Shown here: piece after piece, positions 1 through 46,364 of the stretch | Layout of the letters: every line of letters starts with the position of its first letter | Position numbering within the stretch: position 1 is the stretch's first letter | From: Gemmatimonadota bacterium | Lineage (GTDB): Bacteria > Gemmatimonadota > Gemmatimonadetes > Longimicrobiales > RSA9 | Length of the DNA: 46,364 bases | Assembly (NCBI GenBank): GCA_040905425.1 | Contig: JBBDRO010000024.1 | Coordinates: 5,719 to 52,082 of the forward strand | Direction of reading: 5' to 3' | Made by a program: the position numbers and the translations under genes | The notes under the pieces: generated by a model | What the model was told of the DNA's origin: nothing | Databases searched by the model: none | The model's input: the letters and a program-made list of their open reading frames with translations, nothing else

Positions 1-12
1 TGGCGCGGCGCC

Positions 13-42
13 TTGTGCGCTGGCACGCCGCGCGCGTACTCT
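13..42 (+). promoter_or_regulatory. Candidate sigma70-type promoter driving a leaderless transcript
   Basis: TTGTGC (13-18), 18-nt spacer, TACTCT (37-42); the ATG at 50 lies 7 nt after the -10 box and no Shine-Dalgarno is visible. Confidence 0.5.
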
Positions 43-49
43 GCCGCCC

Positions 50-1030
50 ATGCGGATACTCGTCACCGGCGCGGCCGGCTTCCTGGGATCACACCTGTGT
101 GATCGCTTTCTGGCGGACGGCCACGACATCGTGGGCGTGGACAACTTCGTAACCGGCTCACCAGAGAACATCGCGCACCTGATCGGGCACGCGGGCTTCT
201 CCTTCGTGGAGCTGGACGTCACCAATTTCATCTACGTGGAGGGGGGGCTGGACGGCGTGCTGCACTTTGCCTCCCCCGCCAGCCCGGTGGACTACCTGGA
301 GCTGCCCATCCAGACGCTCAAGGTGGGCAGCCTGGGCACGCACAAGACGCTCGGGCTGGCCAAGGCCAAGGGCGCCCGCTACCTGCTGGCCTCCACCTCC
401 GAGGTGTACGGCGATCCCGAGGTCCACCCCCAGCCCGAGACCTACTGGGGCAACGTGAATCCGGTGGGCCCGCGAGGCGTCTACGACGAGGCCAAGCGGT
501 TTGCCGAGGCCATGACCATGGCCTACCAGCGCTTCCACGGTCTGGACACGCGCATCGTGCGCATCTTCAACACCTACGGCGAGCGCATGCGCCCCGACGA
601 CGGACGGGTGGTGTCCAACTTCGTGGTGCAGGCGCTGCGCGACGAGCCGCTCTCCGTCTACGGCGACGGCTCCCAGACGCGCTCCTTCTGCCACGTCTCC
701 GACGAGGTGGAGGGCATCTACCGCCTCTTCATGTCCGACTACCCGGACCCCGTGAACATCGGCAACCCCAACGAGTTCACCATCCTGGAGCTGGCCGAGC
801 GGGTGGCGGAGCTGACGGGCTCGGGCGCCGAGATCGCCCGCCATCCCCTCCCCCAGGACGACCCCAAGGTGCGCTGCCCGGACATCACCGTGGCGCGGCG
901 CGAACTGGGCTGGGAGCCGGAGGTGGGGCTGGCCGAAGGGCTGGAGCAAACCATCCCGTACTTCCGCAAGCGTGTTCAGGAAGGCGACGCCCGCTCCCGG
1001 CCGATGACCGGCGCGCAGCATGCGTCCTGA
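50..1030 (+). CDS. UDP-glucuronic acid decarboxylase (UDP-xylose synthase) family NAD-dependent epimerase/dehydratase
   Basis: [12 protein letters not shown]ossmann motif, [37 protein letters not shown] (YxxxK), [15 protein letters not shown]. Confidence 0.92.
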
Positions 1031-2549
1031 GGCGCTTCGGGTGACACGTGGCCGGCGTTGGCCGTGCCGGTCCCCCGTCCGGGGGACCGCCCGCGCATCC
1101 GTTGCGCGCGTTGCCGCACGGGTGGCGCGCGGCGGCGGGGTCGTGTTGCTCGCCGGGCTCCTGCTGGCGGGATGCAGCGAGGACCCGACCGCTCCGCTGG
1201 CGAGCCTGATCGAACCGGTCGCCGGCGCGGACCAGCTCGGCCCCCAGGGCAGCGCGCTGCCCGAACCCGTGATCATCCGCGTGCTGGACGGGTCCGGTGA
1301 CCCCATGCCCGACGTGGCAGTGGAGTGGCGCGTGATCGAGGGCGGCGGCAGCGTGGCGCCGGTGGACGCGCGGACCGACGCGGCGGGTGAGGCCCGGGCA
1401 CACTGGTCGCTCGGCTTCGATGCCGGTCAGAACCTGCTGCTGGTGTCGGCGCGGGGCGCCACGCTCACCGTGCGGGCCACCAGCCGGCGGTGGGTGGCCA
1501 GTGTCACCGCTGGCGGCGCCCATACCTGCGCCCTCTCCACGCTCGGCGAGGCCTACTGCTGGGGGGCGAACGGCTCGGGCCAGCTGGGCGACGGCAGCGA
1601 GACCGCGCGCGCCGAGCCGGCGGCGGTGGATGGCGGCATCCGTTTCCGGACCCTCAGCGCCGGCTGGTCGCATACGTGTGGGGTGACGGCCGCGGGCACC
1701 GCCTACTGCTGGGGGGATAACCGTGAGGGGCAGCTGGGCATCGGTGCCACGCCCCGCGCGCACGCACCGGTCCGTGTGGATGCCCCGCAACCCTTCAGCC
1801 GGATCAGCGCGGGCTTCATCCATACCTGCGCGCTGACGGAAGCCGGCGCGGCCTACTGCTGGGGAGGCAACGCGCAGCGCCAGCTCGGCACCGGGGACGG
1901 ACAGGGCGCCGACACCCCGCGGCCGGTGGCCGGCGCCACGCCGCTCCGCCACATCAGCACGGGCGAATTCCACACCTGTGCCGTGGGGACGGACGGGCGG
2001 GGCTACTGCTGGGGCTGGAACTCCCTCGGCGAGGTCGGCACCGGGGCGGCCCGCGGCAGTCTCGTGGACACGCCGACTGAACTGGCCGGCGGACTGAGCA
2101 TCGACCGGGTGGCGGCCGGGGTGCGGCACAGCTGCGCGACCGACACGGACGGCGCCCTGCACTGCTGGGGACGCAATGGCTCGGGTGAAGTGGGCACCCC
2201 GCCCTTCCACCACCAGGACACGCCCTACCCACTGTTTGCGAGCGGCGTGTTCGGCCGCGTGGGTGCCGGGAACGTGCACAGCTGCGCCGCGGGCGCGGAC
2301 CCGGGAGCCGCGCAGCCGGCGGCCCGCGCCATCTTCTGCTGGGGGGCGGACGGCTTCAATGATCTCGGCCCCACCCCCGCACCCATCCTCACGGAGGCCG
2401 AGGACGCGCTGGCGGTCGGCGTGGCCCATACCTGTGGCATCCGGGCGGGCAGCGTGTGGTGCTGGGGGACCAACGCGGCCGGTCAGCTCGGCATTGCCGG
2501 CGTGGCCGGCAGCGCCCAGCCCGTGCAGGTGAGGCTGCCCGGACAGTGA
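1020..2549 (+). CDS. Lipoprotein with N-terminal Ig-like (Big-1-like) domain and 7 RCC1/BLIP-II-type repeats; exact start uncertain
   Basis: Lipobox LLAGC; '[21 protein letters not shown]...TDAAGEA' Ig-like segment; seven G-x-x-H-[TS]-C ... CWG repeats. Confidence 0.85.
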
Positions 2550-3952
2550 GTGGCGGCAGCCTGCGCGCCGAGGTGCTGCGGGGCGGTGCCTACCTGACGC
2601 TCCGGCAGGCGGCGGGCACGGCCATCAGCGTGGTAGGCATCCTGCTGCTTACCCGCACGATCGGTCCGGGGGCATACGGTGTGTACGCGGCCGCCCTGGC
2701 GCTGTACCTGGCCGTGCAGCTCTTCGCGCAGATGGGCGCCCACGTCTTCCTGGTACGCATGGAGACGGAGCGCGGTCCGGAACTCTATCGAGCGGCCTCC
2801 ACTCTCCTCCTGGGCCTCGGACTGCTCGGCGCGGGGTTGGGCGTGGCCAGCCTGCCACTCGTTGCCCGGTGGACCGGGATCGAGGGCATCGTGGCGGTTT
2901 CGGTGGCTGTCTTCGCCGCACTGCCGCTCGCCAACCTGGCCCAGGTGCCGCTGGCCCGTCTGGAGCGTGCCCTGGACTACCGGCGCGTGGCCTGGATCGA
3001 ACTGGCCGGGCAGGTGAGCTATTTTGCCGTGGCGCTGCCGCTGGCGTTCTGGCTGGCGCCCGCGGGTCACGGCGCGTGGGCGCCCACCGGGGGCTTCCTG
3101 ACGCAGCAACTCGTGCTGGTGGTGTTGACGCACCTGGGAGCGCGCTACGCGCCGCGGCTGCACTGGGACGGCGCGCTGGTCCGGGAGATCGTGCACTACG
3201 GCGGTGGCTACACCGCCTCGATGGGGATCTATCAGCTGCGCCGGCTGGTGAATCCGCTTGTGGTGGGCCGGTACGCCGGTGCGGAGGCGGTGGGCACCAT
3301 CGCGGTGACCATCCAGATCGTGGGCCAGCTCTCCTTCGTGGCCGTGGCCACCTGGCGGCTCTCCACCGCCGCCCTGGCCCGGGTCCAGCAGGACACGGCC
3401 CGGCTTCGCCGCGCCATCTCCGAGGGGATGCGGCTGCAGGTGGTGGCGGTGGGTCCCTTCCTGGTGCTGTTCGCGTGGTTGGCTCCCTGGCTGGTGCCGC
3501 TGCTGCTGGGGCGGGCATGGAGCGGCATCGGGGTGGTCTATCCATTCATCGCGGTAGCCATGCTCGTGAACGCCATGTTCAACCTGCACTCCTCGGCGCT
3601 CTACGTGCTGCGCCAGAATGGCCAGGTGGCCGTCTTCCACGCCGTGCAGACCGGGCTGCTGGCGGGCGGCGCACTCGTCCTGGTGCCGCGGCTGGGGCTG
3701 CTCGGGTACGGGCTGGCCGAGCTGCTGGCGGTGGCCTCCTACGCCGTGCTGCACGGCTTCACGGCGCGCGTCATCGGCGCGCCGACGTACGGACGGGCGC
3801 TGGCGCTCGGCGGCGCGCTGGCGCTGGCCACCGCCTATGCCTACCTGGGGCCCTGGAGCCTGACGGGGCTGGTGCTCGTGGCGCTCCTGCTCCGGCCCTG
3901 GCGGGAGGTCTCCGGCGTGGTGGCCGACCTGCGCACCATGGGGCGACCGTGA
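2546..3952 (+). CDS. wzx: Oligosaccharide flippase (Wzx, polysaccharide biosynthesis protein)
   Basis: GTG start overlapping upstream TGA (GTGA); many hydrophobic helices; 'LLLTRTIGPGAYGVYA', 'LERALDYRRVAWIEL', 'LVVGRYAGAEAVG' typical of the PST/Wzx family. Confidence 0.85.
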   Translation: MSGGSLRAEVLRGGAYLTLRQAAGTAISVVGILLLTRTIGPGAYGVYAAALALYLAVQLFAQMGAHVFLVRMETERGPELYRAASTLLLGLGLLGAGLGVASLPLVARWTGIEGIVAVSVAVFAALPLANLAQVPLARLERALDYRRVAWIELAGQVSYFAVALPLAFWLAPAGHGAWAPTGGFLTQQLVLVVLTHLGARYAPRLHWDGALVREIVHYGGGYTASMGIYQLRRLVNPLVVGRYAGAEAVGTIAVTIQIVGQLSFVAVATWRLSTAALARVQQDTARLRRAISEGMRLQVVAVGPFLVLFAWLAPWLVPLLLGRAWSGIGVVYPFIAVAMLVNAMFNLHSSALYVLRQNGQVAVFHAVQTGLLAGGALVLVPRLGLLGYGLAELLAVASYAVLHGFTARVIGAPTYGRALALGGALALATAYAYLGPWSLTGLVLVALLLRPWREVSGVVADLRTMGRP

Positions 3953-5007
3953 CGGACGCGCTGGTCAGCGTGGTCCTCACCAACCACGACTACGGCCATC
4001 TCCTCGAGCAGGCCATACAGAGCGTTCTGGCGCAGACCTACAGGGCGGTGGAGCTGGTGGTAGTGGACGATGGCTCCACGGACGGCTCGGGTGCCGTCCT
4101 GGACCGCTACGCGAGCCAGGCTCGGGTGCTCCGTCAGCCGAACCGCGGGCAGGCGGCGGCCCTGGACGCGGGGGTGGCGGCGTGCGGTGGTGACATCCTC
4201 TGCTTCCTGGACGCGGATGACATCTGGCAGCCGACCAAGATCGCCCGCGTCGCCGCAACCCTCGCCGCACAGCCGCGCGCCGCCTGGCTGCGCCATCCGC
4301 TGGAGGTGGTCGATGACCGGCTGGCCCCGCTCGGCACCCGCGTGCCGCGTATCCACCGCACGCGCCTACACCGGCTCGAGCCGCGCCTGGTGGCGGAGCG
4401 TATCCTCACGGCGAGCATGTCCGGTTTCGTGCTGCGCCGTGAGCTGGCGGAGCGCGTCTTCCCCCTGGTGGGCGGCGCTCTCCCGGCGACCGAGCAGGAC
4501 TTCCCGCTGCCGGGCGGCGCTCCCCCGGCGACCGGGCAGGACTTCCCGCTGCCGGGCCGCGCGCTCCCGGCGGTTGGACGGGACTTCCGTCTGGACGCGG
4601 ACGCCCTGCTCCTGGCCCGGTGCGCCCGGGAGCGGCCGTGGGGTTGCTCGCTGGCGGAGCCGCTCGGCATGTACCGGCGGCACGGGCGGCAGACCTTTGC
4701 CCGGCCGGAGGACATGAAGCGGCTCCTCGAGCGGCAGATCGAGGTGGGTACGGCGCTCGCGGGCATCCTGGGCCTGCGGGAGCCCTCGACCAATTTCAAG
4801 CACCTGGCCGTGCTCGCGCACCTCGAGGGCGGTAGCGGCGCGTGGCAGGGGCGCGCGGCGGCCTTCCTGCGCGGCGCGGCCGCCACGCTGCCGCTGGCCA
4901 GCCGCCCGCGCTCGCTGGCGCGGCAACTGGGTGCCCTCACCTACGCCGCTGGCGCACCCGCGTCCTGGCTGCGCAGGCTGCGGGCGGAACAGGCGCTGCC
5001 GGACTGA
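3949..5007 (+). CDS. Glycosyltransferase family 2
   Basis: GTGA overlap start; LVSVVLTNHDY, VVVDDGSTD, FLDADD GT-A motifs; contains a 14-aa tandem repeat insertion. Confidence 0.9.
   Translation: MTDALVSVVLTNHDYGHLLEQAIQSVLAQTYRAVELVVVDDGSTDGSGAVLDRYASQARVLRQPNRGQAAALDAGVAACGGDILCFLDADDIWQPTKIARVAATLAAQPRAAWLRHPLEVVDDRLAPLGTRVPRIHRTRLHRLEPRLVAERILTASMSGFVLRRELAERVFPLVGGALPATEQDFPLPGGAPPATGQDFPLPGRALPAVGRDFRLDADALLLARCARERPWGCSLAEPLGMYRRHGRQTFARPEDMKRLLERQIEVGTALAGILGLREPSTNFKHLAVLAHLEGGSGAWQGRAAAFLRGAAATLPLASRPRSLARQLGALTYAAGAPASWLRRLRAEQALPD
4471..4596 (+). repeat. In-frame 42-bp tandem repeat, about 3 degenerate copies
   Basis: Units at 4471, 4513 and 4555 encode GGALPATEQDFPLP / GGAPPATGQDFPLP / GRALPAVGRDFRLD. 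Confidence 0.9.
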
Positions 5008-6125
5008 TGCGTATTGCCCTGCTCACCAACTTCGTGCCGCCCTACCGACTGCCGCTCTACCGCGCCCTGCGGGAGCGGGCGGGAGAGCTGCGGGTGCTGG
5101 CCTCCACGGGCATGGAGGCCGATCGGAGCTGGGCCCCGGCCTGGGGGGACCTGGACGTGATCCTGCAACGCACGCTGACGCTGCGCCGCACGTGGCGCCA
5201 CGAGCGTTTCCACGAGCGCTACGAGCAGCACGTGCCGTGGGACACCCTGCCGCAGCTGGCGCGCTGGCGGCCGGATGCCGTGATCAGCGCCGAGTTCGGG
5301 GCGCGCTCCCTCCAGGCGCTGCTCTACGCCCGTGCCGCGCGCATCCCCGCGCTCCTCTGGGCCACCGGTGTGGACCACCTGGAGACCGACCGGGGTGCGT
5401 TTCGGCGGCTGGCGCGCCGCGCGCTGCTGCGCGCCGCGGACGGGGTGCTCGTCAACGGCGCGGGGGGTGCGCGCTACATTCGCGGCCTGGGGTTCCCGGA
5501 CGCCGCCATTCACCGGGTCCCCTACGCCATCGAGCTGGGGCCGTTCACCGCCCTGCCCGCCACGCGGCCGCCGGACGCGGCACGGCGCCTTCTCTACACC
5601 GGTTCGCTCAGCGAGCGTAAGGGCGTGGACGTGTTGCTGCGCGGCGTGGCGGAATGGGGGCGACGGTATCCGGCCGAGCGGCTGCACCTCACGATCGTCG
5701 GGCAGGGACCCGCGGAGGCCCGCCTGCGGGCACTGGAGCTGCCCGCCAACGTGGCCGTGGCGTGGGCAGGCGCCGTAGCGTACGATGCCCTGCCCTCCTG
5801 GTACGCGGGGGCGGGGCTGGCCATCTTCCCCACGCTGGGCGACGAGTGGGGTCTGGTCGTACAGGAGGCCATGGCAGCAGGCGTGCCGGTGATCGGCAGT
5901 GTCTGGGCCCAGGCGGTGGACGAGCTGGTGCGCGACGGCGCGAACGGTTGGCGCTTCCGCCCCGACGATCCAGGTGCCGTGGCCGACGTGCTGGCGCGGG
6001 CGCTGGCCACCCCGGACGCCGAGCTGGCTGAAATGAGACACACGGCGCGCGCCACCGCGCGCCGCATCACGCCGGAGCTGATGGCGGGGCGCATCATGGC
6101 TGCATTCGACGAGGCAATGAAGTGA
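5007..6125 (+). CDS. Glycosyltransferase family 4
   Basis: TGATG overlap start (MRIALLTNFVPPYR); LYTGSLSERKG, FPTLGDEWGLVVQEAMAAGVPVI (Ex7E) GT-B motif. Confidence 0.9.
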   Translation: MRIALLTNFVPPYRLPLYRALRERAGELRVLASTGMEADRSWAPAWGDLDVILQRTLTLRRTWRHERFHERYEQHVPWDTLPQLARWRPDAVISAEFGARSLQALLYARAARIPALLWATGVDHLETDRGAFRRLARRALLRAADGVLVNGAGGARYIRGLGFPDAAIHRVPYAIELGPFTALPATRPPDAARRLLYTGSLSERKGVDVLLRGVAEWGRRYPAERLHLTIVGQGPAEARLRALELPANVAVAWAGAVAYDALPSWYAGAGLAIFPTLGDEWGLVVQEAMAAGVPVIGSVWAQAVDELVRDGANGWRFRPDDPGAVADVLARALATPDAELAEMRHTARATARRITPELMAGRIMAAFDEAMK

Positions 6126-7276
6126 AAGCACACGGTTTGCTCCTGGTGGTCCCGCTGGTGGGGCTGGCCGCCTGTTCGGATCCCTTCGCGGCGTCCGAGC
6201 TGCGGCACTACACGGCCATCGCGGCGGGCGCCAACCACACGTGTGCGGTGGCCGAGGACGATGCGCTCTACTGCTGGGGCCTCAACGACGATGGCCAACT
6301 GGGTGACGGGACCGCCGAAGCCGCGTTCACGCCGCGCAGGGTGAAGAGCAACGTCGCCTTCGAGATGGTCACGGCGGGTGAAGCGCACACCTGCGCGCTG
6401 GCCACGGACGGGCGGGCGTATTGCTGGGGCTGGAATCCGTTCTTCCAGACCGGTGTGACGGATCCGGCGGACATGCGGGTGCCGCAGCCCGTGAACACGC
6501 CCGAGCGCTTCACCACGCTCTCGGCGGGAGCGTACCATACGTGCGGCGTGGTCACGGACGGCAGGGTCTTCTGCTGGGGCTACAACCGCTATGGTCAGAA
6601 CGGCAACGGCAAGACGGTCACCACGGCGCCCGCGGAGGAAATTGCCGGGGAGCTGCGCGCCACGAACGTGAGCGCGGGTGGGCACCACACGTGCGCGCGC
6701 ACCACCTCGGGCGCGGTGTACTGCTGGGGCCGGAACGATTACGGCCAGCTCGGCACCGGGAGTGACGCCGTGTTCACGCCCCACCCCACGCCCGTCAACA
6801 GCACGCTCGGCTTCTCCAGCGTGGACGCGGGCCACACGCACACCTGCGCCGTGGCCGGCGGTGGCGGCTACTGCTGGGGGAGCGCCACCTACGGCGAGAT
6901 CGGCGACGCCGCACCCTGGCGGGAGGGGCTGCCCGGCCCCGCCGTGCCCACGCGGGTGAAGTTCCTGGACGGCGTGAGTGAGATCTCCGCGGGCTACGGG
7001 CTCTCATGCGCCGTGGCCGGCGGCGGGACCTGGTGCTGGGGCCGCGGCACGGAGGGCCAGGTCGGTAATGGGGACGCCATCAGCCGGCCGGTGCGTCAGC
7101 CGGTGTATCTGCAGCCCAACTCCCCGCTGCCGCTCGCCCCGCTGGCCGCCGGCGGGGCCACACACGCCTGCGGCCTGAACCAGGGCCTGGCGTACTGCTG
7201 GGGCACGGGGCGCTTCGGCCAGCTCGGCGCGGGCGCGCACACATTCAATGTCCTGCCCCAGCGGGTGTGGGAGTGA
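6122..7276 (+). CDS. RCC1/BLIP-II repeat beta-propeller lipoprotein (7 repeats)
   Basis: GTGA overlap; signal peptide with lipobox LAAC; seven (H)xC...CWG repeats. Confidence 0.88.
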   Translation: MKAHGLLLVVPLVGLAACSDPFAASELRHYTAIAAGANHTCAVAEDDALYCWGLNDDGQLGDGTAEAAFTPRRVKSNVAFEMVTAGEAHTCALATDGRAYCWGWNPFFQTGVTDPADMRVPQPVNTPERFTTLSAGAYHTCGVVTDGRVFCWGYNRYGQNGNGKTVTTAPAEEIAGELRATNVSAGGHHTCARTTSGAVYCWGRNDYGQLGTGSDAVFTPHPTPVNSTLGFSSVDAGHTHTCAVAGGGGYCWGSATYGEIGDAAPWREGLPGPAVPTRVKFLDGVSEISAGYGLSCAVAGGGTWCWGRGTEGQVGNGDAISRPVRQPVYLQPNSPLPLAPLAAGGATHACGLNQGLAYCWGTGRFGQLGAGAHTFNVLPQRVWE

Positions 7277-7287
7277 GAGGGATGCTC

Positions 7288-8916
7288 ATGATGCGCAGTG
7301 CGCTGCTGCTCACGCCGGCGCTGTTGCTCGCCCAGGCGCTCCTTCCGGCGGGCGCGGCGGCGCAGGCATGCGCGCGCCCGGCGGAGCTCCGTAGCTACGA
7401 CCTCACCGGGCCGGCGGCGGAGCTCGCGCGCGCTCTCTCCAGCACGCACTTCAGTGATGCGCGGGGCTCCGGCATCTTCCGCAGCTCCGTCCGGGGCGTG
7501 GGCGTGTGCCTGGATTCGCTGTCGTTCCTGGCCGGGTGGAGCACCGCGGGGCCCGTGCGGGACGGCGTGGAGGCGGCGCCGGTGCAACTGCGCGTGGTGG
7601 GCAACTCGGCGTATCCGCGGAGCGTGAATGACGGCCTGCTCTGGGCCGGTAAGGGACTGGGCACGGTGGCGTCGGGCGGCGTCCAGGGGCGCTGGCGCAT
7701 GCTCTCGGCGGCGCTCATCCCCGTGGCCGCCCATCAACAGAACGGCGATTTCCCGTATGTCGGTTCGAATCGCACGGGGCGCTCCGCCTTCGCCAACCCG
7801 GACCATGGCGGCATTGATCTGCCCAAACGCCACGGGGAGGACGCGTTTTCCGTGGTCCATCCGGGACAGTCGTTCCTGCGGGTGGACGCGGGCCCCGTGC
7901 GCGCGGCGCTCTCCACCGAGAACCTGTGGCTGGGGCCGGCGCAGGTCTATCCGCTGCTGCTCAGCAACAGCGCGCCGGGCTTCCCCCACGTGCGCGTGGG
8001 CACGTCGGGGCCCATCGACGTGTGGTTCGCCGACCTGGAGCTGAACGTGTTCTGGGGCTCGGTGTCCGAGTCCGACCATTTCGACGGCCTGACCCGCAAC
8101 GACCACCACCTGTTCACGGCCAGCTCCATCACGCTCGAGCCGCGCCTGCTGCCCGGCCTTCACCTGGGGATTGCGCGCGTCTACCACGACACCCTGAAGG
8201 CCACCGGGCAGAAGCTGGACTTCTACGTGGACCGCATCGCCGAGTCACCCTTCTGGGCGGGCGGCGGGAACCGACCCGGCAACGCCATCGGCGCGCTACA
8301 TCTGCGCTGGGTGCTGCCGGAAAGCGGCTTCGAGGTCTACGGCGAGTGGGCGCGGGAGGACACCCCCTACGACGCCGAGGAGGTGCTGCGCGAGCCGGAC
8401 TGGACGCGCACCTTCGCGGGGGGTGTGCAGAAAGTGTTCGTGGGTCCTGAGCGGCTGACCCGGGTTTACGGCGAGCTGATCAACCTCGGCGCCTCACCGG
8501 CCACGGTGTTCCGCGGCTTCTTCACCACCTACACGCACTCGCAGGCCGTTCACGGCCACACCCACCGTGGGCAGATGCTGGGCGCCGGCGTGGGGCCGGG
8601 GTCCGACGCGCAACGCGTGGGCGCGGACGTCTTCAGCGCCGCGGCCATGACGGGCGGCTTCATCGAGCGGGTGCGCTACGACGACGACACCTACTACCGG
8701 CGCTTCTACCGCCGTTTCGGGGAGTCCCGCCACGACGTGGAACTCTCCGCGGGAATGCGGCGCCTGCAGCGGGTAGGCCAGCTGGAGGTGAACGCGGAAC
8801 TCGTCGTGAGCCGCCGCTGGGACCGGGACTTCCTCTCCCTGCGCACGGAATCGGAGGAGACGGTGGAGGACAACGTGCACGCCACCCTGGGCGTGCGCTG
8901 GATGCCGCGCTTCTGA
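7288..8916 (+). CDS. Capsule assembly Wzi-family outer-membrane beta-barrel
   Basis: GAGAGGG RBS before ATG; Sec signal ending AAAQA; 'ENLWLGPAQVYPLLLSNSAPGFP', 'HRGQMLGAGVGPGSD'; amphipathic strands; C-terminal Phe. Confidence 0.7.
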   Translation: MMRSALLLTPALLLAQALLPAGAAAQACARPAELRSYDLTGPAAELARALSSTHFSDARGSGIFRSSVRGVGVCLDSLSFLAGWSTAGPVRDGVEAAPVQLRVVGNSAYPRSVNDGLLWAGKGLGTVASGGVQGRWRMLSAALIPVAAHQQNGDFPYVGSNRTGRSAFANPDHGGIDLPKRHGEDAFSVVHPGQSFLRVDAGPVRAALSTENLWLGPAQVYPLLLSNSAPGFPHVRVGTSGPIDVWFADLELNVFWGSVSESDHFDGLTRNDHHLFTASSITLEPRLLPGLHLGIARVYHDTLKATGQKLDFYVDRIAESPFWAGGGNRPGNAIGALHLRWVLPESGFEVYGEWAREDTPYDAEEVLREPDWTRTFAGGVQKVFVGPERLTRVYGELINLGASPATVFRGFFTTYTHSQAVHGHTHRGQMLGAGVGPGSDAQRVGADVFSAAAMTGGFIERVRYDDDTYYRRFYRRFGESRHDVELSAGMRRLQRVGQLEVNAELVVSRRWDRDFLSLRTESEETVEDNVHATLGVRWMPRF

Positions 8917-8928
8917 GGGTGGGGCCGG

Positions 8929-10467
8929 TCAGTGCAGGCGGCCCCTCAGGCGCAGCGCCAGGGCGTGTTCGCGCCAGCCGTCCGCGCCTTCCTCGAGCCA
9001 GGCGCTGCCCGTGATGGACCAGCGGGCCGCTAGGCGGATGGCGGCGCGCACCTCCCCGCCGGTGGCGCGCCCGGACCGCTCGGGAGCGAAGAGGTTGTGG
9101 GGCCCCCGCTCGCGCGTCCAGCCGGCGGCGGAGAGTGTGGCGCGGCCCGCGTCCAGGCGCGCGTCCCCGCGCCACTCGGTGCCGTCACCGCCCAGCATGT
9201 GACCCAGCGGCCGGCGTTCGTCGGTCCACCCCCCCGTGAGCGCCCAGTTGCGATACCAGACCGTATTGCCGCACCGGCAGTCCGGATGGAACCAGGTGCG
9301 CTCGATCCCGAGCGCCAGTTGGGGCAGTCCCGGAACCGCGCCGAGTTCGGCGCCCACCACGTTGGCGGGGGAGTTGCTGATGGCGCCGGCGCTGTCATCC
9401 AGTCCCCACTCCAGCCAGAGCCGCAGCGGCAGCGCTCCCAGCGGCGGACGCCATCGTGCATCCAGCGCCAGCACCAGGTTGTTGAACTCACCCACCTCGC
9501 CGGAGTGCTTGCCCACCAGCAGCTTGAGCATGTGCTCGAGGGTGATCGGTGCGTTGCCACGACCGCCGAAGATATCCCCGCGCGTGAGGCCGAAGCCGAA
9601 GCGCGGGTGCGGGGAGATCGCCAGGCGCGTGGCCGCGAACCACGGCTCGGTGATGCTGTCCCCGTTTTCGAGGCGGGAGAGGACGAACTCCGCGGACAAC
9701 GGTCCGAACACGTCCAGGAAGCCGGAGGGCTCGAGGGGCGCGGCGGTGGCCAGGCCCACGCCGTCCAGGGAGGTGCCGCTCAGCACGATCGAACCACCAC
9801 GCCCGGGACCCATCCCCACCACCCGGCGGCCGCCCCACAGATGGAAGCCGCCCAGGCGCACCACCGCCTCCGCCGCGGGCAGACGCATGTTGCCGTGCCG
9901 TGCCTCGACGGAGGCGCCGAGCCAGGCGCGCTCACGCACCCGCGTGCCGATGGCCACGGCGAGGAGCGCGGTGGCGGTGTCCGGGGCCGGCGGCGCGCCC
10001 GTCCAGTTGTCCACGTTCTCATACCCCATGCCCGTGAGCACCACCCCGGTGCGGTAGCGGTAGCCGCCCTCGGCGGTGATGCGCACCACCCGGGCGGGGG
10101 CCAGCACCGGCAGGGCCACGGTGCCCGTCTCCGCCACGAAGCGGACGCTCCAGTCGGCGATCAGCGGCAGCAGGGGATGGTCCTGGACGCCCGCCACCAC
10201 GGCCGCATGGGCCAGCGCCCGGCCCACGTCACCCTCGCGTGGCGCGCGTCGGCCCCAGTCGCTTCCCGGCGGCAGCAACCCCGCCGCGTCCAGGCGGCGC
10301 AGCGCGCCCACGCTCCAGTGGTCGGGGGCCAGCGTGGGGGTGGGTGCCTGCGCCGCGGCCGGACCAGTGGTGGCGAGTACGGCCGTGCCCACCAGCAACG
10401 CCCTAGCGAGCAGCGCCGCACGCGCCCTGAGGGTGCCAGCGAGCATGCGCCGCAGCACGGTCTTCAC
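8929..10467 (-). CDS. Second capsule assembly Wzi-family outer-membrane beta-barrel (start at 10467 or 10446)
   Basis: Signal peptide ending AAAQA; helical N-terminal segment 'DHWSVGALRRLDAAGLL'; 'GPGRGGSIVLS', 'RPLGHMLGGDG' Wzi-like motifs. Confidence 0.72.
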   Translation of the reverse strand: MKTVLRRMLAGTLRARAALLARALLVGTAVLATTGPAAAQAPTPTLAPDHWSVGALRRLDAAGLLPPGSDWGRRAPREGDVGRALAHAAVVAGVQDHPLLPLIADWSVRFVAETGTVALPVLAPARVVRITAEGGYRYRTGVVLTGMGYENVDNWTGAPPAPDTATALLAVAIGTRVRERAWLGASVEARHGNMRLPAAEAVVRLGGFHLWGGRRVVGMGPGRGGSIVLSGTSLDGVGLATAAPLEPSGFLDVFGPLSAEFVLSRLENGDSITEPWFAATRLAISPHPRFGFGLTRGDIFGGRGNAPITLEHMLKLLVGKHSGEVGEFNNLVLALDARWRPPLGALPLRLWLEWGLDDSAGAISNSPANVVGAELGAVPGLPQLALGIERTWFHPDCRCGNTVWYRNWALTGGWTDERRPLGHMLGGDGTEWRGDARLDAGRATLSAAGWTRERGPHNLFAPERSGRATGGEVRAAIRLAARWSITGSAWLEEGADGWREHALALRLRGRLH

Positions 10468-10468
10468 G

Positions 10469-12829
10469 TCAGTAGCGCTCGGTGGTATAGCGGTAGGCGG
10501 CGTTGGCGTAGCTGCCATAAAGGCGACCTTCGCGCGTGCCCACCCCGTTGAGTACCGCGCCCAGCACGGGTGCCCGCACGGCCGCGAGCTGCTCCATGGT
10601 GAAGCGCATGGCGTCCAGGTCGGTCACGCCCGCCCGGGCCACCACCACTACCCCGTCGGCGCGCGTGCCCAGAATGGCGGCGTCCGTCACCACGTTCATG
10701 GGCGGGGCGTCCAGGAACACCGCCTCGTAGCGCTCGATGAGGCGCGCCAGCAGGCGCTCCATCCGCTCGGAGCCGAGCAGTTCGGCCGGATTGGGCGGCA
10801 GCGTACCCGTGGGGATGAAGTCCAGGGCGCGCCCGTCGTCGAGCGGCACCCGCCGGATGGTCTCCTCCAGCGCGCCGTCCTCCAGGAGCAGCTGGGAGAG
10901 CCCGGGCTCCCGCGCCTGGCCGAACACCTCATGCAGTACGCCGCGGCGCAGGTCGGCGTCCACCAGCACGCAGCTGACGCCCTGCTGCGCCAGGGTGATG
11001 GCCAGGTTGGCCGAGGTAGTGGACTTCCCCTCCCCGGGGGCGGGGCTGGTAAAGACCACCGTGCGCGGCGCATGATCGGGCCGCACGAAGGTGAGATTCG
11101 TCCGCAGGCTACGATACGCCTCACTCACCGGATTGCGTGGATCCCGATGCGTCACGAGCCTGCGCTCCAAATCGGCCGGCGCGGCGCGGCCGCCCCGTAC
11201 CCGGCGGCGTCCCGCGCCGTTCGTGGCCGCCTCCGGGATGGTGGGGATGAGGCCGAGCACCGGCAGCCCGCCCGTGGCGTGGTGCAGCTCCTCGCGCGTA
11301 TGCACGCTGTTGTCCATGTGCTCCCGAACCGCAGCGCCGCCCACGCCGAGCACCACGCCCAGGATGACCGCCAGCACGAGAGTCAGCGGCGCGTCCGGCC
11401 GCACGGGATCGATCGGCAGAATGGCGTCATCCACCATGCGGACGGTGGGATCGTCGATGGCCGCCAGGATCTCCGCCTCCTTGAGGCGCAGCTGCAACTG
11501 GTCGTAGAGGTCCCCGGCCGCCTGCGCCTGGCGCAGCAGGCGAGCCAGGCGGATCTCCTTGGCCGGGATGGCCCCGAGCTCCGCCTCGAAGCCCCTCAGC
11601 TGCCGATCCAGGCCGGCCACCTGCTGATCCAGGCCGGCCACGTACGTCTGTACCATGCCTTCGAGCTGCGCCTCCCCGGCCTCGATACGCTGGGTCAGCA
11701 GGCGCACGTCCTCGTCCGTCAGGCTGCGGCGCCGCAGCAGCTCGGCGCGCTCGTTCTCCAGCTCGTTCAGTGACGTAAGGAGCTGGCCCACCGCGGGATA
11801 CTGCAGCAGCGTGGGGAAGCCGAAGACGTCCCGGGCGGACTCCGGACGAGCACTGCGCGGGGCATCGAGCAGCGAGCGGAGGGCGTCCCGCTCGGCGGCC
11901 AGGAGCTCCCGCTGTGCCTGGAAATCGGCCAGCTGCTCCACCTGCGCCTGCCCCGCCGCCTGCAGGTTCACCACCCCCTGCTCCTCCTTGAACGTCTGCA
12001 GATCCTCCTCCGCATTCACCAGCTGCGTGTCCAGGGTATCGATCTGCCGGCGCAGGAACGCCACGGTGGAGCGCGCCTGGCCACTCCGCTCGGCGTTGCG
12101 CCGTTCGATGAAGCGCCCCGCGGCCACGTTCGGCACGGCCGTCACCAGGCTGCGATCTGTGCCCGCGTAGGTGAGCTCGACCAGGCTGGCTTCCCGCTCG
12201 GGCCGCTTCACGTCCAGTTGCTTGCGGAACTCTTCCACCCGCTCCTGAAACGGGATGACGACCACCTCGAACGATTCGTGCTCGCCAGCCGCCGCCGCCA
12301 GGGTGAGGCGGAGGCCTGGGAGCACCAGCGGGGTCCCCACCACCGCCTCGCCGCGACGGGCGGGGGGCGGCCCTCCGGAAAACTCGAATCGGTCGGGCGC
12401 GATGCGCTCGAAGGTGTAACGCGCGGCCGGCGCCGCCCGGGACGCCCCCAGCCGCTCCAGCAGGTGGCTGCGAACCACGCCCCGGCCGGCGTCCAGATCC
12501 ACGTGCAGGTCGAGCGAATCCACCACGTCCTCGGCCAGCGTGCGGCTGCGCAGTACCAGCATCTCCGTATTGATCTCGCTGCCGGACGAGAGCGTCTGCA
12601 GGACGTCCAGCACCGGAACGTTGGAACGCTGTTCGTCGATGCGCAGCGTGGCGGTGGCCTCGTAGACGGGCGTGGCCAGCGTAAGGAACAGGACGGCCGC
12701 GGCCAGCACCAGCACGGGCAGGCCTATGACGATCCACAGGTTCCGCACCAGGAACTGCCAGACATCCCGGAGGCGCGGTTCGCGCGGTGCTCGCCCGTTG
12801 GTGGCGGGGCTCGGTGGCGCGATCATCAT
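10469..12829 (-). CDS. wzc: Polysaccharide co-polymerase / tyrosine autokinase Wzc
   Basis: N-terminal Wzz-like TM, coiled coil, second TM, Walker A SPAPGEGKST, LVDADLR, FLDAPP, C-terminal Tyr cluster YGSYANAAYRYTTERY. Confidence 0.95.
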   Translation of the reverse strand: MMIAPPSPATNGRAPREPRLRDVWQFLVRNLWIVIGLPVLVLAAAVLFLTLATPVYEATATLRIDEQRSNVPVLDVLQTLSSGSEINTEMLVLRSRTLAEDVVDSLDLHVDLDAGRGVVRSHLLERLGASRAAPAARYTFERIAPDRFEFSGGPPPARRGEAVVGTPLVLPGLRLTLAAAAGEHESFEVVVIPFQERVEEFRKQLDVKRPEREASLVELTYAGTDRSLVTAVPNVAAGRFIERRNAERSGQARSTVAFLRRQIDTLDTQLVNAEEDLQTFKEEQGVVNLQAAGQAQVEQLADFQAQRELLAAERDALRSLLDAPRSARPESARDVFGFPTLLQYPAVGQLLTSLNELENERAELLRRRSLTDEDVRLLTQRIEAGEAQLEGMVQTYVAGLDQQVAGLDRQLRGFEAELGAIPAKEIRLARLLRQAQAAGDLYDQLQLRLKEAEILAAIDDPTVRMVDDAILPIDPVRPDAPLTLVLAVILGVVLGVGGAAVREHMDNSVHTREELHHATGGLPVLGLIPTIPEAATNGAGRRRVRGGRAAPADLERRLVTHRDPRNPVSEAYRSLRTNLTFVRPDHAPRTVVFTSPAPGEGKSTTSANLAITLAQQGVSCVLVDADLRRGVLHEVFGQAREPGLSQLLLEDGALEETIRRVPLDDGRALDFIPTGTLPPNPAELLGSERMERLLARLIERYEAVFLDAPPMNVVTDAAILGTRADGVVVVARAGVTDLDAMRFTMEQLAAVRAPVLGAVLNGVGTREGRLYGSYANAAYRYTTERY

Positions 12830-13449
12830 CGCACCAGGATGAGGACCACGCTGAGCAGGCCTGAGGCAATGGCCGCTACGGTGCCCGGATTCCTGGACAG
12901 CCAGCTGCGCTCCGGCACGAAGAGCTGGTCACCGGAACGAATCGGCGAGGCGGAAATGACCGTCCGCTCGCTGATGGACACAGGCATCACCTGGCCGGCG
13001 CGTAGCAGCTGGATCCGCTCCGCATCCCCCTCCGGCGTGGTACCGCCCGCCAGCGCCAGCGCGTCGGCCACCGTGAGGGTCGGGTCCACGTCGTACATGG
13101 CGGGTTCGCGTACCGCTCCCTGCACGGCGATGCGGCGCAGGAAGACCACCTCGATGGAGGTGTGAGTGAGGCTCTTCGTGAGTTCGTCCAGGATGTGCTT
13201 CTCGATCTCCAGGGGGGTGCGGCCGGTGACGTCCATGCGGCCGATGCGCGGCAGCACCACGATGCCCCGCGTGTCCACGCGGAACGTGCCCTCCCAGTCG
13301 GGTTCACGCCAGACACTGAGCACGATGGCGTCCCCCGGCCGGAGCGGTTCCAGCAGGGGGGACCAGCCCTCCCCCGGGGGCTCCTGCGCAGCGGCGGGCG
13401 CCGCCCACCATGCCAGCGCCATCAGGGTGGCGCACCAGCCTGCCTTCAT
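12826..13449 (-). CDS. wza: Polysaccharide export (OPX/Wza-like) protein with SLBB domain, short form
   Basis: GAGGAGG RBS; 'LRPGDAIVLSVW...VDTRGIVVLPRIG' Poly_export motif; 'VQGAVREP...TVADALALAGG', 'IRSGDQLFVP'; C-terminal hydrophobic helix. Confidence 0.85.
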   Translation of the reverse strand: MKAGWCATLMALAWWAAPAAAQEPPGEGWSPLLEPLRPGDAIVLSVWREPDWEGTFRVDTRGIVVLPRIGRMDVTGRTPLEIEKHILDELTKSLTHTSIEVVFLRRIAVQGAVREPAMYDVDPTLTVADALALAGGTTPEGDAERIQLLRAGQVMPVSISERTVISASPIRSGDQLFVPERSWLSRNPGTVAAIASGLLSVVLILVR

Positions 13450-13514
13450 ATGCCTCCTCGTGGGTCCGGCCCTGTCCCTCGGCGGTCGTGGCCGGGCTCG
13501 TCCCGCGCACCCGC

Positions 13515-14306
13515 TCACCGGAACAGCTCGCGCAGCCGGTCCAGGAGCGTCCTGCTGACGGTGTACGGGGGGACGGGGATGGGCGCGCGACCCTCGAGCA
13601 GTCGTGCCGGGTTGCTACGCATCAGCAGGTGGACCTGCTCCTCCGCGCCCGCCTCCAGCAGGACATCCTCGTACGCGCGCACCTGCGGGTCACCCCGCGC
13701 ATGGTAATCCGACGAAAGGTAGTCCGCCCAACCGCGCTCGAGCAACACACCGGCTCGCTGACGCGCCTCTTTGCCGTAGCGTCCCAGCAGCGAGCCGCCG
13801 TTCACCTGGAGGTAGGCACCGGCGTCGCGCCACTCCCCGGCCAGGCGCAGCTCGGTGTCCAGATTGTGGTAGCGCTCGGGGTGCGCCACGATGGGTATGA
13901 CACCGCGCTCCCGCAGCTGGCGCACCGCGCGCGCCGCATGCGGCGGAACGGTCATGAAGGGAAACTCCATGAGCACGAAGGCGCCCCCCGCCAGGCGCAG
14001 GCGGGGATCGTCCAGCACGGGATTGGGCGTGTCCAGATTCAGCTCCACGCCGCGGTAAAGCCGAACGTTCACGGCCGCGTCCGCGGCGGCCGCGCAGAGG
14101 ATCTGCCAGCCCCGGTCCAGTTGCTCCAGGCGCGCCGCCAGGGCGTCCGGATCCGTTGTGATGGCGGCATCCACGTGGGGCGTGGCGACTGCCGCGGTGA
14201 CGCCTTGCTCCGCCAGGGCACAGAGGGCGGCCAGGCTCTCCGCCCGATCCACGGCGCCATCATCCACCCCGGGAATGAGGTGGCTGTGAAAGTCCACGAT
14301 GCTCAC
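13515..14306 (-). CDS. PHP-family protein-tyrosine phosphatase (CpsB/CapC type)
   Basis: GTGA overlap start; IVDFHSHLIPGVDDG, ATPH, IVAHPERY, SSDYH metal-binding motifs. Confidence 0.92.
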   Translation of the reverse strand: MSIVDFHSHLIPGVDDGAVDRAESLAALCALAEQGVTAAVATPHVDAAITTDPDALAARLEQLDRGWQILCAAAADAAVNVRLYRGVELNLDTPNPVLDDPRLRLAGGAFVLMEFPFMTVPPHAARAVRQLRERGVIPIVAHPERYHNLDTELRLAGEWRDAGAYLQVNGGSLLGRYGKEARQRAGVLLERGWADYLSSDYHARGDPQVRAYEDVLLEAGAEEQVHLLMRSNPARLLEGRAPIPVPPYTVSRTLLDRLRELFR

Positions 14307-15802
14307 GCTAGCCGACTCCATTCTGGCAGATCGACCTCGAGCTTCTCCGGCGCCGCGCGGGCCGCCTCCGGATCCTCCGCGGCCAGGCGGGCCGCCACCA
14401 GCGCACCGCCGCAGAGCAGCGCCACGTACTGCGTGAATGCCGCGTAGTAGTCGAAGGCGTTGTCCGTGATGCTCACCACGGCCCAGGCCAGCAGGAGTCC
14501 CACCGCAGGGAAGGCGTACTCACGGGTCAGGCGATCGGGCAGCAGTGCCGCCCGCGCCGCCCCGAACAGCCAGATCAGCAGCGCCGCCGCGAAGAGGGCC
14601 ACGCCGAGTACACCGGTGTCCGTGAGCAGGCGGATGTACTCGTTGTGTACCACCTGCCCCGCCTCCGCCGGGAAATTGGCCCGCACGATGGCGGTGGAGG
14701 AGCCCAGCCCCAGGCCGAACCACGGCTGCGCCAGGTAGGCCGCCAGCACGATGGGCCAGACGATCTCCCTGCCCTGCCAGTTGATGGACTCGTAGAGCGC
14801 GAGCGGGCTGCCGAGCAGCGCCGTGAGCTCGCCCACGCGCGGCACGAAGCCGAGCGAACGCTCCAGCACGGCGGGCACGAGCGGTATGGCCACGGCGGCG
14901 CCGACCAGGGCCGCCGCCCCCAGGGCGCGCCAGTTGCGCCCGGCCACGGCCGCGGTCACCGCCACCGCGGCCAGCGCCACGAGCGTGGCCAGCAGGGTGA
15001 TCCGTGTGTTGGCCATGACGATCCACAGGCCGGCGCCCGCGCAGAGCGCCAGATAACGCAGCTGCCCGCGTGACACGAAGCGGGTGAACGCCACGACGAG
15101 GATGACCAGCATGTAGAAGGAGAGCGGATTCTCGTGCCCCGCCACGCCGCGTATGCGCATGCCGCCCTGGAGGGTCACGTCGTAGGCGCCGCCCAGGAAA
15201 TACAGGGGATTCAGCACGAACGCGATGACCGCCCCGCCGGCCAGCGCCCAATCGGCCAACCCCTCCAGCTCCCGCCGGGTACGGACCGCACCGAGCACGG
15301 TGAGGAAGATGAGCAGCGGATAGGTGATCTTGAGCCAGAGCCGAAGTCCGTCCACGAGCGCCAGAGAGCGCGGCAGGGTGGCGGCCGCGAAGAGCAGGAA
15401 GAGGACATAGACCGCCCCCCATCGCCCGAGCAACTGGCGCAGCACCGCGCCATCCACGAGCGCCAGGATACCGAGCCCCGCGGACACCGCGATCAGGCGG
15501 ATGCCGTTCATGTCCAGCCCGCCGATGGCGGGCAGGAGGTCCTTGAAGCCGCCGGTGATGAAGGACAGGTCAATCGGCCCGATGGCCAGCATAACGGCCA
15601 CAACCACGAGCGGGCGGGCCAGCACGGCGGCCAGCAACAGCCCGCCGAAGAGGATACCGGTGACCAGGAACGGCACGTGCACAAGCAGATAACCCGAAAC
15701 GAGCGCCACCACGACGGCCACGACCACCTCGGGGAGGTGGTCCCCCACGGCCGGCACGCCGCTCCGGTAGCGCCATGCCGCCGAGCCGGAGGTGCCCCTC
15801 AC
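14303..15802 (-). CDS. O-antigen ligase / Wzy polymerase family membrane protein
   Basis: Many TM helices; 'GHENPLSFY', 'GREIVW', 'PWFGLGLGS', 'HNEYIRLLTDTGVLG' Wzy_C signature. Confidence 0.85.
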   Translation of the reverse strand: MRGTSGSAAWRYRSGVPAVGDHLPEVVVAVVVALVSGYLLVHVPFLVTGILFGGLLLAAVLARPLVVVAVMLAIGPIDLSFITGGFKDLLPAIGGLDMNGIRLIAVSAGLGILALVDGAVLRQLLGRWGAVYVLFLLFAAATLPRSLALVDGLRLWLKITYPLLIFLTVLGAVRTRRELEGLADWALAGGAVIAFVLNPLYFLGGAYDVTLQGGMRIRGVAGHENPLSFYMLVILVVAFTRFVSRGQLRYLALCAGAGLWIVMANTRITLLATLVALAAVAVTAAVAGRNWRALGAAALVGAAVAIPLVPAVLERSLGFVPRVGELTALLGSPLALYESINWQGREIVWPIVLAAYLAQPWFGLGLGSSTAIVRANFPAEAGQVVHNEYIRLLTDTGVLGVALFAAALLIWLFGAARAALLPDRLTREYAFPAVGLLLAWAVVSITDNAFDYYAAFTQYVALLCGGALVAARLAAEDPEAARAAPEKLEVDLPEWSRLA

Positions 15803-16956
15803 GCATCCTCCAGTACGCGGCGGTAGAAGGCTTCCACCCCGCCGGCGATATGGGTCCAGGCGAGCGGACCCTCGGCCAGCTCCCGGGCGGCGCGACCGGC
15901 CACCGCCAGGGCGCCGGGATCGTCGAGCACCTCGGCCATCCGCTGGCCCAGCGCGTCGGCCTCGGGCGGCGTGCTCCAGCCCGCGCCCGCCGCGCTGATG
16001 GCGTCGGCAGCGTCCCCCACGGCGGGCAGCAGCGTGGCGCGGCCGGCCGCCAGATAGTCGTTCACCTTACTCGGCCAGCGGCCCCGGTTGGCCACGGTGT
16101 CGCGGAGCGGCACCACGCACACGTCCGCGGCGCCGAGCCAGAGGGAGAGCTCCGCGTCATCCACGCGCCCCGTGCGCAGCAGCGCGTCCGGCGGCAGCGT
16201 CAGGCGGGTACGGACCGAGCCCACCAGCACCAGACGCAGGCGCGGGTGGCGCCGCCTGGCGGTCGTCACCGCGTCACTCAGCAGGCGGGCGTCGCCGGGC
16301 ACCAGCGCGCCCAGGTGGAGCACCAGCGGCGCCGTGGCGTCCACGCCCAGCGCGCGCCGCGCCACGGCCCGCTCCATGGGCGCCACGCGTTCCCTGCTGC
16401 AGCCGTGGGGGAAGCGGTGGATGCGGCCCGCCGGCACGCCCAGGCCCGCGGCGCGCTCGCCCAGGGCGCGGCTGATCACCGTGGTGCCGTGGGCCTCCCG
16501 CCGGTAGGCCTCCTCGAACCACTGCTCCACGGGCTCGATGAGCGCCCCCAGGAGCGGTCCCGAGCGCTCTCGCGTGGTGCCGCCCCGGCCCCACCAGTCG
16601 GCCCAGTCCAGCACCAGCCGGGCGCCGCCGTCGCGCAGGCGCAGGGCAGGGTAGATGACGGCCGGCCGGGAGTCGAAGGCGTGCACCAGGTCGCAGCGCC
16701 TGCCCTGCACCAGGCGCAGCCGGTGGAAGAGGTTCCACAGGTCCCAACCCGTGCGCCCGCGGCCGCTCAGGAGGTCGGGCATGTGGGCCACCACCACGCC
16801 ACCGTGGCGCTCCACCCCGCCCCGCCAGCGGCCGGTGGCGTGCGTGGTCACCACCAGCACCTCGTGGCCGCGTGCGCGCAGCGCACGCCCCAGGTGATAG
16901 GCCCGGAAGAAGGTGCCGGCCCAGGCGGGATTGTGGTTCAGGAAGACCAGGCGCAT
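15799..16956 (-). CDS. Glycosyltransferase family 4
   Basis: GT-B fold motifs 'ADVCVVPL...RWPSKVNDYLAAGRATL'; locus context. Confidence 0.85.
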   Translation of the reverse strand: MRLVFLNHNPAWAGTFFRAYHLGRALRARGHEVLVVTTHATGRWRGGVERHGGVVVAHMPDLLSGRGRTGWDLWNLFHRLRLVQGRRCDLVHAFDSRPAVIYPALRLRDGGARLVLDWADWWGRGGTTRERSGPLLGALIEPVEQWFEEAYRREAHGTTVISRALGERAAGLGVPAGRIHRFPHGCSRERVAPMERAVARRALGVDATAPLVLHLGALVPGDARLLSDAVTTARRRHPRLRLVLVGSVRTRLTLPPDALLRTGRVDDAELSLWLGAADVCVVPLRDTVANRGRWPSKVNDYLAAGRATLLPAVGDAADAISAAGAGWSTPPEADALGQRMAEVLDDPGALAVAGRAARELAEGPLAWTHIAGGVEAFYRRVLEDA

Positions 16957-18143
16957 CAGCCCTCCTCCCGGCGCGCGAGCGCGGCGCCGTAGATGCGCGC
17001 CAGGGCGGCGTAGCTCGCGGGTGCGGCGTAGCGGTCCAGATAGCTGCGGCGCGCGGCCTCGCCAAGGCGGCGGCGGAGCTCCGGCCGGCCGGCGAGCTGG
17101 CGCACCGCGGCCGCGAGCGCGCCCGCGTCCCCGGGGCGCACGCGCACGCCGTTCACCCCGTCCTCCACGATGGTGGCGAGCGCGCCGTGATCGGAGGCGA
17201 TCACGGGGAGCGCGCAGGCGAACGCCTCCGCCATCACCATGGGAAAGCCCTCGTAGGAGATGGACGGTACCACAAGCGCGGCCGCGTGGCGCATGTGTTC
17301 GAGGACCTCGGGGCCCGGGAGCCGGCCGAGCGGGCGGATGGATGGATGCCGGATGCTGGCGGCCCGGACGTCGCTTTCAAGGGGGCCCTCTCCCACGATC
17401 TGCAGCTCCGGGGGCGCCTCCAGCTCCGCCCAGGCCCGCAGCAGCACGTCCACGCCCTTCTGCCGGTCCAACCGGCCCACGAAGAGGAAGGCCTCACCGC
17501 CCAGTCCGGCACCGGGATCGGCCGCCAGGAAGTTGGGCTTCACGTGCATGCGCTCCACCGGCAGCCCGCCCCGTCCGAAGAGGTCACGGGCGAAGGGCGT
17601 GAGGGCAATAAAGGCGTCCACCTGGCGCCAGGTACCCGCCGCGCGGTGGGTCTGCAGCGTGAGGGCGCTCACGGCGCTGGCCACCCGCGAGCCACCGTAG
17701 CAGCCGTGCACCACCGCCCGCCACGGCACGTGCCCCACACAGTCCTCGCAGGGGGCGCCGGCGCGCAGGAGATCGGCGCCCGGGCAGAGCAGCCGGTAAT
17801 TGTGCAGCGTGGCCACCACGGCGGCCCCGCCCGCCCGCGCCCCGCGCACGACCGCCGGGGAGAGGGCCGGGAAGGTGTTGTGCAGGTGTACCACGGAGGC
17901 GCGCTCGGCCCGCACGAGGGCCTCCAGTTCGGCCGCCGCGCCGCGGTTCCACACGGCCAGGCGCGCGGTGGTAGCGGCCGAGCGCTCGGCGAAGTCGGCG
18001 TTGTTCACATGGAAGCGGACCACGCGATGGTCGTGCGCGCTCAGGAGGTCCGCCTCGGCGTCGGCCACGGCCTCCTCGCCCCCCGACCGGCGGTAGCGGG
18101 CGTGCACCTGCACCACGGTGTGCGGCCGCGCGGCCATGACCAT
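16956..18143 (-). CDS. Glycosyltransferase family 4
   Basis: SGGEE, VHLHNTFP, TLHNYRLLCP, FVGRLDRQKG, YEGFPMVMAEAFACALPVI. Confidence 0.92.
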   Translation of the reverse strand: MVMAARPHTVVQVHARYRRSGGEEAVADAEADLLSAHDHRVVRFHVNNADFAERSAATTARLAVWNRGAAAELEALVRAERASVVHLHNTFPALSPAVVRGARAGGAAVVATLHNYRLLCPGADLLRAGAPCEDCVGHVPWRAVVHGCYGGSRVASAVSALTLQTHRAAGTWRQVDAFIALTPFARDLFGRGGLPVERMHVKPNFLAADPGAGLGGEAFLFVGRLDRQKGVDVLLRAWAELEAPPELQIVGEGPLESDVRAASIRHPSIRPLGRLPGPEVLEHMRHAAALVVPSISYEGFPMVMAEAFACALPVIASDHGALATIVEDGVNGVRVRPGDAGALAAAVRQLAGRPELRRRLGEAARRSYLDRYAAPASYAALARIYGAALARREEG

Positions 18144-18155
18144 GGCCAGCGCCCC

Positions 18156-18899
18156 TCAGTACGCCCCGCGCGCGCTCACCACCGCCGGCAGCGTGGCGGC
18201 GAGGAGCCGCAGATCGAGAGCCAGACTCCAGTTCTGGATGTAGTCCATGTCCAGCCGGGCCCAGTGGTCGAAGTCGGAGATCTCGGAGCGTCCGCTCACC
18301 TGCCAGATGCAGGTGATCCCCGGGACCACGGCCAGCTTGCCCCACTGCCACGGCGCGAAGGCGGCGAACTCCTCGGCCGAGGGCGGCCGGGGACCGACCA
18401 GACTCATGTCCCCCACCAGCACGCTCCAGAGCTGGGGCAGCTCGTCCAGGGAGTAGCGGCGCAGGAAGCGGCCGAGCGGGGTGATGCGCGGGTCATCCCG
18501 AAGCTTGAAGACCGGCCCCGACATCTCGTTGCGGTGCAGCATGCGCGCCTTCTGCTGGTCCGCGTCCGCCACCATCGTGCGGAACTTGTAGCCCACGAAG
18601 GGGCGGGCCCGGTGCCCCAGAACGCGCCACGGGTAGAGCACGGGTCCCGGCGAGGTGGCCTTGACGAGGACGGCAATGACGGCCAGCGCCGGACTCAGGA
18701 CCACCAGCCCCGTGCCCGCCAGCAGGATGTCCAGGACGCGCTTCACCACCTGGCCGGCGCGCCAGCGCCACCCCGCCGCGCGCGGGGGCAGGTAGGAAGC
18801 CCAGTCGACCTCCTCGCGCAGCTGCCGCACGCGCTCGTCCACGGGCACGGCTGCCGGCGGAGGGGCCTTTGCCGTGAGCTCGCGGGCCGGGGTGCTCAC
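18156..18899 (-). CDS. Priming undecaprenyl-phosphate sugar phosphotransferase (Bac_transf, small PglC-like form)
   Basis: GTGA overlap start; KRVLDI, YKFRTM, DDPRITPLGRFLRRYSLDELPQL, GDMSLVGPRP, PGITCIWQVSGRS. Confidence 0.93.
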   Translation of the reverse strand: MSTPARELTAKAPPPAAVPVDERVRQLREEVDWASYLPPRAAGWRWRAGQVVKRVLDILLAGTGLVVLSPALAVIAVLVKATSPGPVLYPWRVLGHRARPFVGYKFRTMVADADQQKARMLHRNEMSGPVFKLRDDPRITPLGRFLRRYSLDELPQLWSVLVGDMSLVGPRPPSAEEFAAFAPWQWGKLAVVPGITCIWQVSGRSEISDFDHWARLDMDYIQNWSLALDLRLLAATLPAVVSARGAY

Positions 18900-19540
18900 G
18901 GGGACGCCACCTCCGCCACGGACTCCCAGGTCATGGCGCCGGTGCGGAGGGCGGGGTGCGTCACCAGGAGGTGCCAGAGCACGCCCTGGAAGGCCTCCGT
19001 GTGCGGCGTGACGGCCGCGCCGTTGACCACGGGTACCACCAGGGCCACATCGGCATGCGCCGCAGTGTAGCCGCCGTCCCGTCCCACGATGCCGAACACG
19101 GCCGCGCCCACCCGGCGGGCGTGGTCCACGGCGCGCACCAGGCCGGCGCTCACGGCCGGCGTGCGGCTGCCGCCGCCTACGGAGAGGACGAAGATGGCGT
19201 CGGCCGGCCCCAGGCGGCTGCCGCGCAGCCACGCCTCGTGGACGGTTTCCCAGCCATCGTCGTTCGTGCGGGCCGTGAGCTCGGCCACGTTCTCTGTGGC
19301 GGCGTACGCCTCGAAGCCCGCCAGCTTGCGGAAATCCGCCGCGGCGTGGGATGCATTGGCCGCGCTACCGCCCGCGCCCAGGAAGAAGAGGCGACCGCCC
19401 CGCCCGCGCACCTTCACCAGCTGCGCCACGAGGCTCTCGACCATCCGCGGGTCGATCCGCCGGGCGATGTCCGCCGTTTCCGCCAGGTAGCGGGCGGCAT
19501 GACTGCCGGCCCCGTCTGCCAGGTTCTGATCTGCGCTCAA
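18896..19540 (-). CDS. gmhA: SIS-domain phosphosugar isomerase, GmhA-like (divergent)
   Basis: TTGA overlap start; 'FFLGAGGSAANASH', 'LTARTNDDGW', 'LSVGGG', 'VGRDGG', 'TEAFQGVLWH'. Confidence 0.8.
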   Translation of the reverse strand: MSADQNLADGAGSHAARYLAETADIARRIDPRMVESLVAQLVKVRGRGGRLFFLGAGGSAANASHAAADFRKLAGFEAYAATENVAELTARTNDDGWETVHEAWLRGSRLGPADAIFVLSVGGGSRTPAVSAGLVRAVDHARRVGAAVFGIVGRDGGYTAAHADVALVVPVVNGAAVTPHTEAFQGVLWHLLVTHPALRTGAMTWESVAEVASP

Positions 19541-20073
19541 ACCGTGCCCTCCGCTGCTTCCAGGATGGCGCTCACCGCGCCGTCGAGATCGGCGCTGGCC
19601 AGGGTGCTCCGGGTGCCGGCGTTGTAGGGGCGGCTGAGCAGCACCGTGGTGCAACCGGCCGCCCGTCCCGCCGCCATGTCCTTCCAGCCGTCTCCCACCA
19701 GGAACGAACGACGCGGATCCACCCGCCAGCGCTCCGCCAGCGTGTGGATCATGCCCGGCAGCGGCTTGCGGCATCCACAGCCGTCCCGGTCGTCGTGCGG
19801 GCACCAGGCCACGTCGTCCACACCGGTTGCCCGGCCCACGCGCTCCATCATCTCCGCCAGTACCGCGGGGGGGAGCAATCCCCGCGCCACATCAGGCTGA
19901 TTCGTCACCACCAGGGTACGGAAGCCGGCCTCCCGCAGGCGTGCGACGGCCGCAGCGGCGCCCGGGACGAGTTGCAGCTCCTCCACGGACCGCGGCGAGG
20001 CCGGCCGGCCGGCGCGCATGACCACATGGTTCAGCACGCCATCGCGATCCAGAAAGACGGCGCGCGCGCTCAT
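19537..20073 (-). CDS. gmhB: HAD-IIIA phosphatase, heptose-bisphosphate phosphatase GmhB-like
   Basis: FLDRDGVLN, VVTNQP, CPHDDRDGCGCRKPLPGM, FLVGDGWKD. Confidence 0.88.
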   Translation of the reverse strand: MSARAVFLDRDGVLNHVVMRAGRPASPRSVEELQLVPGAAAAVARLREAGFRTLVVTNQPDVARGLLPPAVLAEMMERVGRATGVDDVAWCPHDDRDGCGCRKPLPGMIHTLAERWRVDPRRSFLVGDGWKDMAAGRAAGCTTVLLSRPYNAGTRSTLASADLDGAVSAILEAAEGTV

Positions 20074-21089
20074 GCGGGGATCGGCACGGCGGCGCCCTCA
20101 CGCGCGGCCCGATACACGGCGTCGATCATACGCATGGCCGCCACGCCCTCGGCGGCACCGCTGCCGTCGCCGGCACGCACGCGGCCCACGTAGGCGGCCC
20201 ATTCGCGGCACCACGAGCCGTCGGGTCCCTCAAAGACGCGCTCCTCCATGCGGGGCACGCCGCCGGCTTGGTTGCGCTCCACTACGATGAGGCGCTCCAC
20301 CCCGTAGCTGCCGCCCAACCCCTCCACGACCACGGCGCCCCGCTCGCCGTGCACCTCGAAGGAAAAGAGGTTCTTCCACTGCGTCATACTGACGTGGAAC
20401 TGCCCCACCGCGCCACCCTGGAAGGTGAAAAGGGCAAAGGCATTGTCCTCGAGCGGCTCCAGAGGCCACACGGCCGTCTGCACGATTCCCTGCGCGGCGG
20501 TGGCGGGGCCGGCGAACCAGCGGAACAGGTCGGCCAGGTGCACCCCCTGGTCGAGCAGCTCGCCGCCGCCGGCCAGTTCGGGGTCCGCCCGCCATTCCCG
20601 CTCGCAGCCCGGGCGGGCACCGTGACCGTAGCGCGCGCGGAGCTGGATTACGCGCCCGATGCGCCCCTCCCGCACCAGCCGGTGCGCCTCCTCCAGCCCC
20701 GGGTGGTGCCGGTGGTTGAACCCCACCGCCAGGACGCGCCCCGCCGCCTGTGCCGCGGCCGCCATGCGCTCCGCCTCGGCGGCCGAGCGGCCCATGGGCT
20801 TCTCCACCAGCACGTGGCGGCCGGCGGAGAGCGCCCGGCAGGCCACATCGGCCAGGTGCCCGTTGGGGGTGGCCGCCACCACCGCGCCCACGCTCGGATC
20901 GTCCAGCGCCTCGTCCAGGGAGGAGGCCACCCGGGCGCCGTGCTCCCCTGCGAGCGCGGCCGCGCGCGCACCGTCCGGGTCCACCACGCTCACCAGGCGC
21001 GTGTCCACGTGGGCCGCCACGCAGCCGGCGCGGCGCCCGCCGATGAGGCCGCAGCCCACCACGACAACGCCCAGGGGAGCGCCGCTCAC
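20070..21089 (-). CDS. Gfo/Idh/MocA family oxidoreductase
   Basis: GTGA overlap start; VVGCGLIG, ATPNGHL, HVLVEKPM, VGFNHRH, GGGELLDQGVHLAD. Confidence 0.92.
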   Translation of the reverse strand: MSGAPLGVVVVGCGLIGGRRAGCVAAHVDTRLVSVVDPDGARAAALAGEHGARVASSLDEALDDPSVGAVVAATPNGHLADVACRALSAGRHVLVEKPMGRSAAEAERMAAAAQAAGRVLAVGFNHRHHPGLEEAHRLVREGRIGRVIQLRARYGHGARPGCEREWRADPELAGGGELLDQGVHLADLFRWFAGPATAAQGIVQTAVWPLEPLEDNAFALFTFQGGAVGQFHVSMTQWKNLFSFEVHGERGAVVVEGLGGSYGVERLIVVERNQAGGVPRMEERVFEGPDGSWCREWAAYVGRVRAGDGSGAAEGVAAMRMIDAVYRAAREGAAVPIPA

Positions 21090-22096
21090 TGCCAGTCCTG
21101 GCCGCGGTCCCGCGGCACGATGCGGCGCAAGGTGAAGAGATCCGATCCCGCGATCCGGTCGGCGTGGGAGGGCCAGTCGGCCCAGGCGTCCCAGGGCGCG
21201 GCCAGCAACCGTCCCGTGATGCCCGCGGCCTCGTCCGAGAGCAGGAAGGCGGCGGCCTGCGCGGCCAGCACGGGGGGCACGCCGCCGGCGGCAAGCTCCG
21301 CCCGGGTCCGCTCCAGGTACGCGGCGCCCGCCCGCTCGCCGGCTTGCAGCGTGGCCTGGTGCATGGCGGTGGCCACGAAGCCGGGGGCCAGGCTGTTCAC
21401 CCGGATGCCGCGCGGCGCCCACTCCATGGCAAGCGTTTCGGCCAGGCGCACCACGCCGGCCTTGGCGGCGGCATACGCTGTATAGTTGGGAAAAGGTGAG
21501 GTGCCGCCCCCGCCCGAGAAGAGCACGATGCTGCCCCCTGCGGCATCCATGCCTGCGGCCGCGGCCCGTGCCGCCAGGAAGGTGCCGTGCAGGTCCACAC
21601 GCACGGCCTCGAGCCACGCGGCCGGATCCACCTCGAGCGCGGGGCCGATCGGCCCGATGATGGCGGCGGCGTGTACCAGACCGTCCAGGCGGCCGAAGCG
21701 GGCGCGGGTGGCCGCCACGGCGGCGTCCATGGCGCCCGGCGCCGCCACGTCCGCCGCATGCACCAGCACGCGCTCAGCGGCGGGCGGGACGTCCGCCGCC
21801 CGTTCTCTGGAGTCCGCCGCCCGTTCTCTGGAGTCCGCCGCGCGTTCGCCCGGTTCCGCCGCGCTTTGTCCAGGGTCCGCCGCAGGTGCTCCGGGGTCCA
21901 TCGCGAGCTCTGCCGCGAGCGCCTCCAGCGCCGGTGCACCGCGTGCCACCAGGGTCACCACCGCGCCGCGGGCCACGAGTTCCGCGGCACACGCCCGACC
22001 GATGCCGCCGCTGGCCCCCGTCACCACCACGGCGCGTCCGGCCAGGCTGGCGCCGGACACGCCGTCCTCTTCCCGCTCGGGCCGGGGGGCCCGCAT
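21086..22096 (-). CDS. Short-chain dehydrogenase/reductase (alternative GTG start at 22060)
   Basis: TGASGGIG, FSGGG, YAAAK, VNSLAPGFVAT; carries a 7-aa repeat insertion. Confidence 0.9.
   Translation of the reverse strand: MRAPRPEREEDGVSGASLAGRAVVVTGASGGIGRACAAELVARGAVVTLVARGAPALEALAAELAMDPGAPAADPGQSAAEPGERAADSRERAADSRERAADVPPAAERVLVHAADVAAPGAMDAAVAATRARFGRLDGLVHAAAIIGPIGPALEVDPAAWLEAVRVDLHGTFLAARAAAAGMDAAGGSIVLFSGGGGTSPFPNYTAYAAAKAGVVRLAETLAMEWAPRGIRVNSLAPGFVATAMHQATLQAGERAGAAYLERTRAELAAGGVPPVLAAQAAAFLLSDEAAGITGRLLAAPWDAWADWPSHADRIAGSDLFTLRRIVPRDRGQDWQ
21791..21895 (-). repeat. In-frame 21-bp tandem repeat, 5 copies (2 identical)
   Basis: + strand units gtccgccgcccgttctctgga x2 followed by three degenerate copies; encodes PGAPAAD-PGQSAAE-PGERAAD-SRERAAD-SRERAAD. 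Confidence 0.9.
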
Positions 22097-23139
22097 CAGG
22101 AGGGCGCCGGCGGACCGTGCGTGCGTACCGCGGGCGCCGCGGCCAGGTTGGCAATGACCTTGGTCCCCTCGTGCTCCACCGTGTAGTGCAGGCGCGGCAT
22201 GCCGCGCTCGAGCATGAAGCGCTCCAGACGCCGGTGATCGGCGGGGCAGTACAGCATGAGGAAGCCGCCGCCGCCGGCCCCGGCCACCTTGCCGCCCAGC
22301 ACGCCGAATTCCTGCCGCACGTGCTCGTAGAGCTCGTCCATGGCGCCCACCGAGACGCGGGGCGAGAGGCGCCGCTTGGCGCACCAGTGCTCGTGCAGCA
22401 GGTGCCCCCAGCGATCGTAATCCTCCTCCTCCACGGCGGCCAGCACGCGCTGCCCGATGTCCTTGATGCGCAGGAGGGCGTCCGCCACGGTATGCCCGGA
22501 ATCCGGGCCGTTCCTCATGGCGTGGTCCTGGGCATGCAGCACGTCGGACGCCTGGCGCCGCACCCCCGTGTAGTAGATGTGCGTGTTGGCGGCGAAGGCC
22601 TCGGCCGCCCCGCTCGGCACCTCCACGGTACGCACCTGCACGGTGCCGTCGCGGGCAATGTCCAGGACGGTCATGCCGCCGAACGCCGCCATGTACTGGT
22701 CCTGCTTGCCCACGCGCTTGCCCAGCACATCCATCTCGATGCGGCAGGCCTCCTCCGCCAGCACCGCCAGCGGCACGTGATCCCGCCGGTGCTGATGGAG
22801 CGCCAGCAGCAGCCCCACCAGGTAGGCCCCCGAGGAACCCAGGCCCGTTCCATCCGGCACGTCGGCCATGGAGGAGATTTCCATGCGACGTTCGATGCCA
22901 TTCATGCGCAACGCCTCGCGCGCCAGTTCATGGCTCAGCTCGTCCACGTGATCCACCGTCTCGCTCCGGCTGTAGTGCAGCCGGATGCGGGAGTCCACGA
23001 GGGGCGGGTTCACCATGATGTACATGTACTTGTCGATGGCCATGGCAAAGACGAATCCGCCATGCTTCTCGTAGAACGACGGCAGGTCCGTGCCCCCGCC
23101 TCCCAGCGTCAGCCGGAAGGGCGTGCGCGTCATGATCAT
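22096..23139 (-). CDS. GHMP sugar-phosphate kinase, HddA/LmbP-like
   Basis: TRTPFRLTLGGGGTDLP, GTGLGSSG, GKQDQY, GGKVAGAGGGGF. Confidence 0.9.
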   Translation of the reverse strand: MIMTRTPFRLTLGGGGTDLPSFYEKHGGFVFAMAIDKYMYIMVNPPLVDSRIRLHYSRSETVDHVDELSHELAREALRMNGIERRMEISSMADVPDGTGLGSSGAYLVGLLLALHQHRRDHVPLAVLAEEACRIEMDVLGKRVGKQDQYMAAFGGMTVLDIARDGTVQVRTVEVPSGAAEAFAANTHIYYTGVRRQASDVLHAQDHAMRNGPDSGHTVADALLRIKDIGQRVLAAVEEEDYDRWGHLLHEHWCAKRRLSPRVSVGAMDELYEHVRQEFGVLGGKVAGAGGGGFLMLYCPADHRRLERFMLERGMPRLHYTVEHEGTKVIANLAAAPAVRTHGPPAPS

Positions 23140-23912
23140 GCGCCCACCCGGCCGCTCGCCACCAGCTGCTGCGCGGCCGCGAAGCGCTCGGGCGTATCGA
23201 GGCCGAGGCAGAACGCACCGTCTTCCAGAACGTGGGCCGTCAGCCGCCCCGCTGCCGCCAGCCCCGGCAGCACGTCGTGGCCGAAGTCGGCGAAGCCCGG
23301 TGGGACCTCGGTCGCCACCTCAGGCTCCAGCAGGTAGACGCCCGCGTTCACGTGCGCGCCGTGGCCATCATTACCGCCTTCATGGAATGCGCTCACGGCA
23401 TCACCGGTGACGCGCACGCGGCCACCCGAGCCACCGGTACAGGTGTGCCGGTCCGGGTCGTAGAGCGCCACCGTGCCGGGTCTCGCCGCCGCCCGGTGAG
23501 CGGCCAGGAGCAACGTCAGGTCGAAGCGCATGAAGTTGTCACCGTACACCACCAGGCTGGTGCTGCGCCAATGCTCCGCCAGCCGGCGCCACCCCCCGGC
23601 GGTACCCAGGATCTCCTCCTCCTGACTGTAGCGGAGCCGGACGCCCTCCGTTTCTTCACCAAGGGCGGCGCGGATGGCGGCCGCGCCGTGGTGCAGATTG
23701 ATCCACACGCTGCCCACACCCCACTCCGCCAGCCAGCGGAGATTCCACCCGAGCAGGCTCCGGCCTGCCACGTCCAGCAGCGGCTTCGGGGTGGCGCCGG
23801 CCACGCCGGCGATGCGACTGCCCCGCCCCGCCGCCAGCACCAGGACCCCCAGATCCGCCGGCGCGCCCGGCTTGGGCCGTGGCTCGTCGGCGGATAGCTC
23901 GATGCCGCTCAC
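23136..23912 (-). CDS. Sugar-1-phosphate nucleotidyltransferase, HddC/LmbO-like
   Basis: GTGA overlap start; LAAGRGSRI, PKPLL, LGTAGG, VYGD, VNAGVYLL; no hexapeptide C-terminal domain. Confidence 0.88.
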   Translation of the reverse strand: MSGIELSADEPRPKPGAPADLGVLVLAAGRGSRIAGVAGATPKPLLDVAGRSLLGWNLRWLAEWGVGSVWINLHHGAAAIRAALGEETEGVRLRYSQEEEILGTAGGWRRLAEHWRSTSLVVYGDNFMRFDLTLLLAAHRAAARPGTVALYDPDRHTCTGGSGGRVRVTGDAVSAFHEGGNDGHGAHVNAGVYLLEPEVATEVPPGFADFGHDVLPGLAAAGRLTAHVLEDGAFCLGLDTPERFAAAQQLVASGRVGA

Positions 23913-24862
23913 GCGGCGCCCGCGGCGCCGTCCAGGACATGGGCGCGGATGTAGTCGATCGAGCGACGGAGCCCCTCCTCCAGCGGCACCCTGGGTTCCC
24001 ACCCCAGCGCGCGCGCGGCGCCGATGTCGGCGCACGTACGCTCCGCCTCGCCGGGCAGGTCGGGCGCTCGCAGCGGCTCCACGGGGCTGTCGAGGAGGCG
24101 GGCCACCAGCGCAAAGATCTCGGCTACCGAATGGTCCCGGCCGGCGCCGAGGTTGAACGTGCCCCCCACGGTACGCTCGTCCAGCAGACAGCGCACGTGA
24201 AAATCGTTCACGTCGTCCACGTACACGAAATCGCGGCGTTTCTGGCCGCTACCGAAGATGGTGGGCTGCTGCCCGCGCAGCAGATGGAGGATGAAGGCGG
24301 TCATCACCGGCGGCACCGTGCGGCGATAATCCTGGCGGGGCCCGTAGACGCAGAAGTAGCGCAGGGCGGTGAGCGCCAGGCCCCGTGCGCGACCGTGGCT
24401 CATGGCAAACGCCCGCGCAGCGGCCTTGCTGGTGGCGTAGACGCTGCGGGGCGCATGCACCTCCTCGGGCGTCGGGAACCGGTCCGTGCCCTCGTAGAGC
24501 GCCGAGGATTCGGCGTAGATCACGCGCCCCACGCCGGCCCGGACCGCGGCTTCCAGCACATTGACCGTGCCCACGACGTTCACGGACGCCGTCTCCACGG
24601 GCGCCAGCTCGCAGTCGGAGACGCAGTTCTTGGCCGCCAGGTGAAAGATGGCGGAGGCGCCGCGAAAGACGCGGTCCAGCTCCGCGTTGCGGATGTCGAG
24701 CTCGTGGAAATCCACGCCCGCGGGGACCTGTTCGATCACCCCCTGTGAGAGGTCATCCACACCCACGACGTGCCAGCCGTCCGCCAGGAGACGCTCCGCC
24801 AGATTGCTGCCGATGAAGCCCGCCACGCCCGTCACGACGATGGGCCCGTCCGCGGCGGTCAC
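23909..24862 (-). CDS. NAD-dependent nucleotide-sugar epimerase/dehydratase
   Basis: GTG start overlapping upstream TAG; VTGVAGFIGSNL, HLAA, YATSK, RYFCVYGPRQ, RDFVYVDD. Confidence 0.92.
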   Translation of the reverse strand: MTAADGPIVVTGVAGFIGSNLAERLLADGWHVVGVDDLSQGVIEQVPAGVDFHELDIRNAELDRVFRGASAIFHLAAKNCVSDCELAPVETASVNVVGTVNVLEAAVRAGVGRVIYAESSALYEGTDRFPTPEEVHAPRSVYATSKAAARAFAMSHGRARGLALTALRYFCVYGPRQDYRRTVPPVMTAFILHLLRGQQPTIFGSGQKRRDFVYVDDVNDFHVRCLLDERTVGGTFNLGAGRDHSVAEIFALVARLLDSPVEPLRAPDLPGEAERTCADIGAARALGWEPRVPLEEGLRRSIDYIRAHVLDGAAGAA

Positions 24863-25614
24863 TACAGACTGTACCCCGCGCTGCGGCCATCCTCGTAGAA
24901 CATGGCCACCGTCTCCCGGGAGAAGGCCTCCAGATCCTTGCCACGCAGCGTCAGCTTGGCCAGGAGGTCCGCCGTGAGGACGATGATGTCCACGCCGCAC
25001 GCGTCCGCCTGATAGACGTTCAGAACCTCACGTGGGCTGGCCCACAGGAGACGCAGGCCCGGCACGGCATGGCAGATCTCCGCCGCTTCCCGCATCAGAG
25101 GGCACGGATCCACCCCGGTATCGGCGATGCGTCCAGCGAAGACCGAAACGATGGCCTGGGCACCCGGAGGCAGCGTATCGGCCACCTCCCCGACCTGGCG
25201 CAGCGTCATGGCCGCGGTGACGTTGACCCGTAGCCCCTCGCCAGCGAGCTCGGCGACCACGGGAGCCGTCGACACACCCGCCGTGGTGCAGACCGGAACC
25301 TTGACGAACACGTTAGGGCCCCAGCTGCCGATCTCGCGGGCCTCGCGCGCGACCCCCTCGAGGTCGTCGGCCAGCACCTCGAAGGAGATGGGCATGCCGC
25401 CGACCCGCGCCAGCGCCTGGCGGGCGAATTCGCGGTAGTTGCGGACGCCCGCCTTCGCGGCCAGCGTGGGATTCGTGGTGAAGCCCTCGGCCACGCCATC
25501 CTGGATGGCGGCCTCCATGTCCGACAGGGAAGCACCGTCGAAATATACCGCCACGCGCAGATCCCCGGAGGGTGCGGTCTGGACGCGGGGCAGGGTAAGG
25601 CTCTTCACACTCAT
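24862..25614 (-). CDS. tal: Transaldolase (small TalC-type)
   Basis: GFTTNPTL, ISFEV, VFVKVP (Schiff-base Lys), VNVT, SVFAGRI, LLWASPRE. Confidence 0.9.
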   Translation of the reverse strand: MSVKSLTLPRVQTAPSGDLRVAVYFDGASLSDMEAAIQDGVAEGFTTNPTLAAKAGVRNYREFARQALARVGGMPISFEVLADDLEGVAREAREIGSWGPNVFVKVPVCTTAGVSTAPVVAELAGEGLRVNVTAAMTLRQVGEVADTLPPGAQAIVSVFAGRIADTGVDPCPLMREAAEICHAVPGLRLLWASPREVLNVYQADACGVDIIVLTADLLAKLTLRGKDLEAFSRETVAMFYEDGRSAGYSL

Positions 25615-25666
25615 GGACGCTCGCTGCTCTGTGGTCGGTGCGGTGAATGGATCCGTTCGCAGACTG

Positions 25667-26230
25667 TCATGTGCCCTTGAGGGGCTCCAGAAGCGCCACG
25701 TCGAAATCCACTTCCAGACCCTGGCCGATGGCCTTCAATCCGATCAGCACCCGCCGCCGGTTGCGTTGCTCCACCACCACCCCCTTCACGCCCTGGAACG
25801 GACCCTCCTTGACCCGCACCCACTGCCCCTCGGCCAGAAACGGACGCACAACCAGTTCCACCTTGGCATTCACGAGCGCGTTGGCAAAGCACCGCACGTT
25901 CTCGATCTCGTCCGGATGGATGGCCACGGGGCGCCCGTTGGAGCGCACCACGGTGGCCAGACCCGGGATGCCCAGCACGCGATGGATCTCCGTTTCCCGG
26001 AAGCGGCCGAAAACATAGCTGGGGAAGAGGGGCCACGCGACCACCTTCTTGCGGTCCTTCCACTGGGTCTCCCTGGGCACCAGTGGCAGAAAACTTTCGA
26101 ATCCGCCCCGACACAGCATGGTCTCCACACGCTTCTCGTGACGGGAGCGGGTGTAACAGGCGTACCACGACGGCTCGGGCGCGGGTTCGCCGCTTCGTTC
26201 CAGTGCGTGTGCTAATGAAGAAGGGCTCAT
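25667..26230 (-). CDS. Specialized NusG paralog, UpxY/RfaH/LoaP-like transcription antiterminator
   Basis: AGGA RBS; NGN domain 'WYACYTRSRHEKRV...FLPL...QWKDRKKVVAWPLFPSYVF'; KOW motif 'GQWVRVKEGPFQGVKGVV'; first gene of the polysaccharide operon. Confidence 0.9.
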   Translation of the reverse strand: MSPSSLAHALERSGEPAPEPSWYACYTRSRHEKRVETMLCRGGFESFLPLVPRETQWKDRKKVVAWPLFPSYVFGRFRETEIHRVLGIPGLATVVRSNGRPVAIHPDEIENVRCFANALVNAKVELVVRPFLAEGQWVRVKEGPFQGVKGVVVEQRNRRRVLIGLKAIGQGLEVDFDVALLEPLKGT

Positions 26231-26262
26231 ATCCTGATTCGCTGGTGGATGATCCGCCGCAC

Positions 26263-26301
26263 GCCCCAGGCCGGTCCAACGCACGACCGGCGAGGTGGGG
26301 C
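26263..26301 (-). promoter_or_regulatory. Extended stem-loop in the 5' leader of the antiterminator gene
   Basis: mRNA sense GCCCCA-cctc-GCCGGTC-gtgcgttg-GACCGGC-c-TGGGGC. Confidence 0.5.
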
Positions 26302-26378
26302 TCGATGCGCATGCCACGGGAGCTGGGGAGGGGCACCCCGGCCGCGGGGGCGGCGCACGGAGCCTGCTTCCTCAGCCC

Positions 26379-26408
26379 AAAGTAAACCGCAGGGTGTACT
26401 GCTAGCAA
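26379..26408 (-). promoter_or_regulatory. Candidate sigma70 promoter of the antiterminator/polysaccharide operon
   Basis: TTGCTA, 18 nt, TACTTT on the - strand, in an AT-richer patch of the 207-bp intergenic region. Confidence 0.6.
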
Positions 26409-26437
26409 AGGTCGCACCACTCCGGAGGGTTCCCGGC

Positions 26438-27856
26438 TCAGTGGGCCACGGCCTCCGCGGTCCGGTCTGCCTCGGCTGCAGGCATGTCGTGGGCGCGCTG
26501 GCCACGTCCGCTCAGCCCGATGATGTTGGCACCCTTCACGTCCCTGGTGGCATTGCGCGTGTCCACCACCGGGCAGGACAACTCGGCGAGCAGCGCGTAG
26601 TCCACGCCGGCGTGATCGGTGGTGATGAGCACGCAGTCCGCCGCTTCCAGTTCAGCGGCCGAGTACGGAACGCTCCGCCGCACCAGGCCGTCCTCCCGCA
26701 CCTCAGGCACGTGCGGATCATGGTAGCGGACGTCCGCGCCCTTTTCCTCCAGTAGCCGGATGATGTCCAGCGCCGGGCTCTCGCGCACGTCATCGATGTT
26801 GGGCTTGTAAGCCACGCCGAGGACCAGGACACGGCTCCCCTTGAGCGCCCGGGAGCGCTCGTTCAGTGCGTCCCGGACCTTTTCGAGGACGAACCTGGGC
26901 ATCTCACTGTTGATCTCGCCCGCCAGCTCCACCATCCGTGTCCGGTAGTTGAGCGTCTTCATCTTCCAGGCCAGGTAGTGCGGATCCAGGGGAATGCAGT
27001 GGCCGCCGATGCCCGGCCCGGGCACGAACTTCATGAAGCCGAACGGCTTGCTGGCCGCGGCGTCGATGACCTCGAAGATGTCCACGCCCAGGCGATCCGC
27101 CACCTGCGCCATCTCGTTGACCAGGGCAATGTTGATGGAGCGGAAGGTGTTCTCGAGCAGCTTGGCCAGCTCGGCCGCCTCGGTGGAACTTACGGGCACC
27201 ACGGTTTCCATGACCCTCCCGTAGAGCGCCATGCCCATGTCCAGGCACGTGGGCGTGATTCCCCCTAGCACCTTCGGCGTGTTCTGGATGCCCCACCGTT
27301 CGTTACCTGGATCCACGCGCTCGGGACTGAAGCAGAGGAAGAAATCCCGCCCCACACGCAGCTCCCCGCTCTCCAGCACCGGCAGCATGAGTTCCCGCGT
27401 GGTGCCCGGATACGTGGTGGACTCCAGGATCACGAGCTGGCCCGCCCTCAGGGTGGCACCGACGGCCTCCGTGGCCGCCACCACATAGCTGACGTCCGGA
27501 TCACGGGTCTTCGAGAGGGGCGTCGGGACGCAGATGATGATGGCGTCACAGTCCACCAGCTCACCGGCATCCGTGGTAGCCCTGAGCGAGCCCGCCGACA
27601 CCAGCGCGGCCACCTCGGCCGAGGTCACGTCCTTTACATGGGACCGCCCGTTGTTCACGCCGTCCGCCACCGCCTGGGTCACGTCCAGCCCCACCACCTC
27701 GAAACCGGCACGCGCCATGGCCACGGCCAGCGGAAGGCCCACGTAGCCCAACCCCACCACGGCACAGCGCGCCGTCCCCTCCACGAAGCGGGCTCGCAAC
27801 GCATCGGCGGACGTAGCATCGGTGGCGGTCATATCATTCGTCCCGGGAGTGATCAT
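26438..27856 (-). CDS. Nucleotide-sugar dehydrogenase (UDP-N-acetylhexosamine 6-dehydrogenase, WbpA/WecC type)
   Basis: VVGLGYVGLPLA, CVPTPL, LESTTYPGTT, SPERVDPGN, KLLENTFRSINIALVNE, GIGGHCIPLDP, GVAYKPNIDDVRESP. Confidence 0.93.
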   Translation of the reverse strand: MITPGTNDMTATDATSADALRARFVEGTARCAVVGLGYVGLPLAVAMARAGFEVVGLDVTQAVADGVNNGRSHVKDVTSAEVAALVSAGSLRATTDAGELVDCDAIIICVPTPLSKTRDPDVSYVVAATEAVGATLRAGQLVILESTTYPGTTRELMLPVLESGELRVGRDFFLCFSPERVDPGNERWGIQNTPKVLGGITPTCLDMGMALYGRVMETVVPVSSTEAAELAKLLENTFRSINIALVNEMAQVADRLGVDIFEVIDAAASKPFGFMKFVPGPGIGGHCIPLDPHYLAWKMKTLNYRTRMVELAGEINSEMPRFVLEKVRDALNERSRALKGSRVLVLGVAYKPNIDDVRESPALDIIRLLEEKGADVRYHDPHVPEVREDGLVRRSVPYSAAELEAADCVLITTDHAGVDYALLAELSCPVVDTRNATRDVKGANIIGLSGRGQRAHDMPAAEADRTAEAVAH

Positions 27857-27872
27857 GCTCTTCCATTCATTG

Positions 27873-28643
27873 TCAAAGGCCTGCCGCCGCGGCGCGAACC
27901 ACGGCGCCCACCAGTCCGGCCGCGGTATAGTCTTCGGGCATCGCGTGCACCGGGAAATCCACGTCCCGGGCGGCGGCGGCCGTGGCGGGACCGATCACGG
28001 CAACCCGCACGCGGCTCGGCCATACGGGGCACACCTCGGCCAGGCATCGTACGGTCGACGGTGACGTGAACGTCACCACGTCCAGCGCGCCGTCCCGCAG
28101 CGCGCGCGTCAGCGCGGCGGCCCCATCCCGGTCTCCCAGCGTCCGGTAGACCGCAACGTCCTCCACATTCGCGCCCGCTTCCCGCAACAGCGCGGGCAGC
28201 TCCTCACGTCCGATGGCCGAGCGGGGCAGAAGCACGCGAGCGCCGGCCAGTGGCAGCGATTCAGCCATCGCCTCCGGCAGCGTCCGGCCCGCATATTCGC
28301 CGGGAACGGTATCCACCGCAATGCCCGCTGTGCGCAGCGCGTCGGCCGTCGTGGGTCCGACGGCTGCCACGCGGGGCATCCCGGGGTGAAAAACGCTCCC
28401 CACAGCCGCCGCTGCCGCGGCGAATGCGGTGACGGCGTTGACGGAGGTGAACACCACCCAGTCGAAGGTTGCGAGCCCCCGCGCGGCCTGCCGTACCGCC
28501 TCCTCGTCCGCCGGCGGGGCCACACGAATCAGCGGGTGTACGGCAACCTCTGCACCGAGTGCACGCAGGCCGTCCACGAGTTCCGCCGCGGAGTCCTCCG
28601 GACGCGTGACGGCCACCCGGACGCCGTGCAGCGGAAGCGCCAT
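27873..28643 (-). CDS. hemD: Uroporphyrinogen-III synthase
   Basis: VAVTRP, WVVFTSVNAV, AAVGPTTA, LLPRS, VYRT, TFTSPSTV, VIGPATA. Confidence 0.9.
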   Translation of the reverse strand: MALPLHGVRVAVTRPEDSAAELVDGLRALGAEVAVHPLIRVAPPADEEAVRQAARGLATFDWVVFTSVNAVTAFAAAAAAVGSVFHPGMPRVAAVGPTTADALRTAGIAVDTVPGEYAGRTLPEAMAESLPLAGARVLLPRSAIGREELPALLREAGANVEDVAVYRTLGDRDGAAALTRALRDGALDVVTFTSPSTVRCLAEVCPVWPSRVRVAVIGPATAAAARDVDFPVHAMPEDYTAAGLVGAVVRAAAAGL

Positions 28644-28690
28644 TGGCGAGCCATCCGGAGTTCCGGTCGTGTGCGTACCTCCCCCGCGGC

Positions 28691-29935
28691 TCAGGCTTCG
28701 GTCGTGATCTCCGCCACGCCACCCGGTGGCACCCGCGGGGCGTCCGGCAGCGGCGGGAAGAGCGTCTTGAGGAGTGGCGGCGCCAGGAACGTGGTCACCA
28801 TCACCATGAGGGTCAGGGCGCTGAACATGCCCGCATCCAGGACGCCCGTGGTGAGGCCCATCTGGGCAAAGATCAGCCCCACTTCGCCGCGCGGCATCAT
28901 GCCGACGCCGATGACCAGCTTCTTGCCCTCGAACCACCAGGGAGCGTAGCCCGCGGCCACCTTGCCCAGGATGGCTACGGCGATGAGCGCGCCACCGACG
29001 GTGAGCACCATGGGATCCGCGAAGGTGCGAACATCCACCGCCGCGCCCACGGCCACGAAGAAAATAGGCACGAAGAACAGACTGAGGCGCGTAACGCCGT
29101 GTTCGATGGCATGGGCGTGCCGGGTCGGCTGCAACACCAGGCCAGCGGCGAACGCGCCGATGATCAGCGCCGAGCCAACGGCATCGGCCAGGTACGCAAT
29201 GAGGAACGCGAATGCCAGCGCCATGGTGGCCAGCGTCTCCTCCTTGCCGATGCGGGCCAGCAGATCAAACACGGGCGGGACGATGAAGCGGCCGGCGAGC
29301 AGCACCACACCCACGAAACCGAAGGCCACCAGTGTCACGAAGCTCACACTGCCCACCGTGACGGTGCCACCTTCCACGATCTTGCTCACCACGCCCAGGA
29401 TGATGAGGCCGATAATGTCATCGATGACCGCCGCGCCCAGGATGATCTGGCTTTCCTTGGCCTGCAGGCGGCCCAGGTCGGAGAGGACCCGGGCCGTGAT
29501 GCCCACGGATGTGGCGGTGAGCGCCGCGCCCGCCACAACGGCCGGCAGGGTCCCCATGCCGAGGGCGTGCGCCACCCAGTAGCCCGCCGCGAAGGGAAGC
29601 ACCACACCCACGAGCGCCACCGCGGCGGAAGCGCCGCCCACCTGGAGCAGCCGCTTCAGATCCGTCTCGAGGCCGATCTGGAAGAGCAGCAGCACCACAC
29701 CCACCTCGGCGAGCAGGTGGATGATGGAGATGCCAGGATCGACCACACCCAGGACCGAGCCGCCGAGCAGGACGCCCGCAAGCAGTTCGCCGAGGACGGC
29801 GGGCTGCCCGAACCGCTCCGCCAACTCGCCGAGCAGCTTGGCCGATACGAGGATGGCAATGAGAACGAAAAGGAACTCGGGGACCGACAGCGCCCCGTCG
29901 GCGGCAGCCGCGGCGGCCGGTGCTGCGACGACCAT
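28691..29935 (-). CDS. Cation:proton antiporter (CPA2, NapA/KefB-like membrane domain only)
   Basis: GAGGAG RBS; many TM helices; GQPAVLGELLAG, GLETD, ATSVGIT, AAVIDD, GMMPRGEV. Confidence 0.92.
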   Translation of the reverse strand: MVVAAPAAAAAADGALSVPEFLFVLIAILVSAKLLGELAERFGQPAVLGELLAGVLLGGSVLGVVDPGISIIHLLAEVGVVLLLFQIGLETDLKRLLQVGGASAAVALVGVVLPFAAGYWVAHALGMGTLPAVVAGAALTATSVGITARVLSDLGRLQAKESQIILGAAVIDDIIGLIILGVVSKIVEGGTVTVGSVSFVTLVAFGFVGVVLLAGRFIVPPVFDLLARIGKEETLATMALAFAFLIAYLADAVGSALIIGAFAAGLVLQPTRHAHAIEHGVTRLSLFFVPIFFVAVGAAVDVRTFADPMVLTVGGALIAVAILGKVAAGYAPWWFEGKKLVIGVGMMPRGEVGLIFAQMGLTTGVLDAGMFSALTLMVMVTTFLAPPLLKTLFPPLPDAPRVPPGGVAEITTEA

Positions 29936-29966
29936 TTCTACTCCTCAGAGGGGTCAGGTTCCTGGC

Positions 29967-30005
29967 AAATTAAGCGGGCCCGGCACCTGCTGGTGCCGGG
30001 CCCGC
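29967..30005 (-). terminator. Rho-independent terminator after rpmB
   Basis: Perfect 14-bp stem GCGGGCCCGGCACC-agca-GGTGCCGGGCCCGC followed by TTAATTT on the - strand. Confidence 0.8.
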
Positions 30006-30025
30006 CGATCCGGCATAGCCGCAGT

Positions 30026-30220
30026 CTAGCCAGCCTTGCGAATCTTGCCGGCGGAGATGCAGCGCGTGCAGACCCGAACGTGCTTGGGGTCCCCGTCCGC
30101 TGTCAAGATGCGCACGCGACGCAGATTGGGGAGCCAGCGCCGCCGCGTCTTATTGTTCGCGTGACTGACATTCTTTCCGAAAACGGTCTTCTTGCCGCAG
30201 ACATGGCAGACGCGGGCCAT
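30026..30220 (-). CDS. rpmB: 50S ribosomal protein L28
   Basis: [11 protein letters not shown]...[16 protein letters not shown]...VCTRC. Confidence 0.96.
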
Positions 30221-30236
30221 CGTGCTTCTCCTGGGT

Positions 30237-30791
30237 TTACTGACCGGTGGTCGCCGGCTCGGCCGCGGGCGCAGCCTCGGCCGGAGCGATCTCACGGGCC
30301 TGAATGTAGTGCGTTGCAAATTCGGCCTGGAGCAGATTCCCCCCGGCCATGAACCCGGTCTCACGCCACTGCTCGATGTTCGCGGGCGACTGCTCCCAGA
30401 AATGACCGGTGATGCGGACCTCCGCCCCGCTACGGACGGCGGCGCCGTCCCGCAGGGTGAATTCTGGCGCCTTCACGACCAGGAAGGGCCCGGTCTCACC
30501 CTCGATCCAGAAAGCACTTTCCCCCATCACCGAGGTGATGGTGGCCGAAGGGAGTTGGACCTCCTCCGCCAGGTACTCGCCGGGGTTTCCGGCCAGTTCG
30601 GCCAGCGTAACGGATTGCACTTCGGCCTCGGCGGCCTGGGCCGCCGCGTCCTCTTCCGACACGACCACCTGGGAAGGCTCGCTGCTCACGGAAACCCACC
30701 AGAAAAACAGGGCTGTGGCCGCGATCCCCACACCCATCCACAGCCACGTCATCGTAGCCGGGCCGCCCTTTTCCGCCTTCGTGTTCGCCAT
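30237..30791 (-). CDS. Hypothetical single-pass membrane-anchored protein (possible OB-fold extracytoplasmic domain)
   Basis: [10 protein letters not shown]; one N-terminal hydrophobic helix; acidic beta-rich domain; fills the rplQ-rpmB gap. Confidence 0.75.
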
Positions 30792-30872
30792 CGGTCGCCA
30801 CTCCCTCGTGGTCAGATCAGGTCGTTGTTCGCTCGCCGGAGTCGGGCGTCATTCGTTCGCCCGACGGAGAGA

Positions 30873-31226
30873 CTAATCGACCAGTTCTATCAGCGCCATG
30901 TCGGCCGCGTCGCCGGACCGGTGCCCGAGCTGCAGGACGCGGGTGTATCCACCAGGCCGCTCCTGGTAGCGCGGCCCGATCTCGGCGAACAGCTTGGCCA
31001 GCGCCTCCGGGTCCTGGATCTGCCTGGCGACCAGACGCCGTGCGTGCAGATCACCGCGCTTTGCCTTGGTGATCAGCGGCTCCGCGAAGCGCCGCAGTTC
31101 CTTTGCCTTGGCCGTCGTGGTCTCCAGCCGCTCGTGCAGGAAAAGCGATGACGCCATGTTGCGCATCATGGCCCGCCGGTGCTCCGCGGTGCGGGAGAAG
31201 TGACGCCCCTTTTTCCGGTGCCTCAT
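30873..31226 (-). CDS. rplQ: 50S ribosomal protein L17
   Basis: MRHRKKGRHFSRTAEHR...TTTAKAKE...RPGGYTR. Confidence 0.97.
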   Translation of the reverse strand: MRHRKKGRHFSRTAEHRRAMMRNMASSLFLHERLETTTAKAKELRRFAEPLITKAKRGDLHARRLVARQIQDPEALAKLFAEIGPRYQERPGGYTRVLQLGHRSGDAADMALIELVD

Positions 31227-31232
31227 GGACTG

Positions 31233-32291
31233 CTACTCCTCCTCGGCGCCTTCGGCGATCTCTGCGGACTCGGTAGCGGACTCCTCCACCAGGAAGATCT
31301 CCCCATCCTCGCCGTCCTCGAGCTTCATGCCGAAATGCAGGTTGTGCTCGTTCAGGAACTGCCGGATCTCCTCGAGCGACTTGATGCCGAAGTTCTCGAT
31401 GTCGAGCATCTGGTCCTCGGTGCGCTGCACGAGGTCACCCAGGGTGATGATGTTCTCCTTCTTCAGCGAATTCACGGAGCGGACGGAAAGCTCGGCGAGT
31501 TCGTCGATCGGCCGGCGGAACAGGTCACGCAACGGCGACGGCACGCGAACAGCCCCCGCCACCGACGTGGACGCGGCCGACGGCTCCACGAAGCGCAGCA
31601 GGTACTCCAGGTGCCGGCGCGCGAGCTCGGCGCCCTGCCCCACCGCCTCTTCGGGCGTGAGACTGCCGTTGGTCTCCACCTCGATGCTCAGACGATCGAA
31701 ATCGGTGCGCTGCCCAACGCGCGTCTCGGCAACGGCGAAATTTGCGCGCAGCACCGGATTGTAGATCGAGTCCACACGCACCAGATCCACCGGGCTGCCC
31801 TTGGGGATCTCGTGGGTCTCCGCCTGCACGAAACCCCGTCCCCGGTTCACGTACAGCGCCATGTTGACCTCGCGGTCATCCTGCAGCGTGAAGAGGTGGT
31901 GATCCTCGTTCAGGATGCGCACCGAGCCCGTCTTCTCGATGGCACGGGCCGTAACGGGCCCGGCGGACGTGGCGCGCAGCTCCAGCGTCACCTCCTCCTT
32001 GTCATCCTCCAGGCTCAGCACCAGCGTCTTCAGATTCTGAATGATCTGGTGTATGTCCTCGACCACGCCCGTCACCGTCTGATGCTCGTGCAGTACCCCG
32101 TCCATGCGGAACGCCCAGACGGCGGAACCCCGGAGCGAGGAGAGCATGATGCGCCGGATGGTGTTGCCGAGCGTCTGGCCGTAGCCGCGCTCGAGGGGCG
32201 TGATGACGAACTGCGCCGAATGCCCGTCGTCAGACTTGCTGGCGACTTCGACGCGCTGCGGCAGCACCAGTCCTGTAAGATCCAGCTCCAC
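31233..32291 (-). CDS. rpoA: DNA-directed RNA polymerase subunit alpha
   Basis: PLERGYGQTLGNTIRR, GVVEDI, TRVGQRTDFDRL, ELSVRSVNSL, NFGIKSL. Confidence 0.98.
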   Translation of the reverse strand: MELDLTGLVLPQRVEVASKSDDGHSAQFVITPLERGYGQTLGNTIRRIMLSSLRGSAVWAFRMDGVLHEHQTVTGVVEDIHQIIQNLKTLVLSLEDDKEEVTLELRATSAGPVTARAIEKTGSVRILNEDHHLFTLQDDREVNMALYVNRGRGFVQAETHEIPKGSPVDLVRVDSIYNPVLRANFAVAETRVGQRTDFDRLSIEVETNGSLTPEEAVGQGAELARRHLEYLLRFVEPSAASTSVAGAVRVPSPLRDLFRRPIDELAELSVRSVNSLKKENIITLGDLVQRTEDQMLDIENFGIKSLEEIRQFLNEHNLHFGMKLEDGEDGEIFLVEESATESAEIAEGAEEE

Positions 32292-32431
32292 TGTTTACCT
32301 CCCCGGCCAGTGGCCGGTGATCGGCCGCGCATCCGCGTATCGGCGGGTGCACGGCCCGGGGTCTTGTTCCAGATCGAGTGGCGTTCCGGCGGGACGCCTG
32401 ATGGCGCCCCGCCCGACGCCCCCGTTGGCTT

Positions 32432-33067
32432 CTACTTCGAGTACAGCTCCACGATGAGCTGTTCCTGCACCGCGAGTGGGATGTCCTCGCGGGTGGGGCG
32501 CTCCAGCATCCGACCGGTGCGCGTAGCCTCGTCCACCGCCAACCAGCGAACCGTGGTGGGCCGGGTCTTGGACTCGAGCGCGGCTTGAACCGGGAGGATG
32601 TCCTTGGACTTGGCCCGGACCTTGACCTCGTCGCCGGGACGCACCTGATAGCTCGGCACGTCGACCACGTGTCCGTTCACCTCAATATGGCGATGGCGGA
32701 CGATCTGGCGGGCCTGCTTGCGGCTCGCGCCGAACCCGAGCCGGTAGACCACGTTGTCCAGGCGGGATTCCAGACCCACGAGGAGGTTCTCACCCGTGAC
32801 GCCCTGCTGGCGCGCGGCTACTTCGAAGAGCGTCTTGAAGTAGCGCTCCGCCACCCCGTAAATCCGCTTGACCTTCTGCTTCTCACGGAGCTGCATGGAA
32901 TATTCGGACGCCTTGCGGCGGCGGCCGGCCTGCACGCCGTGTTGCCCGGGAGGGTAGTTGCGGCGCTCGATGGGGCACTTCTCGGTGTAGCACTTGGTGC
33001 CCTTCAGGAACAGCTTCTGCCCCTCGCGGCGGCAGAGCTTACAAACGGGACCGGTATAACGAGCCAT
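32432..33067 (-). CDS. rpsD: 30S ribosomal protein S4
   Basis: MARYTGPVCKLCRREG, QLREKQK, LESRLDNVVYRLGF, EQLIVELYSK. Confidence 0.98.
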   Translation of the reverse strand: MARYTGPVCKLCRREGQKLFLKGTKCYTEKCPIERRNYPPGQHGVQAGRRRKASEYSMQLREKQKVKRIYGVAERYFKTLFEVAARQQGVTGENLLVGLESRLDNVVYRLGFGASRKQARQIVRHRHIEVNGHVVDVPSYQVRPGDEVKVRAKSKDILPVQAALESKTRPTTVRWLAVDEATRTGRMLERPTREDIPLAVQEQLIVELYSK

Positions 33068-33220
33068 ACTGACCGTCTCTCCAGTGTGTCACATGATCGA
33101 GGACTTCGTCCCGCCCGGACGGAGGGGCGGTTTACATCCATTTGCGGCGCCCGTTCGGACACCGCGCATCCTGCGGACCGGGACCGTCCCCTCGAGGTCG
33201 ACCCGGCCGGCATCCGTTCG

Positions 33221-33616
33221 TCAGACGCGCCGCTTCTTGGGCGGCCGGCAGCCGTTGTGCGGGATGGGCGTCACGTCCCGGATCGACTTCACCTGCAGGC
33301 CGGCCGATGCCAGGGCCTGAATGGCGCTCTCCCGCCCGCTGCCCGGACCCTGCACGCGCACGTGCACGCGCTTCATCCCCATGTTCACCGCGTCACGGCC
33401 CACCTGCTCACCCGCCACGGTGGCGGCGAACGGCGTGGACTTCTTGGACCCCTTGAAGCCCGCCTTGCCGGCGCTCCCCCACGCCACCACGTTCCCCTGC
33501 GAGTCCGCGATGGTGATGAGCGTGTTGTTGAAGGTGGCCTTCACGTAGGCAATGCCTTCGGCTTCTACATTCTTCCGCGCCCGCTTGGTGCGCGCGCCCT
33601 TCTTCGGTGTGGCCAT
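33221..33616 (-). CDS. rpsK: 30S ribosomal protein S11
   Basis: [44 protein letters not shown]. Confidence 0.98.
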
Positions 33617-33688
33617 CCCGTTCCGTTCGGCTGAGGGTTCTCGCGGCGCTGGGTCCTGCACCGGCACGCGTGGTGCCGGCGGAGGGAC

Positions 33689-34069
33689 CTACTTCCGCGG
33701 CGCCTTCTTCTTGCCCGCGATGGCGCGCCGCGACCCCTTGTGCGTGCGCGCGTTGGTGTGCGTCCTCTGTCCGCGCACCGGCAGTCCACGGCGATGCCGC
33801 AGCCCGCGATAGCAACCAATGTCCATAAGCCGCTTGATGTTCATGGAGACCTCGGTACGAAGCGCGCCTTCCACCTTGTACCGATTCTCGATGATCCGGC
33901 GCAGCCGGTTGACCTCGTCGTCGGTAAGGTCGTGCACCCGACGGTCCGCGTTCACCGCGGCTTCCTCGATGATCTTTCGGGCCGTGGAGTCCCCGATCCC
34001 GAAGATATAGGTCAACGCCACCTCGACCCGCTTGTTACGCGGGAGGTCCACACCTGCGATTCGCGCCAT
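33689..34069 (-). CDS. rpsM: 30S ribosomal protein S13
   Basis: [10 protein letters not shown]...ALTYIFGIG...[23 protein letters not shown]. Confidence 0.98.
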
Positions 34070-34073
34070 TCTC

Positions 34074-34190
34074 TTATCCTTGCCGCTGCTTGTGCCGCGG
34101 ATTCTTCTTGCAGATGATGCGCACCACGCCGGAGCGCCTGATCACCCGGCAATGCTCGCAGATCGGCTTCACACTGCTTCGAACCTTCAT
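34074..34190 (-). CDS. rpmJ: 50S ribosomal protein L36 (not in the ORF track)
   Basis: Manual translation: [48 protein letters not shown]. Confidence 0.97.
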
Positions 34191-34222
34191 ACCGGCTCCC
34201 CCGGTTTACTGGACAGCTTTTC

Positions 34223-34251
34223 AATATAGGCGCAACGGCCCGTCGGTTCAA
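34223..34251 (-). promoter_or_regulatory. Sigma70 promoter for the rpmJ-rpsMKD-rpoA-rplQ (alpha) operon
   Basis: TTGAAC, 17 nt, TATATT on the - strand. Confidence 0.75.
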
Positions 34252-34272
34252 GGCCTCGCGCCAGCTTCACTC

Positions 34273-35031
34273 TCACGCCGCGTCCGCACTGAGAATGCGC
34301 GGCCCATTTTCCGTCACCGCCACCGTATGTTCGAAATGCGCGCTCCGTAGTCCGTCCGCCGTCACCACCGTCCACCGGTCCTTGAGGGTGCGTACGTCGG
34401 CCACCCCTTCGTTCACCATGGGCTCGATGGCCAGCACCAGTCCGGCCTTGAGCTCAAGCCCCCGCCCCCGGCTACCGAAGTTGGGTACCTGGGGCTCCTC
34501 GTGTGGACCGCGACCGATGCCGTGACCCACGAGTTCGCGAACCACCGTAAAGCCCGCGGCCTCCGCAACTTCCTGGACGGCGGCACCCACGTCACCCAGC
34601 CGTTTCCCCGGCCTCGCCTGCTCCACGGCGGCTTCCAGCGCCCGGTGCGTCACATCCAGCAGGCGCCGGCCATCGGCGTCCACCTCACCCACGGCAAAGG
34701 TCCGTGCCGAGTCACCGAACCAGCCATCCAGCTTCACACCCGCGTCCACGCTGACCAGGTCGCCTTCCTCCAGCCGGCGCGCGGCGGTCGGAATCCCGTG
34801 CACCACCTCACGATTGACGGAGGTGCACAGCGTGGCCGGGAAACCGTACAGTCCCTTGAACGCCGGCTCCGCGCCCGCATGGGAGCGGATGAACTCCTCC
34901 GCGAAGGCATCCAGCTCCGCCGTGGTCACGCCGGGCACGACGCGCGTCCGCAGTTCGGGAAACAGGCGGCCCAGGACGGCCGCCGCCCGCCCGATGGCGT
35001 CGATCTCCGCCTCTGTCCGCAGAACGATCAC
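34273..35031 (-). CDS. map: Methionine aminopeptidase type I
   Basis: GTGA overlap start; FPATLCTSVNREVVHGIP, GDSARTF, GHGIG, AIEPMV, SAHFEHT. Confidence 0.97.
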   Translation of the reverse strand: MIVLRTEAEIDAIGRAAAVLGRLFPELRTRVVPGVTTAELDAFAEEFIRSHAGAEPAFKGLYGFPATLCTSVNREVVHGIPTAARRLEEGDLVSVDAGVKLDGWFGDSARTFAVGEVDADGRRLLDVTHRALEAAVEQARPGKRLGDVGAAVQEVAEAAGFTVVRELVGHGIGRGPHEEPQVPNFGSRGRGLELKAGLVLAIEPMVNEGVADVRTLKDRWTVVTADGLRSAHFEHTVAVTENGPRILSADAA

Positions 35032-35675
35032 AGGCCCAGGGTGCGCAGCATGTCCGCCTGTACCACTTCCGGCGGCCGGGCGCCGTCCAGCTCGTGCACC
35101 GGTGCGTCCGAGCGCGCGTAGTGCGCGAGCACCTGCGCCGTCTGCTCTCGATAGACCTCGAGGCGCCGCCTCACCGTATCCTCCTGATCGTCGGCACGCT
35201 GCGTCAGCTCGCCGCCACAACGATCACAGACCCCGGGCTCCGCCGGCGGTTCGAAGACCATGTGGTAGATGGCGCCGCAGTTGGAGCAGGAGCGCCGCCC
35301 GGTGAGCCGGCGCACCAGTTCGTCATCAGCCACCTCGAGCACCACCACCGCGTCCAGGGGCCGATCCAGTTCCCGCAAAAGCTTATCCAGCGCCTCCGCC
35401 TGCGCCACGGTGCGGGGGAACCCGTCGAAAATGAAGCCCTGGGCCGTGGGACGCTCCGCCATGAAATCGCGCACGATACCCAGGATCACGTCATCGGGCA
35501 CCAGCTCGCCGGCCGCCATCACCGCCTGGGCCCTGAGGCCCAGCGGCGTCTTCCGTCGGACCGCGTCGCGCAACAGGTCCCCCGTGGAGAGCCGCTCCAG
35601 GCCGCGCCCTGCGGCCAGCAACTCCCCCTGCGTCCCCTTCCCCGCTCCCGGTGCGCCGAACAGGATCACGTTCAT
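35028..35675 (-). CDS. adk: Adenylate kinase
   Basis: GAPGAGKGTQ, STGDLLR, FDGFPRT, Cys-containing LID (CSNC...CDRC), QRADD. Confidence 0.97.
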   Translation of the reverse strand: MNVILFGAPGAGKGTQGELLAAGRGLERLSTGDLLRDAVRRKTPLGLRAQAVMAAGELVPDDVILGIVRDFMAERPTAQGFIFDGFPRTVAQAEALDKLLRELDRPLDAVVVLEVADDELVRRLTGRRSCSNCGAIYHMVFEPPAEPGVCDRCGGELTQRADDQEDTVRRRLEVYREQTAQVLAHYARSDAPVHELDGARPPEVVQADMLRTLGL

Positions 35676-35795
35676 GTCCTCACCTCCTCACCGCCCGACA
35701 CGGGGGGACGTACACGCCCCATCCGGTTCGGGCTCCCCCCGTAGCCAGACCAGCGGACGGCCGCGCGAGTCGGCCACACCAGCTCTCTGGCCGGC

Positions 35796-37133
35796 CTACA
35801 TGTAGCGCTGGCGTCCGCGGAACCGGACCCGCCCCTTCTTCATGAAACCCTCGTAGTGGCGCAGCAGGAGATGCTGCTGCATCTGCTGCACCGTATCCAG
35901 CGCCACACCCACCACGATGAGCAGCGAAGTGCCGCCGAAGAAGATGCCCTGGATGTTGAACCAGCCGATGATCCAGAACGGCACCAGGGCGATAAGCGCC
36001 AGGTAGATGGACCCGGCCAGCGTGACCCGGCTGAGCACGTAATCGATGTACTCGGACGTGCGCGCGCCCGGCTTCACACCCGGGATGAAGGCGCCCTGCT
36101 TCTTCAGATTCTCCGCCAGGTCCACCGGATTGAAGATGATGGCCGTGTAGAAGTAGGTGAAGAACACGATGAGCGCCGCGTACAGCACCATGTAGAGCCA
36201 GCCGCCCGGGTTGAGCCAGTTCTGGCTCACCATGTTCAGCCACGGGGAGGCGCTGAAGGCGGCGATGGTGCCCGGCACGATGATGATCGACTGGGCAAAG
36301 ATGATCGGCATCACGCCCGCCGAATTGATGCGCAGCGGAATGAAGCTCTTCTGGCCCTCGCGCACCCGGCCACGCCCCATCACCTTGCGCGGGATCTGCA
36401 CCGGCAGCTTACGGGCGGCCATGGTCATGGCCACCACCGCGGCAATGATGCCGAGCATCACCAGCCCCATGATGACCAGCCCGAACACGCTGATGCCACC
36501 CGCCTGGAAGGTGCCCCAGATGAGGGTCATGGCGTTCGGGAAACCCTGAATGATGGAGAAGAAGATCAGCAGGCTCATGCCGTTGCCGATTCCCATCTCC
36601 GTGATCTGCTCACCCAGCCACATCACGAAGATGGCACCGATGGTGAGGATCAGGGTGGTGGTCAGGACGAAGAGCACGCCGGGGTTGGCCACGATGGCCG
36701 CGGCGCCCTCCTGGCCGGCGTTCAGCTGCTGCAGGAAGATGGAGTAGCCGTAGGCCTGCAGGGCGGCCAGGACGATGGTGGCGTAGCGCGTCCACTGCGT
36801 GAGCTTCTTGCGCCCCTCCTCACCCTCCTTCTGCATCTTCTCGATGGTGGGGAAGACGGCCGCCAGCAGCTGGAACATGATGCTGGCCGAGATGTAGGGC
36901 ATGATCCCGAGCGCCAGCACGGTGGCGCGCGAGAGCGCGCCGCCCGTGAACATGTCGTAGATGCCCAGCAGACCCTGCTCGAACTGGCCGAAGGCAATCT
37001 GCAACGCCTGATAATTCACCGACGGGACGGTGATGTGCGCGCCGACCCGGTAGATGAACAGCACCAGGAGCGTGAAGAGGATCTTGCTCTTCAGCTCCGG
37101 GACCCGGAAAAGATTCGGGATCGGGTTGGCCAT
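35796..37133 (-). CDS. secY: Preprotein translocase subunit SecY
   Basis: LGIMPYISASI, WLGEQIT..GIGNGMSL, AGVMPIIFA, FIPGVKPG, GGTSLLIVVGV. Confidence 0.98.
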   Translation of the reverse strand: MANPIPNLFRVPELKSKILFTLLVLFIYRVGAHITVPSVNYQALQIAFGQFEQGLLGIYDMFTGGALSRATVLALGIMPYISASIMFQLLAAVFPTIEKMQKEGEEGRKKLTQWTRYATIVLAALQAYGYSIFLQQLNAGQEGAAAIVANPGVLFVLTTTLILTIGAIFVMWLGEQITEMGIGNGMSLLIFFSIIQGFPNAMTLIWGTFQAGGISVFGLVIMGLVMLGIIAAVVAMTMAARKLPVQIPRKVMGRGRVREGQKSFIPLRINSAGVMPIIFAQSIIIVPGTIAAFSASPWLNMVSQNWLNPGGWLYMVLYAALIVFFTYFYTAIIFNPVDLAENLKKQGAFIPGVKPGARTSEYIDYVLSRVTLAGSIYLALIALVPFWIIGWFNIQGIFFGGTSLLIVVGVALDTVQQMQQHLLLRHYEGFMKKGRVRFRGRQRYM

Positions 37134-37137
37134 CGGC

Positions 37138-37587
37138 TCAGCTCTCCAGCAGCTCGACGGAGCCGCCGGCCGCTTCGATCTTGGCCCGCGCCGCGGCGCT
37201 GGCGGCATGCACGCGCACGGTCACCTTGCGGTCGATCTCCCCGTTGCCGAGGAGCTTCACAGGGCCGCGGCTGGCGTCCACCAGGCGGCTCTCGGTGAGC
37301 AGCTCCGGCGTGATCTCATCGGCCTCTACCCGCGCCAGGTCACCCACGTTCACCACCTCGTGCGTGATGCGCGAGCGATTCTTGAAGCCGCGCTTGGGCA
37401 GCCGCCGCTGGAGCGGCATCTGGCCGCCCTCGAACCACGCGGGAATGCCGTGGTGGCCCGTACGGGCCTTCTGGCCCTTGTGGCCGCGGCCAGCGGTCTT
37501 GCCCGTGCCGGAGCCCGGACCCCGCCCCACCCGCTTGCGAGGGCGGTGGGCGCCGTCGGGACGCTGCAGATTGCTCAGGTCGGTCAT
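37138..37587 (-). CDS. rplO: 50S ribosomal protein L15
   Basis: RVGRGPGSGTGKTAGRGHKGQKAR, FEGGQMPLQRRLPKRGF. Confidence 0.98.
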   Translation of the reverse strand: MTDLSNLQRPDGAHRPRKRVGRGPGSGTGKTAGRGHKGQKARTGHHGIPAWFEGGQMPLQRRLPKRGFKNRSRITHEVVNVGDLARVEADEITPELLTESRLVDASRGPVKLLGNGEIDRKVTVRVHAASAAARAKIEAAGGSVELLES

Positions 37588-37590
37588 GGT

Positions 37591-37806
37591 CTATGCCTCA
37601 CCCTCGGACACCGGCTCCACGGCCACCAGATGGCGGACCTGGAACAGCATCCCGCGAATCGCGGGGGTGTCATTATGCTCGATGGTCTTCTGATGCTTCC
37701 TGAAACCCAGGGCCCGCAGCGTGTCCCGGTGCTTCTGGGGCCTGCCGTTCCCGCTGCGCACCTGCGTCACACGCAGTCTGGCCGGCGCCGCGCTCTTCTT
37801 AGCCAC
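37591..37806 (-). CDS. rpmD: 50S ribosomal protein L30
   Basis: LRVTQVRS...TLRALG...TPAIRGM...VRHLV; position between rpsE and rplO. Confidence 0.95.
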
Positions 37807-38332
37807 GCTGCACCCCCACCAGTTCCTCGACCGAGATGCCGCGCTCGCGCGCGGCCTGCTCCGGCGTCACCATCTCCTGCAGCCCCTTCATGGTGGCGCG
37901 CACCACGTTGACGGGATTGTTGGAGCCCAGGCTCTTGGTGAGCACGTCCGTCACACCCGCCGCCTCGAGCACCGCGCGCACCGGACCACCCGCGATCACG
38001 CCCGTACCCGGCCCGGCCGGCTTCAGCATGACACGGGCTGCGCCGTGGCGGCCCACCAGTTCGTGCGGCAGCGTGCCGTCCTTGAGCGGTACGTCCACCA
38101 TGCTGCGGCGGGCCTGCTCCAGTCCCTTCCGGATGGCCTCGGCCACCTCGTTGGCCTTGCCGGTGGCAACGCCCACCTTGCCGGCCTTGTCACCCACGGC
38201 CACGAGGGCCGTGAAGGAGAAGCGCCGTCCGCCCTTGACCACCTTGGCCACCCGGTTCACGAAGATCACGTTCTCCGTGAGGTCCGACTGTTCCCGGCCC
38301 CGGCGGCCGCCGCCGCGCTGTTCTCTTGCCAT
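37799..38332 (-). CDS. rpsE: 30S ribosomal protein S5
   Basis: [44 protein letters not shown]. Confidence 0.98.
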
Positions 38333-38345
38333 AATCCTGTGCCTT

Positions 38346-38729
38346 CTAGAACTCGAGTCCGCCCTCGCGCGCGCCCTCGGCGAACGCGGCGATGCGGCCG
38401 TGGTAGAGGTAGCCGCCGCGGTCGAAGACAACGCGCGTGACGCCCGCCTCCTTCGCCTTTTCGGCGAGCAGCTTGCCCGCCGCGCGGGCCAGGGCTGTCT
38501 TGTTGCCCTCCTGGCCCTCGCGCAGCTCCTTCAGTTCGGGAGACAGCGTGGACACACCCAGGAGCACCCGGCTCTCGAGATCGTCCGTCAACTGCCCCTG
38601 GATGTTTTTGTGCGACCGATGCACGGCCAACCGCGGCCGCTCCGCGGTTCCCATGATCTTGCGGCGCACCCGGGCCTGACGCTTTGCGAGCGCCTGCCGC
38701 CGGTTCTTGGAGGTCGTCCTAAGTGCCAT
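38346..38729 (-). CDS. rplR: 50S ribosomal protein L18
   Basis: [24 protein letters not shown]...AREGGLEF. Confidence 0.97.
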
Positions 38730-38739
38730 GGTTCAGCCT

Positions 38740-39276
38740 CTATGCGCCGGTCTTGCCCGCCTTGCGGCGGACGTGTTCACCCTGGTAACGAATGCCCTTG
38801 CCCTTGTAGGGCTCGGGCGGACGTACGGCGCGGATTTCCGCGGCCACCTGCCCCACCTGCTGCTTGTCGATCCCCTCCACCACCACCACCGTGGGTGACG
38901 TCGTGGAGAGGGCGATGCCGTCCGGCTCCGGATACTCCACCTGGTGCGAATAGCCCACGGTAAGCACCAGCGCCTTGCCCTTCTTCTCCGCCCGATAGCC
39001 AACACCCACGATCTCGAGCGTGCGGCGGAAGCCATCCGTCACACCCTCCACCATGTTGGCCACAAGCGCACGGGTCAGCCCGTGGAACGCCCGGTGCTGC
39101 GCCGTATCCGACGGCCGCGTCACCAGCGCCTGACCGTCCTCCACCTCGAGACCGATCTCCGGCCGGATGGTCCGGCTGAGTTCACCCTTGGGGCCCTTCA
39201 CCTTGACCGTATCCCCCTCGACCGTGACGGTCACCCCGCCCGGGATGGGAATCGGCTTCTTACCAATGCGTGACAT
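38740..39276 (-). CDS. rplF: 50S ribosomal protein L6
   Basis: [34 protein letters not shown]. Confidence 0.98.
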
Positions 39277-39288
39277 GGTCGTCTCTCC

Positions 39289-39681
39289 TCACCAGACCCG
39301 AGCCATGACCTCGCCACCCACATTCTGGGTGCGGGCGTCACGATCCGTCATGACCCCCTTCGAGGTGGAGACGATGGCCAAACCGAGCCCGCGACGAACA
39401 CGCTGCAGATCTTCCGCGCGCTTGTAGATGCGCAGGCCCGGACGCGAGACGCGCTCCAGATTGCGAATGACGGGCCGGTCTTCGTAGTAACGCAGATAGA
39501 TGCGCAGCACCCCGTGGCGACCATCGTCCAGGACCTTGAAGTCCTGGATGAAGTGGTTCTCCTTGAGGATACGCGCGATCTCACGCTTCAGTTTGGATAC
39601 GGGCATGTCCACGCGCTTGTGCCGCGCGCCGGCGGCGTTGCGGATGCGGGTGAGCATGTCCCCGACGGGATCGGTCATCAT
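39289..39681 (-). CDS. rpsH: 30S ribosomal protein S8
   Basis: MTDPVGDMLTRIRNA, RVSRPGLRIY, GLGLAIVSTSKGVMT, VGGEV. Confidence 0.98.
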   Translation of the reverse strand: MMTDPVGDMLTRIRNAAGARHKRVDMPVSKLKREIARILKENHFIQDFKVLDDGRHGVLRIYLRYYEDRPVIRNLERVSRPGLRIYKRAEDLQRVRRGLGLAIVSTSKGVMTDRDARTQNVGGEVMARVW

Positions 39682-39797
39682 GGTGTGCTAAACGCTCCTA
39701 CAGTATCCGGCGCTGCGCCGGACTTTTAGAAGGGGTCATCGGACCGCCTCGTGCGGCCCCATATGTCGGCGTCCGGTGGAACCGGAGCGGCGCCAGG

Positions 39798-39983
39798 CTA
39801 CCAGCTCGCCTTGCGCACGCCCGGGATCTCACCCTTGAGCGCCATCTCCCGGAAGCAGATCCGGCACATGCCGAACTTCCGGATGAACGCCCGCGGGCGT
39901 CCACAGCGCGTGCAGCGGTTGTTCTTCCTCACGGAGAACTTCGGCTTGCCCTTCTGTTTCTCGATCAGACCTTTGCGTGCCAT
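39798..39983 (-). CDS. rpsN: 30S ribosomal protein S14, short zinc-binding type Z
   Basis: 61 aa; [10 protein letters not shown]...CRICFRE...IPGVRKASW. Confidence 0.97.
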
Positions 39984-40017
39984 ACTCTCGCTCGCAGATT
40001 CGTGAGAGATCCGCCGC

Positions 40018-40599
40018 CTACGCGGCGGCCTCCTCGCCACCAACCACGACCGGCGTCTCGCCGCGGAAGGGCATTCCCATTGCACGCAGAAGCGCAATGG
40101 CCTCGCTATCCTTGTCCGTCGTGGTCACGAACACGATGTCCATGCCGTGTACCTGCGCCACCTGATCGTACTCGATCTCCGGGAAGATGAGCTGCTCCTT
40201 GACGCCCAGCGTGTAATTCCCCCGCCCATCGAACGAGCGGGTGGGCACGCCGCGGAAGTCCCGGATACGCGGGATGGCCACGTTGACCAGCCGGTCCAGG
40301 AACTCGTACATGCGCGCGCCGCGCAGCGTCACCTTGGCGCCGATCGGCATCCCCTCCCGCAGCCCGAAATTGGCGATGGCCTTGCGGGCCCGCGTCACCA
40401 CCGGGCGCTGCCCCGTGATGGTGCTGAGCTCCTCCACCACCGCTTCCAGCAGCTTCGGATTCTTGGGCGCCTCACCCATACCCACGTTCACCACGATCTT
40501 CTCCAGCCGCGGCACGCGGTGCGGATTGTCGAACCCGAACTCCTCCTGGAGACGGGTCCGGGCGCGCTCCTCGTAATGTACCTGCAGTCTCGGCTTCAT
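40018..40599 (-). CDS. rplE: 50S ribosomal protein L5
   Basis: [39 protein letters not shown]. Confidence 0.98.
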
Positions 40600-40612
40600 G
40601 TCCGTCTACCCG

Positions 40613-41002
40613 TTACGCCTGGGGGCGGGGAATGGGATTGCCCGATCGCGCGGCAATCCGCTCCTTGGTCCCGTCCTCGTCAATCCGGTGCCGCACCCGC
40701 GACGGCTCCCCGGTCGAGGGGTCGATGAGCATCACATTGGAGACGTGAATCGGTGCCTCGAAGCTGATGATCCCGCCCTCGGGATTGGCTTCGGTGGGGC
40801 GCGCATGCTTCTTACGCATGTTCACGCCTTCCACCACGACTCTGTTCTCATCGGGCAGCACCCGCAGGATGGTGCCTTCCACGCCGGCGGCGTTGCCGCG
40901 GACCACCTTCACGTGGTCCCCCCGGCGCACGTGCAGCTTGCGCCGCCCGCCCTTGTTCTTCGCGCGGCCCTTGCTGCCTCCGCGCATCACACGACCCGCC
41001 AT
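40613..41002 (-). CDS. rplX: 50S ribosomal protein L24
   Basis: HVRRGDHVKVVRG, VVVEGVN, GGIISFEAPIHVSNV. Confidence 0.97.
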   Translation of the reverse strand: MAGRVMRGGSKGRAKNKGGRRKLHVRRGDHVKVVRGNAAGVEGTILRVLPDENRVVVEGVNMRKKHARPTEANPEGGIISFEAPIHVSNVMLIDPSTGEPSRVRHRIDEDGTKERIAARSGNPIPRPQA

Positions 41003-41370
41003 CAGATGACCTCCGGCGCAAGCGACACGATCTTCATGAACCGCTTCTCGCGCAGCTCGCGCCCGACGGGGCCGAAGATGCGCGTGGCGCGCGGCTCGCC
41101 CGCGTCATTGATGATGACCGCCGCGTTGTCGTCGAAGCGGATGTAGGTGCCGTCCCGCCTGCGGATCTCCTTGGCGGTACGCACCACCACGGCCCGGGCC
41201 ACCTCACCGCGCTTCACGGTGCCGTTGGGCAGCGCTTCCTTGACGGTGACAATGATGATGTCACCCACGGAGGCGTAGCGCCGCCCGGACCCACCGAGCA
41301 CCCGGATGCAGAGCGCTTCCTTGGCACCGGAGTTGTCGGCAATCTTGAGTCTGGACTCCTGCTGGATCAT
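41002..41370 (-). CDS. rplN: 50S ribosomal protein L14
   Basis: [17 protein letters not shown]...FDDNAAVI...TRIFGPV...[10 protein letters not shown]. Confidence 0.98.
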
Positions 41371-41377
41371 GCCCGCC

Positions 41378-41650
41378 TCACTTCGCCTGCTCGACGACTT
41401 CGACGAGCCGCCACCGCTTCAGCTTTGACAGCGGCCGCGTCTCGACGATGCGCACGCGGTCACCGGTGTGGGCCGCGTTCTCCTCGTCGTGAACGTAGTA
41501 CTTCTTGGTGCGTACCATCTGCTTGTGGTACAGGCGATGGCGCACGCGACCCTCCACGGCCACGACCACCGTGCGGTCCATGCCGTCACTCACCACGATA
41601 CCGACGCGCATCTTGCGATCGGCCCGCTCGGTCTGGGCATTCTCAACCAT
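41378..41650 (-). CDS. rpsQ: 30S ribosomal protein S17
   Basis: [37 protein letters not shown]. Confidence 0.97.
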
Positions 41651-41843
41651 TGTTCGTCATCTCCCGCTCACGCAGGATGGTGCGCATGCGCGCGACGTCC
41701 CGGCGCAAAATGCGCAGCAGCAAAGGGTTCTCGAGCTGCTGCGTGGCACTACGATAGCGCAGCCGGAACAGCTCCTCCTTGGATTCCTCGATCCGCTCCT
41801 GGATCTCGGCGTCCGTCATTTCCCGGATGTCGGTGGCGTTCAC
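41643..41843 (-). CDS. rpmC: 50S ribosomal protein L29
   Basis: GTGA overlap start; ELFRLR...QLENP...[13 protein letters not shown]. Confidence 0.96.
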
Positions 41844-42268
41844 TTGGCACCTCCCTCGGCACCCGAGCGAGCCATGAACTTGCACTTCACGGGCAGCTTG
41901 GCGGCGGCCAGGTCGAAGGCCCGGCGGGCGATCTCCTCGCTCACGCCTTCCAGCTCGAACATGACGCGGCCAGGCTTCACCACGGCCACCCACATCTCGG
42001 GGTTGCCCTTGCCCTTGCCCATGCGCGTCTCAGCCGGCTTCTTGGTCACCGGCTTGTCGGGGAAGATGCGGATCCACACCTTGCCGCCGCGCTTGATGTG
42101 GCGCGTCATGGCCACACGAGCCGCCTCGATCTGGCGGTTCGTGATCCAGCCGGGCTCGGTGGTCTGCAACCCGTAGTCACCGAAGGACACCTCGGCACCG
42201 CGCAGCGCCCTGCCCCGCGTGCGGCCCTTCTGCTGCTTTCTGAACTTGATCCTCTTCGGAGCCAGCAT
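41840..42268 (-). CDS. rplP: 50S ribosomal protein L16
   Basis: [37 protein letters not shown]. Confidence 0.98.
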
Positions 42269-42281
42269 GATAGCCTATTCC

Positions 42282-42941
42282 TCAGGCGCCGGTGGAGTAG
42301 GTGCGGCCACGGCGGTCCTCGACCACCTCGCCCTTGAAGATCCACACCTTTACACCGATGGTGCCGTACGTGGTCCTGGCGGTGGACTGCGCGTAGTCGA
42401 TATCCGCGCGCAGCGTGTGAAGCGGTACCCGACCCTCGTGGTACCCTTCCGTGCGGGCGATCTCGGAACCGCCCAGACGGCCGCCCACCTTGATGCGAAT
42501 GCCTTCCGCACCGGACCGCATGGCCCCCTGCACCGCGCGCTTCATGGCGCGCCGGAAGGAGATGCGCTGCTGAAGCTGGTGGGCCACGTTGTCCCCCACG
42601 AGCTGCGCGTCGAGCTCCGGACGCTTCACTTCCTCGACGTTGATGGACACCTCACTCTTGGTGAGGAGCGCCAGCTCGTCGCGGAGCTTGTCCACTTCGG
42701 AACCCTGCTTGCCGATCACCACGCCCGGGCGGGCGGTGTGGACCGTCACCACGATCTTGGACGGCTTACGCTCGATCTCCACCTCGGAGATGGCGGCATG
42801 CCCCAGGCGCTGGTGCAGGTATTTCCGGATGGTCTCGTCTTCCTTGAGCAGCGCGCCGAAGCCCTTGTCGGCGTACCACCGGGACTTCCACGGCTTGACG
42901 ATCCCGAGACGGAACCCACGCGGATGTACTTTCTGACCCAT
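42282..42941 (-). CDS. rpsC: 30S ribosomal protein S3
   Basis: [44 protein letters not shown]. Confidence 0.98.
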
Positions 42942-42943
42942 AC

Positions 42944-43294
42944 TTACTCCTTGCGGTCGACCACGATCGTTACGTGGGCCGTCGGATGGATCCTGGGAGC
43001 GGCGCGGCCCATGGCCGCGGCGCGCCAACGCTTGAGGCGCGGTCCCTCGTTCACGTAGGCTTCGATTACGTACAACTCGTCGGCGTCCAGCATGTGGCCC
43101 TCGCGGTCCGCCTTGTCACGAGCATTGGCCACCGCGGAACGAACGGTCTTCTCGATCTGCTCGGCCGCCTTCTTCTTCGAGAAGCGGAGCAGCGCCAGGG
43201 CCTCACCAACCCGCTTGCCGCGGATCTCGTCGATGACGAGCCGCATCTTGCGGGGACTCTGCCGGTTATCCTTGGAGATCGCGCGCGCTTGCAT
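42944..43294 (-). CDS. rplV: 50S ribosomal protein L22
   Basis: [35 protein letters not shown]. Confidence 0.97.
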
Positions 43295-43298
43295 GCCG

Positions 43299-43586
43299 CT
43301 ACCTCACCTTGGACCGCTTGTCGGCCAGCTTGCCACCGTGCCCGCGAAACAGGCGCGTGGGGGCGAACTCACCGAACTTGTGGCCGACCATGTTTTCCGT
43401 GACGTACACCGGGATGAACTTGTTCCCGTTGTGCACGGCCACGGTGTGGCCGACGAATTCCGGTGAAATGGTCGAGGCACGAGCCCAGGTCTTCACGACC
43501 TTCTTCTCATTCCGCGAATTCATCACCTGAATCCGGAAGAGGAGCTTGTCCTCGATGTACGGGCCCTTCTTGGTCGATCTCGACAT
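43299..43586 (-). CDS. rpsS: 30S ribosomal protein S19
   Basis: [34 protein letters not shown]. Confidence 0.98.
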
Positions 43587-43602
43587 GGCTCTTTCCGGCT
43601 AC

Positions 43603-44442
43603 TTACTTGGTGGCTTTACCGCGCTTGCGGCCGCGGACGATGTACTTGTTCGTCTGCTTCTTCTTCTTGCGGGTCTTGATACCCTCGCGCTTGCCCCAGG
43701 GGGACACCGGCGGCCGGCCGCCCGAGGTGCGGCCTTCGCCGCCGCCCAGGGGGTGGTCCACTGGGTTCATGGCCACGCCACGAACCTTGGGGCGCCGTCC
43801 CCGCCAGCGTGACGCGCCGGCCTTGCCCAGAACCTGCAGCTCGTGATCCGAGTTGCCTACCTGCCCGATCGTGGCGAAGCACTCCCGCAGGACCATGCGC
43901 ACCTCGGTGGAGGGCATGCGGAGGGTGACGTAGCGTCCCTCCTTGGCCACCACCTGGGCGCCGTTGCCGGCGGAGCGCACGATCTGTCCGCCCTTGCCGG
44001 GCTTCAGCTCCACGTTGTGCACCACGGTTCCCAGCGGCACCTCACCCAGCGGGAGGGCATTGCCGGTGCGGATGTCGGAGCCCGCGCCGCTGACGACCAT
44101 ATCCCCCTGCAGCAGTCCGCGGGGGTGCAGGATGTAGCGCTTCTCACCATCCGTGTACTGGATGAGCGCGATGTTGGCCGAACGGTTCGGATCGTACTCG
44201 ATCTCGGCCACCCTGCCGCTCACACCGTGCTTGTCACGCCGGAAGTCGATGCGCCGGTACGAGCGCCGTGCGCCACCACCCCGCCGGCGGCTCGTGATCC
44301 GGCCGTGATGATTGCGCCCACCCGTCTTCCGCAGTGGCTCCAGTAGCGACTTCTCAGGCGTGTCACGGGTGACTTCGTCGCGCTCGGTCACGGAGCGGAA
44401 GCGTGTGCCGGCGGTCACCGGCTTGAACTTCTTGCTCGGCAT
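43603..44442 (-). CDS. rplB: 50S ribosomal protein L2
   Basis: [40 protein letters not shown]. Confidence 0.98.
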
Positions 44443-44732
44443 CAGACCCCCTCGTAGACGTCGATGGCGTCGCCTTCGGCCAGCTTGACCACCGCCTTCT
44501 TGTATCCCGACCGGCGCCCGGTGCTGCGGCCCACGCGGCGCCACTTGCCCGGATAGTTGGCCGTCCGCACGTCCTCCACCTTGACCTCGAAGAGGCGCTG
44601 GATGGCGTGCCGGATCTCGATCTTGTTGGCGTCCCTGGCCACGATGAAGCTGTACGTGCGGTGCAGCTCCTGGTCGAAGGCCGAACGCTCCGTGACGACC
44701 GGCCGCAGAATCACGTCACGCGGCTCACGCAT
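44442..44732 (-). CDS. rplW: 50S ribosomal protein L23
   Basis: [22 protein letters not shown]. Confidence 0.96.
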
Positions 44733-45354
44733 GGGCCACCTCCCCGGCGCGTTCCAGCGCCGCCCCTTCGATGATGACCGTGTCCGCCCACAGCACGTCG
44801 TACGTGGACTCCTGGCCGAATGGCAGCACCTGGACGCCCGGCAGATTGCGCGCGGAGAGATGCACGGTGCCGTTCAGGCCGTCGGTGAGGATCAGGATGT
44901 TGCCGCTCACCTCGGCCGCGTTCAGCATGGCCACGATGGCGCGCGTGCTCGGCGCCTCCAGCCCGAAGCTCTCCACCACGAACACGTTGCCGTCCTCGGC
45001 GCGCGCGTTGTAGGCCGAGCGCCGGGCCAGCCAGCGCACCTTCTTGGGCACCGTCTGCGTGTAGTTGCGCCACGGCCGCGGCCCGAAGACGTTGCCGCCC
45101 CCACGCCACTGCGGGGCGCGGATGGAGCCCTGCCGGGCGCGGCCGGTGCCCTTCTGACGCCACGGCTTGCGGCCACCGCCGCGCACGTCGCTCCGCCCCT
45201 TCGTGGAGGCGGTAGCCTGCCGCTGGTTGGCCAGATAGGCCTTCACCACCTGCCACATGGCCGGCTGGTGCACCGTACCGTCGAAGAGTTGCTCCGGGAG
45301 CTCACGCTCGCCGTTGCGCTCGCCGGCGGCAGTAATGACCGGTGCCTTCAACAT
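44725..45354 (-). CDS. rplD: 50S ribosomal protein L4
   Basis: [40 protein letters not shown]. Confidence 0.98.
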
Positions 45355-45368
45355 GATCGTCTCCCCCA

Positions 45369-45992
45369 CTACGACAGCTTGCGGATCAGCACCGTGCTGT
45401 TCCGGGCACCCGGCACCGGTCCACGCACGAAGATCAGGTTGCGCTCGGCGTCCACCTTCACCACCCGAACGCTGCGCAGGGTCTGCTGCTTGTTGCCCAT
45501 CTGACCGGGCATCTTCTTGCCCTTGATGACGCGCGACGGATCGGTTCCGGGTCCGATGGAGCCGGGCGTCCGGCTGAACTTGTGCCCGTGTCCACCGGGA
45601 CGGCCGCTGAACCCCCAGCGCTTCACCACGCCCTGGAAGCCGCGACCCTTCGTGGTCCCCGTGAGCTTCACGTCCTCGCCCGCCTCGAAGAGCTCCACCG
45701 TGAGGGGCTGGCCGAGCTCGTACTCCGCGCCCGGCGCCACCGGGAACTCCCGGAGCAGCGCCGGCGCCGCCTCCAGCCCCGCCTTGGCGGCGTGGCCACG
45801 CGCGGCGGCGGTGGAGTGCTTCTCCTTGCGCTCGCCCCAGCCCACCTGCACGGCGGCATAGCCGTCCACGTCCTCGTTCAGGATCTGCGTGACGGGGCAC
45901 GGCCCCGCCTCGATCACCGTCACGGGCACCACGGCCCCGTCCTCGTCGAAGAGCTGGGTCATGCCCAGCTTCCGCCCAATGAGTCCAGCCAT
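45369..45992 (-). CDS. rplC: 50S ribosomal protein L3
   Basis: [48 protein letters not shown]. Confidence 0.98.
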
Positions 45993-45994
45993 CC

Positions 45995-46312
45995 TCAGTC
46001 CACCTTGATCTCGACGTCCACACCGGCCGGCAGATCCAGCTTGGTGAGGGCGTCGATCGTCTGCGGCCGGGAGTCCCGGATGTCGATGACGCGCTTGTGC
46101 GTCTTCAACTCGAACTGCTCCCGGCTCTTCTTGTCCACGTGCGGGGAACGGAGCACCGTCCACCGCTGGGTGCGCGTGGGCAGCGGTACCGGCCCGCTCA
46201 CCGTGGCGCCTGTCTTCTCCGCCGTGCGGACGATGTCGGACGCCGTCTGGTCGATGACGGCGTGATCGAACGCCTTGAGGCGGATGCGGATGTTGCCTTT
46301 GGTCTTGGCCAT
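45995..46312 (-). CDS. rpsJ: 30S ribosomal protein S10
   Basis: [31 protein letters not shown]. Confidence 0.98.
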
Positions 46313-46364
46313 TACTCCACCACCTCGGTGACCACGCCGGCGCCCACGGTACGGCCGCCCTCGC
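46312..46364 (-). CDS. tuf: Elongation factor Tu, C-terminal end (partial, runs off the window)
   Basis: Manual translation [19 protein letters not shown] overlaps the rpsJ ATG. Confidence 0.93.

Follow-up and report, generated by a model that had tools for sequence, protein, structure and literature searches.

We asked what is made by eight consecutive sugar-metabolism genes in the surface-polysaccharide operon of a Gemmatimonadota genome, and how long a carbon chain the product would have. The window analysed, a stretch of 46,364 nucleotides, belongs to a metagenome-assembled genome in 115 contigs; the host is a soil bacterium. Read along the minus strand from 25614 to 18896, the genes follow the order transaldolase, GalE-like epimerase, nucleotidyltransferase, HddA-like GHMP kinase, classical SDR, Gfo/Idh/MocA oxidoreductase, GmhB-like HAD phosphatase and divergent SIS isomerase, and they lead into a priming phosphoglycosyl transferase. 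Pfam and NCBIfam profile searches found all eight families, and start and stop codons overlap at 8 of 8 junctions, including the one with the priming transferase (six overlaps of 4 nt, GTGA, ATGA or TTGA, and two of 1 nt, TAGTG and TGATG; read from the sequence with frames checked). The unbroken chain of genes described in the earlier note was thus confirmed, with the caveat that an alternative in-frame GTG start of the SDR at 22060 would leave a 35-nt gap (22095..22061) behind the kinase stop.

The module lies near the head of an 18-gene Wzx/Wzy-type operon. The first gene of this operon (25667..26230, minus strand) encodes a NusG-like transcription antiterminator of the UpxY family (PF02357 NusG, 63 bits, plus KOW; NF033644 antiterm_UpxY, 120.5 bits, cut-off 100), and a UpxY gene with 61% identity also precedes the module in another genome, L080. 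The priming enzyme (18156..18899, minus strand, 247 aa) is a small monotopic polyprenyl-phosphate phosphoglycosyl transferase (PF02397 Bac_transf, 197.8 bits; TIGR03025, 263 bits). The remainder of the operon (8929..18143, minus strand) contains, according to Pfam, two GT4 genes (18143..16956 and 16956..15799), a Wzy_C polymerase/ligase-family protein (15802..14303), the CpsB phosphatase (14321..13515), Wza (13518..12826), Wzc (12829..10469) and Wzi (10518..8929), while the Wzx gene is on the divergent arm of the locus. These profile matches bear out the proposal that the genes form a module dedicated to sugar-nucleotide synthesis within an operon for a Wzy-type polysaccharide. With a UpxY-family gene heading a long operon of priming transferase, glycosyltransferases, Wzy and export genes, the locus resembles UpxY/RfaH-controlled Wzx/Wzy loci such as those for Bacteroides capsules, but the host here is a member of the Gemmatimonadota.

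The proposed first enzyme is a cassette-type transaldolase (Tal; 24862..25614, minus strand, 250 aa; PF00923, 109 bits). It scores above the trusted cut-off of TIGR02134 (297.8 versus 281.95 bits; model name transald_staph), an equivalog model of short transaldolases named plainly 'transaldolase', and an alignment to PDB 3s0c showed that the catalytic residues, the Schiff-base Lys in VKVP and the Phe in VSVFAGR, are kept. The initial reading had turned on whether the genome has a second, housekeeping transaldolase, and such an enzyme (222 aa; PF00923, 216 bits) is indeed encoded on another contig, between truA and htrA/purB/purC. In the Tal tree, cassette-type and housekeeping-type enzymes were separated (SH-aLRT 100) and the module Tal was placed within a clade of SIS-linked transaldolases (SH-aLRT 100). 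This clade has 63 members, and all 54 whose context was checked were SIS-linked. Unlike stand-alone pentose-phosphate enzymes, the sampled members of the clade are embedded in, or fused to, a sugar-activation cassette. TalC-type enzymes were drawn into the cassette in at least three separate subclades.

To score linkage we used 51 full loci from many phyla, each with at least 7 kb on either side of the cassette SIS gene, and counted neighbours within 8 kb. A transaldolase was present in 41 (31 cassette-type and 10 TalC-type, the latter often directly downstream of the SIS gene, with six examples), a HAD in 44 and a kinase in 41; in the other 10 loci no transaldolase was found within 8 kb with the query used, which counts against the transaldolase-primed reading. 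Among the 120 long Tal homologues listed, 87 were HAD-Tal, 19 SIS-Tal and 2 HAD-SIS-Tal fusions (108 of 120), with one NTase-Tal and one epimerase-Tal fusion besides; SIS-HAD fusions occur too. Because of this linkage across phyla and these fusions, the transaldolase appears to be the integral first enzyme. Three more Gemmatimonadota genomes (G078, G034 and L080) have the eight families and the transferase in an identical or almost identical order, and there the priming transferase lies inside or adjoining the module; within the 51 full loci it was found no more than 8 kb from the SIS gene in 10. Rhizobium jaguaris and members of many phyla carry the eight families in different orders. For a plasmid of Lawsonia intracellularis, tblastn recovered seven of them, and the nucleotidyltransferase is known there from the record annotation only. 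The gene arrangement is more than chance. The cluster is also not the unusual, isolated one that the earlier note had implied, as its SIS family is present in at least 561 species genomes from more than 15 phyla (50-65% identity across them).

Could the module simply be the canonical GDP-D-glycero-alpha-D-manno-heptose pathway (GmhA, HddA, GmhB, HddC) known from capsules and S-layer glycans of Campylobacter, Burkholderia and Aneurinibacillus? The four enzyme folds and the chemical logic, namely isomerase, anomeric GHMP kinase, HAD-IIIA phosphatase and nucleotidyltransferase, are the same. The kinase (22096..23139, minus strand, 347 aa; GHMP_kinases_N and _C) is HddA/WcbL-like and its best PDB match is WcbL (4usm, 110.6 bits). 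The GmhB-like sugar-bisphosphate phosphatase (19537..20073, minus strand, 178 aa) passes the general models TIGR01656 (121.6 bits) and TIGR01662 (80.5 bits). The predicted sugar-1-phosphate nucleotidyltransferase (23136..23912, minus strand, 258 aa; PF00483 NTP_transferase, 52 bits) had its best NCBIfam matches with mannose-1-P guanylyltransferase (76.9 bits) and MurU (74.2 bits). The predicted ketose-phosphate/aldose-phosphate isomerase (18896..19540, minus strand, 214 aa; PF13580, 28.5 bits) is distant from GmhA (TIGR00441, 47 bits, cut-off 209). However, all four fall far below the NCBIfam equivalog cut-offs: 48 bits versus 209-320 for GmhA, 118 versus 600 for HddA (NF049969), 122 versus 178 for GmhB (NF006506) and 44 (44.4) versus 300 for HddC. 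Compared with GmhA structures, the SIS profile retains the motifs GGSAA..H and ND.G.E, but the STSGKS loop, which we take to be the substrate phosphate binding site, is remodelled to SVGGGS plus a 5-residue insertion. Moreover, the module has a built-in and frequently fused transaldolase, and the genome keeps heptose genes on other contigs (a closer GmhA-like SIS, 168 bits, and a canonical HldE kinase domain, 353.6 bits, cut-off 345) in addition to the housekeeping transaldolase. We therefore rejected the canonical pathway, in agreement with the first interpretation.

In the lincosamide GDP-octose system of Streptomyces lincolnensis and S. caelestis, the transaldolase LmbR, isomerase LmbN, kinase LmbP, phosphatase LmbK and guanylyltransferase LmbO are followed by the epimerase LmbM, the dehydrogenase LmbL, the oxidoreductase LmbZ, which belongs to Gfo/Idh/MocA, and the aminotransferase LmbS. 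By family assignment, the module shares the five core enzyme families, the dedicated transaldolase included, as well as an epimerase and an NAD-dependent oxidoreductase, so that the proposed family-by-family parallel holds against the Lmb tables of PMC4351081 and PMC12945683. According to section 7 of PMC7014725, the lmb sugar genes are transcribed as lmbR-S-O-P-Z and then N-M-L with 4-bp overlaps; both operons are thus transaldolase-led and translationally coupled, and in both the Tal gene is followed by NTase-kinase, then oxidoreductase and then isomerase as their relative order. Octulose-8-P arises from ribose-5-P and fructose-6-P with ordinary transaldolases and with LmbR, according to passages of PMC5854111. 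In contrast to the antibiotic cluster, the module sits in primary metabolism and surface polysaccharide synthesis (priming transferase, Wzy, Wza/Wzc), has a classical SDR and keeps its phosphatase gene within the operon. It has no aminotransferase equivalent to LmbS, so its tailoring would be unlike that of the lincosamides, and it has neither a carrier-protein fusion nor thiol chemistry; an LmbN-like carrier-protein domain was absent from 18 of 18 N-terminally extended SIS representatives. By analogy, an integral transaldolase would agree better with the logic of the lincomycin GDP-octose pathway than with a heptose route that draws on the pentose phosphate pathway.

Three further enzymes would tailor the sugar. 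The GalE/UXS-like extended-SDR enzyme of the NDP-sugar epimerase/dehydratase family (23909..24862, minus strand, 317 aa; PF01370, 183.7 bits) best matches the UDP-glucose 4-epimerase 4zrm (185 bits), and copies with 52-73% identity accompany the module in five genomes (L080, L054, L074, L077 and L085). The classical SDR (21086..22096, minus strand, 336 aa; adh_short and adh_short_C2, ~150 bits) carries an insertion encoded by a 21-nt tandem repeat (5.2 copies, 21791..21899). The NAD(P)-dependent Gfo/Idh/MocA sugar oxidoreductase (20070..21089, minus strand, 339 aa; PF01408, PF22725, PF02894) best matches 6nor (115 bits) and 3q2k (108 bits).

We propose the following route, each step of which is deduced from the enzyme families and their gene context. 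Tal would move a C3 dihydroxyacetone unit from fructose-6-P (or sedoheptulose-7-P) to an aldose phosphate, most likely ribose-5-P, giving octulose-8-P, which the divergent SIS would isomerise to the aldose octose-8-P. The GHMP kinase would then phosphorylate C1, the HAD-IIIA phosphatase would take off the terminal phosphate and the nucleotidyltransferase would form the NDP-sugar. Gfo/Idh/MocA and the classical SDR would probably act as an oxidise/re-reduce pair with net epimerisation at a ring carbon, and the GalE-like enzyme would epimerise a different centre. The co-conserved priming transferase and/or the GT4 enzymes would use the sugar in a polymer whose assembly and export would fall to Wzx/Wzy, Wza, Wzc and Wzi, with UpxY antitermination in control. 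Sedoheptulose-7-P is a ubiquitous central metabolite, and a hard-wired transaldolase therefore suggests that the pathway does not draw on it. The cassette also brings no transketolase for erythrose-4-P supply, whereas ribose-5-P and fructose-6-P are universal, which, like every argument for C8, is indirect. Very probably, the module encodes a sugar-nucleotide pathway that is primed by a transaldolase and supplies the polysaccharide of its operon; for the full reading, which adds an octose-type C8 chain, we consider the chances evenly balanced.

A modified NDP-heptose is possible, if somewhat improbable. Tal would then merely boost or insulate the supply of sedoheptulose-7-P, formed from fructose-6-P and erythrose-4-P, to a polysaccharide rich in heptose. 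The SIS, kinase, HAD and NTase would be divergent GmhA, HddA, GmhB and HddC analogues, and epimerase, Gfo and SDR would re-configure the heptose. Heptose enzymes are the nearest characterised relatives of the four enzymes by the scores above, and WcbL and GmhA the nearest solved relatives of kinase, phosphatase and isomerase; public annotations label the SIS family 'D-sedoheptulose 7-phosphate isomerase'. Tal itself is ordinary by model and residues, with no mark of ribose-5-P preference in its sequence, and the recruitment of housekeeping-type TalC shows that a special transaldolase is not needed. Transketolase was present in 5 of 5 cassette-bearing genomes tested, one a Micrarchaeota MAG, so erythrose-4-P and sedoheptulose-7-P should be available in them. 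Yet sedoheptulose-7-P is a standing central metabolite, this genome already has a housekeeping transaldolase as well as HldE and GmhA-like genes apart from the module to make ordinary heptose, the wide margins below the equivalog cut-offs argue against heptose enzymes, and a mere flux boost explains poorly why Tal is so often fused to phosphatase or isomerase. The studied GDP-heptose clusters of Campylobacter, Burkholderia and Aneurinibacillus are not known to include a transaldolase, and among the papers listed by a literature search, judged by the listing and abstract beginnings, none joined transaldolase and HddA.

It is unlikely that Tal uses another acceptor (arabinose-5-P, a hexose-6-P or a non-phosphorylated aldose), yielding either some other isomer of octose or a sugar with a C9 chain, or that the enzymes act in a different order. 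Transaldolases and related aldolases take various aldose phosphates, and octulose isomers vary with the acceptor (excerpts of PMC5854111); a TuaD-like NDP-sugar dehydrogenase added in 16 of the 51 full loci and methyltransferases fused to SIS-Tal in some cases make product diversity within the cassette family likely. But no specific evidence favours any one alternative, and the only characterised Tal-SIS-kinase-phosphatase-NTase pathway takes ribose-5-P, as given in parts of PMC7014725 and PMC5854111. That Tal, epimerase, SDR and Gfo are mere neighbours serving unrelated polysaccharide sugars or central metabolism, with no single eight-step pathway, is highly improbable: the epimerase resembles generic UDP-hexose 4-epimerases/UXS and could make UDP-Gal or UDP-Xyl, and SDR and Gfo are absent from about half of the full loci (27 and 28 of 51), but the overlaps at every junction, the conservation of the whole block in L080, G034 and G078, the pairing of SDR with Gfo in 24 of the 51 loci (single in only 7) and the Tal fusions with HAD, SIS, NTase or epimerase domains speak against it.

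Returning to the transaldolase-primed pathway, its product is most likely a nucleotide-activated eight-carbon, possibly seven-carbon, cell-surface sugar. Our literature search found no publication describing the cassette. The module in this Gemmatimonadota genome is thus one copy of an unstudied and very widespread environmental cassette.

The eight enzyme families that the earlier note had read from the sequence were all found by Pfam and NCBIfam at the positions it had proposed. On the minus strand, these genes encode a transaldolase (Tal, 25614..24862, 250 aa; PF00923, 109 bits), an extended-SDR protein of the epimerase/dehydratase family (24862..23909), a nucleotidyltransferase (NTase, 23912..23136), a GHMP kinase (23139..22096), a classical SDR (22096..21086), a Gfo/Idh/MocA oxidoreductase (21089..20070), a HAD-IIIA phosphatase (20073..19537), which passed the general HAD-IIIA domain models, and a SIS-domain protein (19540..18896). 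They lead into a small Bac_transf priming transferase (PF02397; 18899..18156, minus strand). When the sequence was read and the frames verified, all eight junctions of this cassette overlapped, six by 4 nt (GTGA, ATGA or TTGA) and two by 1 nt; only for the SDR is the start uncertain, an in-frame GTG at 22060 being a possible alternative. The G+C content of the window is 66-76%. A tandem repeat of 21 nt lies within the SDR gene (window 21791-21899, minus strand, 5.2 copies) and encodes a low-complexity RAADSRE-like insertion of ~40 aa, and the SDR orthologue in another genome of the phylum (G078) aligns without it (319 query vs 282 subject residues).

The earlier note had also set the module within a surface polysaccharide operon, and the Pfam domains of the neighbouring genes agree with this: the priming transferase, glycosyltransferases, a Wzy-family polymerase, Wzx and Wza/Wzc export proteins of a Wzx/Wzy-dependent assembly locus are all present. 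The operon is headed, upstream of the module, by the gene for an UpxY-family antiterminator, a NusG paralogue (26230..25667, minus strand; NF033644, 120.5 bits vs a cut-off of 100). Downstream of the module, on the same strand, lie genes for two GT4 glycosyltransferases, Wzy_C (PF04932, 37.2 bits, cut-off 31.7), CpsB, Wza (PF02563), Wzc (GNVR/Wzz/P-loop) and Wzi. A divergent arm on the plus strand carries, by Pfam, Wzx (PF13440), one more GT4 and, among the Wzx/GT4 genes, two RCC1-repeat (beta-propeller) proteins (1020-2549 and 6122-7276), the first with a Big_1 domain. Two Wzi-like outer-membrane genes (7267-8916, plus strand, and 8929-10518, minus strand; PF14052, 30.7 and 115.6 bits) converge tail to tail, each closing one arm of the locus. 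Scans for terminators and promoters along the operon found such sites no more often than in shuffled sequence. A ribosomal-protein/secY/rpoA region (30237-46363, minus strand), which is an ordinary housekeeping context, lies on the right-hand side of hemD and a Na+/H+ exchanger. We considered the UGDH of the window (26438-27856, minus strand, just upstream of UpxY) as a module-linked dehydrogenase and rejected it, as it is of the WecC/TviB type and shares only 22-27% identity with the TuaD-like enzymes linked to the module; the best match to the TuaD-like dehydrogenase in the organism's own genome (G000:C24:4279-5529, 34% identity) lies just beyond the left end of the window.

Four of the module enzymes resemble heptose enzymes, and all four scored below the corresponding equivalog models: the SIS protein below GmhA (TIGR00441, 47.1 bits vs 209.45; NF010547, 48.3 vs 320), the kinase below HddA (NF049969, 118.3 vs 600), the HAD phosphatase below GmhB (NF006506, 122.4 vs 178) and the NTase below HddC (NF049965, 44.4 vs 300). 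With cut-offs missed this widely, the four do not, as judged by these models, fit the canonical GDP-D-glycero-alpha-D-manno-heptose pathway. Among solved structures, WcbL comes nearest to the kinase (110 bits) and GmhA to the SIS protein (37-55 bits). In a profile alignment with the GmhA structures, the module SIS retains the GGSAA..H and ND.G.E motifs, but has SVGGGS with five inserted residues in place of the GmhA STSGKS loop, and H...D in place of the H...E pair; we take this loop to be the binder of the substrate phosphate. A 6-deoxy-heptose route was rejected, there being no GMD-like dehydratase (gmd model, 36 bits), as was a Kdo-type route, neither the KdsA nor the KdsB family being seen in the operon.

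The source assembly, a MAG of 4.12 Mb in 115 contigs (96.7% complete), holds further copies of several of these enzymes. Whereas the earlier note had raised the possibility that the module Tal is the only transaldolase of the genome, a second one of the short TalC type was found elsewhere (PF00923, 216 bits; 28.5% identical to the module Tal), in a housekeeping setting between truA and htrA/purB/purC. A second SIS protein, adjoining alaS and recA, is much nearer to GmhA (TIGR00441, 168 bits vs 48 for the module SIS) and is 35% identical to the module SIS, and a canonical HldE kinase domain is also encoded outside the module (353.6 bits vs a cut-off of 345). Thus, ordinary heptose genes exist in this organism outside the module.

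The cassette is best traced by its SIS protein. Candidates that shared words with this protein numbered more than 8000, and the top 120 were 59-94% identical (all except the closest, 59-68%); at E <= 1e-30, its family comprised 296 clusters at 50% identity among 1.84 billion representatives. The closest Tal and SIS homologues are labelled as Longimicrobiales or Gemmatimonadota MAGs. In contigs sampled at one genome per species we found at least 599 pattern matches, of which at least 561 were confirmed. The best 80 of these at least 561 loci, with 50-65% identity to the window SIS, came, according to their record titles, from Acidobacteriota, Planctomycetota, Verrucomicrobiota, Chloroflexota, Nitrospirota, Spirochaetia, Bacillota, Bacteroidota, Alpha-, Beta-, Gamma- and 'Delta'-proteobacteria, Myxococcota, Elusimicrobia, Omnitrophota, Margulisbacteria, Eremiobacterota, Latescibacterota, Kiritimatiellae, SAR324 and one Micrarchaeota archaeon; Streptomyces was absent from these best 80. 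Among N-terminally extended SIS representatives, Pfam found no carrier-protein domain in 18, and the cluster names of 10 contained no Lmb names (those of the Streptomyces lincolnensis lincosamide GDP-octose enzymes). A tblastn search of 50,697 phage records with the SIS protein gave no match at E <= 1e-20; one cluster of the ESM Atlas is labelled mostly Uroviricota. Annotated plasmid or chromid records with the cassette SIS are those of Lawsonia intracellularis plasmid 3, Rhizobium jaguaris and Rhizobium sp. CB3060. The Lawsonia annotation lists SIS, HAD-IIIA, transaldolase, nucleotide sugar dehydrogenase, SDR, Gfo/Idh/MocA, 'galactokinase' and nucleotidyltransferase, and the order in R. jaguaris is epimerase, dehydrogenase, SDR, Gfo, kinase, NTase, SIS, HAD and Tal.

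We then measured linkage by tblastn with the window proteins as a single query set (E < 1e-8, at least 50% query coverage, no more than 8 kb from the SIS gene) in 51 full loci, i.e. those with at least 7 kb on each side of the SIS gene, which were drawn from the 80 best-scoring of at least 561 and are not a random sample. A Tal gene was near SIS in 41 of the 51 (31 at >=40% identity and 10 at 27-33%), while in the other 10 the window query detected no transaldolase within 8 kb. HAD was present in 44/51, the kinase in 41/51 and the epimerase-family protein in 39/51; NTase was found in 21/51, divergent or fused NTases being probably missed by the window query. SDR (27/51) and Gfo (28/51) occurred together in 24 loci and exactly one of them in 7. 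A TuaD-like dehydrogenase accompanied 16/51 and the priming transferase 10/51. As a small control, we took 26 loci (~3.6 kb each) around TalC-type Tal genes of the phylum; 24 of them lacked SIS, HAD, kinase and NTase alike. The other two (L009 in genome G005 and L010 in G032), which belong to a different family of the phylum, carry a TalC-type Tal beside a more divergent SIS (27-30% identity), HAD and NTase, and look like a further divergent variant of the cassette.

Within the phylum, module-type Tal occurred in only 3 of 200 other sampled genomes (43-56% identity); the remaining 43 Tal matches, in a tally that includes the unpublished genome G182, were TalC-type and 33-39% identical. Two of the three, G078 and G034, kept all eight genes and the priming transferase, which in G078 sits between the kinase and SDR; G034 has an additional NDP-sugar dehydrogenase, and the third genome, G052, has a looser version of the module. 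A locus from another member of the Longimicrobiales (L080) has exactly the gene order of the window, including the priming transferase and a preceding UpxY gene (61% identity for UpxY), at 55-73% identity.

A tree of 101 transaldolase segments (IQ-TREE quick, LG+G4) was divided into cassette-type and TalC-type genes, with SH-aLRT 100 for the separating branch. Of the 63 rows in the cassette-type clade, the 54 with inspected context were all linked to SIS, and the other 9 came from a class sample. The 38 rows of the TalC-type clade included the housekeeping gene of the genome, 24 phylum genes (one from G182) and 12 SIS-linked genes, which span at least three subclades and of which several lie directly downstream of the SIS gene. 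As SIS-linked Tal genes fall in both clades, and in at least three TalC-type subclades, the cassette recruited transaldolase more than once. The class sample taken around a 4.4-Mb record titled 'uncultured Bifidobacteriaceae' (G201, locus L055) had TalC-type Tal genes throughout, acidobacterial rather than actinomycete in character; the title is probably a mislabel, because the cassette Tal of this locus groups with Acidobacteriota in the tree.

Fusions tie Tal to the same partners. Longer proteins searched with the window Tal gave 177 matches at E <= 1e-20. Among the 120 listed, classed by precomputed Pfam domains, 108 were fused to HAD and/or SIS (87 HAD-Tal, 19 SIS-Tal and 2 HAD-SIS-Tal); the others were 1 NTase-Tal, 1 epimerase-Tal, 4 with Tal only and 6 with other partners, and the listed proteins also included one methyltransferase-SIS-Tal fusion. 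The ESM Atlas contains SIS-HAD fusions of 380-392 aa. The window Tal itself passed the trusted cut-off of TIGR02134 (297.8 bits vs 281.95). Its alignment with 3s0c places K in VKVP, presumably the Schiff-base lysine, and F in VSVFAGR, at the position of Phe132 of the Thermoplasma enzyme and not the Tyr of fructose-6-phosphate aldolases, a difference that we assume separates the two activities. With this Lys and with Phe rather than Tyr, the window Tal should, on its residues, act as a genuine transaldolase and require a ketose phosphate as donor.

In the pathway that we propose, Tal would form a ketose phosphate, SIS would isomerise it to an aldose phosphate, the GHMP kinase would add the anomeric phosphate, HAD would remove the terminal phosphate and the NTase would yield an NDP-sugar. 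The GalE/UXS-like epimerase may alter another stereocentre, and the co-conserved small priming transferase may use the product as first sugar. The nearest solved structures to Gfo are 6nor ('putative NAD dependent dehydrogenase') and 3q2k ('oxidoreductase'), which we take to be sugar and nucleotide-sugar 3-dehydrogenases. Pfam found no aminotransferase domain in any scanned ORF of the operon or the divergent arm; given this and the co-occurrence of Gfo and SDR, the simplest role for these two would be as an oxidise/re-reduce epimerisation pair.

What is the chain length of this sugar? To our knowledge, sedoheptulose-7-P is already present in every cassette cell, and ribose-5-P and fructose-6-P are universal. 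A heptose route that takes sedoheptulose-7-P from the pentose phosphate pathway, without a pathway-specific transaldolase, does not describe a cassette in which Tal is the first gene and is linked to SIS as frequently as we found. Since the cassette carries its own and often fused Tal, the pathway is not simply drawing sedoheptulose-7-P. It brings no transketolase for the supply of erythrose-4-P, which we counted in favour of an octose. Ordinary transaldolases and LmbR convert ribose-5-P and fructose-6-P to octulose-8-P (PMC5854111; PMC7014725), and among characterised pathways only the lincosamide GDP-octose route has this set of enzymes (PMC4351081, PMC12945683). The window co-encodes the Tal, SIS, GHMP kinase, HAD and NTase of that route, matched by family to the Lmb proteins (PMC4351081, PMC12945683), but has no match for the LmbS-type aminotransferase of lmb. 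According to PMC7014725, lmb is transcribed in the order lmbR-S-O-P-Z and then N-M-L, with 4-bp overlaps. With the functions and families of LmbL and LmbZ assigned largely from review tables, both clusters share the relative order Tal, NTase-kinase, oxidoreductase and isomerase. We regard an octose product as an even call.

A modified heptose is a serious but rather doubtful candidate. The nearest characterised relatives of the cassette are heptose enzymes, the window Tal looks ordinary, and the loci in which no Tal was detected (10/51) point the same way. Transketolase_N was present in all five cassette carriers tested, including the Micrarchaeota MAG, which is also consistent with a heptose; a carrier without transketolase, having no erythrose-4-P available, would favour an octose. 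Use of another acceptor, or a product of another chain length, seems improbable. The missed equivalog cut-offs and the linkage and fusions of Tal bear out the part of the earlier note's interpretation that saw a dedicated, non-canonical, transaldolase-primed higher-sugar pathway, and it is very improbable that these genes serve no single pathway; the octose, one of the two products that the note had suggested, is plausible and unproven. Returning to the octose, we tentatively, and at somewhat less than even confidence, offer one joint reading: octoses (octuronic acids where a TuaD-like dehydrogenase is linked), made by a transaldolase-primed, lincomycin-like route, would be common in the surface glycans of bacteria and some archaea of soils and sediments, in more than 15 phyla; in the Gemmatimonadota variant of the window an NDP-octose, redox-epimerised by Gfo/SDR, would be the priming sugar that the small phosphoglycosyl transferase puts on undecaprenyl phosphate; and the sugar pathway of the lincosamides would have branched off late, in actinomycetes, from this primary-metabolism cassette.

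A literature search conducted largely without subscription journals, the primary lincomycin papers included, found no paper on this cassette or on octose in a polysaccharide pathway. In the parts of the literature that it reached, GDP-/NDP-octose and octose/octulose-8-phosphate appeared only in connection with lincosamides, aminoglycosides or metabolomics, and no paper joined transaldolase and HddA in a gene cluster. It likewise found none joining transaldolase, phosphoheptose isomerase and glycosyltransferase at one locus, and only irrelevant papers on transaldolase with sedoheptulose 7-phosphate isomerase in a polysaccharide context. The Gemmatimonadota variant UpxY-Tal-Epim-NTase-kinase-SDR-Gfo-HAD-SIS-PGT (PGT, the priming transferase), without a TuaD-like dehydrogenase, is new, as are the figures on how often SDR and Gfo occur together, the evidence that transaldolase was recruited repeatedly and the collinearity with lmb.

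The hard-wired and often fused Tal shows clearly how an enzyme of central metabolism has been drawn into glycan biosynthesis on more than one occasion. A heptose product would still make the cassette a large, conserved and uncharacterised pathway, open to direct testing in cultured carriers such as Rhizobium jaguaris. Should the product be an octose, thousands of 'sedoheptulose-7-phosphate isomerase', 'heptose kinase' and 'transaldolase' labels would be mis-annotations, C8 sugars should be sought by glycan analysts, and sugars of a class so far known from just one antibiotic family would often form part of cell surfaces in the environment.
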